Assembly (NCBI GenBank): GCA_046483285.1
Contig: JAWODN010000119.1
Coordinates: 6,015 to 70,014, forward strand
DNA from: Candidatus Aminicenantes bacterium
GTDB taxonomy: Bacteria; Acidobacteriota; Aminicenantia; Aminicenantales; Aminicenantaceae
DNA length: 64,000 bases
Direction: 5' to 3'
Part shown: piece after piece, positions 1 to 64,000 of the stretch
Numbering within the stretch: the stretch's first letter is position 1
How the letters are laid out: the number at the start of each line of letters is the position of its first letter
Position numbers and translations under genes: made by a program
Notes under the pieces: generated by a model
Told to the model about the DNA's origin: nothing
Seen by the model: only the letters and a program-made list of their open reading frames with translations
The model's database searches: none

Positions 1-48
1 GTTGAAGGGGTGGTTTTTTGGCTTTTGGAGATAAGTTCGGCGATTTTT

Positions 49-972
49 TTATAGTCCATAGGTCTCTTCGATTCCATTATTGCTGGAAAATGTCTGGATC
101 ACGTCTCCGTTGATACTATATTTCTGAATATGGTCACTCATGATTCTTTCGATTTCATCTCTTGACTGTTTTTCGCAAACGGCAAAAACAGAAGATCCCC
201 CTCCGCTTATGTTGCATCCGAAGGCCCCTGCGTCAAGGATTGAATTTTTCAGTCCGGAATAGCCTGGGATATCTTGTGCCCGGACAGGTTCAGAAACATA
301 GTCTGTGTTGACGGCTTTCCCGATTTCCACTAAATCACCGGTCATCATTCCATGGATTAAAGCGGCGCCGCAGGACATTTGTCCGGTTAATTTGGCCAGA
401 GAAAATCCAGCCGGAATGTTCCCCCGGGTCGTCAAGTGTTTCTTTTTCATGACGCAAAGCACCAGCGGAATAGCCGGCGCGTTGATTTTGACTATTTCCA
501 GCGGGGAGTCGTTTTTAATTAAAACAAATCCTCCCAGCAAGCACGCGGCGGCGTTATCGGCGTGAGCCGTGCTGCCTGAAGCGACTTCTCCCTGCCGGGC
601 GATTTCAACAAGACCGGCGGCATCCATATGGTCGCTGAAAAGCATATTCAGCCCGTACACACATGCGGCGGCGGAGGCTCCGGATGTTCCCAGACCCGCC
701 CGGGAATTTATGTTTTTATGGATTTCAATGTTCAGCCCCGCCCGGCGGCCGGTGGTTTTGAGATAATGCAAGGCCGCCACACCCGCTGAATTTTTTTCCG
801 GTTCTGAAGGGATAGGCTCGTTTTGACCGAATATTTTAATTTTCACCTTCAGGGAGGGGGTGGTATGGATTTTTATAATATCGAAAGGCTGCTTTAAAGC
901 CAGCGCGAAGATATCAAATCCGGGACCGAAATTGGCAATGGTCGCCGGTGCTTTCAGGATGATGCCTTTCAA
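49..972 (-). CDS. thrB: homoserine kinase (GHMP kinase family)
   Basis: 307 aa. The N-terminal motif 'PATIANFGPGFD' is typical of ThrB, and the GHMP kinase glycine-rich loop 'AGLGTSGASAAA' is present. The gene overlaps dapA by 4 nt. Confidence 0.85.
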   Translation of the reverse strand: MKGIILKAPATIANFGPGFDIFALALKQPFDIIKIHTTPSLKVKIKIFGQNEPIPSEPEKNSAGVAALHYLKTTGRRAGLNIEIHKNINSRAGLGTSGASAAACVYGLNMLFSDHMDAAGLVEIARQGEVASGSTAHADNAAACLLGGFVLIKNDSPLEIVKINAPAIPLVLCVMKKKHLTTRGNIPAGFSLAKLTGQMSCGAALIHGMMTGDLVEIGKAVNTDYVSEPVRAQDIPGYSGLKNSILDAGAFGCNISGGGSSVFAVCEKQSRDEIERIMSDHIQKYSINGDVIQTFSSNNGIEETYGL

Positions 973-1889
973 ATCAGGCCCTTCTCTTTGAGTCGTTTTT
1001 CCAGAATTTTTCTCTTCGGTTCACTCAACCGGGTCAGGGGAGGACGTAGGCTTCCGCCCGGAAGCCCCATAAGCCGCAAGGCTTCTTTGGATGCCATGGG
1101 GTTTGTTTCCATCCGCAGGGCTTCGAAGAGCTCATAATAGGAATAATGGATTTCTCTGGCCGCCTCTTCTTTTTTTCCAAGACTGAGGGCTGCGAGGTCA
1201 CGCATGATTTCCGGGACGATGTTTCCGGCCACAGTGAACACCCCGCTTCCTCCAAAAGACATCAAGGGGAAGGCTGTGGTGTCTTTGCCGGTGAACACGC
1301 TGAAATCAAAGCCGGAAGTGACATATATGACTTTGGCCAGGTGATCCATCAGTTTATTTCCGTCTTTGGCCCCGATGATATTCTTATGAGCAGCCAGGCG
1401 GGCATAGGTTTCCGGCTCCACATTGATCCCCACCCTTGCGGGAGCGTTATGAATGATAAGGGGAAGGGGGGACGTTTCCTCCAGGGTCTGGTAAAACTCT
1501 TCGGCACCCTGAGGACTGGGCAGGACCAGAAAGGGCGCAAAAACCACGGCATAATCGCATCCCAGGTCTGCGAACATTTTGATTCTCTTCCGGCATTGCT
1601 CCAAATTATTGGAACATGTGTCCGGTGCGATTTGACATCGTCCTCCGGCTTCTTCCACGATGATTTCCACCACTCTTTGGATTTCCTTTTCTGTCAAAGC
1701 CGGACTTTCCCCGGTCACCCCCAAGGGGGCGATGCCGTCTATACCGCTTTCCACCTGCCGGCGGACCAGCACACGCAAACCGTTTTCGTCCAGGTTCAAA
1801 TCCTTGTCGAAAGGCGTGATCAATAAAGTGAAAGCTCCTTGAACCATAGTCAGTCTCCTTGTTTTCGGCAATTCCACCCCGTTCATCAT
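969..1889 (-). CDS. dapA: 4-hydroxy-tetrahydrodipicolinate synthase
   Basis: 306 aa. Shows the DapA/NAL aldolase signatures 'GVTGESPALTEKE', '...CSNN...' and the Schiff-base lysine region 'IIGAKDG'. Confidence 0.85.
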   Translation of the reverse strand: MMNGVELPKTRRLTMVQGAFTLLITPFDKDLNLDENGLRVLVRRQVESGIDGIAPLGVTGESPALTEKEIQRVVEIIVEEAGGRCQIAPDTCSNNLEQCRKRIKMFADLGCDYAVVFAPFLVLPSPQGAEEFYQTLEETSPLPLIIHNAPARVGINVEPETYARLAAHKNIIGAKDGNKLMDHLAKVIYVTSGFDFSVFTGKDTTAFPLMSFGGSGVFTVAGNIVPEIMRDLAALSLGKKEEAAREIHYSYYELFEALRMETNPMASKEALRLMGLPGGSLRPPLTRLSEPKRKILEKRLKEKGLI

Positions 1890-2100
1890 CCGGGCGAAGC
1901 GATTGACTTTAATGGCAACTTATAGCACAGGATTCTATGAGAGTCAAAAGATAATGCCCGCGGCTCCGTCCTGTCCGGACGGATGTGCCGTTATGGAACC
2001 AGCGCATTCTTGCCGGAAGGTGCAGGCATGGAACGGGGAGTTTATAGGCCTCATTTTCAAACGGAAACGGAAAGGCAAACACAGGGAAAACGAGAAGAAT

Positions 2101-3417
2101 TCACTTTGAAACGCCGGGCCCGATCAGGATGGAAACACGGTTTTCCGGGTTGAGGACATTTCTGAGAAACATATTAAACGCCTCCCAAGAAATATTTTTC
2201 ATCTCCTTGAGAATTCCATGAAAAAATGAAGAGCCCAGTCCTGTCATTTCAAAAAAAGATATGGTTTGGACCCGCTGCTGTTTGGTTTCATTGGATCTGA
2301 GAAAAGAAGCCAGCGCATAATTCAGGATACTCTCCCATTCTTCTTTTCCCACGCCTTCGGAATAAATTTTATTCATTACGGCTTCCAGTTCGGCTTCGGC
2401 CGCCTCTTTTTTTCCGGATTCGGTTTCAAGGTAAACTTCCATCACCCCGCCTTCGCGAAAGTATTCCATTCTGGCATTGACGTGATAGGCCAGTTTTTTT
2501 TCGTCTCGGAGAGGCCATAGTTTAGAGCCGATCCCTTTTCCCAAGACATGTTCCAGCAAAAAAGCGCCGGCATAACGGCGGGCATTCAGGGGAGGCAGCC
2601 GGTAGGCCATCCCCACCAGGGTCTGCCGGGTGCTTCGCTCAATGGTTTTGGTGCGGCTGTGGATTTCAGGAAGATAAAATTCAGAACGGGCCGGAGGAGA
2701 GCCGGACGGGAATTTATTAAAATGTTCATCCAATAACCGGACAACAGTTTCCATATCCAAATCCGAACACACCATGGCCGTCATATTGCCCGGGCGGAAA
2801 TGGCTGTCAAAAAATTTCCGGATATCTTTTTTTTTGATGGATTTTATGGAGTCTTCAGTTCCGTAGATGGAACGTGCGTATCCGGTGCCGGGAAAAAGCA
2901 GTTCAACCGCGGTCTGATGAGCGGTATTTTCCGAATCATCCCGAAGGCTCTTTATTTGGCGTCCCATCTGTTCCTTGGCATGGTTGATGCGTATCCCGGA
3001 GAGGAGGGGATTCCGCATAATCTCCGAGACAACTTTCAAAGAGTCTTCCAAATTATCTGACAGGCAGGCTATAGAAACAAGAGAGTAGTCCGCGCGGCCG
3101 GTCATTAAGAGCTGGGTCGCCTGGCCCATGATGGTTTGAGTCTTGGACCGGTCGGGAAGAACCAGGGTCATTCTGGTGGACAGGTAAGACAATCCGGATT
3201 TATCGGGGGGTTCGGCGAATTGTCCGCCAGCAATGGAAAATTGGAGGACCGTGATACGGGAAGAGGTGTCCTGCTGATAAATCAGGGGCATTCCTGAGGA
3301 CAGTTGAACTTTTGCCAGCGTGTTTTTTTCACTTCTGGTCCCTGTGTCCGCATTTCCGGAAAAAGAAAGCACAGCCCAAAGAACAAGTCCGAAACAAACC
3401 TTACCGGCTTTTATCAC
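2101..3417 (-). CDS. M16 family peptidase, non-catalytic partner subunit (no HxxEH)
   Basis: 438 aa with an N-terminal signal peptide. It is pitrilysin-like but has no HxxEH zinc motif. The gene is translationally coupled to the upstream catalytic M16 gene (4-nt overlap). Confidence 0.7.
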   Translation of the reverse strand: MIKAGKVCFGLVLWAVLSFSGNADTGTRSEKNTLAKVQLSSGMPLIYQQDTSSRITVLQFSIAGGQFAEPPDKSGLSYLSTRMTLVLPDRSKTQTIMGQATQLLMTGRADYSLVSIACLSDNLEDSLKVVSEIMRNPLLSGIRINHAKEQMGRQIKSLRDDSENTAHQTAVELLFPGTGYARSIYGTEDSIKSIKKKDIRKFFDSHFRPGNMTAMVCSDLDMETVVRLLDEHFNKFPSGSPPARSEFYLPEIHSRTKTIERSTRQTLVGMAYRLPPLNARRYAGAFLLEHVLGKGIGSKLWPLRDEKKLAYHVNARMEYFREGGVMEVYLETESGKKEAAEAELEAVMNKIYSEGVGKEEWESILNYALASFLRSNETKQQRVQTISFFEMTGLGSSFFHGILKEMKNISWEAFNMFLRNVLNPENRVSILIGPGVSK

Positions 3418-4781
3418 GGTTTCTCCTTTTTCTGCGGCGTAATGCTGACCACCACCTGTTTGCCCCCGGCGAGATAATCTCCGGCGGCCGTGCGCAGATC
3501 CGTTGAGCCGGCTTCACGGATTTTATCAAGATACACACCGCGGTCATCCAATTCGTTCAACAGCATATAGCGGGCTATGGAAAACGCCTGGCTCAGACCT
3601 TTTTCCCGGCCTGTTTCCGTGGCGTACCGGATGCGGTTTTTGGCGCTTTCCAGAAAATCAAAAGCGTACCGGGAGGCTTCTCCCATGTGGTCGCTTTTAG
3701 AATAATTGAGTTTTGAAGTGGTGTTGAAATACCTTTGGATAACATGTTTGGCGGTTTTTAGATGTCCGGGATCCAGCCCTAAATAAATGGTCAGAACACC
3801 TCCATAGCGATAGGCCGAGTAACCCATCCGCAGGGATTGAGGGGTGATCCGCCTTTCAGCCAGCGGGTGATAAAGCAGCGGATTGACTCCTCTTCCGAAG
3901 ACTTCGGTCAACAAATCAACGAGATATTGATCCTCATGGTTGTAATCCGGCGCCGGCAGACCGACAGCCAGATAAGCCTGGTGAACATCCATTTCTTTTT
4001 CGATCTCAACGTTTTTTTCCAGCGGAGCGGCTTTTTCCAGGCGTACGGCGGGAAATTCGGCTTCAGGTTCCGTTCCCAAAGTGTTGTTGACCATTTCTTC
4101 CATTTCGGAAAGAGAAAACTCTCCCGCCACGGCCAGAGCCGCATTGGAAGTCACGAAATATTTATTATAAAATTTTTGGATTTGCCCTATGGAAGCGTTT
4201 TTAATGATGTCTTTTTTGCCTAAGACAGGCCGGTGATAGGGATGGCCGGGAAAAATATTTTGATGAATCAATGACATCGCTGTCCGGAAAGGATCATCTT
4301 CCGCCTGGTTGATTTCTTCCAGAATGACCTTTTTTTCTTTTTCCAGAGCCTCCCGGGTTATAGAGAGCCGGAAAATGACGTCTTTGAGGTGGTTCAGGGC
4401 GAATTCAGCGTATTCTGCAGGAAGTGACATCTCAAACACCGTCAGGTCCCGTCCGGTATGGGCGTTGAAATAGGCTCCGTTCCGGCGGATTTCCTTGCGG
4501 ATTGTTTCGGGAGAGCGGGTTTCCGTTCCGAAAAACAAGAGAGAATGTTCCAAAATATGCACAAACCCATTGGTCCGGTCCGTTTCGTTTTTGGAGCCCA
4601 CATCAAAAGCCAAAACAATATTCACCAAGGGCAGACCGGATTTCTCGGAAAGAAAAACTTTGAGGCCGTTATCCATTTGGATATAGCGGCTGGTTTCTTC
4701 ATTTTCCTGCGAGGCCAATTGGGATGGCGGAGGGAGGATGAGAAAAAAGCAAACCAAATATTTGACAATTCTGATTTTCAT
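3414..4781 (-). CDS. M16 family zinc metallopeptidase (catalytic subunit)
   Basis: 455 aa with a signal peptide. Carries the inverted zinc-binding motif 'HILEH' (HxxEH), as in insulinase/pitrilysin. Confidence 0.8.
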   Translation of the reverse strand: MKIRIVKYLVCFFLILPPPSQLASQENEETSRYIQMDNGLKVFLSEKSGLPLVNIVLAFDVGSKNETDRTNGFVHILEHSLLFFGTETRSPETIRKEIRRNGAYFNAHTGRDLTVFEMSLPAEYAEFALNHLKDVIFRLSITREALEKEKKVILEEINQAEDDPFRTAMSLIHQNIFPGHPYHRPVLGKKDIIKNASIGQIQKFYNKYFVTSNAALAVAGEFSLSEMEEMVNNTLGTEPEAEFPAVRLEKAAPLEKNVEIEKEMDVHQAYLAVGLPAPDYNHEDQYLVDLLTEVFGRGVNPLLYHPLAERRITPQSLRMGYSAYRYGGVLTIYLGLDPGHLKTAKHVIQRYFNTTSKLNYSKSDHMGEASRYAFDFLESAKNRIRYATETGREKGLSQAFSIARYMLLNELDDRGVYLDKIREAGSTDLRTAAGDYLAGGKQVVVSITPQKKEKP

Positions 4782-5011
4782 AAAGCCATCCGGATATAGC
4801 CTTGCTTAAATTATACTACATCAACCTTCCTGTTCTTGACAAGAGGGCCCCCGCCGGAATGGGGCGCATGCCGTTTTTCGGTTCACCCGGGAAAATAAGG
4901 AAAACCTTGAACGACAATTTTAAAACTCATGAAAATTGTTATAATCATAAAGATGGCAAAAGCCTGACCGGCCTATTTGGGGGCCGGGTTGAGGAATGAA
5001 TTTATTTGGTT

Positions 5012-5028
5012 TGGCATGATTCTTGTAT
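5012..5028 (+). promoter_or_regulatory. sigma-54-like promoter element (TGGCAT-N5-TTGTA), copy 1 of a thrice-repeated motif
   Basis: The sequence 'tttggtTTGGCATgattcTTGTAttt' lies about 30 nt upstream of the 5055 start. The -24 GG is present. The -12 element is non-canonical (GT instead of GC). Confidence 0.3.
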
Positions 5029-5054
5029 TTGACAAGGGCTAGGAGGTATTAATA

Positions 5055-6206
5055 ATGCGTTTGCTTGGAAAAAAAGAACTGAATGCTTTAATGGAACAAA
5101 AAGGTCCCTATTGCGTTTCCGTCTACATGCCGACGGAAAAAGCGGGACGAGAAACCCGGATGAATCCCATTAGATTCAAAAATCTTATCAGTGCCGCAGA
5201 AAAGAGGCTGGGGGAAACGGATTTGAGTTCCAAGGAGACCGCCGCCATCCTCAAACCGGCCAATGACCTGTTGCTGAATTCGGTTTTCTGGCAGCATCAA
5301 AGCGAAGGCTTGGCCGTGTTCATCACCCCTGAAAATTTTTATCACTTCCAGCTCCCGATAAGTTTTCATGAGGAGATGATCATAAACAACCGGTTTTACT
5401 TAAAACCTCTGCTTTCTCTTTTCAGTGGAGACGGGCGATTTTATATTTTAGCATTGAGTCAAAAAAATGTTCGCTTGCTGCAGGCTTCGCGCTTCAGCTT
5501 CAGTGAAATCCCGCTTGAAGATATCCCCACCAGCATGGAGGAAGCTTTGGGATATGACGCTCTGGAGCAGCATCTGCAATTCCATGTGGCCAGCCGATCG
5601 GGAAAAAAACGGGGGGACCTTATGTTTCATGGGCAAGGCGGAGGCGAGGATGATTTTAAAAAAGATATTCAGCGGTACTTTCACAGAGTGGATAAAGGCC
5701 TTCGTAAGATTTTATCCGGAGAAAGCGCTCCTATGGTCTTGGCGGGAGTCGAATATATCCTTCCTCTGTTCAAGAACGTCAGCTCATATGCCAATTTTTT
5801 GGATGAAGCCGTGACCGGAAATCCGGATGAGTGGAGTGCGGAAGAGCTGCATGAAAAAGCATGGGAAACTGTTGAGCCCAATTTCAAAAAGGAGCAGGAA
5901 AAAGCGATGAAGCAGTTTCAAGATTTGCTCCATACGCCTCAAACTTCCCAGGATCTTAAGAAAATTCTCCCCGCAGCTCAGCACGGGAGGCTGGGTTGGC
6001 TCTTTATGGATGCGGCCGATCAAAGATGGGGGACTTTTCTGCCGGACAAAAATCAGGTGAAAATCGAGAAAGAGAAAAAAACCGGGTTGGAAGAGCTTAT
6101 TGACCTTGCTGCTGTCAAAACATTGGAGCATGGCGGTGTGGTGTATGCCTTGAAAAAAGAAGAGATGCCCGTCAAATCGCCGGTGGCGGCTGTTTTCCGC
6201 TGGTGA
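5055..6206 (+). CDS. hypothetical protein, possibly eRF1/Pelota-fold (bacterial archaeo-eukaryotic release-factor-like)
   Basis: 383 aa. A strong RBS 'ctaggaggtattaataATG' precedes the start. A central glycine-rich loop 'FHGQGGGEDDF' sits at about aa 190, comparable to the GGQ loop position in eRF1. No other recognisable enzymatic motif was found. Confidence 0.35.
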   Translation: MRLLGKKELNALMEQKGPYCVSVYMPTEKAGRETRMNPIRFKNLISAAEKRLGETDLSSKETAAILKPANDLLLNSVFWQHQSEGLAVFITPENFYHFQLPISFHEEMIINNRFYLKPLLSLFSGDGRFYILALSQKNVRLLQASRFSFSEIPLEDIPTSMEEALGYDALEQHLQFHVASRSGKKRGDLMFHGQGGGEDDFKKDIQRYFHRVDKGLRKILSGESAPMVLAGVEYILPLFKNVSSYANFLDEAVTGNPDEWSAEELHEKAWETVEPNFKKEQEKAMKQFQDLLHTPQTSQDLKKILPAAQHGRLGWLFMDAADQRWGTFLPDKNQVKIEKEKKTGLEELIDLAAVKTLEHGGVVYALKKEEMPVKSPVAAVFRW

Positions 6207-6347
6207 TTTTTTTATGCTGTTTTTTGCCATTTTCTTCCGAAAGGAATATATTTAACCTGGCCGGGATGATGAATAGGCCGGGGTGACTCCATATGCGGGG
6301 CGCACGGCAGGCCAGTGGGGGTTAGGGACTGTGGAAGGATACAGAAA

Positions 6348-7796
6348 ATGACTGCGAAACGGAAAGAAAAAATTCTGGTGGTGGATGATGAGAAGAATAT
6401 CAGGAATTCTCTCAAAATGATTTTTGAATATGAGGGATATTCGGTTTTGGAAGCTGAAGACGGGGAAAAAGCAATGGAAGTCTTTGAGGAAGCCATCGGG
6501 ATCGACCTTATCCTTCTGGATGTCCAGCTTCCCGGGAAGAATGGACTGGAGATATTGAAGGAACTCAAGCAAAAGCCGTTTTCTCCTGAAGTTATCATGA
6601 TTTCTGGTCATGGAACCGTCCCGACCGCTGTCGAAGCCACCAAATTGGGGGCCTTTGACTTTTTGGAAAAACCGCTTAAACGGGAGCGGGTTCTGCTGAG
6701 TGTGCGGAATGCCCTCAGCCGGAAGCATCTTGTCCGGGAAAATATAAATCTGCGGCAGAAAGCAGAAAAACAATATCAATTAGTCGGGAATTCTCCTGTG
6801 ATGAAAAAACTATGGGAAGAAATAAAAAAGATCGCTCCCACCAACACCACAGTCATGATTTATGGGGAAAGCGGCACCGGCAAAGAACTTATCGCCCGTG
6901 CCGTCCACTCCCGGAGCCGTAGAGCCAAGGAAGCTTTCATCCAGGTGAACTGCGCCGCCATTCCGGAAGAATTGATTGAAAGTGAATTGTTCGGCCACGT
7001 CAAGGGCGCATTCACCGGAGCGACGGATAAAAAGCCGGGAAAATTTGAATTAGCGGACGGAGGTACCATTTTTCTGGACGAGATTGCGGATATGAGCCTG
7101 AAAACCCAATCGAAAGTGCTTCGGGTTCTGGAAGAAGGAGAGGTGCAGAAAGTGGGTTCCTCCAAGATCGATAAAGTGGATGTCCGGGTGATCGCCGCCA
7201 CCAATAAAGACCTGAAGCAGGAAATATCCCGGAACAATTTCCGGGAGGATTTGTATTTCCGTTTAAATGTGGTTCCCCTGTATTCTCCCCCTCTGCGGGA
7301 AAAACCGGAGGATATCCCGCTTCTGGTTGAATATTTCGCCGGTTTGTTTGTCACTGATAATAATTTCAAGAAAAAAAATTTTTCCGGCAGCGCCCTGGAA
7401 GCCATGCGGAGGCACCACTGGAAAGGCAATGTCAGGGAATTAAAGAACGTGGTTGAGAGATTGATTGTTATGAGTGAAAAAGGTACAATAGAAGCAAAGG
7501 ACCTTCCGGAACAAATAAAAGGGGAAAACAAAATCTTTTTACCGGATACGGATGAGGTGAAAAGTCTGAAAGAATTCCGGGAACAGGCGGAAAAACAGTA
7601 TATTCTGGCCCGTTTGAAAGAGAATGACTGGAATATATCCCGTACCGCCAGGGATATTGATACTCCGAGAAGTAATTTATATAAAAAGTTAGACCAGCAT
7701 GGAATAAAAATAACGTCCGGAGTGGATGAGGTGGTTGCTTCTTCCGAACAGGAAGGGGAGGAAAGTCCGAACTCCACAGGGCAGGATGGTCGCTAA
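6348..7796 (+). CDS. sigma-54-dependent response regulator (NtrC/AtoC family): receiver, AAA+ and Fis-type HTH domains
   Basis: The receiver domain has the phospho-acceptor region 'DLILLDVQLPG'. The AAA+ sigma-54 interaction domain shows Walker A 'GESGTGKE', the 'GAFTGA' motif and the 'ESELFGH' box. A C-terminal HTH is present. No histidine kinase is adjacent. The 3' 80 nt overlap rnpB. Confidence 0.85.
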   Translation: MTAKRKEKILVVDDEKNIRNSLKMIFEYEGYSVLEAEDGEKAMEVFEEAIGIDLILLDVQLPGKNGLEILKELKQKPFSPEVIMISGHGTVPTAVEATKLGAFDFLEKPLKRERVLLSVRNALSRKHLVRENINLRQKAEKQYQLVGNSPVMKKLWEEIKKIAPTNTTVMIYGESGTGKELIARAVHSRSRRAKEAFIQVNCAAIPEELIESELFGHVKGAFTGATDKKPGKFELADGGTIFLDEIADMSLKTQSKVLRVLEEGEVQKVGSSKIDKVDVRVIAATNKDLKQEISRNNFREDLYFRLNVVPLYSPPLREKPEDIPLLVEYFAGLFVTDNNFKKKNFSGSALEAMRRHHWKGNVRELKNVVERLIVMSEKGTIEAKDLPEQIKGENKIFLPDTDEVKSLKEFREQAEKQYILARLKENDWNISRTARDIDTPRSNLYKKLDQHGIKITSGVDEVVASSEQEGEESPNSTGQDGR

Positions 7797-8079
7797 CAGC
7801 GACTCCGGGCAACCGGAGGAAAGTGCCGCAGAAAACAAACCGCCTGGGGAATGATTGTCCGCAGGCAAGGGTGAAAAGGTGAGGTAAGAGCTCACCGCTT
7901 TGAGAGTGATCTCAAAGGCACGGTAAACCCCATCCGGAGCAAGGCCAAATTGGCCCTGATGAGGCGGCCCGTCTCATGGGGCGGGTAGGCCGCTTATGCT
8001 TTATTTCGGCAAAGCGCAGATAAATAACCACCCCCGCCTCCGGCGGGAACAGAATTCGGCTTATGTCCCGCTCCGGACG
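7714..8079 (+). ncRNA. rnpB: RNase P RNA (bacterial type A)
   Basis: Universally conserved blocks are present: 'GGAGGAAAGTCCGAACTCCACAGGGCAGG', 'CGGAGGAAAGTGCCGCAGAAAACAAACCGCC', 'GGTGAAAAGGTGAGGTAAGAGCTCACC', 'GGTAAACCCCATCCGGAGCAAGGCCAAAT' and 'ACAGAATTCGGCTTATG'. The P1 helix pairs 5' 'cgtccggagtgg' with 3' 'ccgctccggacg'. Confidence 0.9.
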
Positions 8080-8180
8080 TTTTTCCCATTCATATCAACA
8101 GCATTTATTTTAATTCCGGTCCGCTCATCATCCGGACTGATTTTAGGGCATAAGAAATTTCAGAATTTTCAAACGGGGAG

Positions 8181-9611
8181 TCACAACACAGGAAGAGACA
8201 TCACGGCCTGTTTGATAAAAATAATGACATTTCCCGGGAACAGCCCCAGCTGCAACACACCGTACAAACAAACAAAAAGGACCAGGAACAAGGCCGGGTT
8301 TTCAACAAAAATCTCTATTTTATGCACCGGTTCCCGCATATACATGATGACGATGATTCTCAGGTAATAATAAACGGATATTAAACTGGCGATGACGCCG
8401 ATGATCACCAATGGGATCATATCCTGACGGACGGCTGCGGAAAACACATAAAATTTCGCCAGAAATCCTCCGGTGGGAGGGAATCCGGCAAGGGAAAACA
8501 GAAAAACGGAAAGAGTGGCCCCGATCCAGGGATACTTGAATCCGATTCCTGCGTACTGGTCGATTTCCAGGTATTCTTCCCCTTTCCGGCTGAGTCCCGT
8601 GACTGCAGTGAACGCCCCGATATTCATAAACAAATATACGGTGAGATAAAAAAGCAGGCTGAAATTATCCTTGGCCAGCACCGCGATCAGGATATAGCCG
8701 GCGTGGGCGATGCTGGAATAGGCCAGCATCCGTTTGATGTTTTTTTGTTTGATCGCCAGGATGTTCCCAATCATCATCGTCAGTACGGCCAGCACCCAGA
8801 GCGCGTTTCGGAATGCTTCTGAATAGAGGGCGGATTCCCAGTAGGGAGTAAAGAGTGTGACAAAAACAGCGAATCCGGCGGTTTTGGGAATGACTGAGAA
8901 AAAAGCTGTCACAGGAGTGGGCGAACCTTGGTAAACATCCGGGGTCCACATATGGAAGGGAACCAGCGCGATTTTGAATCCGAATCCCACCAGAACCAAT
9001 CCCAACCCGATAATGGCGGTGATCTCCCGTCCGGTTTGAACGGCATCCATTATGGAGGGAATAGAGGTGGTTTTGGAGGCGCCGAATAAAAGCGCGATGC
9101 CGTAAATGAGAAAAGCGGACGCAAAACTTCCCAGGAGAAAATATTTGACCGCGGCTTCACCTGATTTGAGATTATTTCTCTGCAATCCGGCCAGGGCGTA
9201 ACTGGACATGGACAGCACTTCCAATCCCAGAAAAATAATCACCAGGTCTTTGGAAGTGACCATAATGACGCCCCCGGTCAGCGCCAGCAGAAGCAGGGCG
9301 TAATATTCACCGAAGTTCATTTCCTGATGGTCGATGTACTTCATGGAGATAAGCATCACTAAAAAAGTGGTTATGACGAGAATCAGCAGGAAAAAGAGCG
9401 AAACCTGATCTAAAATCAGATAGCCGCTGAAAAAGCTGTAATTTTTTCCCCAGGAGAGAATGCAAAACGCGGCGCTTATGATGAGGAAAACAACTCCTGT
9501 AAATGCCAAATGGTTTTTGTTTTTCCTGGGGAAAAAGACTTCCAGCAATAGGATGATAAGGGATCCGGCCATCAGGCTGACTGTCGGGGCTGTTGCCAAT
9601 ATATTATTCAT
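8181..9611 (-). CDS. nuoN: NADH-quinone oxidoreductase subunit N
   Basis: 476 aa polytopic membrane protein of the NuoN/Mrp antiporter-like family. It is the last gene of the J-K-L-M-N run. Confidence 0.85.
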   Translation of the reverse strand: MNNILATAPTVSLMAGSLIILLLEVFFPRKNKNHLAFTGVVFLIISAAFCILSWGKNYSFFSGYLILDQVSLFFLLILVITTFLVMLISMKYIDHQEMNFGEYYALLLLALTGGVIMVTSKDLVIIFLGLEVLSMSSYALAGLQRNNLKSGEAAVKYFLLGSFASAFLIYGIALLFGASKTTSIPSIMDAVQTGREITAIIGLGLVLVGFGFKIALVPFHMWTPDVYQGSPTPVTAFFSVIPKTAGFAVFVTLFTPYWESALYSEAFRNALWVLAVLTMMIGNILAIKQKNIKRMLAYSSIAHAGYILIAVLAKDNFSLLFYLTVYLFMNIGAFTAVTGLSRKGEEYLEIDQYAGIGFKYPWIGATLSVFLFSLAGFPPTGGFLAKFYVFSAAVRQDMIPLVIIGVIASLISVYYYLRIIVIMYMREPVHKIEIFVENPALFLVLFVCLYGVLQLGLFPGNVIIFIKQAVMSLPVL

Positions 9612-11160
9612 GGGATTCGGTCATATGCTCAATTTTTTCTGAATTTTTTCCCGGAATTTTATCCTGCACAAAAACGGATTGCCGGTTTTGGACCTGGTTT
9701 ATGATGAACTCAACCGAGGCCTCCATCTTTTCTAGAAAAGGACGGGGATAGATGCCCATTAAGAAAATCAGGATCAAGATGGGAATGAAATATCCCAATT
9801 CCCTTTTGCTCAGATCATTAAACTGCTTAACATGCTGATGGGTTATAGGGCCTTGCATAACCCTCTGATACATCCATAAGAGATAAGCCGCTCCCAAAAT
9901 AATGGTGGTCACACCCAGTACGGCCATGAGCGGGCTGGTCTGAAATATTCCGAATAAACAAAGAACCTCTCCCACAAACCCGTTCAATCCGGGAAGGCCC
10001 GCGGAGGAGAGAATGACGATCAGAAAAACCGCCGCAAAAACCGGCATCCGGCGGCTGACGCCCCCGTAATCTTTTATCAAGCGGGTATGGGCCCGCTGGT
10101 AAAGGATGCCCACACAAAGAAACAAAGCGCCTGTGCTCAATCCATGATTCAGCATTTGATATATTGCGCCCTGCAGGGAATCCAAATTCACAGCGAAAAC
10201 AGCCAGCATGATTAATCCCATATGGCTGACGCTGGAATAGGCCACCAGGGATTTAACATCTTTTTGGGTTAAAGCCATCAAGGCCCCGTATATAATTCCA
10301 ATGACACTGAGAACCATGAGCAGGGGAACGAACTTTTCCACGGCTTCCGGAAAAAGGGGCAGCCCGAAACGCAAAAATCCGTAGGTGCCCATTTTGAGAA
10401 GCACTCCGGCCAGGATGACCGAACCGGCAGTGGGCGCTTCCACATGGGCATCCGGAAGCCAGGTGTGGAAGGGAAACATGGGAACTTTAATGGCGAAAGC
10501 AAGACCGAAGGCCAGAAAAAGCCAGGTCTGAATTCCGGGAGGCAATATAATTTCATAGAAGTCAAAAATATTGAGCGAAAAGACACCGGTCGCTTTATAG
10601 TACAGGGAATAGAGGAAAATAATCGCCACCAGCATCAGAAGGCTTCCGAACATGGTGAACAAGACGAATTTGACGGTGGCGTAAATGCGGCGTTTGCCGC
10701 CCCATATTCCGATTAAAAAATACATGGGAATGAGCATGGCTTCCCAGAAAATATAGAAAAGAAAAAGGTTGAGCGAAACGAACACACCGATGATGCCGCA
10801 CTGAAGCATCAGCATGAACATGTGATATTCTTTGACATGCTTTTCGATGGCGGTCCACGAAGAGAGGATGATGATCGGCATCAGAAAATTAGTCAGCAGC
10901 ACCAAAAGCAGGCTGATTCCGTCCACCCCCACGTGGTATTCCAGCCCGAATCCCAGCCACTGGGATTTTTCCGTAAACTGGGGGGCTGAGATTCCGTTTT
11001 CAAACCGGAAAAACAAGATCAAGGATAACAGGAAGTTGATAAGCGTGATTCCCAACGCCAAATGCCTTGCCAGGCGGTGTTCGTTCCGGTGGATAAAAAC
11101 AAAGAGAACCGCTCCCAGCAGCGGGAAAAAGGTCACAAGCGACACAATTGGTATATTCAT
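9604..11160 (-). CDS. nuoM: NADH-quinone oxidoreductase subunit M
   Basis: 518 aa, antiporter-like subunit with conserved 'HTWLPDAH' and 'AYSSVSHMG' blocks. Confidence 0.85.
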   Translation of the reverse strand: MNIPIVSLVTFFPLLGAVLFVFIHRNEHRLARHLALGITLINFLLSLILFFRFENGISAPQFTEKSQWLGFGLEYHVGVDGISLLLVLLTNFLMPIIILSSWTAIEKHVKEYHMFMLMLQCGIIGVFVSLNLFLFYIFWEAMLIPMYFLIGIWGGKRRIYATVKFVLFTMFGSLLMLVAIIFLYSLYYKATGVFSLNIFDFYEIILPPGIQTWLFLAFGLAFAIKVPMFPFHTWLPDAHVEAPTAGSVILAGVLLKMGTYGFLRFGLPLFPEAVEKFVPLLMVLSVIGIIYGALMALTQKDVKSLVAYSSVSHMGLIMLAVFAVNLDSLQGAIYQMLNHGLSTGALFLCVGILYQRAHTRLIKDYGGVSRRMPVFAAVFLIVILSSAGLPGLNGFVGEVLCLFGIFQTSPLMAVLGVTTIILGAAYLLWMYQRVMQGPITHQHVKQFNDLSKRELGYFIPILILIFLMGIYPRPFLEKMEASVEFIINQVQNRQSVFVQDKIPGKNSEKIEHMTESHE

Positions 11161-11163
11161 GGT

Positions 11164-13074
11164 TCAAAAAAGGAGATATCCCAAAAGAATAATCACTCCT
11201 AAAATAAATATAAGCGCATAATCTTTAAGCCAGCCCGTTTGAAAACGGCCCAGCCATTTCGACAATACTCCTGTGCTTTTGGCGGCCCCGTTGACGGCCC
11301 CGTCGATGATCTTGGTGTCGAAATGATCATAAATCCAGCTGGAACCCTTCAAGGTTGGGTTCACAAAAACAGCATGGTAGATTTCGTCCATGTAATATTT
11401 CTTGTAGACGAGACGGTACAGCCACGGAAAGCGGAGAGCCAGGGAATGGGGGATGGAAGGCTCCCGGACATGAAAGATATAGAACATATAAGCGATGAAA
11501 ATCCCCAGAAAAGCGGCGAAGACTGAAATCAAAATCAGCATCCATTCGGTTCCGAGTCCCACATGAATCTCGTATTCGGGAGGAATAACCGAAGTTAAAA
11601 ACACAAAAAACCTATTAGCTTTTTCACCCACAACCATGGGTAATCCGACATATCCCGCTGCAACAGAAAAGAAAGCCAGCACCATCAGGGGAACCGTCAT
11701 GATCGGAGGTGACTCATGAAGATGCTTCTTGGTTTCCGCGTCCATGCGCTCTTCCCCGTGAAAAATCAGGAATATCAAGCGGAAGGCGTAAAAGGCGGTG
11801 AGCACGGCGCCTAAAACACCCAGCAGCCACACAAAATACTGTCCTTGGGCGAAAGCCTGGACCAGGATGGCGTCTTTGGAGAAAAATCCGGAAAAAAACG
11901 GCACTCCGGCGAGAGCGATGCCTCCGATGAGAAAGGCAGGGTACGTGCGGGGAAGATATTTCCGCAATCCTCCCATTTTCTGCATATTCAATTCCCCGGA
12001 GAGGGCGTGCATAACACTTCCGGCGGCCAAGAACAAAAGGCTCTTGAAGAAGGCGTGAGTGAAAAGATGAAAAATCCCGGCTGCGTAAGCCCCCACGCCG
12101 CATCCAATGAACATATAACCGATTTGGGAAATTGTGGAATAAGCCAGAACCCGCTTGATATCGTGTTGGGTCAGGGCCATCGTGGCGGCATAAACAGCGG
12201 TCAGGGCCCCGATAACCGCCACCACCTGGGATGCGGTTATTGAGAGGGCATAGAGGGTATTCAGCCGGGCCACCATATAGACCCCCGCGGTCACCATGGT
12301 GGCCGCATGAATAAGAGCGCTGACCGGAGTCGGCCCTTCCATCGCATCCGGCAGCCACACGTAAAGAGGGATTTGGGCGGATTTGCCGGTCGCTCCGGCA
12401 AACAAAAGCAAACCAACAAGCGTCGCCAGGCCGGTGGTGATTTCACCGCTTATCGCCATGTGAGTGATATGAGAAAACTGAGTGCTTCCGAGGTGCACGA
12501 ATATAAACAGGATCCCCAATAAAAAGGCGGCATCACCGACCCGGTTGACCAAGAAGGCTTTCTTGCCGGCATCAGCGGCGGAAGGCTTTTCAAACCAGAA
12601 TCCGATCAAAAGATAGGAACACAGGCCGACACCTTCCCATCCCACAAACATCAAAACCAAATTATCCGCCATGACCAAAATAAGCATGGCGAAGATAAAT
12701 AGATTCATATAAGTGAAAAACCGGCTGAAGCTTAGGTCATCAGACATATACCCGGTGGAATAAACATGGATCAGAAAACCCACTCCGGTGACCACCAAGG
12801 TCATAATGGACGTCAGCGGATCGAACTGAAAGGCGAAATCAGCATGAAAACGCCCCGCTTCAATCCAGGGGAATAGGTTTTTGGTCAAAGGAAGGAGAGC
12901 ATGCGGGATCTTAAGCAAACTGAAAAAAGAGATCAGGGAAATAACAAATGACAGAAAAACCGCACCGCAGGCCTGGATAGAAATGCATTTTTTCGGCAAA
13001 CGGGCGCCGAACACAGCGAGTATAAGAGCACTGAGGGCGGGGAGAAAAGGAATGAGCCAAAAAATATTCGCCAT
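11164..13074 (-). CDS. nuoL: NADH-quinone oxidoreductase subunit L
   Basis: 636 aa, longest antiporter-like subunit with 'WLPDAMEGPTPVSALIHAATMV' and 'AYSTISQIGYM' blocks. Confidence 0.85.
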   Translation of the reverse strand: MANIFWLIPFLPALSALILAVFGARLPKKCISIQACGAVFLSFVISLISFFSLLKIPHALLPLTKNLFPWIEAGRFHADFAFQFDPLTSIMTLVVTGVGFLIHVYSTGYMSDDLSFSRFFTYMNLFIFAMLILVMADNLVLMFVGWEGVGLCSYLLIGFWFEKPSAADAGKKAFLVNRVGDAAFLLGILFIFVHLGSTQFSHITHMAISGEITTGLATLVGLLLFAGATGKSAQIPLYVWLPDAMEGPTPVSALIHAATMVTAGVYMVARLNTLYALSITASQVVAVIGALTAVYAATMALTQHDIKRVLAYSTISQIGYMFIGCGVGAYAAGIFHLFTHAFFKSLLFLAAGSVMHALSGELNMQKMGGLRKYLPRTYPAFLIGGIALAGVPFFSGFFSKDAILVQAFAQGQYFVWLLGVLGAVLTAFYAFRLIFLIFHGEERMDAETKKHLHESPPIMTVPLMVLAFFSVAAGYVGLPMVVGEKANRFFVFLTSVIPPEYEIHVGLGTEWMLILISVFAAFLGIFIAYMFYIFHVREPSIPHSLALRFPWLYRLVYKKYYMDEIYHAVFVNPTLKGSSWIYDHFDTKIIDGAVNGAAKSTGVLSKWLGRFQTGWLKDYALIFILGVIILLGYLLF

Positions 13075-13075
13075 G

Positions 13076-13378
13076 TCAGCCTTTCATCAATGTCATATCT
13101 TCACTTTTAACCGTCTTGCGCTGACGGTAGATCAAGAGGATGATCGCTAATCCCACCGCAGCTTCCGCTGCCGCCACGGTTATGATGAAAAACACAATCA
13201 CCTGACCGTCGATAACAGAAAAAGACCTTGAAAACGCGATAAACGCGAGATTGGCGGCGTTAAGCATCACTTCTATGGACATAAACTGGGTGATAAGGTC
13301 TTTTTTGAATAAAAATCCTATCACACCGAGTCCGAACAGCACGGCGCTCAAAATCAAGAAGTAATTTGTGGGTATCAT
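13076..13378 (-). CDS. nuoK: NADH-quinone oxidoreductase subunit K
   Basis: 100 aa, three TM helices. The C-terminal 'AAAEAAVGLAIIL' region is typical of NuoK. Confidence 0.85.
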   Translation of the reverse strand: MIPTNYFLILSAVLFGLGVIGFLFKKDLITQFMSIEVMLNAANLAFIAFSRSFSVIDGQVIVFFIITVAAAEAAVGLAIILLIYRQRKTVKSEDMTLMKG

Positions 13379-13884
13379 TTTTTATTTGCTTTCTTGACTA
13401 AAACAATCGCTCCCACCATTGCCCCGATAATCAGGATAGATGTGATCTCAAAGGGATAAAGATATTTGGTGAAGAGAATCTCGCCCATGGCGGCCGGACT
13501 TCCGATGTGTTCATGCACCAGGGGAGTGGCGGGAAAAAAAGCGGATTTCAGGGCGATTATTAATTCAACCGCTAATATGATTCCGATAACCGTGACCGGG
13601 ATGCGGATTCGTCTTTTTTTTTCCGGGGAGAATCCTTTTCCGACGTCGATCATCATGATGGCGAAAATAAAAAGCACCATGATGGCTCCGGCGTAGATAA
13701 TGATCTGGACCACGGCGATGAAAGGAGCTTGCATAAGACCGAAAAGGCCGGCGGTGCCGGCCAGAGCCAAGATAAGGAATAATGCGGAATAAGCTGGATT
13801 TTTACTTAGGATCATTGCTATGACGGAAGCAACACATATGAAGCTGAGCAGGAAAAATAAAAAATGAACCATTTTGGGAGTCAT
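13375..13884 (-). CDS. nuoJ: NADH-quinone oxidoreductase subunit J
   Basis: 169 aa membrane protein lying immediately upstream of nuoK in the operon. Confidence 0.75.
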   Translation of the reverse strand: MTPKMVHFLFFLLSFICVASVIAMILSKNPAYSALFLILALAGTAGLFGLMQAPFIAVVQIIIYAGAIMVLFIFAIMMIDVGKGFSPEKKRRIRIPVTVIGIILAVELIIALKSAFFPATPLVHEHIGSPAAMGEILFTKYLYPFEITSILIIGAMVGAIVLVKKANKK

Positions 13885-13935
13885 TATATTTATTGAGTTC
13901 GTAGGATGTCAAGTAAATATTTGACAAAATATGCT

Positions 13936-13963
13936 TTGACAAGTTAAGCCTTTCTGCTATAAT
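13936..13963 (+). promoter_or_regulatory. consensus sigma-70 promoter for initiator tRNA (TTGACA-N16-TATAAT)
   Basis: A perfect -35 TTGACA (13936-13941) and a perfect -10 TATAAT (13958-13963) with a 16-nt spacer. The predicted transcription start lies about 7-12 nt before the tRNA 5' end. A second TTGACA sits 15 nt further upstream. Confidence 0.6.
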
Positions 13964-13974
13964 AGGCTTCAAGT

Positions 13975-14051
<77 letters not shown>

Positions 14052-14375
14052 TCTCTTTATTCCAAAACATTCCTTCCGCTATCATTTTCCTTGTTCGACG
14101 CTGCAGTTTTAGGATGGGGATCCGTGCCGCTCAGAAATCCCCTGATTTAAGTCTCCAGCCGGAATGGTGAGCGGGCCGAACCTCACCCCTATCTGCCGTG
14201 CTGCCGGCAATGACGCTGTGGATCCTCATGGCGAACCCCTTGATTAATCCGATACTGTTTGATAAGAATTTGTCCCGGTCAGCCGTACATGACATGTGTT
14301 TTGTCCTCTTTTATGCTTTGACGGTTTCACTTTTTCTCAGGTTTAAATCCCGGAATCGCCGAAATCCGCATTGTT

Positions 14376-14391
14376 TGGCATGATTTTTGAA
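14376..14391 (+). promoter_or_regulatory. sigma-54-like promoter element (TGGCAT-N5-TTGAA), copy 2 of the repeated motif
   Basis: The sequence 'ttgtTTGGCATgatttTTGAAgg' lies 57-72 nt upstream of the 14448 ATG. Confidence 0.25.
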
Positions 14392-14447
14392 GGGAATAGG
14401 AATTGAAAACAGCTTTATGTGAAATAACTCTGTTATCAGGAGGAAAA

Positions 14448-17400
14448 ATGAACCCGCGCATTTTTTATAAAACCGCCGGTATGACATTGTTTATCGTTTT
14501 GATTTTCACCGCCTATCCAGTGGAGGCGCAGTATTTCGGCCGCAACAAAGTTCAGTATGACACATTTGACTTCAAAGTGATCAGCACCAAAAATTTTGAC
14601 CTTTATTTTTATCCGGAGGGAGAAGAGGCCGCCCGGATGGCCGCCCGGATGGCGGAAAGGTGGTATTCCCGGCTGTCCCGGATATTGCAGCATGAGCTGT
14701 CCGGCCGGCAGATCCTCATTTTATACACCAGCGGACCTCATTTCCAGCAGACCACCGCCATTCCCAGAATTTTAGGGGAAGGCGTCGGAGGTGTGACGGA
14801 AAGCCTCAAGCGGAGAATCGTGCTTCCCATGTCGGCATCATTAGAGGAATCCAACCATGTGATCGGTCATGAATTGGTCCATGCCTTTCAATATGATATC
14901 ACCGGCCAGTATCATTCTGATTTCGCCCGCGTCGCTCCCTCCATCCAGCGCCTCCCTCTTTGGTTTGTGGAAGGGATGGCGGAATACCTGTCCTTAGGAC
15001 CCGTGGACTCTCATACCGCCATGTGGATGCGGGATATCCTGAAAAAAGAAGAACTTCCCGGAATTCATCAACTGAATAATCCCCGATATTTCCCTTATCG
15101 GTACGGGCATGCGGTTTGGGCCTATATAACCGGAAGATGGGGCGACCAGGCCGTTCCGGGAATCCTGAAGCGCGTCGGGCGGGCCGGTGACTACCGGACC
15201 GCAATTAAAGAGGTCACAGGCGAGGATATCAAAGACATTTCCCAGTCATGGCATAAATCTTTAAGAGAGGCTTATCAACCGGTTCAGGAACGAACTCTGA
15301 TGGTGGATGAACTGAGCGAGCCCCTTATTCCCGGAACCCGTCAGAACTCCTTGAATATATCACCGGCTCTGAGCCCGGACGGAAAAAGCCTGGTGTTTTT
15401 GTCCACCAAGGATATTTTTTCCATTGATATGTTTCTCGCCGATGCCGAAACCGGCGAGTTCAAGCGCAAGCTGGTCAGCACTGCGGTCAATCCTCATTTT
15501 TCCAGCCTTCAGTTCACCAGATCAGCGGGAAGCTGGGATTTTGACGGCCGCCGTTTTGTGTTCGGAGCGGTGACCGGGGGGGATCCGGTTTTAAGCATAT
15601 TGAATATTCCCTCCGGAGACAAAGTCCGGGAAATCAGATTTCCGGAATTAGGAGAGGTGCTCAATCCGGCCTGGTCTCCGGACGGCCGAAATATTGTTTT
15701 TTCCGCTTTGGACGGGGGGGTTTCCAATCTGTTTCTCTACGATTTGGAGACCGATCAGTTGACAAAATTAACCGATGACCCTTATGCCGATCTTTATCCG
15801 GCCTGGTCTCCGGACGGCCGGAAAATCGCCTTTTCCACCGACCGATTTTCAACAGATCTGGCTCTCTTGGATATAGGCCATTTCGAGTTGGCCATGCTGG
15901 ACATACAAACACGAAAAATTCAAAAGCTGCCGGGTTTCTCCGAGGCGAAAAATATAAATCCCCAGTGGTCCTCCGATTCCCGGGAGCTGTACTTTATTTC
16001 CGACCGCACAGGAATTTCCAACTTGTATAATTTGGATCTGGAAACCGAAACCATCACTCAAATCACCGACTTATACACCGGAGTTTCCGGAATCACGGAG
16101 CTCAGCCCGGCGCTTTCGGTTGCCAGTGCGACCGAAAAATTAGCTTACTGCATTTACGAAAACGATTATTACAGCATTTATTCCGTCGAATCGGGCCGGG
16201 AATTGATCCGCGGCGAACAGACGGTGTATACGGAGCTGCGGCCTTCGGTTTTGCCCCCCCGCTCTCAACCGGAAGGAACGGTGGCAGGCTTGCTCCGGAA
16301 TCCATTATTCGGGCTCCCGGAGGCGAGGGAATATCAGCCTGAGGATTATAAGTCCGCCCTGACTCTGGATTATATCGCTCCGCCTCAAATGGCGGTGGGA
16401 GTGGACCGGTTCGGCACCTACGGGGGGGGCGGAATCGCCTTGTTTTTCAGCGATGTTTTGGGTTACCAGAGCCTTGCCACTATGGCCCAGGTGAGCTCCC
16501 GTATTCTGAATTCAGCGGCAGCGGTGAGTTATTTATATAAACAATACCGGTGGAATTTCGGCGGTGTCGCCCAGAGGATGCCTTATGTGACCGGAGGATT
16601 CACCCAATCCGTCCAAAATGTGCGGGGGGAGCCGGCTTTGGTGGAACAGGAGTTCACATTCCGCCAGGTCAATTACCAAGTGTCAGCCTTGGCTGAATAC
16701 CCTTTCAGCCAGGTTTTTCGATTTGAATTATCAGGCGGATATCAATATCTCAATTTCGACCGCGAAGTCCGCACCCGGGCCGTCTCGCTTATTGACAATG
16801 CCACGCTTATCAATGAGAAGGAAAGCCTGCCCGCCCCGGACAGCCTGCATTTCGGACGAGGAAGCGCCGCCCTGGTCTATGACAGCTCTTATGTTGGAGC
16901 CACCAGTCCGGTGCTGGGCCAGCGCTACCGGATGGAAGTGTCTCCCATGGCGGGATCCATTAATTTTGCGGAGGTTCTGACGGATTACCGCCGATATTTT
17001 ATGCCGGTCCAACCTTTCACCCTGGCGTTCCGTTTCATGCACTACGGCCGCTATGGTCCCGGCGCGGAAGACAGCCGTCTCTATCCCTTATTCATGGGTT
17101 ATCAAACCATGGTCAGAGGATATAACACCGCGTCCTTCAGCGCCGAAGAATGCGGTGAAGAAGGCTGTCAGGTTTTCAATCAATTATTCGGCAGTAAAAT
17201 GATGGTGGCCAATCTGGAGCTGAGATTTCCTCTTTTCAATGTGCTGGGTATAGGCAGGGGATTTTACGGGATTCTGCCTGTTGAGTTTTCTGCTTTTTTT
17301 GACAGCGGCCTGGCCTGGAACACCCAGGATAAAGCCTGGTTTTTGGGAGGGGACCGCCGGCCGGTCAAAAGCGCGGGCATCGGTCTGCGCATGAATATTT

Positions 17401-17495
17401 TCGGCTATGCCATCGCCGGAATCAGCTATGTGTATCCTTTTGACCGGCCCAATAAAGACGCCTACTTTCAGTTTTGGCTGACTCCCGGCTTTTAA
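14448..17495 (+). CDS. secreted multidomain protein: HExxH zincin peptidase, TolB-like beta-propeller and C-terminal Omp85-type beta-barrel
   Basis: A strong RBS 'caggaggaaaaATG' precedes the 14448 start, and a signal peptide ends at 'VEA/QYF'. The metallopeptidase motif is 'GHELVHAFQYD'. Repeated 'PAWSPDG' blades mark the propeller. The last roughly 400 aa alternate hydrophobic and polar residues and end in '...YFQFWLTPGF' (terminal F), which is typical of Omp85/BamA barrels. Confidence 0.75.
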   Translation: MNPRIFYKTAGMTLFIVLIFTAYPVEAQYFGRNKVQYDTFDFKVISTKNFDLYFYPEGEEAARMAARMAERWYSRLSRILQHELSGRQILILYTSGPHFQQTTAIPRILGEGVGGVTESLKRRIVLPMSASLEESNHVIGHELVHAFQYDITGQYHSDFARVAPSIQRLPLWFVEGMAEYLSLGPVDSHTAMWMRDILKKEELPGIHQLNNPRYFPYRYGHAVWAYITGRWGDQAVPGILKRVGRAGDYRTAIKEVTGEDIKDISQSWHKSLREAYQPVQERTLMVDELSEPLIPGTRQNSLNISPALSPDGKSLVFLSTKDIFSIDMFLADAETGEFKRKLVSTAVNPHFSSLQFTRSAGSWDFDGRRFVFGAVTGGDPVLSILNIPSGDKVREIRFPELGEVLNPAWSPDGRNIVFSALDGGVSNLFLYDLETDQLTKLTDDPYADLYPAWSPDGRKIAFSTDRFSTDLALLDIGHFELAMLDIQTRKIQKLPGFSEAKNINPQWSSDSRELYFISDRTGISNLYNLDLETETITQITDLYTGVSGITELSPALSVASATEKLAYCIYENDYYSIYSVESGRELIRGEQTVYTELRPSVLPPRSQPEGTVAGLLRNPLFGLPEAREYQPEDYKSALTLDYIAPPQMAVGVDRFGTYGGGGIALFFSDVLGYQSLATMAQVSSRILNSAAAVSYLYKQYRWNFGGVAQRMPYVTGGFTQSVQNVRGEPALVEQEFTFRQVNYQVSALAEYPFSQVFRFELSGGYQYLNFDREVRTRAVSLIDNATLINEKESLPAPDSLHFGRGSAALVYDSSYVGATSPVLGQRYRMEVSPMAGSINFAEVLTDYRRYFMPVQPFTLAFRFMHYGRYGPGAEDSRLYPLFMGYQTMVRGYNTASFSAEECGEEGCQVFNQLFGSKMMVANLELRFPLFNVLGIGRGFYGILPVEFSAFFDSGLAWNTQDKAWFLGGDRRPVKSAGIGLRMNIFGYAIAGISYVYPFDRPNKDAYFQFWLTPGF

Positions 17496-17551
17496 GTCAA
17501 GATAGGATTATACGTAAGCCTGAACCCAGGGAGCGAAAGGAGATGGTTTAA

Positions 17552-19945
17552 ATGAAATATATCAAATGGTTTGAAGAAGTCGGTTCAGGAGAAGTGCCCC
17601 AGGTGGGCGGTAAAAATGCCTCCCTCGGCGAGATGATTTCTCAATTGAAAAGTCAAGGCATCCGCATTCCGGATGGATTCGCCACCACTTCGGAGGCATA
17701 CCGTTTGGTTGTCAAAGAAAATGATATAGAGGAACAGCTGAAAAACACATTTAAAGAATTGGAAAACGGCAATATCTCTCTTGGAAAAACCGGCAAGAAA
17801 ATCCGCCGTCTGTTCACAAAGGCAAGCATTCCGGATGAGCTGGAGAAGGAATTGAGAAAAGCTTATCAAGAACTTTCCCGCAAATATAAGTCGGATGAAG
17901 TGGATGTGGCGGTAAGGAGTTCGGCGACGGCGGAAGACCTTCCGGAAGCCAGTTTCGCCGGTCAGCAGGAGACATTTCTAAACGTTACCGGGGAGGAGGA
18001 GCTGCTGGAGGCCTGCCGTAAATGTTACGCTTCCCTTTTTACCGACCGTGCGATTTCCTATCGGCGGGAAAAGGGATTCGATCATCTTAAAATCGCTCTT
18101 TCCGTGGGTGTGCAAAAAATGGTTAGAGCGGATAAGGGCGGTTCAGGGGTTATGTTTTCTTTGGACACGGAGACCGGATTCCGGGACGTCGTGGTCATAA
18201 ACGCAGCCTGGGGGCTGGGTGAAAATGTGGTGCAGGGCTCGGTTAATCCGGATGAATACCGGGTGTTTAAACCTTTGCTGGGCAAAAAAGATCTTCAGCC
18301 TGTTATCCAGAAAGAATTGGGTTCCAAGGAGAAGAAGATGGTGTATGCTGGCGGCGGCAGCCGGGACACCAAAAATGTTGAGACCTCAAAGAACGAAAGG
18401 GCGGGATACGTTCTCAATGATGATGAGATTTTAAAATTGGCGGAATGGGCGGTTGTTATCGAAGACCATTATGATAAGCCCATGGATATGGAATGGGCCA
18501 AGGACGGGGAGTCCGGGGATCTGTTTATTGTGCAGGCGCGGCCGGAGACCGTTCAGTCGCTTAAAACCGCCGGTCAGATGAAAGCATACCGCCTCAAGGA
18601 AAAAGGAAAAAAAATCATCGAAGGCCTGGCTATAGGTGAAGCCGTAGCCGCCGGGAAATCACAAATCATTAAAGACCCTGATCAAATAGACCGGTTTGAA
18701 GAAAACGCCATTCTGGTGACGGGGCAGACCGATCCCGACTGGGTGCCTGTCATGAAAAAAGCCTCCGGGATTGTGACGGACCATGGGGGGCGCACCTCCC
18801 ATGCCGCCATCGTCAGCCGGGAACTGGGGATTCCGGCCGTGGTCGGCACTGGAGAGGCCACTTCCAGCCTGAAGGACGGCAGCGAGATAACCATATCCTG
18901 TGTGGAAGGGGATAAGGGCATAGTCTATGACGGGATTTTGGATTTTGAAGAAAAAGAGGTGGATCTGGAGAAAATTCCGGAAACCCGAACCCGGATTATG
19001 ATGAATATCGCCAGCCCGGCGGCGGCTTTCCGCTGGTGGCGGCTGCGGGCTCAAGGAATCGGGCTGGCCCGAATGGAATTCATCATCAATAACATCATAA
19101 AAATTCATCCTATGGCTCTGGTCGATTTCGATTCTCTTTCCGATAAAAAAGCCAAACATGACATTGAAACACTGACCCGGGGATTCGATAACAAGGGCGA
19201 TTACTTTGTCGAGCATCTGTCCCGGGGCATCGCACGAATCGCCGCTTCCCAGTATCCGGAGCCTGTCATTGTGCGCATGAGTGATTTTAAAACCAATGAA
19301 TACGCCAATTTGATTGGCGGCAGGGAATTCGAGCCGGGTGAGGCTAATCCCATGCTGGGATTGCGGGGGGCGTCCCGCTATTACAGTGATCATTACCGGG
19401 AGGGATTCCGCTTGGAATGCCGGGGTATTCAGCGTGCCCGGGATGAAATCGGACTGGATAATGTTGTTGTTATGATCCCTTTCTGCCGCACCCTGGAGGA
19501 AGCGGATAAGATTTTGGAGGTTCTTGCGGAAAACGGATTGGAGAGGGGGAAGAACGGACTGGAAGTGTATGTGATGATCGAAATCCCTTCCAACGTGATT
19601 TTGGCGGAGGAATTCGCCCGCCGTTTTGACGGTTTTTCCATCGGAACCAATGATTTGACCCAGTTGATTTTGGGAGTTGACCGTGATTCAGAAGAATTAT
19701 CTGGAATTTATGATGAGCGCAACGAGGCGGTGAAAAGCATGATCCGTCAAGTCATAGAACGAGCTCATAAGCATGAGACCAAGGTGGGGATCTGCGGGCA
19801 GGCCCCCAGTGATCATCCGGATTTCGCCGCTTTCCTGGTGGAGGCGGGAATCGATTCCATTTCTCTTAATCCGGACAGCGTGATTGACGTCAAAGAAAAG
19901 GTGCATAAAAAAGAAAAAGAATTGAAGAAAAGAAGGGATGAATAA
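17552..19945 (+). CDS. ppsA: phosphoenolpyruvate synthase (pyruvate, water dikinase)
   Basis: 797 aa. The N-terminus 'FEEVGSGEVPQVGGKNASLGEM' matches PpsA. The mobile phosphohistidine domain is 'GGRTSHAAIVSRELGIPAVVG', followed by a C-terminal PEP-utilising TIM barrel. The RBS is 'aaaggag'. Confidence 0.9.
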   Translation: MKYIKWFEEVGSGEVPQVGGKNASLGEMISQLKSQGIRIPDGFATTSEAYRLVVKENDIEEQLKNTFKELENGNISLGKTGKKIRRLFTKASIPDELEKELRKAYQELSRKYKSDEVDVAVRSSATAEDLPEASFAGQQETFLNVTGEEELLEACRKCYASLFTDRAISYRREKGFDHLKIALSVGVQKMVRADKGGSGVMFSLDTETGFRDVVVINAAWGLGENVVQGSVNPDEYRVFKPLLGKKDLQPVIQKELGSKEKKMVYAGGGSRDTKNVETSKNERAGYVLNDDEILKLAEWAVVIEDHYDKPMDMEWAKDGESGDLFIVQARPETVQSLKTAGQMKAYRLKEKGKKIIEGLAIGEAVAAGKSQIIKDPDQIDRFEENAILVTGQTDPDWVPVMKKASGIVTDHGGRTSHAAIVSRELGIPAVVGTGEATSSLKDGSEITISCVEGDKGIVYDGILDFEEKEVDLEKIPETRTRIMMNIASPAAAFRWWRLRAQGIGLARMEFIINNIIKIHPMALVDFDSLSDKKAKHDIETLTRGFDNKGDYFVEHLSRGIARIAASQYPEPVIVRMSDFKTNEYANLIGGREFEPGEANPMLGLRGASRYYSDHYREGFRLECRGIQRARDEIGLDNVVVMIPFCRTLEEADKILEVLAENGLERGKNGLEVYVMIEIPSNVILAEEFARRFDGFSIGTNDLTQLILGVDRDSEELSGIYDERNEAVKSMIRQVIERAHKHETKVGICGQAPSDHPDFAAFLVEAGIDSISLNPDSVIDVKEKVHKKEKELKKRRDE

Positions 19946-20057
19946 TTTTTTGTGTATTCCAGCCGGGGTGACGACAGGAGCGGGGCTTCCGCGAATTCGG
20001 TTTCCAGTATTTTTTTGATTCATTGAGAGAATTTGTGTTATGAATTTGATAGAATAA

Positions 20058-21923
<1,866 letters not shown>

Positions 21924-21931
<8 letters not shown>

Positions 21932-22268
21932 TAACAATCCGGGAAAAAAACACCAGGAAAGACAAAAAGATATTTCCAGCCGTATCGGGAAAAAAGCAAA
22001 AAGAAAACTGGAAGCCCGGAAACATAAAGAAGAAGAGAGCATCTGGTTCGGCCTGGGTATGTTCGGTTTGGTGGGCTGGGCGGTCTCTATACCCACCGTG
22101 ATCGGAATCGCCGTGGGCGTCTGGCTGGATTCGCGGTACCCGGGACCGGTTTCCTGGACATTGACCTTTTTGGTCATCGGCATTGCTCTGGGATGCTGGA
22201 ACGCCTGGTACTGGGTTTCCAAGGAAAGAGACCGCATCCAAAAAAAAGACGGGAATGATGATGAATGA
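21924..22268 (+). CDS. atpQ: N-ATPase accessory membrane protein AtpQ (AtpI/AtpZ-like)
   Basis: 114 aa with a basic N-terminus and two TM helices. Its position between epsilon and the a subunit is diagnostic of N-ATPase operons. Confidence 0.6.
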
Positions 22269-22563
22269 GATTTTAGGCTATGTTCTGTCCCTGATCGCGG
22301 GTTTCATTTTGGGTTATATTTTTTTCGGCGGGCTCTGGTTGACGGTCCGGCGCCTCCCCGAAATGAAAAAGCCTTTCCTGTGGACGATGCTGAGTTTGCT
22401 TTTACGGCTGGGAATATCTTTGACCGGATTTTACTTTATCGTCCGTGGAGGACATTGGCTCCGGCTGCTGGTTTGCCTGGCGGGTTTCATGGCCGTGCGC
22501 TTTATTATGTCGGCTCCCATGAAGAAGCAGCTGGATTCAAGCAAGAATGAGGGTAAAGAATGA
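22255..22563 (+). CDS. atpR: N-ATPase accessory membrane protein AtpR
   Basis: About 102 aa small membrane protein with Arg in a TM segment. The start was taken at 'MMMNEILGY'. Confidence 0.55.
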   Translation: MMMNEILGYVLSLIAGFILGYIFFGGLWLTVRRLPEMKKPFLWTMLSLLLRLGISLTGFYFIVRGGHWLRLLVCLAGFMAVRFIMSAPMKKQLDSSKNEGKE

Positions 22564-23276
22564 ATATCAGCCCGGATGCCATCGTTTTTTGGGAGTGGGG
22601 TTTTATCAAAATCAATGCCACCATAGTTTTCACCTGGGTGGTTATGGGATTTTTGGTCCTGATTTCCTGGCGGGTGACCCGGCGTTTATCGGTGGGGACA
22701 AGATTTTCCCGCGGCCAGATGTTTCTCGAAGCCCTGGTGGATGTCATCCAAAGCCAAATAAGAGATATCGTCCGCCGGGATCCTTCCCCCTATTTGCCCT
22801 TTATCGGAACCCTGTTTCTGTTCATCTCGGTTTCCAATTTTTTTGCTTTTGTCCCTGGTTACCAACCGCCGACCGGATCCATCACCACCACAGCGGCGTT
22901 GGCGATATGTGTGTTTTTTGCGGTTCCCATTTACGGGATCGCCCATGTTGGAGCCGCCGGATATTTCAAGCATTATATTAAACCATCTGTTTTCATGCTG
23001 CCTTTTCATATCATCGGGGAGTTGTCGCGAACCCTGGCATTGGCCGTGCGGCTTTTCGGTAATGTTATGAGCGGAACCATGATTGCGGCGCTGCTTCTTT
23101 CAGTCGCCCCCTTGTTTCTGCCGGCGGTCATGGAAGCCCTGAGTTTGCTGATCGGCCAAATACAGGCTTATATTTTTGCTGTTCTGGCTGCGGTCTACAT
23201 TGCTTCCGCCAGCCGGGCCAGAGAAGAAGAAAAACATAAGGTTGAATCCGCTGAATCTAAGAAGAAGGAGGAATAA
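22560..23276 (+). CDS. atpB: ATP synthase a subunit (N-type)
   Basis: 238 aa polytopic protein with the conserved Arg region 'ELSRTLALAVRLFGNVMSG'. Confidence 0.85.
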   Translation: MNISPDAIVFWEWGFIKINATIVFTWVVMGFLVLISWRVTRRLSVGTRFSRGQMFLEALVDVIQSQIRDIVRRDPSPYLPFIGTLFLFISVSNFFAFVPGYQPPTGSITTTAALAICVFFAVPIYGIAHVGAAGYFKHYIKPSVFMLPFHIIGELSRTLALAVRLFGNVMSGTMIAALLLSVAPLFLPAVMEALSLLIGQIQAYIFAVLAAVYIASASRAREEEKHKVESAESKKKEE

Positions 23277-23278
23277 TC

Positions 23279-23554
23279 ATGGGGAGTATCAATATAATCG
23301 GAGCCGCATCGATTATCATTGCCGGATTGACCATCGCCATCGGTTCCATAGGTCCCGCTTTGGGAGAAGGCCGGGCCCTGGCCCAGGCCTTAAGTGCCAT
23401 CGCGCAGCAGCCGGATGAATCCAATACCATCACCCGGACCCTGTTTGTCGGCCTGGCCATGATTGAGTCAACCGCTATCTACTGTTTTGTGATTTCCATC
23501 ATTTTGATTTTCGCCAATCCATTTTGGAGTCACGTCATTCAATCAGGGGGTTGA
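23279..23554 (+). CDS. atpE: ATP synthase c subunit (N-type) with full Na+-site residues in helix 2 and Glu in helix 1
   Basis: 91 aa hairpin. Helix 2 reads 'GLAMIESTAIY' (E-S-T-x-x-Y). Helix 1 reads 'LGEG', where Na+-ATPase c subunits normally have 'GQG'. The RBS is 'aaggagg'. Confidence 0.85.
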   Translation: MGSINIIGAASIIIAGLTIAIGSIGPALGEGRALAQALSAIAQQPDESNTITRTLFVGLAMIESTAIYCFVISIILIFANPFWSHVIQSGG

Positions 23555-23556
23555 AG

Positions 23557-24393
23557 GTGGAAATAGATCTTTTCACATTTATCGCCCAGATCATCAATTT
23601 TTTGATACTGATCATTTTGCTGCGCCAATTGTTGTATAAACGCATTGTCAAGGCGATGGATGAACGGGAGGGAAGAATCCAGGCGCGACTGGAGGGAGCG
23701 GAAAAAAAACAGGAAAAGGCTGACCAGGAGGCGGAATCCTACAGGCGGAAACAGGAAGAATTGGAACAAAAAAAACAAAGTATTATCACTAAAGCCGAAC
23801 AAGAGGCGGATGAAAAGAAGCAGGACCTCCTCAAGAAGGCCCGCCAGGAGGTGGACGGAAATCAAAAAAAATGGCGGGAGTCTCTGCATAGACAAAAAGA
23901 TACTTTTATGACCGGTTTAAGGGAAACCGCCGGCCGCCAAATTTATGCCGCGGTTCGAAAAGTTTTAAATGACCTGGCGGATGAAGAATTGGAAAATCAA
24001 ATCATTCGTTTTTTTATTCAAAGAATTGAGAATCTAGATAAGGGGCGGAAAAAAGAACTCCGGTCTCAACTGAAGGAATCCGGCGGCCGGGTGGTGATCC
24101 ACAGCGCTTTCGGGATTGAAAAAAAGCTGCGGGAGTCATTGAAAAAGGCGGTTAATGACCTTTTTGACCAAGGAGTGGAGCTGGAATTTAAAAAGGACAG
24201 CGAATTGGTTTGCGGAGTGGAGCTGCATGCCCGGGATCAAATCATAGCTTGGAGCATCGACAGTTATTTATCAGAACTGGAAGAACATATGTCCCGCCGG
24301 TTGGAAGATAATCTTCCGCGGGGAAAAGAGGAAAAAGACTCCGGAAACCAGACGGAAAATAAACCCCATGAATCCGAAAAACAAAAAAAATAA
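23557..24393 (+). CDS. atpF: ATP synthase b subunit, extended (no separate delta subunit in operon)
   Basis: An N-terminal TM helix is followed by a long K/E-rich coiled coil. The likely start is GTG at 23557 with RBS 'caggggg', directly after the atpE stop. The longest ORF from ATG 23524 would overlap atpE. Confidence 0.7.
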
Positions 24394-25924
24394 CAACCCC
24401 CATGCTTCTCTAAACCAAATCCTGGAGCAGATGGAATCGGATGTGTCCCTCTCCATGCAGGATCATCAAGCTGAAATCTCCACTCGTGAAACCGGCCGGG
24501 TGTTCAGCGTGGGGAGAGGCGTGGCCAGGATCAGGGGGTTGTCTGGTGTCAAATATGAAGAGCTCCTGCAGTTTCCCGGACAGAAGATGGGGATTGCTCT
24601 TAATCTGGATAAAGATGAAGTGGCTGCGGTCCTGCTGGATGAATATGAAAACATCAGCGCGGGAGATGAAGCCAGAAGGACCGGAAGGGTCATGGATGTT
24701 CCGGTGGGGGAAGAGCTGATCGGCAGAGTGGTGGACCCCCTGGGAAGGCCTCTTGATCGAAAAGAACCCATACGAACGCGGGAAAGATTGCCGGTTGAAA
24801 GAAAAGCCCCCCCGATCATGCATAGAGCCCCGGTAGAAGTGCCGCTGCAGACCGGGCTCCAGGTGGTGGATGCCTTGATTCCGGTCGGCCGCGGCCAAAG
24901 AGAGCTGATCCTGGGGGACCGCCAGATTGGGAAAACGGCTGTGGCATTGGATACCATCATCAATCAAACCGGCAAAGACATGATTTGCATATACTGCAGC
25001 ATTGGAAAAGAGAGCGGCACCGTTGCCAAAGTGATTTCGGATTTGAAGCGGTTCAAGGCCATGGAATATACCATCGTGGTCGCCGCTCATGGAGAAGAAC
25101 CCCCGGGATTTAATTTTATCGCCCCTTATGCGGCCACCAGCATGGCGGAATATTTCATGGAAAAGGGGGAGGATGTTCTCATTGTCTATGATGATTTGAC
25201 CCGCCATGCCCGCTCCTACCGGGAATTATCCCTGCTGTTGCGCCGCCCCCCGGCGAGGGAAGCGTACCCAGGGGATATTTTTTATATCCATTCCCGGTTA
25301 TTGGAACGGTCAACCCATTTAAGAGAAGATTACGGAGGGGGTTCGTTGACGGCCCTTCCCATCATTGAAACCCAGGCTGAAAATATTTCCGCTTATATTC
25401 CCACCAATCTGGTGTCTATCACGGACGGACAGATTTATCTGTCTCCGAAATTGTTCGGAGAGGGCATTTTGCCCGCCGTGGATGTGGGGAAATCGGTGTC
25501 CAGAGTCGGCGGCAAGACTCAGCTTCCAGCCTACCGGGAAGTGGCCGGCGATCTCCGGCTTTCATATTCCCAGTATAAAGAGCTGGAAACATTTGCCCGG
25601 TTCGGCACCCGTCTGGATGAGGAAACCCGGAAGACTTTAGAAAGAGGGAGGAGGGTCCGGGAAGTTTTGAAGCAGCCGCAGTATCAGCCTATCCCCATGG
25701 CTGAACAGATGGCGGTGCTGCTGGCGGTTTCCGAAGGATTGCTGGATGCCGTTTCCTTGCCCAAGATCGAAGAAGTGAAGACACGTATCCGGAATAATAT
25801 CCGGGAACGGGTTCCGGATGCGGCGCGGCGTATGGAAGAAGGCGAAAAATTGAGCGAAAAGGATAAGAATGAAATTATATCTCAAATCCAGGATATCATC
25901 GCCGATCTTCAGGAGAGCGAATAA
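24368..25924 (+). CDS. atpA: N-type ATPase alpha subunit
   Basis: 518 aa with Walker A 'GDRQIGKT' and typical F1-alpha blocks. Confidence 0.9.
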
Positions 25925-26802
25925 TGGAGCAATTGGAAACCTTGAGGAGAAGACTCCAAAGCGCCCGGGACCTTCACTCGGTGGTAAAAACCATGAAAAC
26001 CCTGGCCGCCGTCAATATCCGGGAATATGAACAAGGGGTGGAGTCGCTGAAAGATTATTTCCGCAGTATTGAAATGGGGCTGCAGATTCTCATGCGGAAT
26101 AAACCGGAAAGAATCCGGCTGGTTTCTCCTGAAAAGGAAGAGAAGCTGGGAGCGGTGGTCTTTGGTTCGGAACAGGGAATGGTGGGACAGTTCAACGAAA
26201 AAATCGCTGAATTCGCATGGAAACAGTTGAATGAGATGAAAGTTGAAAAGAAAAACCGGACCGTTATGGCGTTGGGCGGAAAACTCATTGGAAGGCTGGA
26301 GGCCTTGGGAGTTGAGGTTGAAGAGGCCATCCATGTTTTCGGTTCTATGGTGGATATCAATGAGGTCAACCAAGAAGTTTTGCTGAAAGTTCAAGAGTGG
26401 CGCCTGGAAAAAAAAGTAAGCCGGATCATTTTATTTTATAACCGTCCGGCTTCCGGGACCACATACACCCAGGCCATGCGCAAGCTGCTTCCTTTGGATG
26501 AGGAATGGCTTAATGACCTCGAAAGCAAGAAATGGCCCACTCATATGCTGCCTGCTTTTTTCATGGATTGGGATAAACTGTTTTCCGCTTTGATCCAGGA
26601 ATTCTTTTTTGTGACATTATATCAGGCTTCCGTGGAATCCCTCGCCAGCGAAAACGCCAGCAGGCTGGCTTCCATGCAGGCGGCGGAAAAAAACATCCAG
26701 GAGCGCCTGGATGAGCTCAGCCTTAAATATCAGCAGCAGCGCCAGCAATCCATAACCGCTGAGCTGCTGGATATCGTCTCAGGGTTCGAAGTGCTGTCGT
26801 GA
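25924..26802 (+). CDS. atpG: N-type ATPase gamma subunit
   Basis: 292 aa with 'ASENASRLASMQAAEKN' near the C-terminus, typical of gamma. It is the last ATPase gene. Confidence 0.85.
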   Translation: MEQLETLRRRLQSARDLHSVVKTMKTLAAVNIREYEQGVESLKDYFRSIEMGLQILMRNKPERIRLVSPEKEEKLGAVVFGSEQGMVGQFNEKIAEFAWKQLNEMKVEKKNRTVMALGGKLIGRLEALGVEVEEAIHVFGSMVDINEVNQEVLLKVQEWRLEKKVSRIILFYNRPASGTTYTQAMRKLLPLDEEWLNDLESKKWPTHMLPAFFMDWDKLFSALIQEFFFVTLYQASVESLASENASRLASMQAAEKNIQERLDELSLKYQQQRQQSITAELLDIVSGFEVLS

Positions 26803-27545
26803 GGGAAAAAACGGACAGAAAAAATATCCACATCGGGACCTCAGGCTGGCATTACCGGCATTGGAAAGGCCCTTTTTATCCAGAGGACATTCCGGATAAG
26901 GATCTATTGAAATATTACGCCCGTCATTTCCGGACGGCTGAAATCAATAATTCTTTTTACCGGGTCCCGGATGAAAAGACTTTGAAGCAATGGGTCCGGA
27001 CCGCCGGCGGGGGCTTTGTTTTTTCCGCCAAAGGCAGCCGCTATATCTCTCATATGAAAAAATTAAAGGATCCTCAAGAGCCTGTGAAAAAATTCATGGA
27101 TAAAATCAGTGTTCTGGGAGACTCTCTGGGCCCGGTATTGTTTCAGCTGCCTCCCCATTGGAGAAAGAACAGGGACAGATTGAAATCATTTTTGGAAGCT
27201 CTGCCAGAGGGTTACCGGTTTGCCGTTGAATTCCGGGACCCGGATTGGTTTGGAGATGATATCAACCGATTGCTGGAAAAACATCAAACCGCTTTCTGCA
27301 TATATGATTTCAACCGCAGGCGGTCCCCCAAGACGGTGACCGCGGATTTTGTGTATATCCGCCTGCACGGCCCGGACGGACCCTACGAAGGGAAATACGA
27401 CAATCAAACTTTGTCCGGCTGGGCCGGAGCGATTTCACAGTGGGAAAAACAAGGAAAAGAAATCTTTTGTTATTTCGACAATGACCAGGCCGGATTCGCA
27501 GCTGAAAACGCTGGGCAGCTTCAAAAAATGACAGGAGAGGAATAA
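26799..27545 (+). CDS. DUF72 (YecE/UPF0759) family protein
   Basis: 248 aa with N-terminal 'IHIGTSGWHYRHW...FYP' and 'YYARHFRTAEINNSFYR'. The GTG start overlaps the atpG stop (GTGA). Confidence 0.8.
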   Translation: MREKTDRKNIHIGTSGWHYRHWKGPFYPEDIPDKDLLKYYARHFRTAEINNSFYRVPDEKTLKQWVRTAGGGFVFSAKGSRYISHMKKLKDPQEPVKKFMDKISVLGDSLGPVLFQLPPHWRKNRDRLKSFLEALPEGYRFAVEFRDPDWFGDDINRLLEKHQTAFCIYDFNRRRSPKTVTADFVYIRLHGPDGPYEGKYDNQTLSGWAGAISQWEKQGKEIFCYFDNDQAGFAAENAGQLQKMTGEE

Positions 27546-27548
27546 AGC

Positions 27549-31356
<3,808 letters not shown>

Positions 31357-31387
31357 ATCCGGCCCGGCTGGAACATCACCGTTCTTT

Positions 31388-31420
31388 ATGAATTCGTCAT
31401 GTGTATAATACACCACGAAC
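31388..31420. repeat. left copy of a 33-bp (extendable to about 70 bp) inverted repeat; partner at 38123-38155
   Basis: 'atgaattcgtcatgtgtataatacaccacgaac' matches the reverse complement of 38123-38155 at 31 of 33 positions. Similarity continues with gaps for about 20 nt on each side. Confidence 0.7.
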
Positions 31421-31469
31421 CATGAAAATGATCCCAATGTCATTGCCGGAGCGGAGCACTTTTGAGTCT

Positions 31470-31830
31470 GTCATTCCGGGGCACGCCGTGCCTTTGAGTG
31501 TGTCATCCCGCGGTGCGAAGCACCGAGGGATCCCTTACTGGTTCGTTTTGGCGGTGGGTTCTGCTTTCACGAGGCAGGAAGGGATTGCCGCGGCTTGCTG
31601 GCGCAAGCCTCGCAATGACAAGGGGGCATGTCATTCCGGGGCACGCCGTGCCTTTGAGTGTGTCATCCCGCGGTGCGAAGCACCGAGGGATCCCTTACTT
31701 CTTCGTCTTGGCGGTTGGCCCCGCTTTCACGAGGCAGGAAGGGATTGCCGCGGCTTGCTGGCGCAAGCCTCGCAATGACAAAGTGGAATGTCGTCCCGGG
31801 GAGCGAAGCGATGAGGGATCTGTGAGTGCC
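31470..31830. repeat. 160-bp tandem repeat (2 full units plus a degenerate third), hairpin-rich
   Basis: Unit 1 spans 31470-31629 and unit 2 spans 31630-31789, with more than 90% identity. A partial degenerate unit follows to about 31830. Each unit starts 'gtcattccgggg' and ends 'cctcgcaatgacaa', and contains several perfect hairpins (ggcacg/cgtgcc; cggtgc-gaa-gcaccg; ggcttgc/gcaagcc). Confidence 0.8.
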
Positions 31831-31871
31831 TCGGCTAATGAGTCAGAACCGACTCATCAGACGAAGCCGAA

Positions 31872-31928
31872 TAAGATCCTCACGGCCTGCTTCGCAGGCC
31901 TCAGGATGACAGCGGAGCTGTCATTTTC
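31872..31928 (+). repeat. 57-bp double-hairpin element (copy A), terminator-like
   Basis: Identical 57 of 57 to 41907-41963. It contains a ggcctgc-ttc-gcaggcc hairpin nested in atcct/aggat, then gacagc-gga-gctgtc followed by ATTTTC. Both copies lie just 3' of plus-strand genes. Confidence 0.75.
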
Positions 31929-32011
31929 TAAGGTATAGGTCAGGCTTGCCTGGCCTGTTCACGGGCCGCGATCGCAATTTTTTTATGAATAAGCCAGGGG
32001 AATGAATCAGG

Positions 32012-32824
32012 TTGGATAAGGAGAAAACAATGCCGGAATTACCCGATGTGGAAGTTTTCAGACAATATATGGAGGCCACATCTCTGCACAAGAAAATAAC
32101 AGGCGTGGAGGTTGAAAATGAACGGGTCCTCCAGGATATCACTCCCTCCGGATTAGGTCAAAAGCTCAAGGGGCGCCTGTTCGAAAGAACCAGACGGCAT
32201 GGAAAACATATGTTCGCCTGTGCGGATGGGGAATTCTGGGTGATGTTCCATTTCGGCATGACCGGCTTTTTCAAGTATTTCAAGAATGAAGAAGACAAAC
32301 CGCCTCACGCCCGGGTGTTGTTTCATTTTGATAATGGATTTTGTCTGGCTTATGACAGCCAGAGGATGTTGGGGAAAATCAGGATCGTGGAAGACGCGGG
32401 GGATTTTATCCGGCAGAACGAATTAGGTCAAGACGCCCTGGGTTTGTCCTGGGACGCTTTTCAAAACCGGATGCATGGCCGGCGCGGCACGGTGAAAACC
32501 GCCTTGATGAATCAGAGCCTTATGGCCGGCATCGGAAATATTTACTCGGACGAGATTTTATTTCAAACCGGAATCCATCCTAAAACCCAAATGAACAATC
32601 TGAATGAAGGCCTTCTTAAAAAGATGCATGAGCACATGCAGAGGGTTTTGAAAACAGCCGTTGACAAAAAAGCGGATCCGGAGGAATTCCCGGATGATTT
32701 TCTGGTTCCACACCGGGGAAGCGGAAATAAATGCCCCCGCTGCGGCGGAGAGATAAAAAAAGTCAAAGTGAACAACCGGGGAACCTATTTTTGCCCGCAA
32801 TGCCAGCCGTCTCCTCATAGTTGA
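32012..32824 (+). CDS. formamidopyrimidine-DNA glycosylase / endonuclease VIII family (Fpg/Nei)
   Basis: 270 aa with the N-terminal catalytic 'MPELPDVE', an H2TH region and a C-terminal zinc finger 'CPRCGGEI...CPQC'. Confidence 0.85.
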   Translation: MDKEKTMPELPDVEVFRQYMEATSLHKKITGVEVENERVLQDITPSGLGQKLKGRLFERTRRHGKHMFACADGEFWVMFHFGMTGFFKYFKNEEDKPPHARVLFHFDNGFCLAYDSQRMLGKIRIVEDAGDFIRQNELGQDALGLSWDAFQNRMHGRRGTVKTALMNQSLMAGIGNIYSDEILFQTGIHPKTQMNNLNEGLLKKMHEHMQRVLKTAVDKKADPEEFPDDFLVPHRGSGNKCPRCGGEIKKVKVNNRGTYFCPQCQPSPHS

Positions 32825-33064
32825 ATTTAGTCTATCTGGTCTATCTGGTTTGTCTGGTCTGGATGGGGTATTGGGGGGATGATTCGTTTCTCACAGCGTC
32901 CTCATGGCCCATCTGTTCTTGAATTTTATGGTTGAATTCATCATAATAGCCGTTAATCATGCGGATCACCGGGTTCTCTGAATTTAAAAAAACACTCCGT
33001 GAGGGATGATGAACAGGCCGAGCCGTTTTTTACCAGCCGGAAAGACCGGGAAAGGATTGCGAAA

Positions 33065-33925
33065 ATGAAAATAGCCCTTATTCAGCAGCACGCCGTATCG
33101 GACCATGAGGACAATATGGAACGGGGGATTGAGGCTTTTAAAAAAGCAGCGGCGAACGGTGCGGGCCTCATCGCCTTTGCTGAACTGGGATTGACCTATT
33201 TCTATCCCCAAAAACCCGCGGCGGAGGAAGACAAGAAAAAAGCCGAGACCGTTCCCGGTCCCTCCACGGATGTTTTTTCTCTTTTGTCCAGAGAGCACGG
33301 GGTGGTGACTGTTCTCAATCTCTTCGAACGCTGCGGGGACAATACTTATGATGCCTCCCCGGTCATCGATGCCGACGGAACGATTCTGGGAATAACCCGG
33401 ATGGCTCATGTTATGGATGGGCTGGGGTTTTATGAAAAAGGATATTATGCCCCCGGAGATAATGAGAATTTTGTTTATGATACTTCCGCCGGCCGGATCG
33501 GTGTCGCGATCTGTTATGACCGCCATTTCCCGGAATATATGCGCTGGCTGGGGATCCAAGGGGCTCAATTGGTGGTGGTGCCCCAAGCCGGTGCGGTGGG
33601 CGAATGGCCGGAAGGATTGTTCGAAGCCGAGCTCCGGGTGGCGGCTTTTCAAAACGGATATTTCGCGGTTCTGGTCAACCGGGTGGGAAAGGAAGACCAT
33701 CTTCATTTTGCCGGAGAATCCTTTGTGGTCGATCCGGAAGGCTGTGTGTTGGCCCAAGCCCCTGCAGAAGAGGACTTTATACTTTACGCTGAAGTGGACT
33801 TGGAGAAAACAGACGGATGCACGGCCCGGCGCTTTTTTATTCCGGACAGGCGCCCAGCGCTTTACCGGAGATTTTTTTGTTCAGAAACCCCACACGTCCA
33901 TCCAAAGGAAAAAGCCAGATCATGA
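33065..33925 (+). CDS. carbon-nitrogen hydrolase (nitrilase superfamily)
   Basis: Starts 'MKIALIQQ'. The catalytic Cys region is 'GRIGVAICYDRHFPE'. The Glu and Lys blocks are conserved. Confidence 0.8.
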   Translation: MKIALIQQHAVSDHEDNMERGIEAFKKAAANGAGLIAFAELGLTYFYPQKPAAEEDKKKAETVPGPSTDVFSLLSREHGVVTVLNLFERCGDNTYDASPVIDADGTILGITRMAHVMDGLGFYEKGYYAPGDNENFVYDTSAGRIGVAICYDRHFPEYMRWLGIQGAQLVVVPQAGAVGEWPEGLFEAELRVAAFQNGYFAVLVNRVGKEDHLHFAGESFVVDPEGCVLAQAPAEEDFILYAEVDLEKTDGCTARRFFIPDRRPALYRRFFCSETPHVHPKEKARS

Positions 33926-34401
33926 AAAAATGGTATGTGGTGAACACTCGCCCGAAAAAAGAGTTTCAAGTGGAAAGGCTTCTAAAAGAGGGCGGCTTTG
34001 AGGTGTACAATCCCAAATACAAGCAGGAAGGTTTTGTCCGCCCCTTTTTCACGGGATATGAATTTGTGCTTTTTGAATATCCTCAGCATTTCCGCTTGGT
34101 GAAATACACCCGCGGTGTCAAATCATTAGTCGGCAATGAGGAAGGTCCTATTCCTATACATGAAGAAATGATCGATGAAATCAAAAACAGGGAAATTGAC
34201 GGGTTTATCGAGCTGGAAAAATATGGGAGTGAACCGGATGTGGGGGATGAAATTCAAGTGATGGAAGGAGCCCTGAAGGGACTGAAAGGGGTTTTTAAAA
34301 AGGAGTTGTCGGGAACGGACCGGGCGATGATTTTATTAAATTATGTGTCCTATCAGGGCAAGCTGATAATCGAAAAAAAGAAACTGAAAAAAATATTATG
34401 A
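33922..34401 (+). CDS. NusG paralog (specialised transcription antiterminator, RfaH/LoaP/UpxY-like)
   Basis: 159 aa. The N-terminal NGN domain reads 'KKWYVVNTRPKKEFQVERLLKEGGFEVYNP'. The C-terminal KOW reads 'GDEIQVMEGALKGLKGVFKK'. Confidence 0.7.
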   Translation: MKKWYVVNTRPKKEFQVERLLKEGGFEVYNPKYKQEGFVRPFFTGYEFVLFEYPQHFRLVKYTRGVKSLVGNEEGPIPIHEEMIDEIKNREIDGFIELEKYGSEPDVGDEIQVMEGALKGLKGVFKKELSGTDRAMILLNYVSYQGKLIIEKKKLKKIL

Positions 34402-34428
34402 GCCGGACGGAATAGCATTCTCTGCGGC

Positions 34429-34509
34429 GGCCGTCAGGATGCACAGAGAAGATGCCGCAATGCATCCAGGTTGAGTTGGGATCCGGTGATAATCAAAGCC
34501 CTGTTTTTT
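34429..34509 (-). pseudogene. 81-bp duplicate of the 3' end of the threonine-dehydratase-like gene (direct repeat of 45360-45440)
   Basis: About 91% identical to 45360-45440. The minus-strand translation 'ALIITGSQLNLDALRHLLCAS*' mirrors the C-terminus of the 45365..46339 gene ('ALIITGSKLNLDTLRHLLCTS*'). Confidence 0.75.
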
Positions 34510-34795
34510 AAAAGGACAGAAATCCCCCTTGTCCTGGATCCGGGACGTTAGAGTATCATGTATTCTGATGGCTCCTCGGCTAAGAGAGAGAAAGGGAGAA
34601 GCTCTCGCAAGTGAAAAACCTGTTCCTCTTCCTGCGACCGGAAAAGGAAGATGAGGTGTTTGACGCCTGTTAACTCTAGTGTTGGTCAAACCATGATTCG
34701 CCGGCAGTATGCCAACTTGACAAAACTCCCTAATTGGCCGAAGCTGTAAAGAGTTGCAGGGGGGTGGAGGAACCCGTAAGGAAAGGAGGAGGACC

Positions 34796-35704
34796 ATGGA
34801 ACTCGCCATCATTGGACTTGGACGCATGGGCGGCAACATGGCCGAACGGCTCGTGGCGGCGGGTCATCGAGTCATCGGTTACGCCCGGCATATTGAAACG
34901 ATTGAGGCCTTTGAGAAAAAGGGGATCGTCGGAGCGTCCTCCCTTGAAGATCTCGTTTCGCGGTTGGCCCCGTCGCGGGTGATCTGGATCATGATCCCGC
35001 CCGGAGATCCCGTAGACGAGGCCCTCCGGTCCTTGGTCCCCTTACTGACGCCGAACGACATTCTCGTCGACGGAGGGAATTCCTTTTATAAAGATACCAT
35101 GCGCAGGGGGTCCTTTCTGCGAGAGAGAGGAATCCACTATGTGGACTGCGGGACGAGCGGGGGGATCTGGGGGCTTAAGGAAGGCTATAGTCTGATGATC
35201 GGCGGTGACAAAGAAGCCGTTGACCATCTCCGCCCCATCTTTGAGGCTCTCGCCCCCGCGCCCGACAAAGGGTGGGGCCGGGTGGGACCCTCCGGGGCCG
35301 GTCATTTCGTCAAGATGGTGCATAACGGTATCGAGTACGGGCTGATGCAGGCCTATGCGGAGGGGTTTGCCCTTATGAAAGGCAAGTCTGAATTCGGCCT
35401 GGACCTTCACCAGGTCTCTGAGATCTGGAGATCCGGGAGCGTCGTTCGATCCTGGCTCCTCGATCTCGCGTCGGAAGCTTTGGCCGAAGACCAGGATTTG
35501 GATGCCGTCGCGCCCAATGTCGCCGATTCCGGAGAGGGACGCTGGACCGTGATGGAAGCGATTGAGCAGGGCCGGACAGCCCCGGTCATCGCTCTGTCGC
35601 TTATGCAGCGTTTCCACTCGCAGGATCAATACGGCTTCGCGGATAGGCTCCTGGCCGTCCTGAGAAAAAAGTTCGGCGGCCACGCGGTTGAAAAGGATCA
35701 ATAG
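34796..35704 (+). CDS. gnd: 6-phosphogluconate dehydrogenase (decarboxylating), short YqeC/Gnd-like form
   Basis: The N-terminal Rossmann motif is 'MELAIIGLGRMGGNMAERL', with 'GTSGGIWG' and 'GAGHFVKMVHNGIEYG' blocks. The RBS is 'aggagg'. The region is locally GC-rich. Confidence 0.75.
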   Translation: MELAIIGLGRMGGNMAERLVAAGHRVIGYARHIETIEAFEKKGIVGASSLEDLVSRLAPSRVIWIMIPPGDPVDEALRSLVPLLTPNDILVDGGNSFYKDTMRRGSFLRERGIHYVDCGTSGGIWGLKEGYSLMIGGDKEAVDHLRPIFEALAPAPDKGWGRVGPSGAGHFVKMVHNGIEYGLMQAYAEGFALMKGKSEFGLDLHQVSEIWRSGSVVRSWLLDLASEALAEDQDLDAVAPNVADSGEGRWTVMEAIEQGRTAPVIALSLMQRFHSQDQYGFADRLLAVLRKKFGGHAVEKDQ

Positions 35705-35706
35705 CT

Positions 35707-37142
<1,436 letters not shown>

Positions 37143-37161
<19 letters not shown>

Positions 37162-37586
37162 ATGCCGGGATTGTCCGCTTCGAACGCCTCAGCGACGCAA
37201 ATGAGGCCCTGGCGGAACGCCTTGCCGAAGTCACAGACGAGGCCGTCCGGACTCGAGGACGATTCGTCCTGGCTCTCGCCGGAGGATCAACCCCGCAGGA
37301 TCTCTACCGTCTTCTCGCTGAGAGATATCAAAACCGGATCCCCTGGGACCGGACACATCTCTTTTGGGGAGATGAGCGCTGGGTTCCTCGCACGGACCCG
37401 GCGAGCAACTCTCACCGGGTTTATGAGACGTTGATCTCAAAAATTCCCCTGCCGGCACGGCATCTTCATCCCATCCCTGTCGAGATCGGCCCGCCCGCTG
37501 AAGTCGCGCTTGCCTACGAGAAAACCCTGAGGGCATCCCGGCGCGCTCATCATCCAGGTCCGACACTGATTTTTCTCTTTCATTGA
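37143..37586 (+). pseudogene. pgl: 6-phosphogluconolactonase, 3'-truncated
   Basis: The N-terminal half of Pgl is intact ('LALAGGSTPQDLYRLL', 'WGDERWVP'). The ORF stops after about 147 aa, before the expected 'LLGMGEDGHTASLFP' block. Local GC drops immediately downstream. Confidence 0.55.
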
Positions 37587-37630
37587 CCTGCCTTTCTTTA
37601 TGTGGTAATAGCTTAAATTGAGGAGGTAAA

Positions 37631-37981
37631 ATGAAAGAAAGCGAAGGAATCCAGCTTGACCGTCCTTATAAATTGGAAAATGCTTCTATAGAGAAGCACC
37701 TGACAAAAACAGGCCCTGGAGTCTTCACTCTAGGGACCATGAGCGAAAGAGCCGAGTATCTGGTGGCCTATACAGGGATTGCGAAGAAAGACCTTAAAAA
37801 AGAACTCAAAAATCTTGTTGGAAAAAGCCGGCGTCCACTGTTCACCTTTGAATACACTTCTTCCCTTAAGGAAGCTTTTGAGAAACAATGCTGCATCTAT
37901 CACCACTTCGATCCTCCTGATAACAAGCAACACCCCAAATCTCCTGAAGGAACAGATTGGACCTGTCCGACTTGTCAATAA
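37631..37981 (+). CDS. hypothetical small protein with C-terminal CxxC zinc-ribbon-like motif
   Basis: 116 aa with a strong RBS 'gaggaggtaaaATG'. The C-terminus reads '...CCIYHH...WTCPTCQ'. Confidence 0.45.
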   Translation: MKESEGIQLDRPYKLENASIEKHLTKTGPGVFTLGTMSERAEYLVAYTGIAKKDLKKELKNLVGKSRRPLFTFEYTSSLKEAFEKQCCIYHHFDPPDNKQHPKSPEGTDWTCPTCQ

Positions 37982-38122
37982 TCCGTTTATGAAAAAACGG
38001 CGGTGATAATTCACATAGTCTCCATGCTGCACACAAAGGAACCGTGGCCGGCTCAGCCTTCGTGTGTGCCGGCTTATCCATCATCCTGCTCCCATAGCCA
38101 CACTTCAGAAGTCATTTTCATC

Positions 38123-38155
38123 GTTCGTGGTGCATTATACACATGATGAATTCAT
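38123..38155. repeat. right copy of the inverted repeat paired with 31388-31420
   Basis: 'gttcgtggtgcattatacacatgatgaattcat' is the reverse complement of 31388-31420 with 2 mismatches. Confidence 0.7.
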
Positions 38156-38396
38156 TTAAAAATGTGTTCCATCTCAGCATCGAAGCTGTTTTCCTCTTCT
38201 AAGTCAAATATAACCCAAACCTTATTCATGGCTTCATCAGCGTTCGCCGGATGCTCCATCCGGAATGAATTCGATTTTCCTCCCAATCAGGTGTGTTCGC
38301 TTCCGAAAAAAATCCCAGTTTCCGGCTTTGCGGAACGTTTTCTTGCGAGGGAAGAATAAATCCTGTCTTTTCCTTCCTGCTCCTGGGAAAAGAAGT

Positions 38397-38412
38397 TGGC
38401 ATGATTTTTGTA
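38397..38412 (+). promoter_or_regulatory. sigma-54-like element (TGGCAT-N5-TTGTA), copy 3 of the repeated motif
   Basis: The sequence 'agTTGGCATgatttTTGTAtttatg' lies about 160 nt upstream of the dodecin gene. Confidence 0.2.
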
Positions 38413-38571
38413 TTTATGTTTAATAATAAACCTGAAGTATTCAAGGGCCGAGATTGCCGCAGATGCGAGGCGCATGACTAAAAACCATGCTTACTGCTGA
38501 TAAGAAAAAGATTGCGCAAACATGGTAATTTTTTTATGAATAGTTCAGGCTAAATAAAAAGGAGGAAAATC

Positions 38572-38772
38572 ATGAGTACGGCAAAAGTCATTGAAATTAT
38601 CGGAAGTTCGGAAACAAGCTGGGAAGACGCAGCCCAAAAAGCTTTATTGGACGCGGAAAAATCAGTGGAAGGCATAACCGGTTTAGAAGTGGTATCGCAA
38701 ACTGCAGAGGTTGAAAATAACAAGATTAAATATTACAAAACTGCTATTCGAGTCGCCTTTATTGTTAAATGA
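38572..38772 (+). CDS. dodecin family flavin-binding protein
   Basis: 66 aa, 'KVIEIIGSSETSWEDAAQKALLDAEKSVEGITGLEVV...IRVAFIV' matches the dodecin fold consensus. The RBS is 'aaaggagg'. Confidence 0.7.
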   Translation: MSTAKVIEIIGSSETSWEDAAQKALLDAEKSVEGITGLEVVSQTAEVENNKIKYYKTAIRVAFIVK

Positions 38773-39054
38773 CCACGATTCTTCATTCAGCCTGACCTAT
38801 TCACAACCCGGGATGGCCGCAGATGCCGGAGTTGCGGCGAGGAAGCCGCGGCCCTTCACTGCGACAAGCGGCAACTCCGGCATATGCGGTGAGTTCCGGC
38901 CTTTCGAACCATTTTTTCATGAATTTACCATATAGGGAAGCACACCGCCTGGTTTTTTTGAAGCGCGTTTGGGAAAAGGCGAGCCGCGGATACCCTGGAT
39001 TCACATCTAAGACCTGAGCCGGAATATGCATTTTCTGATTGAAAAGGAGATAAA

Positions 39055-41895
39055 ATGTATACTGTATTGATTTTGATTTTACTGGGTTTATCCGGGTGGC
39101 TCATTTATCGCGGAGTTCAGAGAAAACACACCGGAAGAACTGTATTCGGGATAATCCTGGCTCTGTTTACTGTGGGGTTTTTCTGGTTTATGGATTTCTG
39201 GGGAGAAATGCTGTGGTTCGAGGCCCTGGGCTACAATCAGAGGTTCTGGATCGTGGTGCTCAGCCAAACCGCAGTGGCGCTGGCCGGAATTATACTCGGC
39301 GGTGTCATTGTATGGCTGCTCACCTTGAAAATCCCATCCGAAAAAAGATGGTTTAAGCTGGGAGCCCGTATCCTGGGAGCATTCACCGGAGCTGCCTGGG
39401 CATTATCCAACTGGGAAGCTATTTTGCGTTTTTGGTTCCGGGTGGGATCGGAAACGACGGATCCGGTGTTGGGGAAAACTACCTCATTCTATATGTTCAG
39501 CCTGCCTTTTTTCGACCGTTTTTATGAGCTTTTGCTGCTGCTGGCGCTGATAGGCATAGGCGCGGTTTTTGCGGCTGCTTTCCTGCGGTTTGAAGGGGAG
39601 CAGATTGATTTTAATCTGCCGCAGCTGACCTCCGGGTCCGGCAAAGCCATGGTCGAAAATTTTTTTCGGGGCGCTTCCGTGCTTTTGGTGGTGCTGGCAT
39701 TCGGCAAATATTTAAGCCGGTTTCATTTGATGTATTCGGATTGGGGCGCGGTCACAGGCGCCGGCTGGACGGATGTTAATATCCGGTTACCCGGATATTT
39801 GGTTGCGGTTGCAGTTTCGATTTTACTGGCGGCCGGACTGCTTTTTCCGGCAGTCCGCACCAGGCTGGGAAAGCTTTTTTACCCCAAAAAATACGGCGGC
39901 CAAAAAGCTCCGCTTTACACATTTATATCCGCCGCAATTGTGCTGTTCGGGACTTGGTTTTTGGTCCTGACCGCGATACCCGGACTATTCCAGTGGCTGC
40001 GGGTGGAGCCCAATGAAATCACTTTTGAAAAACCTTATATTCAAAACAACATTAAGCTTACCCGGGAGGGATTCGGTCTGCATTTAATCGAAGAAAGGGA
40101 ATTTCCGGTTGCGGAAACATTTACTCCTGAAATGGTGGATGAAAATCAAAGTATCTTCCAAAATATCCGGTTATGGGATTGGCGGGCTCTGGATGCGGTC
40201 TATAAACAATTTCAGGAAATCCGCTTGTATTATGAGTTCCAGGATGTGGATATCGACCGGTATACCTTTAACGGCCAATACCGCCAGGTTATGGTGTCCG
40301 CACGGGAAATGCAGTTTTCCAATCTTCCTTTGCAAAGCCAGACTTTTGTCAACCAGCGGTTTAAATATACCCACGGCAACGGCATCACCCTGACCACAGT
40401 GCAGGAATTCACCCCCCAGGGTTTGCCCAATCTTCTGATTAAGGATATCCCGCCTCAAAGTGAATATCCGGAACTGAAAGTCGACCGTCCGCAAATTTAT
40501 TATGGAGAATTGACCAACTATCATGTGATTTCCAACAGCGATGAAGAGGAATTTGATTATCCCAGCGGAGAAGAGAATGTTTATTCCCGGTATCAGGGAG
40601 AAGGCGGAGTCCGGATGTCCAATATCTGGCGAAAATTTCTTTTCGGGTGGAAATTCGACGGCACCCGGCTTTTTCTGTCCAGCTATCCGAATCCGGACAG
40701 CCGGATCATGTTCCGCCGCCGGATTAAGGACCGGGTCCGGACTTTGGCGCCTTTTCTGCGTTTTGATGACGACCCGTATGTGGTTTTAGCAAACGGCAAA
40801 CTCTATTGGATCATCGACGCCTATACCAGTTCCGCCTATTTTCCTTACAGCGAACCTTTTTCGTCGCAGGAAGTGATCGAGTATCAAGAAGGGAATATTT
40901 CCCGGACGTTGACGAACCAGATCGCAACCCGGCTGGACGGCGCCAATTATATCCGCAATGCCGTGAAAGTGGTGGTGGATGCCTATGAAGGATCGGTTGA
41001 TTTCTATATTTTTGATCCGGAAGATCCCATTATCCAAGTTTGGAGCCGGATTTTTCCGGATTTGTTTAAAAAAAAGGACGACATGCCGGAATCCCTCTTG
41101 CCGCATATCCGGTATCCCGCCGACCTGCTGCTGGTGCAGGGACGGGTCTTTTCAAAATATCATATGACGGACCCGGCCGTGTTTTATAATCAGGAAGATT
41201 TATGGATCCGTGCGACCGAAAAGTATTATGATCAGGTCCAGCCGGTTGAACCCTATTATGTGATGTGGGAGCTGCCGGAAGAAGACGAGCCCCAGTTTGT
41301 TCTGATTCTGCCCTTTACGCCTAAAAACCGGCAGGTGATGATCGGTTGGATAGCCGGAATGTGCGATCCGGAGAATTACGGACGTTTTCTGGCCTATAAA
41401 TTTCCCAAAGAAAAGCGGGTGCTGGGTCCCCAGCAGGTGGAAACCAAAATAGATCAAGAACGCTTTTTATCCGGCCAATTAAGTCTCTGGAATCAGCGGG
41501 GATCCAGTGTCATCCGGGGTAACGTGCTGGCCATTCCAGTGGATAAAACCGTTATTTATGTTGAACCGATTTATCTGCAAGCTGAAACCGCGGCCTATCC
41601 GGAACTCCGGCTGGTGGTGGTTATGCACGGCGATAATCTCAGCTATGCCGAGACCTTTGAAAAAGCCCTGCAAGGACTGTTTGATAAAACCATTCCCGAG
41701 CAGGCTTTGCCGCAGGAAGCACCTGCTGAAGCCGCAGCTCCCTTGGATACGCTGATTCAGGATGCCGACCGGGCCTTCAATGATTATCTTCGCTTGCTCG
41801 GGGAAAAGCGTTTCGGAGAAGCCGGGCAAGCCTTGGATCGTCTGCAGAACGCACTGAACCGTCTGGTTGAGCAGTCCGGACAAAACCGGCAATGA
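39055..41895 (+). CDS. UPF0182 family large membrane protein
   Basis: 946 aa with an N-terminal multi-TM region and a large extracytoplasmic domain. Blocks 'NYIRNAVKVVVDAYEGSVDFY', 'PHIRYPADLLLVQGRVFSKYHMTDPAVFYN' and 'VIYVEPIYLQAETAAYPELRLVVVMHGD' closely parallel actinobacterial UPF0182 proteins. Confidence 0.8.
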   Translation: MYTVLILILLGLSGWLIYRGVQRKHTGRTVFGIILALFTVGFFWFMDFWGEMLWFEALGYNQRFWIVVLSQTAVALAGIILGGVIVWLLTLKIPSEKRWFKLGARILGAFTGAAWALSNWEAILRFWFRVGSETTDPVLGKTTSFYMFSLPFFDRFYELLLLLALIGIGAVFAAAFLRFEGEQIDFNLPQLTSGSGKAMVENFFRGASVLLVVLAFGKYLSRFHLMYSDWGAVTGAGWTDVNIRLPGYLVAVAVSILLAAGLLFPAVRTRLGKLFYPKKYGGQKAPLYTFISAAIVLFGTWFLVLTAIPGLFQWLRVEPNEITFEKPYIQNNIKLTREGFGLHLIEEREFPVAETFTPEMVDENQSIFQNIRLWDWRALDAVYKQFQEIRLYYEFQDVDIDRYTFNGQYRQVMVSAREMQFSNLPLQSQTFVNQRFKYTHGNGITLTTVQEFTPQGLPNLLIKDIPPQSEYPELKVDRPQIYYGELTNYHVISNSDEEEFDYPSGEENVYSRYQGEGGVRMSNIWRKFLFGWKFDGTRLFLSSYPNPDSRIMFRRRIKDRVRTLAPFLRFDDDPYVVLANGKLYWIIDAYTSSAYFPYSEPFSSQEVIEYQEGNISRTLTNQIATRLDGANYIRNAVKVVVDAYEGSVDFYIFDPEDPIIQVWSRIFPDLFKKKDDMPESLLPHIRYPADLLLVQGRVFSKYHMTDPAVFYNQEDLWIRATEKYYDQVQPVEPYYVMWELPEEDEPQFVLILPFTPKNRQVMIGWIAGMCDPENYGRFLAYKFPKEKRVLGPQQVETKIDQERFLSGQLSLWNQRGSSVIRGNVLAIPVDKTVIYVEPIYLQAETAAYPELRLVVVMHGDNLSYAETFEKALQGLFDKTIPEQALPQEAPAEAAAPLDTLIQDADRAFNDYLRLLGEKRFGEAGQALDRLQNALNRLVEQSGQNRQ

Positions 41896-41906
41896 CCGGA
41901 GCCATC

Positions 41907-41963
41907 TAAGATCCTCACGGCCTGCTTCGCAGGCCTCAGGATGACAGCGGAGCTGTCATTTTC
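41907..41963 (+). repeat. 57-bp double-hairpin element (copy B)
   Basis: Identical to 31872-31928. It begins 12 nt after the UPF0182 stop. Confidence 0.75.
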
Positions 41964-42108
41964 GAACGAATAGATCAGGTAAACTATCATCCACAGGTTT
42001 CCTGAAAAAATATAAAGACGAGGCAAGCATGAAGCACTCCATCCGCATACAGCGGCCTTTTTGCCCGGCCGGGCAACATAAGGATCCATAAACCGGCATC
42101 CGGAGGCT

Positions 42109-43905
42109 TTGATGAATGACATTAAAGATTATTACCTGATCGGAGATCTGCAGACCGCAGCCCTGGTTTCCAAGAGGGCATCCATCGACTGGATGTGCCT
42201 GCCGCATTTTGATTCGCCGAGTCTTTTCGCCCGCCTGATTCATGAGGAGGGAGGTTGTTTCTCATTCATTGGGGATTATGAAGTTATAGAAAAGGGTTAC
42301 ATGGGAGAGAATGCCACAGTCGAGTTTATGCTGAAAAAAAACGATACCCTAGTGCGGTTGCGGGATTTTATGGTTCCCCGGCCGGTGGAAGAATGCCGGG
42401 TGCATTTCCTTGTCCGCAGATTCAAAGCCCAAAAAAGGGATGCCCGGATACGGTTCCGGTTTGATCCCCGGCCGGATTACGGCCGGAAAAATATTTCTCT
42501 TGAGCATTCCGGCGGTTTTTTGCAGGCTGAGATGAACGGCAATGATCTGATTCTGCATTTTCCTCCTGATGCGGAGGCTGAACAGGAGAACAGCGGATAT
42601 ATAATTCAAGTCGATATAAAAGAGGGTGACAGCAGGGAACTTGTCATGGAATACCGGACACGGGAAAAATCAGATGTGGTTATCGATGATTATGAGTCCT
42701 TCACGAATGACTTTTGGAAAAAATGGATCGCACAGGGAAAATATTTCGATTTTTGCCGGCGGCAGATGACCCGGTCCGCCATAACCCTTAAACTGCTGCA
42801 GTATTACCCCACAGGCGCCCTGATTGCGGCACCCACAACCTCACTGCCCGAAGAATTGGGGGGTGTCCGGAACTGGGATTATAGGTATGTTTGGGTTCGG
42901 GATGCCACTTTCACATTATATGCCTTTTTCATTTTGGGATATAAAGAGGAAGCGGTACGTTTTTTTCAGTTCATAAAAAATATCAGCCGGGGCTGTCCCC
43001 GGTGCAACGGGGAAATTCATTTGATGTACAGCATTACCGGCGGCCATGTGCCCAAGGAGCAAACTTTGGGTCATTTATCCGGATACCGGAATTCATCCCC
43101 GGTCAGGATTGGAAACGATGCCTCCGGACAGATGCAGTTGGATATTTACGGTTCTCTGGTCGACGCTTATTATTTCATGTGGACCCGGGGCATGGACATG
43201 ACCTCTGATACGAAAGAGATTATTGTTTCCCTGGTGAAAAGCATCCGGGACAACTGGCGGAAAGAGGACAACAGCATGTGGGAAATCCGGCAGAATAAGC
43301 GGCAGTATATCTACGGTAAGGTGATGTGCTGGGTTGGAATGAACCGGGCGGTCCGGATGTGTGACGCCATGGATATTGACTCCCGGACCAAACAGCAATG
43401 GGCAGATTCGGCTGAAGAGATAAAGACCTGGATCTGGGAGCATGGCTATCGCGAGGATTTAGGCACCTTTGTGCAGTATCCGGAGACCCGGCATCAGGAT
43501 GCCACCAATTTCCTGTTTGTTCTGCTTCAGTTTCTTGACCGCCGCGAGGAGCGGACCCGCCGGATTGTGGACCATACCCGCAACGAGCTGGAGCATGACC
43601 GTATCTTTGTCTACCGGTATCTGTCCGAAGACGGCCTGTCCGGAAATGAAGGGGCTTTTGTGCTCTGCTCCTACTGGCAGATAGCGGCTCTGGCCGCGGT
43701 CGAAGAGATTCAGGAAGGGACCAGCCGGTTTTTTGAAATGGAAAACTATATGGGCAAGTCCCGTCTTTTGGCCGAAGAGATCGATCCTGAAACCCGGGAA
43801 TATTTAGGGAATTACCCCCAGTCCTTTTCCCACATGGGGCTGATTCTGGCGGCCCGGTATTTGAAGAAGTACCATGATAAAACCGGCGAAGGCACCCTGG
43901 AATAA
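42109..43905 (+). CDS. glycoside hydrolase family 15 (glucoamylase/trehalase-like)
   Basis: 598 aa. The N-terminal 'DYYLIGDLQTAALVSKRASIDWMCLPHFDSPSLFARL' is the GH15 hallmark. A C-terminal (alpha/alpha)6 catalytic domain follows. Confidence 0.8.
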   Translation: MMNDIKDYYLIGDLQTAALVSKRASIDWMCLPHFDSPSLFARLIHEEGGCFSFIGDYEVIEKGYMGENATVEFMLKKNDTLVRLRDFMVPRPVEECRVHFLVRRFKAQKRDARIRFRFDPRPDYGRKNISLEHSGGFLQAEMNGNDLILHFPPDAEAEQENSGYIIQVDIKEGDSRELVMEYRTREKSDVVIDDYESFTNDFWKKWIAQGKYFDFCRRQMTRSAITLKLLQYYPTGALIAAPTTSLPEELGGVRNWDYRYVWVRDATFTLYAFFILGYKEEAVRFFQFIKNISRGCPRCNGEIHLMYSITGGHVPKEQTLGHLSGYRNSSPVRIGNDASGQMQLDIYGSLVDAYYFMWTRGMDMTSDTKEIIVSLVKSIRDNWRKEDNSMWEIRQNKRQYIYGKVMCWVGMNRAVRMCDAMDIDSRTKQQWADSAEEIKTWIWEHGYREDLGTFVQYPETRHQDATNFLFVLLQFLDRREERTRRIVDHTRNELEHDRIFVYRYLSEDGLSGNEGAFVLCSYWQIAALAAVEEIQEGTSRFFEMENYMGKSRLLAEEIDPETREYLGNYPQSFSHMGLILAARYLKKYHDKTGEGTLE

Positions 43906-43978
43906 GAATGTGAGCGGTAAAGTTATGATACGCCTCTGATTTTTTTTTATCTTTTCTTCTTTATGATAATATTTCCAT

Positions 43979-45160
43979 ATGCACATTAATGCCATACTGG
44001 ACATCGGGGTCATTCTTTTGGCCGCATCATTTGGGGCCGCCCTGATGAAATTCACTAAACTCCCTAGAATTACCTCCTACATTATAATCGGGATCATCAT
44101 CGGCCCATCCCTGGCCGGCCTCGTCTCCCCGGATTTGATGGACACATCCGATTTATTCACCAACCTTGCATTGAGTTTCATTGCCTTCGACTTGGGCAGA
44201 AAATTCTCCTTAGAACGAATTCGGGAAATCGGCAAAAATGTTATGGTAATAGCAGTCCTGCAGGTTATCGTCACATTGCTGGTGGTTGCCTTTTCAATTT
44301 ATCTGCTCACAGCCCAGCCTTTTCACATCGCTGTCATTTACGGGGCCGTCGCCTGCGCCACCGCACCAGCATCCACCATCCTGGTGGCCAAACAGCTTAA
44401 AGCGGAAGGCAAATTCACGGATACTCTCCTGGGGGTGGTTGCTCTGGACGACGGCCTAAGCATCTTGGTATTCGCCCTGGTCTTTGCTGTGAGCGGAAGC
44501 ATTGCCGGAACTCACACCGAAGCCAATCCCATCATTTCAGGGCTTATTCATGCCTTCATAGAAATATTCGGAGCCGCTGTCCTCGGTATAGTGCTGGGCT
44601 GGATCCTGTCCCATCTGCCAAAATTGATTGAAAAATCCGAAAACCTGATGATATATACTTTAGGCATTATTCTCTTTGGTGCCGGTCTTTGTATTCATTT
44701 TGATTTGTCGGTTCTATTAGCCAGTATGGCCTTAGGAATAACAGTGGAAAATTTGAGCGAATCAGACGTGAAATTTTTTCACGCGATAGAAAAAATTGAA
44801 TCCCCTTTTTATGTCCTGTTCTTTGTTCTGGCAGGCGCTCACCTTAAAATTGAAATGGTGACCGGGATTTCATTGATCGGGCTGATATATATCCTCTCTC
44901 GGACAGCGGGAAAAGTAGGCGGAGCATATGCCGGCGCTTTTTTAGTCAAAGCAGAAGCAGTTGTTAACAAATGGATGGGATTATCTCTGCTTCCTCAGGC
45001 CGGAGTGGCATTGGGATTCGCTCTGATCGTGAAATCCGCTTTTCCGGCCGGCGGACAGGAGATATTTTTTGTAATAACCGCCTCTACGGTATTTTTTGAA
45101 ATTATGGGGCCGATCATTACCAAGATTTCTCTTAATGCGGCTGGAGAGACAAATCAATAA
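43979..45160 (+). CDS. monovalent cation:proton antiporter (CPA family, Na+/H+ exchanger-like)
   Basis: 393 aa with about 11 TM helices. The N-terminal 'IGVILLAASFGAALMKFTKLPRITSYIIIGIIIGPS' is typical of Kef/NhaP-type exchangers. There is no C-terminal regulatory domain. Confidence 0.7.
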   Translation: MHINAILDIGVILLAASFGAALMKFTKLPRITSYIIIGIIIGPSLAGLVSPDLMDTSDLFTNLALSFIAFDLGRKFSLERIREIGKNVMVIAVLQVIVTLLVVAFSIYLLTAQPFHIAVIYGAVACATAPASTILVAKQLKAEGKFTDTLLGVVALDDGLSILVFALVFAVSGSIAGTHTEANPIISGLIHAFIEIFGAAVLGIVLGWILSHLPKLIEKSENLMIYTLGIILFGAGLCIHFDLSVLLASMALGITVENLSESDVKFFHAIEKIESPFYVLFFVLAGAHLKIEMVTGISLIGLIYILSRTAGKVGGAYAGAFLVKAEAVVNKWMGLSLLPQAGVALGFALIVKSAFPAGGQEIFFVITASTVFFEIMGPIITKISLNAAGETNQ

Positions 45161-45364
45161 ATCACTGGATTTTTTCTTCCCTCTTTTACTTGGCGGTGTA
45201 TCCTTTGTCGATTACAAGTTCGCTTCCGGTTAAAAATTTGGCTTCATCCGAACCCAAATAAACCACACCGTAGGCGATATCTTCGGGTTCGCCCACATCT
45301 CCTATGGGATGGAGGTCTTCAAGATTCTTCCGGTAGCCTTCCTTATCCCCGGAGTCTTCGGCCG

Positions 45365-46339
45365 TCAGGAGGTACAGAGAAGATGCCGCAATGTATCCAG
45401 GTTGAGTTTGGATCCGGTGATGATCAAAGCCCCGTTTTTTCCGTAAAACCGTTTTTTCTGCTGTTTGAGCGCAGCCACAGGAAGAGCAGCGGAGCCTTCC
45501 ACCAGCATGTGCTGATGCTGCAGCAGCCAGAGGAGGGAAGACGCGATTTCTTCTTCTGAAACCAGGATGAAATCATCCACCCATTCCCGGCAGATATCAA
45601 ACGTGAGGGAGCCTTCTTCGAGCCCTCCCGCTGTGCCGTCGGATAAAGTCGGTTTGGAGTGGTATTCCATGATCCGTCCCGCTTTTACAGATTCATGCAT
45701 GACCGGAGAATTTTCCGGCTGGACCCCGATCACCTCTATTCCGGGCCGGCGGTGCTTAAGAACCCCGGCCACTCCGGAGATAAGCCCGCCTCCGCCCACC
45801 GGAACCAATATGAAATCCAGCCGGCGGCTCTGTTTCAGAATTTCCAGGCCTGCCGTGGCCTGCCCGGCGATGATCAAAGGATCGTTATACGGGGATATGA
45901 ACACTCCGTTGCGCTCCGCCGCCGTCCGCCGCGCCTGATTTTCCGCTTTGACACAATCATCTCCATACATATGGATTTCCGGACGGTACATGCGCAGGGC
46001 ATCCAGCTTGGCGGTGGAGGCGTATTCGGGAAGAAAAATTGTTCCTTTCAGGTTGAAAAGATGGAGGGCGTAAGCCACTGCGGCGCCGTGATTTCCGGAT
46101 GAGGCGGTGAAGATTCCGGCGTTTTGTTCTTCCGGTCTCAGAGCCAGGATTTTATTTAAAGCTCCCCGGAGTTTAAAGGAACCGGTGATTTGCCAGTTTT
46201 CCAGTTTTAAAGAGATATCTCCACTGTTTTCCCGGCTGAGAAAAGGGGAGGGGTCCAAAGGGGTCTCGCGGATATAAGGACGGATTCGGTCCTCTGCGTT
46301 GACGGCTTCCTTAAATATGTTTTTGGGTTTGAAACTCAT
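45365..46339 (-). CDS. PLP-dependent threonine/serine dehydratase-like enzyme (fold type II)
   Basis: 324 aa with the PLP lysine motif 'TGSFKLRGA' and a glycine loop 'PVGGGGLISG'. There is no ACT domain. The 3' 76 nt belong to the 81-bp direct repeat. Confidence 0.8.
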   Translation of the reverse strand: MSFKPKNIFKEAVNAEDRIRPYIRETPLDPSPFLSRENSGDISLKLENWQITGSFKLRGALNKILALRPEEQNAGIFTASSGNHGAAVAYALHLFNLKGTIFLPEYASTAKLDALRMYRPEIHMYGDDCVKAENQARRTAAERNGVFISPYNDPLIIAGQATAGLEILKQSRRLDFILVPVGGGGLISGVAGVLKHRRPGIEVIGVQPENSPVMHESVKAGRIMEYHSKPTLSDGTAGGLEEGSLTFDICREWVDDFILVSEEEIASSLLWLLQHQHMLVEGSAALPVAALKQQKKRFYGKNGALIITGSKLNLDTLRHLLCTS

Positions 46340-47778
46340 TCCATCTCTCCTTTACGAATAGACGAGGCCTTCTTTTTCCACCAAAAGTAAACCGGAACGC
46401 CGGCGGCCGTCAGGGCGATTCCTGACAGGGATTCCACGGGTTTTTCGATCAGGGTGTTGACTAAAATGCCGCCCGACGCCAGGATGAAAAGCCAAGGGAC
46501 CACGGGATACCCCCAGGTTTTATAGGGCCTGGGCATATCGGGCCGTTTTTTCCGCAGACGGAATACCGCGGCGGCGGCGGCGATCCAGAAGGCGATGGAC
46601 ATGAACATGGCGAAGGTGAAGATTTGTTCGAACGTTCCGATAAGAGTCAAAACGGAAGCCCATACGGCCTGGAGAACGATGGCGGAGTCAGGGGTGTGAT
46701 ACCGGCGGTGCACCCGGCCGGCCCGTTTGAAAAACAAGCCGTCTTTTGCCATGGCGTAATAAACCCGGGGGCCCGCCAGAATGGATCCGTTCAAGGACCC
46801 AAAGACGGAGACCACCACCAGCGCTGAGACAGCGGCTCCGTAAGAAACTCCGAAAAGCGATGTCACCGCGGTTTCGGCTATCCTGACTTCCCCCATAAAT
46901 TCAGGCAGGGGAACGGCTTTGAGGTAAACCAGGTTGGTTAATAGATAAAGGGCGGTGACGCCCAGGGTTCCTAAAATCAGAGCCCGGGGAAGGGTTCGGC
47001 CCGGATTTTTAATCTCACCGGCGACAAAATTAACATTATTCCATCCGTCAAAAGACCAGGCCACGGCGACCAAGGCCACTCCGAAGCCGATAAGAAGGCC
47101 GCTCCAGCTTAACCCGGCGGGGTTGAGATCCCAATTCACGGGTATTTTATTCCCCATGCTCAAGCCGAATACCACCACAGCCGAAATGGTGCCGATTTTC
47201 AAAACGGTGAAAACATTTTGAACCGATTTTCCCAGGCGGACACCGAAAATATTGATCAAGGACAGCATCGCAATGACCGCCACCCCTACCAGTTGTCCGG
47301 CGGAGAGGGAATAGAAAAACGTCCCGCCGAAAAAGGGGATCCGTGCTGATACGATTATGTTTTGGATGGAAAAGGCGGGAAAAAAAACCCCGAAATATTC
47401 GCCGAAAGCCAAAGCCAGCCCGGCGATGCCTCCGGTCATATAAACCAGAAACAGAATCCATCCAAACAGAAAACCGGCTAAAGCCCCATAAGCCTCGCGG
47501 AGATAGACGTATTGTCCGCCGGCTTGGGGCATCGCCGCGCCCAGCTCGCCGTAGGTTAAGGCGCCGGCCAGGGTTAAAAGCCCTCCCGCCAGCCAGGCCA
47601 GAAGCAAAAGCGGAGCCGAAGGGATGCTTTTCGCCATGATTCCGGAAGTGAGGAAAATCCCGGAGCCGATGATGATCCCCATCATGATCATGGCGGAATC
47701 AAAAAGGCCGAGTTGACGGATCAGGCTTGATCCATGGGGCGGAGCGGGTGAATTTTCGGTCTTTTTTGGCGGTTTCAT
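46336..47778 (-). CDS. amino acid permease (APC superfamily)
   Basis: 480 aa with 12 predicted TM helices and APC-type blocks. It is translationally coupled on both sides. Confidence 0.8.
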   Translation of the reverse strand: MKPPKKTENSPAPPHGSSLIRQLGLFDSAMIMMGIIIGSGIFLTSGIMAKSIPSAPLLLLAWLAGGLLTLAGALTYGELGAAMPQAGGQYVYLREAYGALAGFLFGWILFLVYMTGGIAGLALAFGEYFGVFFPAFSIQNIIVSARIPFFGGTFFYSLSAGQLVGVAVIAMLSLINIFGVRLGKSVQNVFTVLKIGTISAVVVFGLSMGNKIPVNWDLNPAGLSWSGLLIGFGVALVAVAWSFDGWNNVNFVAGEIKNPGRTLPRALILGTLGVTALYLLTNLVYLKAVPLPEFMGEVRIAETAVTSLFGVSYGAAVSALVVVSVFGSLNGSILAGPRVYYAMAKDGLFFKRAGRVHRRYHTPDSAIVLQAVWASVLTLIGTFEQIFTFAMFMSIAFWIAAAAAVFRLRKKRPDMPRPYKTWGYPVVPWLFILASGGILVNTLIEKPVESLSGIALTAAGVPVYFWWKKKASSIRKGEME

Positions 47779-48467
47779 TCCAGGGCGAATTTGACGGCGG
47801 CCCGGGCATGCAGAGAGGTGGTGTCGTAGAGGGGGATGTCATAATCTTTCTGGTCGACCAGAAGAGGGATTTCCGTGCATCCCAGAATAATTCCTTGAGC
47901 TCCGCGGGATTTTAAAGCGGTTATAATCGCATGGAATTGATCCCGGGAACGTTTCTTGATTTCCCCCAAACACAACTCCTGGTATAGAATTTTATGGATG
48001 ATTTCCCTCTCCTCCTCGGGAGGAATCAACACATCGATGCCGTATTTGCCCGTCAAGCGGCCTTTGTAAAAATCCTGTTCCATGGTGAACCGGGTTCCCA
48101 GGAGACCGACCCGGCTGTTTCCCTCCTTTTGGACGGCTTCGGCGGTGACGTCACCGATATGAAGAAGGGGAATGCGGGTGTTTTCTGAAACGGCGTCCGC
48201 CATTTTATGCATGGTGTTGGTGCAGATAACCAGGAAATCCGCGCCGGCTTTTTCAACCTTTTGGGCAACGGCCACCAGGAAATCCGAGGCTTCCTTCCAT
48301 TTATTCTGGTGCTGGAGCTGCTCAATGTCATGAAAATCCACCGAATACATCACACATTCGGCCGAATGAAATCCTCCCAGTTTGTTTTTGACCTCTTCGT
48401 TGATAATACGGTAATACTCCAGGGAAGACTCCCAGCTCATGCCTCCGATCAGACCGATATTTTTCAT
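47775..48467 (-). CDS. aspartate/glutamate racemase family protein
   Basis: 230 aa. The N-terminal 'IGLIGGMSWESSLEYY' and the second Cys region 'IILGCTEIPLL' are typical of Asp/Glu racemases. Confidence 0.8.
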   Translation of the reverse strand: MKNIGLIGGMSWESSLEYYRIINEEVKNKLGGFHSAECVMYSVDFHDIEQLQHQNKWKEASDFLVAVAQKVEKAGADFLVICTNTMHKMADAVSENTRIPLLHIGDVTAEAVQKEGNSRVGLLGTRFTMEQDFYKGRLTGKYGIDVLIPPEEEREIIHKILYQELCLGEIKKRSRDQFHAIITALKSRGAQGIILGCTEIPLLVDQKDYDIPLYDTTSLHARAAVKFALE

Positions 48468-48662
48468 GGCCGCCTCCTTTTGATTGTCTGAAAAAGGATT
48501 ACATCACAATCCGGAAAGGGTGTCAAAGGCGATGCCTGCCGGGGGCGTGGTCCGCTTTTTCACGGTTATCAATCCGGGCAGGCGCATAAACAAGAAACCC
48601 AGCCTTGGCGCCAAGCGGCTGAAGCCCGCTTCACCGCAAAGCGCCGCGTGACCGCCCGGCGG

Positions 48663-49607
48663 CTACTGCTCGACGATTTCGACCCGTCTGTTCTTGGCCC
48701 TTCCCTCTTCGGTGGCGTTGCTTTGGAGAGGAGCGACCGGACCGGCACCGTACGGCTTGAGCTGGTTCCTGTTCACGCCGTATTCGGACACCAGTTTTTC
48801 AACCACGGCTTCGGCCCTCTCCTTGGAGAGCGCGATGTTCATATCGAAATCACCCACGCTGTCCGTATGACCGACGACAAGAACCTTTTGATCTTTGTGG
48901 GCATTCAAGTATTCAGAGATCACCTTGAGGGCGGCGGCGGATTCCGCCTTGACTTCGGATTTTCCCGTATCAAAAAGAATGTCATAAATCGCGATTCGTC
49001 CCTGCACGGCCAGGCCTTCGCGGATGGCGTCCACCGAAACCATCCCGATTTCCATAGGCTCCGCCTCCAGCGTGACCAGTTCAAAGAACGTTCGCTTCTG
49101 TTCACCCGGACCCCGGGAGCCCCGTCCGGCGGCGACGACGACATAGACATCTTTCCCTGCGGCAGGCACTTGTGCCGCCAGGTATTCGGTGACATTCCCG
49201 GGAAAATGGGTGTGCGTCATGTGAGACGTGGCCAAACCATACTCCCTGCGGTTCCGTTGGAAAATGTCGCTGAATGTCGATCCGTCGATCTCGATGGACC
49301 CGGGATCTCTCGAAACAAAGATGATGGTTCCCCCTAGATCCTGGATGGCTTTTTCGTAGTTTCTGATGATTTCAAGCGGAGAGCGCCCCTCGGGAGCCCG
49401 GCAAAACTGCCGCCGAAGGGTGCCTTCGACGGTCCGGATGCCGGATTCCCCGGCGATGAAAGAAAACTCCTCGTATCCGATCTGGTCATCATAGCGAATA
49501 TCGCTGCCGGCATAAATGGGTATGATTTCGTCGTCGCCCTCTGCAAGGACCGCCGGTGACAAGCCGAAAATCAGGGCGGGTATCAGAAAGATGAGCCGGG
49601 TTTTCAT
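48663..49607 (-). CDS. OmpA-family peptidoglycan-associated protein
   Basis: 314 aa with a signal peptide. The C-terminal OmpA domain reads 'VLVVGHTDSVGDFDMNIALSKERAEAV...NRRVEI'. Confidence 0.75.
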   Translation of the reverse strand: MKTRLIFLIPALIFGLSPAVLAEGDDEIIPIYAGSDIRYDDQIGYEEFSFIAGESGIRTVEGTLRRQFCRAPEGRSPLEIIRNYEKAIQDLGGTIIFVSRDPGSIEIDGSTFSDIFQRNRREYGLATSHMTHTHFPGNVTEYLAAQVPAAGKDVYVVVAAGRGSRGPGEQKRTFFELVTLEAEPMEIGMVSVDAIREGLAVQGRIAIYDILFDTGKSEVKAESAAALKVISEYLNAHKDQKVLVVGHTDSVGDFDMNIALSKERAEAVVEKLVSEYGVNRNQLKPYGAGPVAPLQSNATEEGRAKNRRVEIVEQ

Positions 49608-49937
49608 GGTTTTTCTCCTTTTTGTGTCATGTGTGTAAGGTACCGAATGAAAAAAATGTTGTCAAGATTCTGCGGGATCAAGAAAATTCTTGTAATCGGC
49701 AAGAATCTGCTCATGGCTGTATACCAAAAGCGGCGTTCCAAATTTTTCGGCGACCAGGCCAAGTCCAGGGTTTTGTCAATTGAGGATTTTTGAATGATTC
49801 AGGCTGAAGAATAGGTCAGGTGAGATGAAACAGGAGAAAATCTCAGAAGAAGCCCTGCTGAAATTTGTGGTCGTAGGAGACAAAGAAGCCTATCAGGAAA
49901 TTGGCACCAATTGAGAGTATGGCTCTTTAAGTTCAGG

Positions 49938-51143
49938 TTAAAGGAAAAGTTTGAAAATATTCCAGGCACCCAGCACGCTCACAATCACAATGACCGTGAT
50001 GCCGGCCAGATTGCGTTTCCAGTCGTTGGCCATGCCTCCCATTTTCTTGCGGTCATTGAGGACAACCAGCAGAAAGATGGATGCCGCCGGAAGAATGATG
50101 CCGTTGGCCATCTGGGCGAAAATGATAACGGAAATGGGATTAAAACGAAAAAGAGAAACCCCCAGGCCGGCCAGGATGACCATCAGCCAAACAGCCCGGA
50201 AACGGCGGGAATCGGTATTGATGTCCCAACCCAGAATTCCGGAAGAAGCGAACGCCGCCGCATAAGGCGCGGTGACGGCGGAGCTCATTCCAGCGGCAAA
50301 AAATCCGATTCCAAAGAGCCAGTTGGTTAGAGGGCCGAACAGAGGCTTCAGTTGCTCGGCCATTTGAGCCCCGCTGGTGACATCCATGCCCCGCAAAAAA
50401 AAGGCGGAAGCGGAGGTGATGACGATTGTCATGGAAATCAACCCGCCCAGGCCGATGGAAACCAGCAGGTCTTTTCTCACATGCTTGATGTCTCCCGGCG
50501 CAGACCATTTTTGCCGGACTGCGGAAGAATGCAGAAAAAGGTTGTAGGGGACCACTGTGGTCCCGACCAAAGCCAAAACAAGGGGGAGGGAATGGCTGGG
50601 AAGTGAAGGGACAAAGCCTGCCAGAACCGATTTGAGATCAGGGAGGATGATGATGAAAGTGGCGAGGAAGGATATGCTCATGATGAAAACCAGGTAAATC
50701 AGGAATTTTTCCACGAAGCGATAGGCCCGCCGCGAGAGGATAAATACGGCGGCCGAAGCGATCAGCACCACCCAGACTTTCTGGGGTATGGAGGTGATCA
50801 TTTCCATACCAATCGAGCCGCCGATGATATTTCCCGCTTCGTAGGCCGCGCAGCCCAAAGTCACCGCAGAAAGAGTCAAAATGATATAGAGGAACCGCAC
50901 CACGGGATGCCCGGAATAGTCCCGCAGAGCCTGTCCCAGGTCTTTCCCTGATCCCAGGCTCAGCCGCCCGGTCATTTCCTGCAGGATGATGGTGGTCACT
51001 GTGGCGAAAACAAGAGCGTATAACAAGGCATAACCGAAATCCGCGCCTGCCAGGGTGCATGTGGTGACGGTCCCGGGTCCGATGAAAGCGGCTGTCACCA
51101 AAAAGCCGGGGCCGAAGGCTGACCTTCTATTTTTTTTGGCCAT
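49938..51143 (-). CDS. NRAMP-related transporter with non-canonical metal-site motif
   Basis: About 400 aa with 11 TM helices. The N-terminus 'GPGFLVTAAFIGPGTVTT' parallels MntH 'GPGFL...DPGN', but GPGT replaces DPGN. The start was taken at MAKKN. The gene overlaps the hyuB stop. Confidence 0.65.
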   Translation of the reverse strand: MAKKNRRSAFGPGFLVTAAFIGPGTVTTCTLAGADFGYALLYALVFATVTTIILQEMTGRLSLGSGKDLGQALRDYSGHPVVRFLYIILTLSAVTLGCAAYEAGNIIGGSIGMEMITSIPQKVWVVLIASAAVFILSRRAYRFVEKFLIYLVFIMSISFLATFIIILPDLKSVLAGFVPSLPSHSLPLVLALVGTTVVPYNLFLHSSAVRQKWSAPGDIKHVRKDLLVSIGLGGLISMTIVITSASAFFLRGMDVTSGAQMAEQLKPLFGPLTNWLFGIGFFAAGMSSAVTAPYAAAFASSGILGWDINTDSRRFRAVWLMVILAGLGVSLFRFNPISVIIFAQMANGIILPAASIFLLVVLNDRKKMGGMANDWKRNLAGITVIVIVSVLGAWNIFKLFL

Positions 51144-52692
51144 ATCCTCCTCCTCCCGGGGTCTCGATCCGGAGGATGTCTCCAGCCTGAGCCTGGATAT
51201 TCGCCTTGGAACGGAGTGTCCGTTTTTTTCCCTTGGCAATCAAGAGATTTCGGCCTTTCCCTCCTTTTTCACCTCCATTGATTCCATAAGGAGCAAAGGT
51301 TCTTCTTTCGGAAATAATGGATATTTGGGAGGGGGTGAGAAACTGGTATTCCCGAATGATGCCCTCGCCTCCCTTATGCCGGCCTTTTCCTCCGGACCCG
51401 TGGCGGAGGCCGTATCTGCAGATGCGGAGGGGAAGATAGATTTCCATAGCTTCCAAAGGGGTGTTCAATGAATTGGTCATATGGGTATGGACTCCGCTGA
51501 GTCCGTCACGTTCTGAGCTGGCACCCATCCCGCCGCCTATGGTCTCATAATAGGCGAAAGCCTTTCCGGTTCTGGGGTCGATTCCTCCAAATGTCACATT
51601 GTTCATGGTGCCGGAGCCGGCTGCGGGGATTTTATCCGGAACCGCCTCAGCCAGTGCGCCCAAGAGAACATCCACCAGTCTTTGGGATGTTTCCACATTG
51701 CCCCCCGCCGTGGCTGCCGGGAAACGGGCGTTGACTACGGATCCCTCCGGTGCCTTGATCCGCAAGGGACGCATAAGGCCGGTGTTAAAGGGAATGTCAT
51801 CTTCGACCAAAGAGCGGAACACATACAGCACGGCGGAGTGGGTCACGGCGGAGTTGGCGTTCACCCCTCCCCGGACCTGAGGAGAGGAACCGGTGAAATC
51901 AATTTCGGCTTCATCGTTTTTTATGGTGACGGCGGCCTCTATTCTCACCGGATCAGAGGTGACGCCGTCGTCATCCATGTGATCATGGAAGCAGTAGCAG
52001 CCGTCGGGGATTTCCAGGATGGTCCGCCGGAGGATGGTTTCGGTGTAATCCTGGATCAATTCCGTATAGCGGAGGATTTTTTCCTGCCCGTATTCATTGA
52101 TGACTTCCCGGAGACGGGTCCGGCCTTTATGGTTGGCCGCAATCTGAGCGAGAAGATCGCCCTGTCTTTCTTCCGGAGTCCGGACATTGGCCAGAATAAG
52201 ATTCATCACATAGGGGTCCAGCCGGTCCCGGCGCATCAGTTTGACGGGAGGGATGATCAGGCCTTCCTGAAAAATTTCCGTAGCCAGAGGCATGGACCCG
52301 GGGCTCATGCCGCCCACATCCGAATGATGAGCCCGGTTGGCGGAAAAAAAGGCCAGCCGGTTTTCAATGAAAACCGGCGTGATGCAGGTGATATCCGGAA
52401 GATGGGTCCCGCCTTGATAGGGATGATTCAAGATCACGAGATCTCCCTCTTCAAACTCCATATTTTTCAAGGACGCTTGGACGGAAAGAGGCATGGCCCC
52501 CAAGTGAACCGGAATATGGGATCCTTGAGCAAACGTCTCGCCTTTGCTGTTGAACAGCGCACAGGAAAAATCCCGTCGTTCTTTGATGTTCGGGGAAAGG
52601 GCGGTGCGCTCCAGCACCGCCCCCATTTCTTCGGATATGGAGACAAAGAGGTTTTTAAATAATTCCAGTTCGATAGGATCGAATTCAGGCAT
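51127..52692 (-). CDS. hyuB: hydantoinase B / 5-oxoprolinase family protein
   Basis: 521 aa, HyuB family, with 'GGMSPGSMPLATEIFQEGLIIPP' type blocks. It overlaps hyuA by 8 nt. Confidence 0.8.
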   Translation of the reverse strand: MPEFDPIELELFKNLFVSISEEMGAVLERTALSPNIKERRDFSCALFNSKGETFAQGSHIPVHLGAMPLSVQASLKNMEFEEGDLVILNHPYQGGTHLPDITCITPVFIENRLAFFSANRAHHSDVGGMSPGSMPLATEIFQEGLIIPPVKLMRRDRLDPYVMNLILANVRTPEERQGDLLAQIAANHKGRTRLREVINEYGQEKILRYTELIQDYTETILRRTILEIPDGCYCFHDHMDDDGVTSDPVRIEAAVTIKNDEAEIDFTGSSPQVRGGVNANSAVTHSAVLYVFRSLVEDDIPFNTGLMRPLRIKAPEGSVVNARFPAATAGGNVETSQRLVDVLLGALAEAVPDKIPAAGSGTMNNVTFGGIDPRTGKAFAYYETIGGGMGASSERDGLSGVHTHMTNSLNTPLEAMEIYLPLRICRYGLRHGSGGKGRHKGGEGIIREYQFLTPSQISIISERRTFAPYGINGGEKGGKGRNLLIAKGKKRTLRSKANIQAQAGDILRIETPGGGGYGQKK

Positions 52693-54682
52693 TGTTTTCT
52701 ATTTTTTGGATGATGAGATTTAAATAAGCATCCACCTCGAGTTTGCAGCCGGGAGGCAAAAAAGTGGTTGATTCTATGTCAGTGATCAATCCCGGCCCGG
52801 ATATCAAGTTGCCGTTCTGCAGCTTTTCCCGGACATACACCGGGGCTTTGAAGGTGCGCCGGTTGAAGATCAAATCCTGATGTTTAATCAGAGCCTGATC
52901 CGGTTTCCGCCCCTCCCGCGGATGCCTCTCCAGTTTGATTTTTTGGGTTCTCCCAATGGTTTTCACCCGGAGGTTTACGATTTCAACCGGCTGTTGAGGG
53001 TGATTATAGGCATACAGCCGGAAGTGGGTTTTGTGAAAATCATCAAGGGTGTCCGGCCAGCTGGTGTAGGGGACGGAGATCTCGAATGATTGTCCGAAAT
53101 ACCGGAGGTCCAGAAATTTTTGAAACTCTATCCGGTCTTTGGGATACCCTTCTTTTTCCATATCGGCGAATCCCTGTTCCATGAGCCGGGAAAAATGGGC
53201 TTCAATTTCGGCATGGCGGATTTGGTCCGATTTTTTCAGAAAAGAACAGGAATAATCTTTGATGGAATCGGACAGCAGCAGGCCCAGTGCAGAGAGAACC
53301 CCGGCGTTTTTTGGAACCAGAACCTTGGAAATATGGAGATGAGACGCCATTTCCACAGCATGCATTCCGCCCGCTCCTCCGAAAGAAAAAAGCGCGAATC
53401 GGCGGACATCGATTCCTTTTTCAATGGAGATCACCCGGATGGCTTTTTCCATATTGGCATTGGCGATGGCGATGATTCCGGCCGCGGTTTCAAGCGGGGG
53501 TTTCTTGATTTTCCGGCTGAGGCGGGATATCGCAGCATGGCTTTTTTCCGGATGGATTGTCATGCGTCCGCCAAGAAAAAAGTCCGGGTCCAAACGTCCC
53601 AAAACCAGATTGGCGTCTGTGACCGTGGGCTGGTCGCTGTGGCCGTAGCATGCCGGTCCGGGGTCGGCCCCTGCGCTTTTCGGCCCCACCCGCAAGGAAC
53701 CTCCCTTATCCACATAGGCCAAAGAGCCTCCTCCCGCTCCGACCGTGTGGATATCGATGATCGGCAGGCGGATGGGAAACTCTCCGATGGTATTTTCGTT
53801 GGTCCAGCGGATGGCTTTATCCACCAAAGAAACATCCGACGAAGTCCCTCCCATATCAAATGTCACCAATTGCGGAAAACCGGATAACCCTCCCAGGTGA
53901 TGAGCGGCGACCACTCCGGCGGCCGGTCCGGACAAAGCCGTGCGGATGGGTTCTTTTCGGGCTGTTTCCGGAGAAATGTGGCCTTCATTGGATTGCATGA
54001 TACGAAGATGAGCTTGAGGGAGTTTTTTTTCCAGCCGGGAGAGATACCGGCTGATCACCGGCATGAGATACGCGTTAACCGCCGCAAGGGTGGTTCTTTC
54101 ATACTCACGGTACTCAGGAAGGATCTCACTGGACCGGGAAACCGGGATGCCGGCTTGTCTTAAGGCGTCATGGAGACGTTTTTCGTTTTCCGGATTGGCA
54201 TAGGAATTGATCAAGCAGACGGCTGCGGCTTCGGCTTTAACCTTAAGGATTTTTGATATGATTTTTTCGATATCATCAGGGGAAACGGATTTTTGAATTT
54301 GTCCGTCGGGATCCGTCCTTTCCTCAATTCCCAGACAACGGCTGCGTGGAAGCAGCGGGATCCGGTCTTCCCCCCTTAACCGGTAAAGATGCTTCCGGGT
54401 TTGGCGGCGGATAAAAATAACATCTTCGAATCTTTTGGTGGTGATAAGCACGATGCGCCCGCCTTTCTTTTCCAGAAGGGCGTTGGTGGCCACAGTGGTT
54501 CCATGATGGATTTTCAGGTGCCAGTGGGAAGTGATGAGGTCCCGGATGCCTTCCATAATGGCTTTGGAGGGATCAGCCGGGGTGGACAGGAATTTTTTTA
54601 TCTCGATGGCTCCGTTACGGCAAATGATGAAATCCGTAAAGGTGCCCCCGGTATCGACACCGATTTGAATGGAATTTTTCAT
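52685..54682 (-). CDS. hyuA: hydantoinase A / 5-oxoprolinase family protein
   Basis: 665 aa. The N-terminal 'IGVDTGGTFTDFI' ATPase fold is typical of HyuA. Confidence 0.8.
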   Translation of the reverse strand: MKNSIQIGVDTGGTFTDFIICRNGAIEIKKFLSTPADPSKAIMEGIRDLITSHWHLKIHHGTTVATNALLEKKGGRIVLITTKRFEDVIFIRRQTRKHLYRLRGEDRIPLLPRSRCLGIEERTDPDGQIQKSVSPDDIEKIISKILKVKAEAAAVCLINSYANPENEKRLHDALRQAGIPVSRSSEILPEYREYERTTLAAVNAYLMPVISRYLSRLEKKLPQAHLRIMQSNEGHISPETARKEPIRTALSGPAAGVVAAHHLGGLSGFPQLVTFDMGGTSSDVSLVDKAIRWTNENTIGEFPIRLPIIDIHTVGAGGGSLAYVDKGGSLRVGPKSAGADPGPACYGHSDQPTVTDANLVLGRLDPDFFLGGRMTIHPEKSHAAISRLSRKIKKPPLETAAGIIAIANANMEKAIRVISIEKGIDVRRFALFSFGGAGGMHAVEMASHLHISKVLVPKNAGVLSALGLLLSDSIKDYSCSFLKKSDQIRHAEIEAHFSRLMEQGFADMEKEGYPKDRIEFQKFLDLRYFGQSFEISVPYTSWPDTLDDFHKTHFRLYAYNHPQQPVEIVNLRVKTIGRTQKIKLERHPREGRKPDQALIKHQDLIFNRRTFKAPVYVREKLQNGNLISGPGLITDIESTTFLPPGCKLEVDAYLNLIIQKIENNA

Positions 54683-54847
54683 GAGGGGACAATTATCTTA
54701 GCCGGGGTGAGGAAAGTCAAGGCAGAGAGATAAATCCCCGCCCTCTTCAGACAAGATAGACGAAAAGGACTGTTTTTGTTATTTTTAGACTATAGGCCGG
54801 GCTGGGTTATCATTTTCTTGATGCCGTGCCGATGAGAGACTGAAAGG

Positions 54848-56533
54848 ATGATGAAAATGATGTTTTCCGAAAAATCAGGCCAAAATAACCGGTATGATTA
54901 TCGTTTGGGACATTTTAAGGATGAAGCGGAAAAATTATTGGATCAATGGAAACAGAATGGTTTTCTGAAAAGACTGTGGGGAAAGGATTGGAAGCTGTGG
55001 TTTCCCCAAAAAAAACCGGAAATCACCAACCGGCTGGGGTGGCTGCGGCTTCATGAAACCATGCCGCCGCGTCTGGCTGAATTCCGGTCTTTAGCGGAAT
55101 CGGTTAAAAAAACGGGAATAAAAAAAATAATTCTTCTGGGCATGGGCGGATCAAGTTTGGCCCCTGAGGTTTTTCAGGAAACTTTTTCCAATGGCCCCGG
55201 ATATCCCGAATGCATGGTTCTGGATTCCACCCATCCCGAATCCGTAATCCGCACAGCCCGGGAACTGGATTATACAAAAACTTTTTTTGTGATATCCAGC
55301 AAATCCGGGACCACTTTGGAAACCCTGTCTTTTTTTCAATATTTCTGGGAGAAATGCCGGCAGAAAATCAACCGCCCCGGGGACCGTTTCGCCGTGATAA
55401 CCGACTCCGGATCCCCTTTGGAATCCATAGGAAGGGAGAAAGGATTCAAACACATATCCCTCCCTCCGGAGAACGTGGGGGGACGTTATTCGGCATTGAC
55501 CGATTTCGGCCTGCTTCCGGGAGCTTTAATAGGTATGGATATGGACCGCCTGCTGGAGCAGGCCCGGACGGCGTCCCGGAACAATGCCGCGGATGCGGAT
55601 CCGGAGAGGGCTCCGGGAATCGCGCTGGGAGCGGCTTTGGGCGGAGCAGGGCGGCATTGCGATAAAATCACCGTCTGGGCGTCGTCTTCGTTGGCCCATT
55701 TTCCGGACTGGCTGGAGCAGTTGATTGCGGAAAGCACAGGAAAGAGCGGCAAGGGGTTGATTCCGGTGGTTAACGAACCGGCAATGGATCCGGAGCGTTA
55801 CAGCCGTGACCGGTTTTTTGTGTTGTTTCAGGATGAGAAGGATGCGGATAAAGATCAAACCCAGTTATTCAACCGGCTCACTCAAGCCGGACATCCCGGT
55901 GTGCATATTACGGTGAGAGATAAGTATGAACTGGGTCAGGAAATCTTCAATTGGGAAGTGGGAATTGCCGCGGCCGGAGCCGCTTTGGGCATACATCCTT
56001 TCAATCAGCCGGATGTTCAATTGGCCAAGGATCTGGCAAAAAAAGCCATGCAGGAACCCGGAGAGGTGACATCCCGGAGATCAGAAAAAGAGCATTCCAT
56101 CCGCAGCCCATCCAGTCTGAAGCCGGCAATGGATCATTGGCTGTCGCAGGTTAAAAAAGGAGATTACCTGGGTATCCAGGCTTTTCTCCCGGACAACCCG
56201 GATACGTCTGTCCAGCTCAGGGCATTACGGGAAAAACTTCTGGATGCCGCCGGTATTCCTGTGACCTTGGGTTTCGGTCCCCGTTTCCTGCACTCCACCG
56301 GGCAGCTTCACAAAGGCGGTCCCAACAGCGGATTGTTCCTTCAGATGGTTGACCAGCCCCAAACGGATTTGGATGTTCCCGGTTCCGGTTATTCTTTCGG
56401 GCAGCTCATCCGCGCCCAAGCTGTGGGAGACTTCCGCGCTTTAATCGAAAGGAAACGCAGGGTGCTGCGGATCAATCTTCAAGACATGGGTCCCAATGGG
56501 ATTGAACGGATTTCAGATTTCATCCATGATTAG
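54848..56533 (+). CDS. pgi: glucose-6-phosphate isomerase (SIS-domain PGI, long form)
   Basis: 561 aa. SIS domain blocks are 'IILLGMGGSSLAPEVF' and 'FFVISSKSGTTLETL'. The size and layout resemble PGI domains of bifunctional transaldolase/PGI proteins. Confidence 0.55.
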   Translation: MMKMMFSEKSGQNNRYDYRLGHFKDEAEKLLDQWKQNGFLKRLWGKDWKLWFPQKKPEITNRLGWLRLHETMPPRLAEFRSLAESVKKTGIKKIILLGMGGSSLAPEVFQETFSNGPGYPECMVLDSTHPESVIRTARELDYTKTFFVISSKSGTTLETLSFFQYFWEKCRQKINRPGDRFAVITDSGSPLESIGREKGFKHISLPPENVGGRYSALTDFGLLPGALIGMDMDRLLEQARTASRNNAADADPERAPGIALGAALGGAGRHCDKITVWASSSLAHFPDWLEQLIAESTGKSGKGLIPVVNEPAMDPERYSRDRFFVLFQDEKDADKDQTQLFNRLTQAGHPGVHITVRDKYELGQEIFNWEVGIAAAGAALGIHPFNQPDVQLAKDLAKKAMQEPGEVTSRRSEKEHSIRSPSSLKPAMDHWLSQVKKGDYLGIQAFLPDNPDTSVQLRALREKLLDAAGIPVTLGFGPRFLHSTGQLHKGGPNSGLFLQMVDQPQTDLDVPGSGYSFGQLIRAQAVGDFRALIERKRRVLRINLQDMGPNGIERISDFIHD

Positions 56534-56657
56534 AAGCGTCAGGGCATGCAGTGCTTCGCGGAAACAATAGTATTTACCCATGAACGCCTGTTTTTGCCGA
56601 TGGGTCCGCCGCTGGTGCCGCCTGTTCAATCCGCCTGTTTGATTGAAACAAGGCAGC

Positions 56658-59375
56658 TTATTGCGCAGGGTCTTTTTTCCTGGATTTTCCAATTGTGACC
56701 GGATCGGGGGCTTCGATTCGGAGCTTTCTTTCCGCTGATGCTTGTCCGGCCTTGATCGTAACGCGGTAAGTCCCGGGTTCAGCCAAGCGGAGGCCGCGGT
56801 GGAGGAGAGGCCGATTCGATCCGTAGGCGCTCCCGGTCACCAGATCCCAGACGGCCCGGTTGAGTCCAGCCCGCCCGTCCATGAAAGTCCGCCAGACCGT
56901 TTCATCATTCGCATTGAGAACCGCGATTTCCGCCTTTTGACCGCGGTTCAGAGCGAAGTGGAAAACGGCCTGTTTTCGCATTTCCAGGGCCCAGTCCCCG
57001 CCGTAGTCCCGCCGTTGGGGGAGAAGGGCCGGCCGGACAGGGAAAAAATGGATGGGCTTGGCGGCGGTTTCCGGTGTCCAGGCCTGGACGGGGGCGATGT
57101 CCAGTTTAAAGAAACTCCGTCCGTGGGTGGCGATGACCAATTCCTGTTCGCGGGCTTGAATAGCCAGATCGTGAATGGGGGTGGTGGGAAGATCGGCAGC
57201 CAGCGACGTCCAGCTATCTCCTCTGTCGAATGTGACGTAGATTCCGCCCTGGTCGGTTCCGATGTAGAGCTTATCCGGGTCTTTCGGGTCTTCGCCAATA
57301 ACGTTGACCTGCTCTTCAGGCAAGTCATTGGAAATCGGCTGCCACTTTTGGCCGAAGTCGGAGGATTTGTAAATGTAGGTTTGGAAATCATTTTCCCGGT
57401 ATCCGGTCAGGGTGACGTAGACGCTTCCTTCTTCGTGGGCGGATGCGGTGACCCGGCTGACCCATTTGTCCGGAAGGGCGCACCCGATCTCGGTCCAGTC
57501 GACCCCGTCGTTGACCGTGACCCAGACCCGGCCGTCATCCGTTCCTGCGTACAGAATCCCCGGTTTCAGGGGGGATTCGCTGATGGTGGTGATGGTTCCG
57601 TAAGGGACATTGCCCTGCCTGTCCAGACCAGGCTGGGTGGAAAGGTCGGGACTGACCGCCTGCCAGTCATCCCCTTTGTTCAGAGATTTGAAAAGGCGGT
57701 TGGCTCCGAAGTAAAGAATGCCGGGGTTATGATGGGAAATGATGAAGGGCGACATCCAGTTGTAGCGGAGTTCCGGCTCTCCCTCAGCGGCCCTGGGGCG
57801 AATTCGTGTGATTTCTCCGGTGGCCATATTTTTGCGCTGCAGCCCCCCGAACTGCTGCTCGAAATAAATGATGTCCGGGTTCGTGGGGTCAACCAGGGTG
57901 ATGTAGGAATCTCCTCCCCCCCAGAGATCGATCCAGACATAACTCCATTCGTCCTCAATGCCGTCCTCGGGGAACCGGTCGGCACGGCCGAAAAGGGCGG
58001 CGTTGTCCTGAGTTCCACCGTAAACATGATAAGGGTCGGCGTCGTCCAGGGACAGTGCGTAGAATTCGCCCGCGGGGATGTTGTTGAGGTGGAGCCAGGT
58101 TTCGCCGCGATCCCGGCTCAAATAGATCCCGCCGTCGTTTCCCAGGATCAGCCTGTCCGGATCGGTGGGGTCGATCCAAAGATCATGCTGGTCCAGATGA
58201 AGGGAACGGGACGGATGACTGTAAAGATGGATGACTGTTCCGTGCAGGTTGGTGAAGGTTTGCCCCCGGTCTTGGGACCTCATCAGGTTTTGACCCAAGG
58301 CGTAGAAAACGTCGGGATTTTCCGGTGAAACGACGATATCGCCAAAGAATCCCATGCGGTGGATGTCGCTTTTCATGGGAACCTTCCGCCAGGAGGCTCC
58401 AGCGTTTTCAGAGAGATAGACCTCGGGTCCGATCCGGGTGGTGCGGGTTCCTTCTCCGGTTTTTGTTTCGACCGGAGTCGCGTTGAAAAGGAAAGCATAA
58501 ATGATGTTCGGGTCGGATGGAGCTGCGGCCAGTCCGATGCGTCCGATGTTCGGTCCAGAAGGGAACCCGTTTGTCAGCCGCTTCCATGTCCGCCCGGCGT
58601 CCTCGGACTTATAAACGCCGGAACCTTCCCCATGCTCGATGTTCTCCCATGCCCGGCGGGCGTGTTGGTTGGCAGCGGCGTAAACGATGGAGGGATTGGA
58701 AGGATCCATAACCACATCCACAGCGCCTGTTTTTTCATCGATGTAAAGGACCTTTTTCCAGGATTTTCCGCCGTCTTCGGTTTTGAACAATCCCCGATCT
58801 TCGTTCCAGGAATATTCGTGCCCCAAGGCAGCGACGTACACGATGTCCGGATTTTCCGGGTGTACGGCGACCCGGGCGATGTGATGTGTGTCCGCTAATC
58901 CCGTATGAATCCAGGTTTTCCCGCCGTCCGTGGATTTGAAGACGCCCAATCCGGCGAAGGAGCTGCGGGCCAGCAGGTTTTCGCCTGTTCCGACATAAAG
59001 GATTTCGGGGTGGGAATCGGAAACATCCAGGTCGCCGATGGTGAAAGTCGGTTGATGTTCAAAGATAGGCGTCCAGGTTAATCCGTCGTTTTCCGTTTTC
59101 CAGACGTTGCCGGCACCGAACCCGACGTAAATGATGGAGGTCCCGGGAACAGCGTCGATTGTTTCCACCCGTCCTCCCTGAAAGCGCGGGCCCAAGGCCT
59201 GCCAGTGAAGACCCCGGAAGGGAGAGGCTTCCCGTTTTGCCTGACGCTGCTCCCATGATGCCATGCGGCGGGAACCCGAGGCCGAAGCGGGGCTTTCCAT
59301 TTGTCCGGGGGCAGGCGGGGCCAATGTGAAAAATAAAAAGACAATTCCCATAAAGGTTGAGAAGATGTTTTTCAT
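56658..59375 (-). CDS. secreted BNR/Asp-box repeat beta-propeller protein (sortilin/VPS10-like or GH74-like)
   Basis: 905 aa with a signal peptide. It has more than 10 Asp-box motifs (SxDxGxTW), for example 'TENDGLTW', 'STDGGKTW', 'TEDGGKSW', 'SEDAGRTW', 'SRDRGETW'. Confidence 0.7.
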   Translation of the reverse strand: MKNIFSTFMGIVFLFFTLAPPAPGQMESPASASGSRRMASWEQRQAKREASPFRGLHWQALGPRFQGGRVETIDAVPGTSIIYVGFGAGNVWKTENDGLTWTPIFEHQPTFTIGDLDVSDSHPEILYVGTGENLLARSSFAGLGVFKSTDGGKTWIHTGLADTHHIARVAVHPENPDIVYVAALGHEYSWNEDRGLFKTEDGGKSWKKVLYIDEKTGAVDVVMDPSNPSIVYAAANQHARRAWENIEHGEGSGVYKSEDAGRTWKRLTNGFPSGPNIGRIGLAAAPSDPNIIYAFLFNATPVETKTGEGTRTTRIGPEVYLSENAGASWRKVPMKSDIHRMGFFGDIVVSPENPDVFYALGQNLMRSQDRGQTFTNLHGTVIHLYSHPSRSLHLDQHDLWIDPTDPDRLILGNDGGIYLSRDRGETWLHLNNIPAGEFYALSLDDADPYHVYGGTQDNAALFGRADRFPEDGIEDEWSYVWIDLWGGGDSYITLVDPTNPDIIYFEQQFGGLQRKNMATGEITRIRPRAAEGEPELRYNWMSPFIISHHNPGILYFGANRLFKSLNKGDDWQAVSPDLSTQPGLDRQGNVPYGTITTISESPLKPGILYAGTDDGRVWVTVNDGVDWTEIGCALPDKWVSRVTASAHEEGSVYVTLTGYRENDFQTYIYKSSDFGQKWQPISNDLPEEQVNVIGEDPKDPDKLYIGTDQGGIYVTFDRGDSWTSLAADLPTTPIHDLAIQAREQELVIATHGRSFFKLDIAPVQAWTPETAAKPIHFFPVRPALLPQRRDYGGDWALEMRKQAVFHFALNRGQKAEIAVLNANDETVWRTFMDGRAGLNRAVWDLVTGSAYGSNRPLLHRGLRLAEPGTYRVTIKAGQASAERKLRIEAPDPVTIGKSRKKDPAQ

Positions 59376-59692
59376 TGGTGATTTTTTCCTTTCGTCAAGG
59401 AAATCAATCTTGACATTTCCTGAAAATGATAATAAACAGGTGTTAGGAAGTCAATAAATCGCATTCCATCCGCAAGCATGATGAAGCGGGGGACAGACCG
59501 GCTGAAATGTGAGTTCCTTGATATTTCACTGCGACGACCCGGACGCCTGCAGAATCGGTGGGATTCGGCGGCCAGGTGAATAAGTCAGGATAGAAAGGAC
59601 ATACCATGGAAAGACGAGAAGCCCTGATAGTGTTGGGATGTGCGGCCCTGACAGGGCCGGCTATCATCTCATGCAAGGAAAGGAGAGAGCTA

Positions 59693-60076
59693 ATGAAAAA
59701 GGAAATCAAAACTCAAAATGCCCCGATGGCCATCGGCCCGTATTCTCAAGCCATCGAAGCCAATGGTTTTATTTTTGCCTCCGGACAAATCGCCATTGAC
59801 CCTTCCACGGGCGAATTGATCACGGGAGGGGTGGAGGAACAAACCCGCCTGGTTCTGACGAATTTAAGCTCCGTCATGGAAGCGGCTGGAAGTTCTTTGG
59901 AAAATGTGGTTAAATGCACGGTTTTTCTTAAGGATATGAATGATTTTTCGAAGATGAACGCGGTGTATGAGGAATTTTTCGATGCTCCCTATCCGGCCCG
60001 GGCTGCGGTGGAAGTCGCCCGGCTGCCCAAAGATGTTAAAGTCGAGATTGAAGCGATCGCTGTGACGGGACGCTGA
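59693..60076 (+). CDS. ridA: RidA family reactive-intermediate deaminase (YjgF/TdcF)
   Basis: The sequence '[27 protein letters not shown]...' and a C-terminal '[18 protein letters not shown]' match RidA. The start was taken at MKKEIK. Confidence 0.8.
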
Positions 60077-60183
60077 TGGGTAAGGCCGTTCCTTTTTGAA
60101 GCTGCGGCGCTTTTTCCTTGACATCCCTCTGACATTTATTATAGCCTGAATTATTAACCTGGGGTCAATAATTCTCAGGGTGG

Positions 60184-60567
60184 GTGATGCCCAAAAAAAA
60201 GATAATACTGGTTGAAGACGAAGGAATTGTATCAAGCGACTTGAGCTTTTTTCTGGATCAGGAAGGTTACCAGGTTACCGGGGCGGTGTTCACCGGGGAA
60301 GACGCTTTGGAATGCTGCCGAAACGATCCGCCGGATGCGGCTTTGATAGATATCGGATTGAACGGTAAAATAAATGGGATCGAAACCGCCCGAAAAATCC
60401 GGAAAGAATTTCAAACCCCTATAATCTATATCACCGGGTTCGCTGATGAAAAAACCATCAGCCAGGCCCGGCAAACCGGGCCTGAAGCCGTGCTGCTCAA
60501 ACCTATCGATGAGGACAAACTGAAAACGGTTCTGAAACAGGTATTCCAAACGCCGAAGTCCTCGTAA
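60184..60567 (+). CDS. single-domain response regulator (CheY-like receiver)
   Basis: 127 aa. 'KIILVEDEGIV' and the phospho-acceptor 'AALIDIGL' are present. There is no output domain. Confidence 0.75.
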   Translation: MMPKKKIILVEDEGIVSSDLSFFLDQEGYQVTGAVFTGEDALECCRNDPPDAALIDIGLNGKINGIETARKIRKEFQTPIIYITGFADEKTISQARQTGPEAVLLKPIDEDKLKTVLKQVFQTPKSS

Positions 60568-60601
60568 CGGCACTTTGCTGCGGGGCATGGAGGGGACCGG
60601 G

Positions 60602-62830
60602 TTAGTCGAGCACGGTGACGGTCACCGTGTCTTTGACCATTCCGGCTTTGGTTTCAGCCCTGAAACCGAGGGTGTGAAGACCCGGCTGCAGATTCCATCT
60701 GAATTTAAAGTTACGGGAAGATGCGGCTAAAATTTCTCCGTCGGCGAGCCATTCAAAAGAGAGAATTTCTGTTTCCAGCGGAACAAAGGCCTCCAAAGAA
60801 ATGGTCTGATATCCCCGCTTGAGCACCGGATCGATTTGGTAAATATTTCCATGAGATGGATTGACAATTCGGATTCGGTCTGTTTCCGGAAACCGGGAAA
60901 GACTTCCGGTTTGCACGGACGGGGAATGCCTGCGGCAGGTGCCTTTCGGCTCGGTTCCGGGGATGAAAATTTCTTCCATGAAGCCCGGGCAGGAAACGGA
61001 CGCCCGTAATCCGGATTCAGGACAAATCCTCAGGCGGATGAGATTTTCGGGCTGCCTGAATGACTGAGGCGGGTTTTCCCGGTGAAGCCGAAGCATGATG
61101 TCCCGGAATAAAGTTCCGCATCCGGTGACGCCGGAAACGGTATGCATGGGTTCCCCGTTGAAATTGCCCCCCCAAACCCCCACCGTGTAGGAAGGGGTGT
61201 ATCCCACGGCCCAGTTGTCCCGGAAGTCTTTACTGGTTCCGGTTTTGACTGCGCAGGGAAAAGGCAGGCGGAGAGGAGAGCGGTAGCCGAATGCCGGAAT
61301 GCGGGCGTCGGGATCGGAGAGAATGTGGGTTAAAATGTATGCGGTTTCCGGGGTGAAGACCGGCACGCCGCTCCTCTCTTTGGGTTTATTTGCCGGTGAA
61401 TCCAGGCGCCATTTCACAGGCTGGAAATGCCCGTCCCGGCTAAGGGAAGAATAGGCCTGGGTCAGTTCCAGCAGGGTGACTTCCCCGTTGCCCAGTGTTA
61501 AACCAACACCGTAATGAGAAGAAGGGCGGGTGAAAGAGGTGAAGCCGGCTTGTTTAAGTTTCAAATAGAGACGTTCCGCCCCCAAACGTTCGGTGAGCCG
61601 GACAGCGGGAATGTTATAGGAGCAGGCCAGGGCCTGCCGCAGGCGGACCGGGCCGTGAAATTTATGATCGAAGTTGACCGGCTGGTAAGGCCCTGTGGGC
61701 GTCGAATATTCCATGGCCTGGTCAAAGAGGATTTCCGCTGCGCTCATTCCCTGCTGCAGAGCCAGGCCGTAGGTGAAAGGTTTCAATGCCGAACCAGGCT
61801 GCCTGAGGGAAACCGCGCCGTTGACCTGACCTTGATGATAATCATCGAAAAAATCCCGTGATCCCACCATACTGATTATTTCCCCGCTGGAATTATCAAT
61901 GACCACAGCCGCACCCTGGGTGATGTTGTGCGGAGCCAGTGAGTTGATGTGTTCTCTGAGCAGGTGCTGAATGTCTTGATGGAGTTCATAATCCAGGGTG
62001 GTCCGGATATCCCGGCCGGAGGTTCTGTCTGCGGACCCAGCATTAGCCAGAACGAAATCACAGAAATGCGGTGCGAGGAACCGCTCCCGGACCGGTTCCA
62101 ATTTGAGTATTTGGCGCAGAGCCCGCCTGTAAGCGGATTTTCTGATATGGCCGGCCTGAAAAACTTTAGTCAGAATTTGTTTCTGCGCCTTGATTATCCG
62201 GGGATCTTCGAGATAAGAATGAAAACGTCCAGGCGACCGGGGCAGCGCCGCCAAATAAGCCGCTTCGGCCAAGGTCAAGTCCCGGCAGGGTTTTCCGAAA
62301 TAGGTCTGTGAGGCCGCTTCAATACCATAAGCCCGGTTCCCGTAATAGATGCGGTTCAAGTATTGAGTTAATATCCAGTCTTTGGTGAAAGTTTTTTCCA
62401 ACCTTAAGGCGGTCCAGGTTTCTTGGATTTTTGACAGAATCGTCCGGGACGGCCGGGCGTGGATGTTTCTGGCCAATTGCTGAGTGATGGTGGACGCCCC
62501 GGAAACAATCCGGCCTTGGGTGATGTTCCGCCATAAGGCGCGAGAGATGGAAAAAACATTGACACCGGGATGGATATAAAAGAATTTGTCTTCCGCAGTC
62601 AAGGTGGTGATGATCACTTCGGGGGGTATCTGTTCCCGCTGCAGCATGCGGCAGCTGCCGCTTTGGCCGGATAAGACTTCCCTGAGAACGTGGCCGTGGC
62701 GGTCGAGAATGCGAAAAGAAACCAGATTTTGGGAAGAAAGAGAGGATTCGGAAACCGGCCAATATAAAGAAACCAGGCCGACGGCCAGGCCGGCCGCGGC
62801 CGAAACAAAAAGCTTCCTGAATAATGTCAT
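60602..62830 (-). CDS. pbpC: penicillin-binding protein 1C (bifunctional transglycosylase/transpeptidase)
   Basis: 742 aa. The GT51 motif is 'GASTITQQLARN'. The transpeptidase SxxK motif is 'GSALKPFTY'. The gene lies directly downstream of an alpha-2-macroglobulin gene. Confidence 0.8.
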   Translation of the reverse strand: MTLFRKLFVSAAAGLAVGLVSLYWPVSESSLSSQNLVSFRILDRHGHVLREVLSGQSGSCRMLQREQIPPEVIITTLTAEDKFFYIHPGVNVFSISRALWRNITQGRIVSGASTITQQLARNIHARPSRTILSKIQETWTALRLEKTFTKDWILTQYLNRIYYGNRAYGIEAASQTYFGKPCRDLTLAEAAYLAALPRSPGRFHSYLEDPRIIKAQKQILTKVFQAGHIRKSAYRRALRQILKLEPVRERFLAPHFCDFVLANAGSADRTSGRDIRTTLDYELHQDIQHLLREHINSLAPHNITQGAAVVIDNSSGEIISMVGSRDFFDDYHQGQVNGAVSLRQPGSALKPFTYGLALQQGMSAAEILFDQAMEYSTPTGPYQPVNFDHKFHGPVRLRQALACSYNIPAVRLTERLGAERLYLKLKQAGFTSFTRPSSHYGVGLTLGNGEVTLLELTQAYSSLSRDGHFQPVKWRLDSPANKPKERSGVPVFTPETAYILTHILSDPDARIPAFGYRSPLRLPFPCAVKTGTSKDFRDNWAVGYTPSYTVGVWGGNFNGEPMHTVSGVTGCGTLFRDIMLRLHRENPPQSFRQPENLIRLRICPESGLRASVSCPGFMEEIFIPGTEPKGTCRRHSPSVQTGSLSRFPETDRIRIVNPSHGNIYQIDPVLKRGYQTISLEAFVPLETEILSFEWLADGEILAASSRNFKFRWNLQPGLHTLGFRAETKAGMVKDTVTVTVLD

Positions 62831-64000
62831 TTTTTGATGATTATGATTTTTTCTTCACTCCGTCCGAACACTTCGGGGGTATACATTTCTTCCGCTTTGG
62901 CCCCTGGAAGCCGGTATTCACCGGGCAGCAAGACCCTTGCCAGGTAATGGTGGTAATGGATTCCCGGTGCCAGGGAGTCAGCGAAGAGACGGACTCTGTC
63001 GTTATGGATTTCCGTATGGCTGAATCCTCGCCAATGAGGGCGTCCTTCGTCAATCTGAAGGATCCACTGCCGTAATTTGCGCTGCATTTCCTGACTCTCA
63101 ATTTTGAAATCAGGATGGACCGCTTCGATTCCGGCCGGCACCGGATCTTCCACCACCACGAATAATCTTTCCTGAGGCGTGATGATTCTCAAACTGACAA
63201 TAATCAATTGCCCGGTTTTAAGGTCTGTCAGCGGCGTGCCGTCCAGAGATAAAAATTGTTTTTGAAGGGAAAAACCTTCGTCCCGGGGTCCTGCAGGCTG
63301 ATGGGGGACATAATGCATTCTGGTCTCATAATACAGGGTTCCCTTCCCGGATTTATCAATCCTCAGTTTTTTACGCGTCCCCGCCGGCCATGACGGCAGC
63401 GGCATTTCCTCTCGAACGGTATCGGTTGCGGCTTTCATCTTTTTTCTCAGAAGATTTTTTTCTTCCAGACCGACGTCAAGGACAAAATCGGGAGCGGTGT
63501 CTTCATAGCGCTGGTAGTATTGATTCAGTGCGTAAAACACAAAAAAGTTATCCTGAGTGTTCGGCCAGCGCCCGGCTTCCCGGCGGGAGACGAGCCAGCG
63601 GACCATAGCGGGAAAGAAATCATGCTGTGTGTCCATCTCCAATAAAGTCTGCAGGACCAGGGCGGTGGTTCGTATTCCGGAGGAAAAAATCCAGGCTCCC
63701 CGGGCTCCTTCATCGTTTTCAAAATAGGCATGGGTGGGGGAAACCTTGATTTTATTCATCAACTCCTGCAGCAACAGCTTTTTCGCCTCGGGATAATCCT
63801 GCTCATGGTGCATGGCTTTTAAAAGCATGGTTTTTCCGAAAGTGGAGAGATCTTTTCGTTCAGCGAATAATTTTTCCGTATAACCGGGTTCGGGCCTGCC
63901 GGCGGCAGCGAGAAGATAAAGGGCGAAAGCACGCACGGAAAGGCTGGTTTGCCGGCTGTAAGGGTGATTCTGGAACCGCTCCTCGCCGCGGGCGACCCGG
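62827..64000 (-). CDS. bacterial alpha-2-macroglobulin family protein (C-terminal part; gene continues beyond window)
   Basis: The reading frame is open upstream to the window edge. The C-terminus ends '...LPGEYRLPGAKAEEMYTPEVFGRSEEKIIIIKK'. The gene overlaps the pbpC start by 4 nt, which is the classic A2M-PBP1C pairing. Confidence 0.6.
   Translation of the reverse strand, partial: RVARGEERFQNHPYSRQTSLSVRAFALYLLAAAGRPEPGYTEKLFAERKDLSTFGKTMLLKAMHHEQDYPEAKKLLLQELMNKIKVSPTHAYFENDEGARGAWIFSSGIRTTALVLQTLLEMDTQHDFFPAMVRWLVSRREAGRWPNTQDNFFVFYALNQYYQRYEDTAPDFVLDVGLEEKNLLRKKMKAATDTVREEMPLPSWPAGTRKKLRIDKSGKGTLYYETRMHYVPHQPAGPRDEGFSLQKQFLSLDGTPLTDLKTGQLIIVSLRIITPQERLFVVVEDPVPAGIEAVHPDFKIESQEMQRKLRQWILQIDEGRPHWRGFSHTEIHNDRVRLFADSLAPGIHYHHYLARVLLPGEYRLPGAKAEEMYTPEVFGRSEEKIIIIKK

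Follow-up and report, generated by a model that had tools for sequence, protein, structure and literature searches.

A Balon-family aeRF1 homologue behind a putative sigma-54-type promoter in a Candidatus Aminicenantes bacterium

Balon-type ribosome hibernation factors are found in roughly a fifth of bacteria, and the known remit of sigma-54 covers nitrogen, envelope and motility functions; our literature search found no paper linking Balon to sigma-54. Precedents that tie sigma-54 to upkeep of the translation apparatus do exist: RtcR is the sigma-54 activator of an RNA-repair operon (rtcBA), and HPF originally went by the name "sigma-54 modulation protein" (Pfam PF02482), with hpf lying beside rpoN in Proteobacteria. 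RtcB is also listed as a Balon neighbour (PMC10901736). Balon of Psychrobacter urativorans (AOC03_06830; PDB 8RD8/8RDV/8RDW) and its counterparts Msmeg1130 and Rv2629 (8V9J/8V9K/8V9L) bind the ribosomal A site without NIKS and GGQ motifs, keeping the peptidyl-transferase centre inert (PMC10901736), and a cyanobacterial Balon homologue has been observed on LrtA-bound hibernating ribosomes (preprint 10.64898/2026.07.03.736309). In the baeRF-1 clade, association with HPF has been noted as typical, and the catalytic loop is poorly conserved in the widespread baeRF families 1, 2 and 6 (PMC6514570).

Here we describe a gene from an uncultured Candidatus Aminicenantes bacterium, located in a 64,000-nt stretch of DNA that we refer to as the window (contig JAWODN010000119.1, positions 6,015 to 70,014 of the forward strand). 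The known Balon-type family gains one member; the regulatory wiring of the gene is the newly described part. Balon, Msmeg1130 and Rv2629 are the best sequence and structure matches of the encoded protein, which shares with them the three-domain aeRF1-like fold, a similar length, the absence of NIKS and GGQ, a flexible loop in place of the GGQ loop, and stress-type gene neighbourhoods (ftsH, and HPF at the homologous locus L077). It differs from Balon in its low identity (only ~18% by structural alignment), in falling under the NCBIfam equivalog cut-off, in lacking the HP dipeptide, in belonging to a subfamily with an [FY]HG[HQ]G signature absent from the P. urativorans protein, and in the sigma-54-type promoter of its gene. 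In contrast to the rpoN–hpf linkage, the hibernation-type gene here would itself bear a -24/-12 promoter, and, unlike RtcR, the candidate activator is a phosphorylation-controlled response regulator with no CARF domain. Considered jointly, the reading we think rather probable is that of a Balon-type hibernation factor, a sigma-54 promoter, and the neighbouring activator as the prime candidate for its control. The family and fold, the lack of GGQ and NIKS, the conserved promoter and the arrangement of the genes are shown by the analysis; hibernation on the ribosome, dependence on sigma-54 and the choice of activator are inferred from them.

The Balon-like protein and its GGQ-position loop

5055–6206, plus strand: gene for a Balon-type (baeRF-1 clade) aeRF1-like protein, ATG start, 383 aa (Pfam, NCBIfam, phmmer, AF2/Foldseek)
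5625–5657, plus strand: loop FHGQGGGEDDF, residues 191–201, preceding M-domain helix 198–219 (AF2 model, family alignment)

The ORF at 5055–6206 is a full-length bacterial aeRF1 homologue of the Balon family. The preliminary description had likened the protein to eRF1/Pelota-fold factors (the bacterial baeRF families) on the basis of its size and a glycine-rich loop, and this likeness holds. Against the Pfam HMMs, the protein scores 168.3 bits for baeRF_family7 (gathering cut-off 27.2, E 1.5e-49) and well over the thresholds of baeRF_family3 and baeRF_family6, a direct membership of the baeRF-1 clade with its full three-domain architecture (PMC6514570). The NCBIfam Balon model NF052287 (AOC03_06830 family) matches over the full length (E 2.6e-44), at 152.2 bits versus an equivalog cut-off of 330, and NF052288 (MSMEG_1130 family) gives 17.5 bits versus a cut-off of 480. 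Homology to P. urativorans Balon is detectable by phmmer, in which Balon (8rd8_B) is the sole PDB sequence match (E 2e-11; residues 7–382 versus 3–368); the Balon paper's own criterion for homologues was iterated HMMER. The AF2 model (pLDDT 85, pTM 0.77) shows the aeRF1-like architecture of N, M and C domains, and its top Foldseek match is again Balon (E 1.4e-24, TM 0.64–0.68), followed by Msmeg1130 and Rv2629; eRF1/aRF1 rank lower (E ~1e-12, TM ~0.4 for eRF1), as does Pelota (1e-6), with the alignments to Balon, aRF1 and eRF1 all full-length. The protein thus shares the fold and domain order of aeRF1/eRF1 and Pelota/Dom34, along with an LVLAG-type M-domain core, but has no NIKS, GGQ or conserved catalytic Gln and, being bacterial, would coexist with RF1/RF2. 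An exact look-up of the protein in public assemblies returned no record, and no PADLOC defence model matched it. Of its close homologues, only two bear the label "Acidobacteriota bacterium".

The loop FHGQGGGEDDF falls within the disordered segment 168–197 of the AF2 model, directly before the long M-domain helix. The preliminary description had compared it to the GGQ loop; its placement at the GGQ location agrees with the model and with profile comparison, and we infer that it is the positional equivalent of the eRF1 GGQ loop and of Balon's lasso loop. The family profile gave a weak local match to human eRF1 (approximate query sequence; E 0.035, probability 1.4%), which we used solely to locate where the M domain begins, not as evidence of homology. 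Proteins of roughly 383 aa that carry an [FY]HG[HQ]G loop form a large subfamily, of which this well-conserved loop is a marker: full-length alignment extends to at least 150 clusters at 50% identity, and among 151 members that are mutually <50% identical the signature is [FY]HG[HQ]G..DD.K, with G193 conserved in 95%, H192 in 79%, G195 in 85% and K202 in 87%. At position 194, 45% of the members have His, 37% Gln and 7% Thr, and the closest relatives have His in place of the Gln in HGQG. In the N domain, where Balon has an HP motif that touches the decoding centre, Balon's ...THREHPAND... aligns to ...TEKAGRETR..., so that the HP dipeptide is replaced by G-R (the residues meant by the authors' "HP" motif were identified from this alignment); the subfamily has G at the HP position in 81% of cases, then P, A or R.

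Since the loop is strongly conserved in the ~383-aa subfamily, unlike that of the widespread baeRF families 1, 2 and 6, it may have a specific role. The conserved His-Gly-x-Gly loop may contact the peptidyl-transferase centre in a manner perhaps distinct from Balon's lasso loop; we know of no description of such a contact between an [FY]HG[HQ]G loop and the catalytic centre. A stronger version of this idea, put forward in the preliminary description as stress-induced ribosome rescue or peptidyl-tRNA hydrolysis, is that the protein is a catalytic release or rescue factor whose loop enters the peptidyl-transferase centre and hydrolyses peptidyl-tRNA on stalled ribosomes. Both the position of the loop and its unusual conservation would suit this reading, and Burroughs and Aravind concede possible hydrolase activity to a few baeRF families (PMC6514570). 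We nonetheless consider catalysis very unlikely: the features of a class-I release factor, namely a GGQ loop with an invariant Gln and a stop-codon recognition motif, are missing, GGQ and NIKS both being absent from the 383-aa sequence and position 194 being variable; the nearest structures found by Foldseek are all non-catalytic hibernation factors; and an HPF gene adjoins one homologue (L077). Normal termination in the bacterium would, moreover, still require RF1/RF2. Because GGQ and NIKS are absent and Gln occupies position 194 in just 37% of the 151 members, hibernation is more likely than peptide release or rescue. As a hibernation factor, the Balon-like protein would bind ribosomes that are idle or stalled, in the A site, probably together with EF-Tu and without reading mRNA, and would block and protect those ribosomes while leaving peptidyl-tRNA unhydrolysed.

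A conserved sigma-54-type motif upstream of the gene

4937–4945, plus strand: TGTTATAAT, an extended -10-like element, perhaps a second, sigma-70-type promoter upstream of the sigma-54-type promoter
5012–5027, plus strand: sigma-54-type promoter TGGCATGATTCTTGTA, -24 GG at 5013–5014, -13/-12 GT at 5025–5026 (comparative conservation)
5041–5046, plus strand: Shine-Dalgarno AGGAGG, invariant in aligned relatives

The promoter motif reads TGGCAT-GATTC-TTGTA, with canonical GG-N10-G(C) spacing and a predicted transcription start at ~5038. The -24 GG and the 10-nt spacing are exact, and TGGCAYG and TTG fit the consensus; the -12 base is T rather than C, and relatives have G, A or T there, with C in none of the lineage's copies. 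In the window, TGGCAYN5TTGYW occurs 2 times versus 0.27 expected, and the longer TGGCATGATTYTTGWA 3 times versus 0.25 expected when 2 mismatches are allowed; the three copies have identical cores and all are intergenic, on the plus strand, and upstream of a plus-strand gene. A metagenome scan returned only 8 loci. As TTGGCAYGWTTYTTGKA, the motif is conserved 37–43 nt from the ATG in L081/82, L087/88, L089/90, L101 and L077. Across five diverged loci with randomised flanks, pairwise identity is 91% in the motif block versus 32% in the 40 nt upstream, so that the TGGCATGATTCTTGTA block keeps its position ahead of orthologous genes beyond any conservation of its flanks. This comparative evidence backs the sigma-54-type promoter called in the preliminary description.

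The motif is not spread evenly over the family. Within the close clade (at least 69%), the canonical form is present only in loci with the activator downstream, and these loci branch basally in an NJ tree; where loci of the same clade have lost the activator adjacency, the motif is decayed but still lies 42 nt from the ATG. Close relatives of the Balon-like gene lie directly after ftsH, and these ftsH-linked relatives have a degenerate block at the promoter position. In the wider family, the motif is confined to L077 out of 80 species-level loci.

The window, L087, L089 and L101 all keep a block AATTGYTATAAT ahead of the sigma-54 motif, and the conserved TGYTATAAT there could drive sigma-70 transcription. 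Conceivably, then, the TGGCA-N7-TTG block does not function as a sigma-54 promoter at all, being instead an operator or another factor's site, with the housekeeping sigma using TGYTATAAT; besides the conservation of that element, the missing consensus C at -12 and the fact that ftsH-linked relatives get by with a degenerate block would favour this. We judge it improbable, given that the block agrees with the sigma-54 consensus at exact spacing, stands at a fixed distance from the ATG, and precedes three unrelated genes of the window plus other genes in L092, and that a GAFTGA-bearing activator indicates sigma-54 in use in the lineage. We rejected a further, strong sigma-70-like candidate, TTGACA-16-AATAAT at 5029–5056, whose start would fall inside the ORF and which is absent from L087 and L089. 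No rpoN gene was found in the window.

Given a sigma-54-type promoter, expression of the Balon-like gene should require both RpoN and an activator that hydrolyses ATP. In this lineage the gene is monocistronic: the promoter lies 43 nt upstream of its ATG, and an intrinsic terminator closes the unit.

The neighbouring activator gene

6174–6216, plus strand: intrinsic-terminator-like hairpin (13-bp stem) with a U-run, extending across the Balon-like stop codon; -19.9 kcal/mol, z -2.07
6224–6252, plus strand: sigma-70-like promoter TTGCCA-17-TATATT, predicted to serve the activator gene; recurs in relatives
6348–7796, plus strand: gene for a response-regulator-type sigma-54 activator, 482 aa, with REC, AAA+ (GAFTGA) and HTH_8 domains; no adjacent kinase
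7718–8079, plus strand: RNase P RNA gene (class A), 287 bits, overlapping the 3' end of the activator ORF

The product of the next ORF has the Pfam domains Response_reg, Sigma54_activat, AAA_lid_14 and HTH_8, and carries GAFTGA, a Walker A motif and the receiver residues D13/D14/D58/S86/K108; a phospho-acceptor Asp, a GAFTGA-containing AAA+ domain and a Fis-type HTH together identify it as an NtrC-family response-regulator enhancer-binding protein. Its start could be GTG 6315, with ATG 6348 more likely, and its end is at 7796. The protein stays under the NCBIfam equivalog cut-offs for AtoC (438 versus 714), NtrX (438 versus 600) and NtrC (413 versus 559), and the "NtrX" label that JGI gives its orthologues is automatic; in many metagenome contigs these orthologues are 72–75% identical. 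A search of the window's large ORFs turned up no histidine kinase, which upholds the earlier description of an activator without a partner kinase, and none adjoins the activator orthologue in the seven further contexts inspected.

The activator had also been said to follow the Balon-like gene immediately. It is indeed the next ORF, but the 141-nt gap before its ATG holds the hairpin terminator and the sigma-70-like promoter, and on this sequence evidence we read the two genes as separate transcription units. The sigma-70-like promoter recurs as TTGCCATTTT...TAtAtT ahead of the activator orthologues of L087 and L095, the latter lacking a Balon-like gene. At its other end, the activator ORF has its last 79 nt within the RNase P RNA gene, an overlap kept in L087 and L089. 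L094, L095/96 and L097/98 keep the backbone M16-M16-(TrkA) / activator-rnpB / nuoNML but have no Balon-like gene in it. Because the activator has its own promoter and this backbone exists without the Balon-like gene, the adjacency may be positional rather than functional, and the activator is not a dedicated partner. We also rejected the converse, a sigma-54 promoter that first belonged to the activator: no such motif lies 5' of the activator in relatives without the Balon-like gene.

These observations leave room for a reading in which the sigma-54 promoter is real and another enhancer-binding protein acts on it, the neighbour being a conserved NtrX-like global regulator, adjacent because the Balon-like gene happens to occupy that intergenic site. 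In addition to the backbone, the activator's conserved promoter and the intervening terminator, this would account for the stronger conservation of the activator (86–87% identical in L087/L089) than of the Balon-like protein (70–72%), and for L077, which has the same promoter and no activator within 6 kb. We regard it as possible, though doubtful, since every close-clade locus has either both the canonical motif and the adjacent activator or neither, and loci that lost the adjacency have only the decayed motif at the same distance from the ATG. In two further loci (L026, L032) an activator is near a Balon-like gene with no sigma-54 motif, L026 having a TTGACA-17-TATACT promoter instead, and the activator–promoter link is therefore not a family-wide rule. 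For the present locus, the neighbouring enhancer-binding protein remains our prime candidate for activating the Balon-like promoter: made from its own sigma-70-like promoter, it would become active once a kinase encoded elsewhere phosphorylates Asp58.

Further motif copies and a possible regulon

14376–14391, plus strand: second sigma-54-type motif copy TGGCATGATTTTTGAA, 57 nt upstream of ATG 14448
14448–17495, plus strand: gene for a PD40/Omp85 protein, 1015 aa, downstream of the second copy
38397–38412, plus strand: third sigma-54-type motif copy TGGCATGATTTTTGTA, upstream of dodecin and UPF0182 genes
38572–38772 and 39055–41895, plus strand: dodecin and UPF0182 genes, respectively, downstream of the third copy

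Genes behind the other two copies recur around the Balon-like gene of L077. There, the same promoter is followed by the Balon-like gene, a gene for a fusion of HPF (S30AE) with a cold-shock domain, and a PD40 protein gene; the cluster includes an orthologue of the PD40/Omp85 protein (63% identical), and a UPF0182 orthologue (68% identical) lies divergently beside the Balon-like promoter. This cluster hints at a sigma-54 regulon, whose units in the window would be the Balon-like gene, the PD40/Omp85 outer-membrane protein gene, and dodecin–UPF0182. We tentatively suggest, as an idea less likely than not, that hibernation is wired into a sigma-54 regulon under a kinase-orphan response-regulator activator. 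The result would be a signal-triggered programme of dormancy in which ribosomes are parked and the envelope is remodelled together.

If the promoter assignment is correct, a ribosome hibernation factor would join the functions that sigma-54 is known to control directly, and the conserved promoter with its candidate activator would provide a testable input, a phosphorelay deciding when ribosomes are parked. As the organism is uncultured, the pay-off rests on heterologous or in vitro work.

The dodecin leader matches no Rfam family and has a folding z of -0.66. Comparison of the three window promoters with those of L087, L089 and L101 revealed no shared activator-binding site conserved in both sequence and spacing. 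An inverted repeat, ACAATTTT-N10-AAAATTGT, is present at 4914–4939, its spacing not kept in L087 or L089, and another, ACACAT-N17-ATGTGT, lies near 38148.

Family, fold and likely mechanism of the Balon-like protein

The preliminary description had reported a 383-aa ORF, a sigma-54-type motif before it and an adjoining activator without a kinase, and we confirmed all three in the window. The ORF is:

5055-6206, + strand: Balon-like ORF, 383 aa, ATG at 5055

The proposed eRF1-like fold was borne out. Pfam assigns the protein to baeRF_family7/3/6 (E 1.5e-49 to 4e-40), and the NCBIfam model 'AOC03_06830 family ribosome hibernation factor', which was built around Balon, matches it end to end (E 2.6e-44), with a score of 152 bits, under the equivalog cut-off of 330. 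The only solved structure matched by sequence is that of Balon itself (8rd8_B; E 2e-11, residues 7-382). In a Foldseek search with an AlphaFold model resting on 36 homologues (pLDDT 85, pTM 0.77, disorder only in loop 168-197), Balon ranks first (E 1.4e-24, TM about 0.65), followed by Msmeg1130 and Rv2629, then eRF1/aRF1 (~1e-12) and then Pelota/Dom34 (~1e-6).

In that model, the long M-domain helix (198-219) is directly preceded by the glycine-rich FHGQGGGEDDF loop (residues 191-201) and followed by MVLAG, matching the GGQ-helix-LVLAG order of eRF1. With a weak profile match as anchor, we infer that the loop occupies the place of GGQ in eRF1. The suggested likeness to a GGQ loop was thus right as to position, but the GGQ tripeptide is absent from the protein's sequence and Gln194 is not a family constant: among 151 members mutually <50% identical, 45% have His at position 194, 37% Gln and 7% Thr, and the closest relatives have HGHG instead of HGQG. 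Other loop positions are conserved in the same set (G193 95%, H192 79%, G195 85%, K202 87%), in contrast to Burroughs and Aravind's account of the widespread baeRF families (PMC6514570), and this conservation marks a large subfamily. A profile search with the family returned 11,268 cluster representatives at E<=1e-3, the best 150 of which are all ~383 aa and align over their full length. The HP dipeptide of Balon aligns to G-R. We therefore assign the protein to the Balon/baeRF-1 family broadly defined, outside the narrow P. urativorans equivalog family; it is a further member of an already known family. Two of its close homologues are labeled Acidobacteriota, and the source organism is uncultured.

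Balon, Msmeg1130 and Rv2629 have been shown together with EF-Tu in the A site of the ribosome; all three are without NIKS and GGQ and leave the catalytic center inert, and homologues occur in ~20% of bacteria, frequently in stress operons and beside raiA (PMC10901736). The nearest structures being hibernation factors without GGQ, the rescue or peptidyl-tRNA hydrolysis role initially envisaged is unsupported, and ribosome hibernation is the better-supported mechanism. A Balon homologue is also reported on hibernating, LrtA-bound ribosomes of Synechocystis (2026 preprint 10.64898/2026.07.03.736309).

The sigma-54-type promoter and its conservation

The following elements precede or accompany the gene and its motif:

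4937-4945: TGYTATAAT block, upstream of the sigma-54 motif
5012-5027, + strand: sigma-54-type promoter TGGCATGATTCTTGTA, sixteen bases
5041-5046, + strand: AGGAGG, between the motif and ATG 5055
14376-14391, + strand: second motif copy, preceding a 1015-aa PD40/Omp85 protein (14448-17495)
38397-38412, + strand: third motif copy, preceding dodecin (38572-38772) and UPF0182 (39055-41895)

The GG at 5013-5014 and G-T at 5025-5026 have the sigma-54 GG-N10-GC spacing, which predicts that transcription begins near 5038 and yields a leader of 17 nt. The motif exceeds chance: TGGCAYN5TTGYW occurs twice in the window against 0.27 expected, and TGGCATGATTYTTGWA three times (5012, 14376, 38397) against an expectation of 0.25 that even permits two mismatches. 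Each of the three copies is intergenic, on the + strand and upstream of a + strand gene, and their likeness is limited to a ~18-nt core, so that they represent a shared signal rather than a repeated element.

L081/L082, a 97%-identical relative, is arranged like the window. In three further, more diverged lineages, L087/88 (72%), L089/90 (70%) and L101 (72%), TTGGCAYGWTTYTTGGA lies 42 nt from the ATG and the 482-aa activator is encoded downstream (84-87% identical where sequence is available). In the more distant L077, where the Balon-like protein shares only 42% identity, TTGGCATGATTTTTGGA lies 37 nt from the ATG. Across these five lineages the 17-nt block has a pairwise identity of 91%; the figure is 32% for the 40 nt on its upstream side and 53% on its downstream side, which contains the Shine-Dalgarno sequence. 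Spacing, the three window copies and this contrast between block and upstream DNA together support the sigma-54-type promoter originally proposed.

Loci in which the gene follows ftsH (L083-86, L091, L099, L100, L103/106) have no nearby activator, and show either zero intergenic space or a decayed GGGAAT-N5-T[TA]GAAT, likewise 42 nt from the ATG. In the sister clade L083/L086/L091/L099/L106 the gene lies 13-75 nt 3' of ftsH, which encodes a stress protease and with which it is probably co-transcribed; in L083-L086 and L099 the next gene encodes a class I methyltransferase. Activator-linked loci are basal and ftsH-linked loci a derived clade in a neighbor-joining tree (without bootstrap values), suggesting that the sigma-54 arrangement came first. 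Across the wider family the link does not hold generally: among 80 species-level loci the motif occurs in L077 only, and two have an activator near the Balon-like gene without the motif.

The TGYTATAAT block, conserved also in L087, L089 and L101, may provide extra sigma-70 transcription. Between it and the sigma-54 motif the window has a G+C-rich imperfect hairpin (4962-4990, GACCGGCC...GGCCGGGTT), missing in L087 and L089, in which only 16-17 nt separate the two elements; the hairpin region looks like a ~50-nt insertion. We note in passing that the window's best fit to the textbook sigma-54 consensus (one mismatch) is TGGCAAGGGTCTTGCT at 62927-62942 (- strand), which falls within an alpha-2-macroglobulin-like ORF, at its 3' end, with the gene for a class A penicillin-binding protein (60602-62830) ~100 nt downstream.

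The neighboring activator

6174-6216: 13-bp hairpin and U-run, at the end of the Balon-like ORF
6224-6252: sigma-70-like promoter TTGCCA-17-TATATT, the activator's own
6348 (ATG) to 7796: activator gene (Pfam Response_reg, Sigma54_activat, AAA_lid_14, HTH_8)
7718-8079, + strand: RNase P RNA gene rnpB (Rfam RF00010, 287 bits), starting inside the activator ORF

The activator has GAFTGA, Walker A and the full set of receiver residues, and a search of the large ORFs in the 64-kb window turned up no histidine kinase. That it acts on the Balon-like promoter is a reasonable hypothesis: adjacency and the canonical motif co-occur in L081/L082, L087/88, L089/90 and L101. The hairpin and the activator's own promoter, which recurs in L087 and L095, count against it. 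So does the gene order of relatives with 72-74%-identical activators, which keep the same backbone (M16-M16-(TrkA) on one strand, followed by activator-rnpB and nuoN/M/L) without a Balon-like gene or sigma-54 motif there. Given its own promoter, the intervening hairpin and this backbone, the activator is a kinase-orphan regulator that is conserved and has a wider role; that it controls the Balon-like promoter is plausible, though unproven.

The 5' part of rnpB encodes the activator's last 26 codons, and both the overlap and the C-terminal tail ..EGEESPNSTGQDGR are kept in L087 (~3400-3560) and L089 (~7650-7800). The ORF at 7996-8367 is spurious.

A possible regulon

In L077 (5964-11051), the motif is followed by the Balon-like gene, an HPF and cold-shock fusion and a PD40 orthologue (63% identical), with no terminator detected between these three genes; a UPF0182 orthologue (68% identical) is divergent and adjoins the cluster. 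The window's three motif-bearing units are therefore neighbors in this relative. The fusion is:

L077 7271-7900: HPF (Ribosomal_S30AE) and cold-shock-domain fusion, 209 aa, directly 3' of the Balon-like gene

Together, the motif copies and the clustering of orthologues suggest a regulon. In L092 (52% identical), similar motifs lie ahead of a run of M50-peptidase, 97-aa and Balon-like genes and just past its end.

We found no literature linking Balon or baeRF proteins to sigma-54. The two nearest precedents are the rpoN-hpf gene linkage, from which HPF's old name derives, and RtcR/rtcBA, an RNA-repair operon under sigma-54 control. RtcB is also listed as a common Balon neighbor (PMC10901736).

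A separate block, TTTTTTATGAAYARNYCAGG, occurs twice in the window (38530-38549, 31979-31998; 0.08 expected), each copy 30-45 nt before a start codon (dodecin; an Fpg-like ORF at 32012), and in L101 (~478-510) a longer form, CATGGTAATTTTTTTATGAAYARTTCAGG, closely precedes the sigma-54 motif of the Balon-like gene. It has no match in Rfam and no strong fold, and may be a promoter or terminator element. Finally, a 160-nt unit is tandemly duplicated at 31469-31788 (copies 94% identical), between the NAD-dependent DNA ligase and Fpg-like genes, with a palindrome around GGGATCCC in each copy.

What the first reader, a model, noticed from the sequence alone, without database searches (positions are those of the whole stretch)
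31430..31930. Repeat-dense intergenic region: 160-bp tandem units built from nested perfect hairpins
Downstream of ligA lie two near-identical 160-bp units and a degenerate third. Each begins 'gtcattccgggg' and ends 'cctcgcaatgacaa' (mutually complementary termini). Each contains three or more perfect stem-loops, for example cggtgc-GAA-gcaccg.

The region is not coding and is not a CRISPR array (no short constant repeat with unique spacers). It could be a MITE/REP-like element array, a structured ncRNA, or a transcription/recombination barrier between the BER cassette and fpg.
Basis: seen in the sequence. Interest (0 to 1): 0.55.

Follow-up and report, generated by a model that had tools for sequence, protein, structure and literature searches.

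The report
Array of Ssn-type hairpin repeats
The repeat-dense stretch between ligA and fpg is a lineage-specific insertion of small oriented DNA hairpin repeats from a family that, in many other bacteria, flanks a small GIY-YIG nuclease gene homologous to Neisseria SsnA, so it is a new example of a recently described kind of element and not a new kind of thing.

Summary
Window 31469-31788 is two 160-nt tandem units (94% identical) in a 673-nt ligA-fpg spacer. The building block is an oriented 32-38-nt hairpin, TGTCAT + 3 nt + inner stem-loop + complementary 3 nt + ATC. It occurs six times here and once more at 41910-41946. Hairpins sit in convergent pairs around a spacer hairpin, giving 120-nt three-hairpin modules.

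Relatives keeping DUF72-PolX-LigA-Fpg synteny have only 10-78 nt at this site and no motif, so the array is an insertion. Its free stem positions co-vary. In 11 fetched loci and a Planktothrix plasmid it flanks a ~95-aa GIY-YIG gene; the one tested (L030) is 51.5% identical to the gonococcal SsnA ortholog.

SsnA is a published ssDNA nuclease that cuts beside NTS hairpins (Chenal 2025). The array is therefore best read as Ssn-related motifs in a NIME/BIME-like mosaic.

Caveats:
- The hairpins fail the published SRM search string.

Verdict: new member of a known kind, moderate interest.

The parts
31438..31468 (+). A: degenerate or truncated hairpin motif (TGTCATTGCCGGAGCGGAGCACTTTTGAGTC)
   Evidence: Read from the sequence. 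It has the TGTCATTGC head. The covariance model does not detect it. Similar truncated TGTCAT half-sites occur next to the ssn gene in Planktothrix.
31469..31500 (+). B1: truncated motif with its own GGCAC-GCC-GTGCC hairpin, ending TTTGAGTG instead of the closing stem + ATC
   Evidence: It is not detected by the CM. This variant was not found in any fetched locus.
31501..31532 (+). C1: full 32-nt hairpin motif TGTCAT-CCC-GCGGTGC-GAA-GCACCGA-GGG-ATC
   Evidence: CM R1 50.2 bits, E 4e-10. It is one base from a Thermoanaerobaculia copy in L063.
31533..31582 (.). S1: spacer hairpin between the convergent motifs C1 and D1
   Evidence: Inverted repeat I9 and DNA fold. It holds 7 of the 10 differences between the two 160-nt units.
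31583..31620 (-). D1: 38-nt long-form motif TGTCAT-TGC-GAGGCTTGC-GCCA-GCAAGCCGCG-GCA-ATC
   Evidence: CM 30.2 bits, E 3e-5. It has the same outer frame as the motifs flanking ssn homologs in L105, L136, L142, L145, L152 and L171.
31629..31660 (+). B2: copy of B1
   Evidence: 100% identical to B1.
31661..31692 (+). C2: copy of C1
   Evidence: CM 50.2 bits; identical to C1.
31693..31742 (.). S2: spacer hairpin of the second unit
   Evidence: I10; fold.
31743..31780 (-). D2: copy of D1
   Evidence: CM 30.2 bits; identical to D1.
31789..31820 (+). E: 32-nt motif with a TGTCGT head (TGTCGTCCCGGGGAGCGAAGCGATGAGGGATC)
   Evidence: CM 40 bits, E 1e-7.
31821..31874 (.). S3: spacer hairpin between E and F, unrelated in sequence to S1/S2
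   Evidence: I8; fold.
31875..31911 (-). F: 37-nt long-form motif TGTCAT-CCT-GAGGCCTGC-GAA-GCAGGCCGTG-AGG-ATC
   Evidence: CM 31.6 bits, E 2e-5.
31919..31928 (+). G: head-only remnant TGTCATTTTC, head-to-head with F across 7 nt
   Evidence: Sequence. It is copied together with F at the second locus.
41907..41963 (.). Second locus: 57-nt exact copy of F + G (motif F' at 41910-41946 on the - strand), 12 nt after the stop of the UPF0182 gene
   Evidence: blastn 100% over 57 nt; CM 31.6 bits; sequence; flanking genes.
31382..31431 (+). Promoter-like box with TATAAT at 31404-31409, directly upstream of the array. Not part of the hairpin family. It may transcribe the array and fpg.
   Evidence: 94% match to the reverse complement of 38112-38143. 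A TATAAT also lies in the short ligA-fpg spacer of relative L092. The promoter scan tool did not score it.

Best explanation
The region is a mosaic array of Ssn-related hairpin motifs, the extended-hairpin relatives of the Neisseria NTS/dRS3 repeat. It was inserted into the normally tiny ligA-fpg spacer of a Candidatus Aminicenantes genome.

Anatomy (shown):
- The unit is an oriented 32-38-nt element: a conserved single-stranded head TGTC, a stem that starts AT + 3 nt, a conserved G-A/G-A internal loop, a variable inner stem capped mostly by GAA (the GCGAAGC mini-hairpin), and a conserved C after the closing stem.
- Two units face each other across a spacer hairpin. Together they form a 120-nt module bounded by TGTCAT...ATGACA.
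- One such module plus a truncated unit was duplicated in tandem, giving the 160-nt period.
- A third module and head-only remnants complete the array.

Mechanism (inferred from the family):
- When either strand becomes single-stranded (replication, repair, incoming transforming DNA), the hairpins extrude.
- A small single-domain GIY-YIG nuclease of the Ssn family, encoded elsewhere in the genome, would then bind them and nick the ssDNA a few bases 5' of TGTCAT.
- Motifs on both strands make either strand a substrate.
- The same protein-motif pair is the likely engine that seeded and multiplied these modules without target-site duplication. The modules would then be the non-autonomous counterpart of the motif-ssn-motif unit.

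At this locus the array is dispensable cargo. It separates fpg from ligA and probably lies in the fpg leader.
For: SHOWN
1. Motif and array anatomy.
2. Insertion: relatives with Fpg 69-73% identical keep DUF72-PolX-LigA-Fpg, but their ligA-fpg gap is 78 nt (L092, L093) or 10 nt (L096, L097) against 673 nt here. The CM finds no hits in 68 kb of their loci.
3. Dispersal in this genome: an exact 57-nt copy lies at 41907-41963.
5. Hairpin kept by compensatory change. In the short form, both unconstrained stem pairs are Watson-Crick in 71/80 copies (22/30 unique) with 10 or more different dinucleotides, Y6-R28 pairs in 79/80, and the unpaired A11 and G25-A26 are conserved. In the long form, the outer triplet is complementary in 75/83.
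6. Constraint or homogenisation here: all 10 differences between the 160-nt units fall in the 58 nt of spacer and junction, and none in the 102 nt of motifs (P about 4e-5).
7. Link to Ssn:
- GIY-YIG-only ORFs of about 95 aa lie next to the motif in 11 of 198 fetched loci.
- CM hits lie on both sides of the gene in 10 of the 11.
- This is the top recurrent protein family within 1 kb of the motif, and no transposase family recurs.
- One of these ORFs (L030) is 51.5% identical (E 1e-23) to a 94-aa N. gonorrhoeae ORF embedded in 16 NTS copies, i.e. the SsnA ortholog.
- An annotated GIY-YIG gene on a Planktothrix agardhii plasmid shows the same layout, with tandem convergent modules and truncated heads.
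8. Convergent pairs are the rule: among neighbours within 150 nt there are 122 convergent, 14 divergent and 18 tandem pairs.
9. There are no target-site duplications around 118 modules.

FROM THE LITERATURE (PMC11893778)
- SsnA binds NTS only as ssDNA and cuts a few nt upstream.
- The C after the palindrome is critical for binding, and the 3 nt before the palindrome are critical for cutting.
- The loop can be removed or extended without loss of activity.
- The NTS-ssnA-NTS layout resembles an insertion sequence.
Against: - No Ssn/GIY-YIG gene lies in the 64-kb window (regex; tblastn with five Ssn queries). The rest of the genome could not be reached, so the cognate nuclease of this array is unobserved.
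- The hairpins do not match the published SRM search string, the NTS or dRS3.
- Outer stems are mixed within this one array (CCC, TGC, CCT, TCC), whereas the arrays next to ssn genes elsewhere are uniform. That could mean more than one nuclease, or decay.
- Only two loci with the motif occur in 64 kb, so this is not a repeat-rich genome region.
- Cleavage, mobility and any phenotype are inferred, not shown.
Confidence: 0.7

Rival explanations
1. Fossil array. The motifs are relics of a past Ssn-driven expansion in a lineage that has since lost the nuclease, so today they are inert structured DNA.
For: No ssn gene lies in 64 kb. Truncated copies A, B and G and the TGTCGT head of E suggest decay. 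Outer stems are mixed (for contrast). Only two loci occur in the window.
Against: The motif parts of the two 160-nt units are 100% identical while spacers diverged. F+G is copied exactly 10 kb away. Both points argue for recent activity, homogenisation or constraint. Truncated heads also sit beside an intact ssn gene in Planktothrix.
Confidence: 0.15
2. RNA-level element. The hairpins act in the transcript as a structured fpg leader, an mRNA stabiliser, or an attenuator or terminator between ligA and fpg, as E. coli REP elements can.
For: A TATAAT box lies just upstream of the array, and a similar one precedes fpg in a relative. The array would therefore probably be transcribed. The folding energy is strong. 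Covariation alone cannot tell RNA from ssDNA.
Against: Motifs alternate between strands, and convergent pairs are the rule across genomes regardless of gene direction. There is no Rfam family and no + strand intrinsic terminator. Relatives do without the array. The associated nuclease does not act on RNA (PMC11893778).
Confidence: 0.08
3. REP/BIME elements mobilised by a REP-associated tyrosine transposase (RAYT, IS200/IS605-like).
For: The general look is the same: short extragenic palindromes in inverted pairs forming mosaics, with no target-site duplication.
Against: The conserved head is GTCAT, not the GT[AG]G of RAYT-type REPs (own knowledge). The only protein family recurrently adjacent to the motif is the GIY-YIG one, and no transposase cluster appeared.
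Confidence: 0.04
4. Classical MITE: a deletion derivative of a DDE transposon whose terminal inverted repeats begin TGTCAT.
For: The 120-nt modules are bounded by inverted termini (I12, I14) and are multi-copy.
Against: No target-site duplication of 2-8 nt occurs around 118 modules beyond the shuffled control. The 'TIRs' are themselves hairpins with compensatory changes. No transposase is associated. Single motifs and head-only copies are common.
Confidence: 0.03

Closest known systems
NTS / Ssn-related motifs (SRM) with the SsnA GIY-YIG ssDNA nuclease (Chenal et al., Nat Commun 2025, PMC11893778)
   Same: Both are oriented motifs with a GTCAT head, a semi-palindrome beginning AT(T/C)CC or ATTGC, and a conserved C after the closing stem. 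Both are multi-copy, intergenic and clustered on both strands. Both flank a ~95-aa single-domain GIY-YIG gene on both sides. The adjacent protein tested (L030) is 51.5% identical to the gonococcal SsnA ortholog.
   Different: The hairpin here is two-tiered and 5-10 nt longer, with an inner stem of variable length and a G-A/G-A internal loop. It fails the published SRM string, NTS and dRS3. The host is an Aminicenantes MAG. The cognate nuclease gene was not seen in the window. No biochemistry exists for this variant.
Neisseria intergenic mosaic elements (NIME: 50-150-bp repeat blocks bounded by dRS3 inverted repeats; own knowledge, dRS3 as described in PMC11893778)
   Same: Both are intergenic mosaics in which variable 50-nt spacers are bounded by inverted copies of a short hairpin repeat. 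The gonococcal ssnA locus shows alternating + and - NTS copies, mostly 35-120 nt apart, much like this array.
   Different: The motif sequence and length differ. Spacers here are themselves hairpins, so that each module folds as a three-hairpin junction.
REP/BIME elements and RAYT transposases of Enterobacteria and Pseudomonas
   Same: Both are extragenic palindromes in inverted pairs with tandem amplification and no target-site duplication. In both cases a domesticated nuclease gene is flanked by its own repeats.
   Different: The protein is a different enzyme class (GIY-YIG versus HUH/Y1). The conserved head also differs (GTCAT versus GTAG).
MITEs such as the Neisseria Correia element
   Same: Both are ~100-150-bp non-coding units with inverted termini, dispersed in intergenic DNA.
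   Different: There is no target-site duplication, the termini are autonomous hairpins, and no DDE transposase partner is evident.
d(GCGAAGC) hyperstable DNA mini-hairpin (own knowledge)
   Same: Motifs C, E and F carry exactly GCGAAGC at the tip of the inner stem. C-GAA-G caps every short-form copy, but the search pattern itself required it. In the long form, where the loop was left free, GAA is common but not universal.
   Different: That hairpin is a physical-chemistry motif, not a genetic element. Its presence only argues that the tip is optimised for folding as DNA.

Membership tests
Ssn-related motif (SRM/NTS) family, Chenal 2025 | Oriented motif: conserved GTCAT-type head, semi-palindrome, conserved C immediately 3' of the palindrome | tested here: met
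   All six full copies read TGTC[A/G]T + stem ... stem + ATC. The same frame is invariant in 38 aligned copies from other genomes (T1 G2 T3 C4 ... A30 T31 C32).
Ssn-related motif (SRM/NTS) family, Chenal 2025 | Matches the published degenerate search string HGTCWYN(0-2)YYVSBRHN(0-5)WNVSBRGN(0-2)RNCYNB (or NTS with 1 mismatch) | tested here: not met
   There are 0 matches in the window and 0 NTS matches at up to 3 mismatches. The string finds 9 sites in the Neisseria control but none of the motifs flanking the Ssn homologs in L030, L047, L057, L078, L105, L145, L152 and L171. The string is therefore too narrow for this hairpin length.
Ssn-related motif (SRM/NTS) family, Chenal 2025 | Spatial association of the motif with an ssnA homolog (tblastn E<1e-10 to Neisseria SsnA), typically on both sides of the gene | tested here: met
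   This was met for the motif variant in other genomes: 11 loci plus the Planktothrix plasmid. Homology to gonococcal SsnA was shown for the L030 ORF (E 1e-23). The GIY-YIG ORFs of the other loci match L030 or its L029/L047/L078 relatives at E 1e-22 or better.
Ssn-related motif (SRM/NTS) family, Chenal 2025 | An ssnA homolog in the same genome as the repeats | tested here: inconclusive
   None is present in the 64-kb window. The rest of the MAG could not be fetched. The Ssn protein search returned 6177 homologs, but none of the top 120 is labelled Aminicenantes.
Ssn-related motif (SRM/NTS) family, Chenal 2025 | Multi-copy and over-represented in the genome, mostly intergenic | tested here: inconclusive
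   There are seven full copies in two intergenic loci within 64 kb, against 0.47 expected. A genome-wide count was not possible.
Ssn-related motif (SRM/NTS) family, Chenal 2025 | Bound and cut as ssDNA, strand-specifically, by the cognate Ssn | not testable with these tools
   This needs purified protein and oligonucleotides.
Neisseria dRS3 / NIME | ATTCCC-N8-GGGAAT repeat bounding the mosaic blocks | tested here: not met
   There is one 1-mismatch hit inside the PolX gene, no more than chance. The architecture is alike, but the sequence family is not the same.
REP/BIME with RAYT | Y1 (HUH) transposase gene flanked by the repeats, and a GT[AG]G head | tested here: not met
   The head is GTCAT. 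Unbiased clustering of ORFs within 1 kb of the motif in 198 loci gave the GIY-YIG family first and no transposase family. RAYT was not searched for with a dedicated profile.
MITE (DDE transposon derivative) | Target-site duplication flanking the terminal inverted repeats | tested here: not met
   Around 118 convergent modules, TSDs of 2-8 nt are no more frequent than in shuffled partners. None is present at the modules in the window.
CRISPR array | Short constant direct repeats separated by unique spacers of similar length | tested here: not met
   The repeats are inverted pairs of differing sequence, and whole units including 'spacers' are duplicated.
Any Rfam RNA family | Covariance-model match at the gathering score | tested here: not met
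   There is no hit at gathering score. The only hit under the E-value threshold is a chance-level eukaryotic scaRNA, E 0.61.

The most novel reading that the evidence does not exclude
The 70-120-nt convergent-pair modules are non-autonomous mobile elements that a single-domain GIY-YIG ssDNA nuclease copies or moves through a single-strand, TSD-free pathway. This would be a GIY-YIG counterpart of the RAYT/REP and IS200/IS605 systems and would form the most widespread REP-like family outside Proteobacteria. The published SRM definition would then miss a large extended-hairpin branch of the family, in which the inner stem is free to vary and the nuclease reads only the outer frame.
Probability: 0.2. 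Interest if true: 0.7.

Novelty: new member of a known kind. Interest (0 to 1): 0.35.

Why it matters
The result explains a conspicuous repeat block as part of a system described only in 2025, and it extends that system in three modest ways.
- The Ssn-type hairpin family reaches Aminicenantes, other Acidobacteriota, Chloroflexota, Gemmatimonadota, Nitrospirota, Planctomycetota and a cyanobacterial plasmid.
- In these lineages the hairpin is an extended two-tier form that the published search string does not detect.
- The usual unit of this form is a convergent pair without target-site duplication.

For annotation, it flags a common source of spurious ORFs and broken assemblies in metagenomes. 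For biology, it gives defined substrates (motifs C, D and F) and an isolate (Planktothrix agardhii) in which to test whether Ssn nucleases read only the outer frame of the hairpin, and whether they multiply these modules.

Tried and rejected
1. Exact look-ups of Fpg failed, so the source contig beyond the window could not be read. A Na+/H+ exchanger look-up only found a 4-kb Logan contig.
2. A concatenated six-frame translation of the array against the 5.8-billion protein set found nothing at E<=1e-3. It was meant to fish out other copies through spurious ORFs. It is useful only as evidence that the region is not coding.
3. The exact 37-nt motif F has no match in JGI metagenomes.
None of the 78 loci matches the window beyond the motif.
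5. The Ssn protein search did not surface an Aminicenantes homolog among the top 120 hits.
6. My first gap-free hairpin scanner found only C1 and C2, because D and F have asymmetric internal loops. It was replaced by a covariance model.
7. NCBIfam has no model for these GIY-YIG proteins. The closest solved structure is a weak UPF0213 match.
8. The paper's supplementary tables are not held.
9. A literature search for the motif strings found only primer coincidences apart from the Ssn paper.
10. The B-type 'TTTGAGT' ending was not found in any other locus, so A and B are treated as local truncated derivatives.
11. Fixed head-to-head spacing (7-8 nt here) is not general.
12. CRISPR, riboswitch or sRNA, intrinsic terminator, RAYT-REP and DDE-MITE readings were considered and set aside for the reasons given under the rival explanations.

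Full report
OBSERVATION
The window between the LigA stop (31356) and the Fpg start (32030) is 673 nt of non-coding DNA; Pfam confirms both genes. Tandem Repeats Finder reports a 160-nt period over 31469-31801 (2.1 copies, 93% matches). The repeat finder aligns 31469-31628 with 31629-31788 at 94% identity. Both strands fold far better than shuffles as single-stranded DNA (z -6.5 and -7.7). There is no Rfam match at gathering score or at E<=1. A six-frame translation has no relative among 5.8 billion proteins.

ANATOMY
The real building block is not the 160-mer. It is an oriented hairpin of 32-38 nt: TGTC, then a stem opening with AT plus three bases, a short internal loop, an inner stem capped by GAA (or GCCA), the return strand, and a C.

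The full copies are:
- C1 31501-31532 (+)
- D1 31583-31620 (-)
- C2 31661-31692 (+)
- D2 31743-31780 (-)
- E 31789-31820 (+)
- F 31875-31911 (-)

I built a covariance model from 38 copies and ran it without filters over the whole window. It scores these six at 30-50 bits. It also finds one further site, 41910-41946 (-), at 31.6 bits. The next best hit is 13 bits. An independent structural pattern returns the same seven sites, against 0.47 expected.

A, B1, B2 and G are truncated, head-bearing derivatives. C faces D, and E faces F, across 50-54-nt spacers that are themselves hairpins. Each 120-123-nt module is therefore predicted to fold into three hairpins closed by TGTCAT/ATGACA. The 160-nt period is one module plus B plus an 8-nt junction, duplicated once.

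The ten differences between the two units all lie in the spacer or junction. The 102 nt of motifs are identical (P about 4e-5 under uniform drift). The site at 41907-41963 is an exact 57-nt copy of F plus G, placed 12 nt after the stop of a UPF0182 gene.

ORIGIN OF THE WINDOW AND THE EMPTY SITE
The Fpg protein is 100% identical to a protein named as coming from a Candidatus Aminicenantes MAG, on a 74-kb contig. Relatives whose Fpg is 69-73% identical keep the order DUF72, PolX, LigA, Fpg. Their ligA-fpg gap is only 78 nt (L092, L093) or 10 nt (L096, L097). The model finds nothing in 68 kb of their loci. The array is therefore a lineage-specific insertion into a compact repair-gene cluster and is not needed by it.

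THE FAMILY ELSEWHERE
- A loosely specified pattern gave 11 viral contigs, 10 of them TGTCATTCTGAGGA[AG]CGAAG[CT]G[AC]CGA[AG]GAATC, the five close variants in alignment A1.
The 78 loci come from Acidobacteriota, Thermoanaerobaculia, Chloroflexota, Gemmatimonadota, Gammaproteobacteria, Thermodesulfovibrio and Planctomycetia MAGs.
- The stem positions were left as N, so their complementarity is a fair test. In the short form, both free pairs are Watson-Crick in 71 of 80 copies (22 of 30 distinct sequences, at least ten dinucleotide types), Y6 pairs with R28 in 79 of 80, and the unpaired A11 and G25-A26 are conserved.
- In the long form, the outer triplets are complementary in 75 of 83 distinct sequences.
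- Within one genome the outer frame is constant while the inner stem-loop ranges from nothing to about 20 extra bases.
- Among neighbours within 150 nt there are 122 convergent, 14 divergent and 18 tandem pairs. The C-D and E-F modules are thus the standard arrangement, at the long end of the size range.
- No target-site duplication flanks 118 modules.

THE PROTEIN PARTNER
A full-text search for the motif head led to Chenal et al. 2025 (PMC11893778). That paper makes these points:
- The 28-nt Neisseria repeat NTS is CGTCATTCCCGCGMAVGCGGGAATCYRG.
- NTS and broader 'Ssn-related motifs' flank ssnA, a 94-aa single-domain GIY-YIG gene.
- SsnA binds the hairpin only as ssDNA and cuts a few bases upstream.
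- It does not act on dsDNA or RNA.
- It tolerates removal or extension of the loop.
- It lowers transformation by NTS-bearing DNA.

In my fetched loci, ORFs of about 95 aa with only a GIY-YIG domain lie next to the motif in 11 of 198 loci. Model hits lie on both sides of the gene in 10 of the 11, in one case (L057) as a 133-nt periodic array. When all ORFs within 1 kb of the motif are clustered, this is the largest family across loci, and no transposase family appears.

One of these proteins (L030) is 51.5% identical (E 1e-23) to a 94-aa ORF in a gonococcal chromosome. That chromosome is filed as a plasmid in PLSDB, and the ORF sits among 16 NTS copies in 3.3 kb. This meets the paper's homology criterion. 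An annotated GIY-YIG gene on a Planktothrix agardhii plasmid shows the same picture, including tandem convergent modules and runs of truncated TGTCATTCTGAG heads that resemble A, B and G here.

WHAT DOES NOT FIT
- The published SRM search string finds the Neisseria control sites. It finds none of the motifs in the window, and none of those flanking the Ssn homologs in eight of my loci. NTS and dRS3 patterns are also absent. The variant is the same in architecture but outside the published definition.
- More importantly, no ssn gene lies in the 64 kb. I could not reach the rest of the genome, and a family search did not surface an Aminicenantes homolog.
- The array also mixes outer stems (CCC, TGC, CCT, TCC), unlike the uniform arrays beside ssn genes elsewhere.

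INTERPRETATION
Identity as a member of this hairpin-repeat family, and its status as an insertion, are shown. That the hairpins work as ssDNA binding and cutting sites for an Ssn nuclease encoded elsewhere, and that this pair multiplied the modules, is inferred from the family-wide association and the published biochemistry of the Neisseria, N. elongata, N. wadsworthii and Wolbachia enzymes.

The GCGAAGC tips in C, E and F are the classic hyperstable DNA mini-hairpin (own knowledge). Together with the two-strand, convergent layout, they favour a DNA-level over an RNA-level role. A fossil array in a genome that lost the nuclease is the main alternative. RNA-level side effects on fpg expression are possible, because a TATAAT box lies just upstream of the array.

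VERDICT
This is a real, non-random feature and a new member of a known kind: an Ssn-type hairpin repeat mosaic, akin to Neisseria NIMEs and to REP/BIMEs. It is of moderate interest because it documents an extended hairpin form, broad phyletic spread and a TSD-free convergent module that the original description does not cover.

Noticed in passing
window 41907-41963: An exact 57-nt copy of motif F plus the head-only remnant G lies 12 nt after the stop of a UPF0182 gene and upstream of a GH15 gene. It is the only other copy of the family in the window.
   Followed up: yes
window 31382-31431 (+) and 38108-38160 (-): A ~50-nt promoter-like box (..ATGAATTC.TCATGTGTATAAT.CACCACGAAC.ATGAAAATGA) is present twice in inverted orientation. 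One copy sits directly upstream of the hairpin array. The other points into a ~130-nt stretch with a hairpin and a possible terminator near 37985-38010, which might be a small RNA. The consensus promoter scan did not score it.
   Followed up: partly
window 31979-31990, 38527-38538, 38912-38925: A T-rich TTTTTTATGAAT box recurs upstream of fpg and of two small ORFs. It may be a lineage-specific promoter or UP-like element.
   Followed up: no
window 38816-38890: A long near-perfect inverted repeat (CCGCAGATGCCGGAGTTGC ... GCAACTCCGGCATATGCGG) follows a 66-aa ORF. It gave only chance-level Miscellaneous Rfam hits and is unrelated to the TGTCAT family.
   Followed up: partly
L091 (NZ_CP119140.1 1880760-1884056): This PLSDB 'plasmid' record is a 2.17-Mb N. 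gonorrhoeae chromosome. It carries the 94-aa ssnA ortholog among 16 NTS copies and was used here as a positive control.
   Followed up: yes
L218 (Planktothrix agardhii plasmid p1, NZ_LR882964.1 17350-20613): The Ssn-family GIY-YIG gene and its hairpin arrays sit between an MmeI-type restriction-modification gene and DISARM drmA, that is, inside a defence island.
   Followed up: no
L057 7076-7500: There is a regular 133-nt periodic array of convergent motif pairs (four periods) directly beside an Ssn homolog in an Acidobacteriota MAG. It parallels the 160-nt tandem seen here.
   Followed up: partly
L029 2108-2135 and 3250-4356: One Gammaproteobacteria MAG contig carries both a canonical NTS-like site (CGTCATTCCCGCGTAAGCGGGAATCCAG) and the extended motifs around its Ssn gene. 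The open frame of the gene runs on into a motif (C-terminal ...CHSERSEESRSERDPS), a typical source of odd protein tails.
   Followed up: no
one search hit list: Many Ssn homologs sit on contigs shorter than 2 kb. This fits their flanking repeats breaking short-read assemblies.
   Followed up: no
window 32030-32824: The exact-sequence look-up finds no record for Fpg, although a 100% identical NCBI protein (P0001) is in the homology database. The source contig is thus indexed in one resource but not in the other.
   Followed up: partly

Follow-up and report, generated by a model that had tools for sequence, protein, structure and literature searches.

We found that a threonine/serine dehydratase gene of an uncultivated Aminicenantes bacterium has received about 10.8 kb of mixed chromosomal DNA within its last 25 codons, and that a copy of the gene end stands on each side of the insert. 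The segment has the look of an ordinary illegitimate-recombination scar rather than of a mobile island. The analysis covered a stretch of 64 kb (the window), and the features of the region are listed in Table 1.

Table 1. Features at the insertion and in its flanks
Feature	Position	Strand	Evidence and remarks
CN-hydrolase gene	33065..33925	+	Pfam CN_hydrolase, E 3e-48; conserved left flank, outside insertion
NusG paralog, RfaH/UpxY-like	33922..34401	+	Pfam NusG; last conserved left-flank gene
Left repeat copy	34428..34509	-	Orphan, untranslated relic of dehydratase 3′ end (24 codons, stop, 6 nt)
Left inner edge of insert (272 nt)	34510..34781	.	Origin not matched; GC 0.50
gnd-zwf-pgl′ (GC-rich foreign fragment)	34782..37531	+	Pfam, NCBIfam, DNA homology to L045
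gnd	34796-35704	+	Pfam and NCBIfam
zwf	35707-37161	+	Pfam and NCBIfam
pgl′	37143-37586	+	Homologous only up to residue 130 of 249
orf116	37631..37981	+	Stand-alone small protein; predicted GIY-YIG-like fold, C-terminal Cys motif
MITE copy 1	38431..38549	+	Internally deleted; 13-nt terminal inverted repeats CCTGAAnTATTCA; directly upstream of dodecin
Dodecin gene	38572..38772	+	Pfam Dodecin, E 1e-21; MITE copy on each side
MITE copy 2	38791..38901	+	5′ two-thirds, variant internal hairpin
DUF1731-type epimerase relic	38954..39043	+	Residues ~186-215, in-frame stop
UPF0182 gene	39055..41895	+	Pfam, E 2.5e-248; host-typical codon usage
83-nt dispersed terminator-like repeat	41897..41979	+	Right after UPF0182 stop; second copy 31862-31944, 90%
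GH15/trehalase-like glycoside hydrolase	42109..43905	+	Pfam Glyco_hydro_15 and TREH_N
Cation/proton antiporter	43979..45160	+	Pfam Na_H_Exchanger
SDR′ relic	45183..45341	-	5′-truncated short-chain dehydrogenase: last ~50 codons and stop
Right repeat copy	45359..45440	-	Functional 3′ end of dehydratase gene
Threonine/serine dehydratase (PALP) gene	45365..46339	-	Pfam PALP, E 4e-79; first conserved right-flank gene

A repeated gene end and empty sites in relatives

A repeat search returned a single direct-repeat family of 82 nt, whose copies bracket 10,849 bp and are identical at 76 of 82 positions (92.7%) without gaps. The original prediction, which had placed the left copy at 34429-34509 with about 91% identity and in the same orientation and reading frame as the gene, was thus essentially right. 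When 430 nt around each copy were aligned, the similarity stopped at the edges of the repeat, so that its borders are sharp. The mismatches are scattered along the full length, with a longest identical run of 20 nt. A 34-nt core of the 82-mer occurs exactly twice in the window and in none of 100 shuffles. This pair is the second-longest dispersed (non-tandem) direct repeat in the window, an 83-nt pair being longer. Another local duplication in the window is a 160-nt tandem repeat at 31469-31788.

The right copy includes the last 24 codons of the gene (KNGALIITGSKLNLDTLRHLLCTS) with the third base of a preceding Gly codon, and continues through the TGA stop for another 6 nt (CGGCCG). The left copy starts 26 nt past the stop codon of the NusG paralog, and this is the expected place of the ancestral dehydratase 3′ end relative to NusG. 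In the same frame as the right copy it reads KNRALIITGSQLNLDALRHLLCAS and then a stop, with another stop 12 codons upstream and without a start codon. Four of the six differences between the copies are first-position and non-synonymous, the other two third-position and synonymous; two of the former (G to R and K to Q in the left copy) strike residues conserved in orthologues. The left copy is thus a fragment in decay, as it is untranslated and carries changes at conserved residues. Its DNA identity to the dehydratase 3′ end at locus L008 is 75%.

Both flanks are conserved in related genomes. On the left side, the CN-hydrolase is 80% identical to its L008 orthologue, with synteny kept in more than 10 lineages, and the NusG paralog, which scores 1e-21 against NCBIfam RfaH (below the family cut-off), is 83% identical to those of L008 and L010. 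On the right side, the dehydratase reaches 401 bits against NCBIfam NF005292, above the cut-off of 371, and its orthologues in L008 and L010 are 77% and 73% identical, with conserved synteny. In relatives, what comes after the NusG paralog is DegT and/or the convergent dehydratase gene. At least 10 related lineages (56-83% NusG identity) keep the order CN-hydrolase, NusG and, in some, DegT, converging on dehydratase and permease, and none of them has any of the island genes within 10 kb. The original prediction had pointed to an empty site in related genomes, and such sites exist: in L025 the stop codons of NusG and dehydratase are separated by 7 nt, and in L008, L010-14, L028 and L031 nothing lies between the two genes but DegT, its relic, or DegT with a further gene (in L031, an ornithine cyclodeaminase-like ORF). 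Since the relatives keep the NusG-dehydratase adjacency, the island-like segment is a lineage-specific insertion.

A mosaic of truncated chromosomal fragments

The gene content of the segment is as originally described, and so is its heterogeneous composition, with a GC-rich gnd-zwf-pgl′ block (GC 0.596, against 0.509 for the whole window) and a UPF0182 gene with host-typical codon usage. The 272-nt left edge showed no similarity to any compared locus, including the ROK gene that precedes gnd in L045; it contains a terminator-like hairpin on the minus strand (34649-34623) and could be left over from something else. The gnd-zwf-pgl′ block is 81.7% identical in DNA to positions 9076-11825 of L045 (Acidobacteriota, 61% GC), where the locus is intact (ROK-gnd-zwf-pgl-rSAM), and pgl′ breaks at the exact end of this homology. 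Its GC3 is 0.70-0.73, and its nearest homologues reside on contigs of 61-62% GC; the near relatives of the flanks have 48-49% GC. Hence, the block is compositionally foreign and unameliorated. The following gene, orf116, had no match in Pfam, NCBIfam or PHROG and belongs to a family with 620 cluster representatives; the best Foldseek matches of its AF2 model (pLDDT 94) are UvrC GIY-YIG domains (prob 1.0, TM 0.67, E 7e-3), which suggests a fold of this kind.

In the middle of the insert, the second MITE copy lies upstream of the epimerase′-UPF0182 piece. Between the epimerase relic and the UPF0182 start lie 11 nt (a distance of 12 nt when counted from the last base of the relic to the ATG). In tblastn it is 63% identical over 30 aa to the L015 epimerase (E 3e-6 with the window, 1e-9 with a small database), and its DNA is 75% identical to L020 over 71 nt. 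UPF0182 itself is 84% identical to L015 and L020 and 74% identical to L019, all three in another context, which in L015 and L020 is conserved as epimerase-UPF0182-methyltransferase-SpoU. Two direct MITE copies bracket the UPF0182 locus in L015, and two UPF0182 loci of relatives come from the same JGI samples as empty-site loci. From these similarities, it is likely that UPF0182 was relocated (moved or copied) from the clade's epimerase-UPF0182-methyltransferase locus, the epimerase relic coming along.

In the right part, the GH15 gene falls below the cut-off of NCBIfam TreH1-like and is also present in strain L009; the antiporter adjoins the dehydratase in both L001 and L009. The SDR′ translation ends in PIGDVGEPEDIAYGVVYLGSDEAKFLTGSELVIDKGYTAK and a stop, matches residues 217-262 of the L045 SDR (tblastn, E 1e-6), diverges between strains at the intergenic rate (5%) and terminates 17 nt from the right repeat. 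The insert therefore ends inside a gene on the right (SDR′) and in anonymous DNA on the left (the 272 nt), and its internal joints cut genes too, at residue 130 of 249 in pgl′ and at the epimerase relic before UPF0182.

A 60% GC block inside a 51% GC contig of a MAG could also reflect an assembly chimera, with this block or the left junction wrongly joined. However, three junctions are reproduced in Logan contigs, which are independent and made by a different assembler: the left one, NusG-left repeat-gnd-zwf, in L047 (34339-36263, 100%), the internal one, zwf′-pgl′-orf116, in L048, and the right one, GH15-antiporter-SDR′-dehydratase, in two runs (L001, 100%; L009, a 97.6% strain). There is also no long shared k-mer in the junction sequence. 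We therefore regard a chimera as extremely improbable. Coverage by L009 goes back no further than 41958, so that only one strain covers the left junction.

Mobile elements and comparison with known systems

The absence of an integrase, already noted in the original prediction, was confirmed: we found no recombinase, integrase, transposase or phage/ICE gene, either within the segment itself or in the set of ORFs scanned over the whole window. No element was present at the NusG-dehydratase junction in any relative examined, the 82-mer core had no match in the IMG/VR viral and JGI metagenome collections, and MITE-type terminal inverted repeats were absent from the insert ends. The truncated SDR′ lies immediately next to the right repeat, in the position that the att arm of an element should occupy, and the cargo consists of truncated pieces of ordinary same-clade chromosomal loci (pgl′, epimerase′-UPF0182 and SDR′). 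The site-specific integration into the gene 3′ end that had been proposed is thus not borne out, as the segment lacks a recombinase, relatives lack an element at the junction and the cargo is chromosomal and truncated.

Prokaryotic islands that lack an integrase yet are bounded by gene-end repeats are known, and a decayed element of the e14/icd type might be such a case. Phage- or ICE-like DNA carrying its own dehydratase 3′ end would have integrated site-specifically, the two 82-mers being attL and attR, and its integrase and all other genes would later have been deleted and replaced by chromosomal and foreign fragments. The architecture matches that of e14 in icd (PMC6379469), the empty site exists, 272 nt of unmatched origin lie just inside the left repeat, and the repeat takes in the stop codon and 6 nt like an element-borne replacement end. 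We nevertheless consider a decayed element unlikely: besides the SDR′ in place of an att arm, the target that is unoccupied in relatives and the unmatched 82-mer core, no relic of a recombinase or mobile-element gene was detected, the mismatches are spread throughout the repeat, and full replacement with both att copies exactly intact would require several well-placed deletions.

In e14, the prophage provides the 3′ end of icd, and a 163-bp pseudo-icd′ remains at the far end (PMC6379469). As with e14 (and phage 21) in E. coli icd, the insertion here lies within the 3′ end of a metabolic gene that stays intact via a second tail copy, a short pseudo-3′ end remains on the far side (82 bp here), and the tail copies differ by few substitutions (PMC6379469). 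In contrast, e14 encodes an integrase and phage genes and can excise, whereas here no recombinase, phage gene or excised form was seen, the cargo is truncated same-clade chromosomal genes, and no related element was found elsewhere. Islands at duplicated tRNA or gene 3′ ends without an integrase share with this segment the gene-end direct repeats around lineage-specific cargo and the empty sites. As a rule, islands of this kind are found at one target in many genomes and retain at least some integrase or phage remnants, and we observed neither here. A transposon or IS insertion likewise leaves a direct duplication of target sequence around the inserted DNA, but of 2-15 nt rather than 82 nt; moreover, this insert has no terminal inverted repeats or transposase, and the region's MITE family does not mark its ends.

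A proposed route of illegitimate insertion

In our judgement, there is about an even chance that an integrase-independent illegitimate insertion duplicated or displaced the gene end, with later remodelling. The repeat, the empty sites, the mosaic cargo with its cut genes and the lack of recombinases are observations, whereas the following route and order of events are our inference. The ancestor would have carried the convergent NusG-paralog and dehydratase pair, as in present relatives, and DNA would have entered 76 nt upstream of the dehydratase stop codon without an integrase. Three candidate routes are a staggered break with insertion and fill-in, a replication template switch returning 82 nt behind its departure point, and homology-facilitated illegitimate recombination (HFIR) anchored in the dehydratase gene. 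All three would lead to one outcome: a complete 3′ end stays with the gene (the right copy), and its last 82 nt, original or duplicated, are left isolated beside NusG (the left copy), decaying as non-coding DNA. Only events that left the dehydratase intact would have survived selection, and because of this the repeat would span the gene interior to just past the stop. Rather than a discrete element, the insert is a patchwork of chromosomal fragments with random ends, made of the horizontally acquired gnd-zwf-pgl′, the relocated epimerase′-UPF0182 and GH15-antiporter-SDR′; it would have been built in one complex event or several, with further remodelling around the MITE copies. The repeat copies differ by 7.3%, and neutral divergence between the two strains with the right-hand part of the insert is 3-6%; the insertion is therefore slightly older than the strain split and much younger than the split from the 77% relatives.

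Against an illegitimate insertion, a target duplication of 82 nt is far above the lengths usually reported for such events, no donor or intermediate genome was found among the compared loci, and the patchwork needs either one complex event or more than one at the same site. In addition, a replacement 3′ end brought by an element or a donor would explain the outer edge of the repeat, 6 nt beyond the stop, just as well, and the 272 nt inside the left repeat are not accounted for. Alternatively, the repeat might not be a by-product of the insertion, the dehydratase end having been duplicated first (as a short tandem or a larger segment) and indels having later occurred between the copies, in at least two independent steps. 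Other local duplications in the window, such as the 160-nt tandem repeat, are in line with this, and the insert is clearly composite, hence several events occurred here anyway. However, the two copies enclose all of the inserted DNA exactly and with sharp borders at either end, the chance of hitting this precise junction is about 1 in 100 of the available neutral positions, and a segmental duplication would require two unrelated deletions to share one endpoint, the nucleotide 6 nt past the stop. We find such a sequence of steps quite improbable.

In HFIR, or orphan 3′-end displacement, as in T6SS effector-immunity arrays and Rhs/CdiA orphan modules, incoming DNA uses homology in a conserved gene as an anchor and its other end is joined illegitimately; the former 3′ part of the gene ends up downstream as an orphan, without the need for a recombinase (PMC5361080). 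The orphan tail beside NusG and the random-ended cargo are in line with such a process. Those systems, however, represent repeated, selected toxin/immunity turnover, whereas here a single event affected a housekeeping gene of amino-acid catabolism; a donor in which SDR′ adjoins the dehydratase, as HFIR would require, is not known, and the anchor step is putative.

The opposite polarity, in which the 11-kb arrangement is ancestral and was lost in relatives, is strongly disfavoured and in our view very unlikely. Recombination between the 82-nt direct repeats would give exactly the empty site of L025. However, the arrangement is absent from at least 10 lineages spanning 56-83% NusG identity, UPF0182 occupies another locus in three relative lineages, from which the epimerase relic apparently travelled with it, gnd-zwf-pgl′ is unameliorated, and the divergence of the repeat is only about twice that between strains.

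A duplicated dehydratase gene end and its assembly support

We observed that a direct repeat at 34428-34509 and 45359-45440 extends over 82 nt, with 76 of the 82 bases identical (92.7%) and no gaps, and that the similarity breaks off sharply at each end in the alignment around the copies. The right copy comprises the last 24 codons of the dehydratase gene, its TGA stop and six further bases, so that the duplicated stretch runs from codon 300 to six bases beyond the stop. At this length and identity, the duplication of the dehydratase 3′ end asserted by the original prediction was confirmed. The left copy keeps the reading frame and the stop of the right copy, has a stop 12 codons upstream and lacks a start codon. 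Four of the six mismatches fall at first and two at third codon positions, and two of the six change residues conserved in the orthologues (G to R and K to Q). Because of the upstream stop, the missing start codon and the replaced conserved residues, the left copy is a non-functional fragment; a longer dehydratase pseudogene was looked for upstream of it and none was present. The mismatches are scattered over the repeat (longest identical run, 20 nt), which fits either an old att core or plain decay.

The search for further copies that had been suggested with the prediction was run on the 64-kb window and gave two only. A 34-nt core of the repeat occurs there exactly twice and not at all in shuffled sequence, and the core had no match in the IMG/VR and JGI metagenome collections. 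On these grounds, and because the left copy shares homology with the dehydratase tail in L008 (a relative with the flanking genes), a multi-copy dispersed repeat was rejected within the window and the collections searched. A structured RNA or terminator was also rejected, since folding of either strand of either copy gave z-scores of -1.3 to +0.5 and no Rfam family matched.

Coordinates of the annotated features and of the MITE-like copies
Feature	Location	Strand	Remarks
gnd	34796-35704	plus	
zwf	35707-37161	plus	
pgl′ (6-phosphogluconolactonase, truncated)	37143-37586	plus	
orf116	37631-37981	plus	116 aa
Dodecin	38572-38772	plus	
DUF1731-epimerase relic	38954-39043		90 nt; residues ~186-215; in-frame stop
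UPF0182	39055-41895	plus	
GH15/trehalase-like gene	42109-43905	plus	
Cation/proton antiporter	43979-45160	plus	
PALP-family threonine/serine dehydratase	45365-46339	minus	324 aa
MITE-like copies, window	38431-38549, 38791-38901		
MITE-like copies, L015 (UPF0182 locus)	5186-5438, 14324-14577		
MITE-like copy, L008 (relative with flanking genes)	17470-17849		
MITE-like copy, L010 (relative with flanking genes)	643-722		
MITE-like copy, L020 (UPF0182 locus)	2675-2747		
MITE-like copies, L026 (relative with flanking genes)			3 copies

Three junctions of the segment were reproduced by Logan contigs, assembled independently from runs SRR31818007 and SRR31818008. Contig L047 carries the NusG-left repeat-gnd-zwf junction (100% over 34339-36263) and L048 the zwf-pgl′-orf116 junction, while the GH15-antiporter-dehydratase-permease junction is found at 100% in L001 and in L009, whose strain is 97.6% identical over 7.9 kb. 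Therefore, a chimeric assembly of the window is unlikely, and an assembly artefact, being contradicted by these contigs, has a practically negligible probability. The remaining window is core chromosome, with complex I, ATP synthase, PEP synthase, PolX, NAD-ligase, Fpg, RNase P RNA and one tRNA. A baeRF (bacterial archaeo-eukaryotic release-factor-like) domain occurs in a protein of 383 aa encoded at 5055-6206, whose neighbours are the RNase P RNA gene (7718-8079) and a sigma-54 response regulator. The products of UPF0182 and zwf match, at 100% identity, proteins encoded on a 74-kb contig of a 'Candidatus Aminicenantes bacterium' MAG in NCBI.

Insert-free relatives and the age of the duplication

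Informative relatives came from a homologous-protein search, a look-up of the encoding contigs and a metagenome scan with the NusG paralog; the contig scan of genomes with the dehydratase gave only relatives that were at most 49% identical. The dehydratase-based relatives were of two kinds, 77% (L008, NCBI GCA_964505785.1) and 73% identical (L010-L014, JGI). In both kinds the order is PolX-ligase-Fpg-(P-type ATPase)-CN-hydrolase-NusG-DegT, which meets the convergent dehydratase, with permease-racemase-Nramp-hydantoinase B/A beyond it; DegT is full length in L008 and shrunk to 72 aa in L010. The NusG scan added 23 loci, onto which the window proteins were mapped. The block CN-hydrolase-NusG-(DegT)-dehydratase-permease...Nramp-HydB-HydA recurs among them in lineages at 56-72% NusG identity, and no island gene lies within 10 kb of the block in any of the loci mapped.

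The empty site that had been asked for was found in the relative L025, where 7 nt separate the NusG stop (10480) from the dehydratase stop (10488). Between these two genes L008, L010-L014, L028 and L031 hold only DegT, a DegT relic or, in L031, DegT and one gene. No recombinase is present at this junction in the relatives, its other genes being an aminotransferase and an ornithine cyclodeaminase. No element was seen there in 30 related loci, in a database without genomes between 98% and 77% dehydratase identity. These insert-free orders confirm, at the level of sequence comparison, the insertion claimed earlier: the segment is an insertion specific to this lineage, with a duplicated gene end on either side. 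In the window, 32 nt separate the NusG stop from the stop codon of the left copy. Compared with the 7 nt in L025, this indicates that the left copy occupies the site of the ancestral dehydratase end.

Between the two strains, divergence amounts to 3-4% at third codon positions and 5-6% in non-coding DNA; the repeat copies differ by 7.3% (6/82, with a wide error). From these values, the duplication dates from about the time of the strain split or is somewhat older, in keeping with the presence of the insert's right-hand part in both strains (L009 extends back only to 41958). The split from the 77% relatives, which lack the insert, is far older than the duplication. The nearest insert-free relatives have a protein identity of only 73-77% and are saturated at the DNA level.

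We also observed other differences in this block. The CN-hydrolase and the RfaH/UpxY-like NusG paralog (33065-34401) overlap and are conserved as a pair in Aminicenantes-like lineages (L008, L010, L022-L033). In most cases a DegT/DnrJ/EryC1 aminotransferase gene comes next; the window, L025 and L026 lack it, and in L010 it is decaying, at 72 aa. An 897-aa P-type cation ATPase lies between Fpg and CN-hydrolase in the two closest insert-free relatives (L008 13734-16427; L010 11451-14144) and is missing from the window (32825-33064) and from more distant relatives; no relic of DegT or of the P-type ATPase was found in the window. An OmpA-family gene (48663-49607) stands between racemase and Nramp in the window and is absent there from L008. 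Gene-junction indels are common in this block. Some relatives (L026 at 10438-10622, L027, L029, L030 and L033) lack the dehydratase, or dehydratase and permease, at the conserved position, NusG or DegT being followed directly by permease, racemase or unrelated genes (an aminotransferase, unknown 395-aa ORFs). The dehydratase end of the block is variable in general.

Patchwork composition of the insert

The gene list of the original prediction (gnd-zwf-pgl′, dodecin, UPF0182, GH15 and antiporter) was right. Their composition is heterogeneous, as had been described: only gnd-zwf-pgl′ is foreign, and the codon usage of UPF0182 and GH15 is host-typical. The region 34782-37531 has 81.7% DNA identity to the Acidobacteriota locus L045 (GCA_033549365.1), where ROK-gnd-zwf-pgl-radical SAM... 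is intact. The homology begins 14 nt before gnd and stops at pgl residue 130 of 249, and the NCBIfam match of pgl′ covers model positions 3-121 of 234 only. The GC content of the block is 0.596 (GC3 0.70-0.73), that of L045 0.611 and that of L046, another GC-rich locus with gnd-zwf homologues, 0.623; for comparison, the window has 0.509 and near relatives of the flanking genes 0.48-0.49. The best reading of gnd-zwf-pgl′ is a truncated fragment gained by horizontal transfer. As gnd and zwf are intact and pgl is cut, the acquired oxidative pentose-phosphate module would be without its lactonase, unless the genome has another copy elsewhere.

Orthologues of UPF0182, 84% (L015-L018, L020 and L021) and 74% identical (L019), all lie at another locus. 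The context epimerase(DUF1731)-UPF0182-methyltransferase-SpoU...aldo-keto reductase-DUF5916-UvrA is conserved in both 84% lineages, and L019 shares just the aldo-keto reductase and DUF5916 near UPF0182. Two of these loci, L020 and L021, were obtained from JGI samples that also yielded the empty-site loci L012 and L011, respectively. In the insert, the epimerase relic (63% protein and 75% DNA identity) ends 11 nt before the UPF0182 start; UPF0182 therefore came in together with a fragment of its former neighbour. The UPF0182 and GC evidence contradicts an ancestral presence of the whole arrangement with later loss in the relatives, which is extremely unlikely.

Dodecin is flanked by two copies of a MITE-like family about 253 nt long, with a 13-nt terminal inverted repeat (CCTGAAnTATTCA) and many copies across several Aminicenantes lineages. 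Its internal hairpin is variable, with arms that co-vary between copies, and its 3′ part (...ATCGCAATTTTTTTATGAATAGTTCAGG) sits just upstream of gene starts. We used as criteria for a MITE a length below 500 nt, non-coding sequence, multiple copies, terminal inverted repeats and target-site duplications; matching 4-nt flanks (TTAA, CTTA) were seen in just two of the four copies inspected. Matches resembling the terminal repeat are three times as frequent in the window as expected by chance. The UPF0182 locus of L015 lies between two copies in direct orientation.

The 198 nt that separate the antiporter stop from the right repeat encode, on the minus strand, the last ~50 residues and the stop of a short-chain dehydrogenase, SDR′ (...PIGDVGEPEDIAYGVVYLGSDEAKFLTGSELVIDKGYTAK*). 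It is 5′-truncated, ends 17 nt from the right repeat and diverges between the strains at the intergenic rate. No SDR gene adjoining the dehydratase was found in the relatives, and SDR′ thus entered with the insert. The 272 nt inside the left repeat match no fetched sequence; the insert ends in a truncated SDR gene on one side and in anonymous DNA on the other.

The insert is a patchwork whose joints cut genes, and this internal mosaic points to several events or to one complex event. Repeats occur at some internal joints, namely the MITE-like copies around dodecin and an 83-nt dispersed repeat after UPF0182; together with the MITE-like copies bracketing UPF0182 in L015, they make recombination between dispersed repeats a plausible route by which the UPF0182 piece could have moved.

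The two copies of the 83-nt direct repeat (31862-31944 and 41897-41979, 90%) are terminator-like, with two hairpins and a T-run; one follows the UPF0182 stop and the other lies in the ligase-Fpg intergenic region, and L008 and L015 have partial copies downstream of genes. The spacing of this pair is near that of the 82-nt pair. As evidence for a segmental duplication it was rejected, because the two offsets are not equal, the genes in between are unrelated and relatives carry the repeat as a dispersed element. The ligase-Fpg spacer (31357-32011, 655 nt) is repeat-rich. Besides the 83-nt copy, it holds a MITE 3′ end (31971-32011), a 160-nt tandem duplication (31469-31628 and 31629-31788, 94%) and a 55-nt inverted match to 38112-38166 (85%). 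A 125-aa ORF in it (31401-31778) has no family match and is probably spurious.

Integrative element or illegitimate insertion

No recombinase, transposase or phage-family match was found in 34.4-45.4 kb when all ORFs of at least 60 aa and the leftover small ORFs were compared with Pfam, NCBIfam and PHROGs, in line with the lack of an integrase reported earlier. Integrase or transposase remnants were not found in the non-coding stretches and small ORFs, and the ORFs scanned elsewhere in the window matched no integrase, transposase or phage family. Nor does the insert show the hallmarks of a transposon or insertion sequence with target-site duplication: the repeat search gave no inverted pair linking 34510 to 45358, MITE-type terminal repeats lying inside the insert only, and Pfam and family searches gave no transposase domain in the segment.

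Among the hallmarks of an integrative element we found gene-end direct repeats and an unoccupied site in relatives. We did not find a recombinase or its remnant, a recurring discrete element or free or viral form, or uniformly foreign cargo with element-type genes; foreign composition is limited to gnd-zwf-pgl′, and UPF0182 carries the relic of a chromosomal neighbour. With no recombinase, a patchwork cargo and nothing related at the target in 30 relatives, the site-specific mobile island originally proposed is not supported. The main rival reading, a fully decayed element of the e14/icd type, would explain the insert geometry equally well. Prophage e14 supplies a replacement icd 3′ end and leaves a 163-bp pseudo-icd′ (PMC6379469), whereas the present insert leaves an 82-nt dehydratase tail. 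Such decay would also need the loss of every element gene, the exact survival of both att copies and a swap of the DNA at the right att for the truncated SDR gene, and nothing related is present at the target in the relatives or in viral and metagenome collections. We regard this origin as unlikely.

Any model would have to produce a duplication reaching from codon 300 to six bases beyond the stop, an outer copy at the ancestral position and arbitrary insert ends. We favour, at about even odds, an integrase-independent illegitimate insertion into the last 76 nt of the dehydratase gene. The 82-nt duplication could then have arisen from a staggered break that was filled in, or from a replication template switch returning 82 nt behind its departure point. 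In a third route, homology-facilitated illegitimate recombination anchored in the dehydratase gene would displace the 82 nt as an orphan; such a product would have one end joined by homologous exchange with a donor allele and the other at a microhomology. This route was proposed for T6SS and Rhs loci with their orphan 3′ modules (PMC5361080), which the orphan dehydratase tail would resemble in this respect. Selection for an intact dehydratase would favour an event that includes the stop codon, which may be why the stop lies inside the duplication. A two-step origin, with the duplication first and the insertion later, would require an unlikely coincidence of breakpoints and seems distinctly unlikely.

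Insertions bracketed by a duplicated gene end are of a known kind; unusual here are the lack of a recombinase and the patchwork cargo. The locus provides a well-documented case from an uncultivated phylum in which a conserved syntenic block gained ~11 kb of metabolic genes, among them a trehalase-like GH15, an antiporter and enzymes of the oxidative pentose-phosphate pathway, with no visible mobile-element machinery. Gene-end repeats flanking an insert, usually taken as att sites, can thus bracket a random-ended chromosomal patchwork, which calls for caution in automated island calling. A wider mechanistic consequence would follow only if a recombinase-independent targeting mechanism were demonstrated. 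We consider it very unlikely that a recombinase-less, cargo-only mobile unit, with the 82-mers as its ends, brings its own replacement tail, targets the tail of this dehydratase gene and is mobilised in trans. Its mobiliser might be a chromosomal recombinase or nuclease, such as a resident GIY-YIG protein, or MITE-associated machinery, and, if true, it would mean a non-canonical transfer of housekeeping metabolic gene blocks between Aminicenantes genomes.

Within the insert, orf116 is undetected by any Pfam, NCBIfam or PHROG model and belongs to a widespread, uncharacterised family (620 cluster representatives, the nearest 41% identical). The top eight Foldseek matches of its AF2 model (pLDDT 94) are UvrC GIY-YIG domains, with an E-value of only 7e-3. 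The family consensus GxYALG...YVGRS...AFEKEC...DN resembles the GIY-YIG motif, with sequence profiles below significance, and a W-CP-C motif lies at the C-terminus. Members of the GIY-YIG superfamily are expected to have the beta-beta-alpha-beta-alpha fold with conserved Tyr/Arg/Glu/Asn. We regard orf116 as a real gene whose family is small but widespread and whose fold is putatively GIY-YIG-like.
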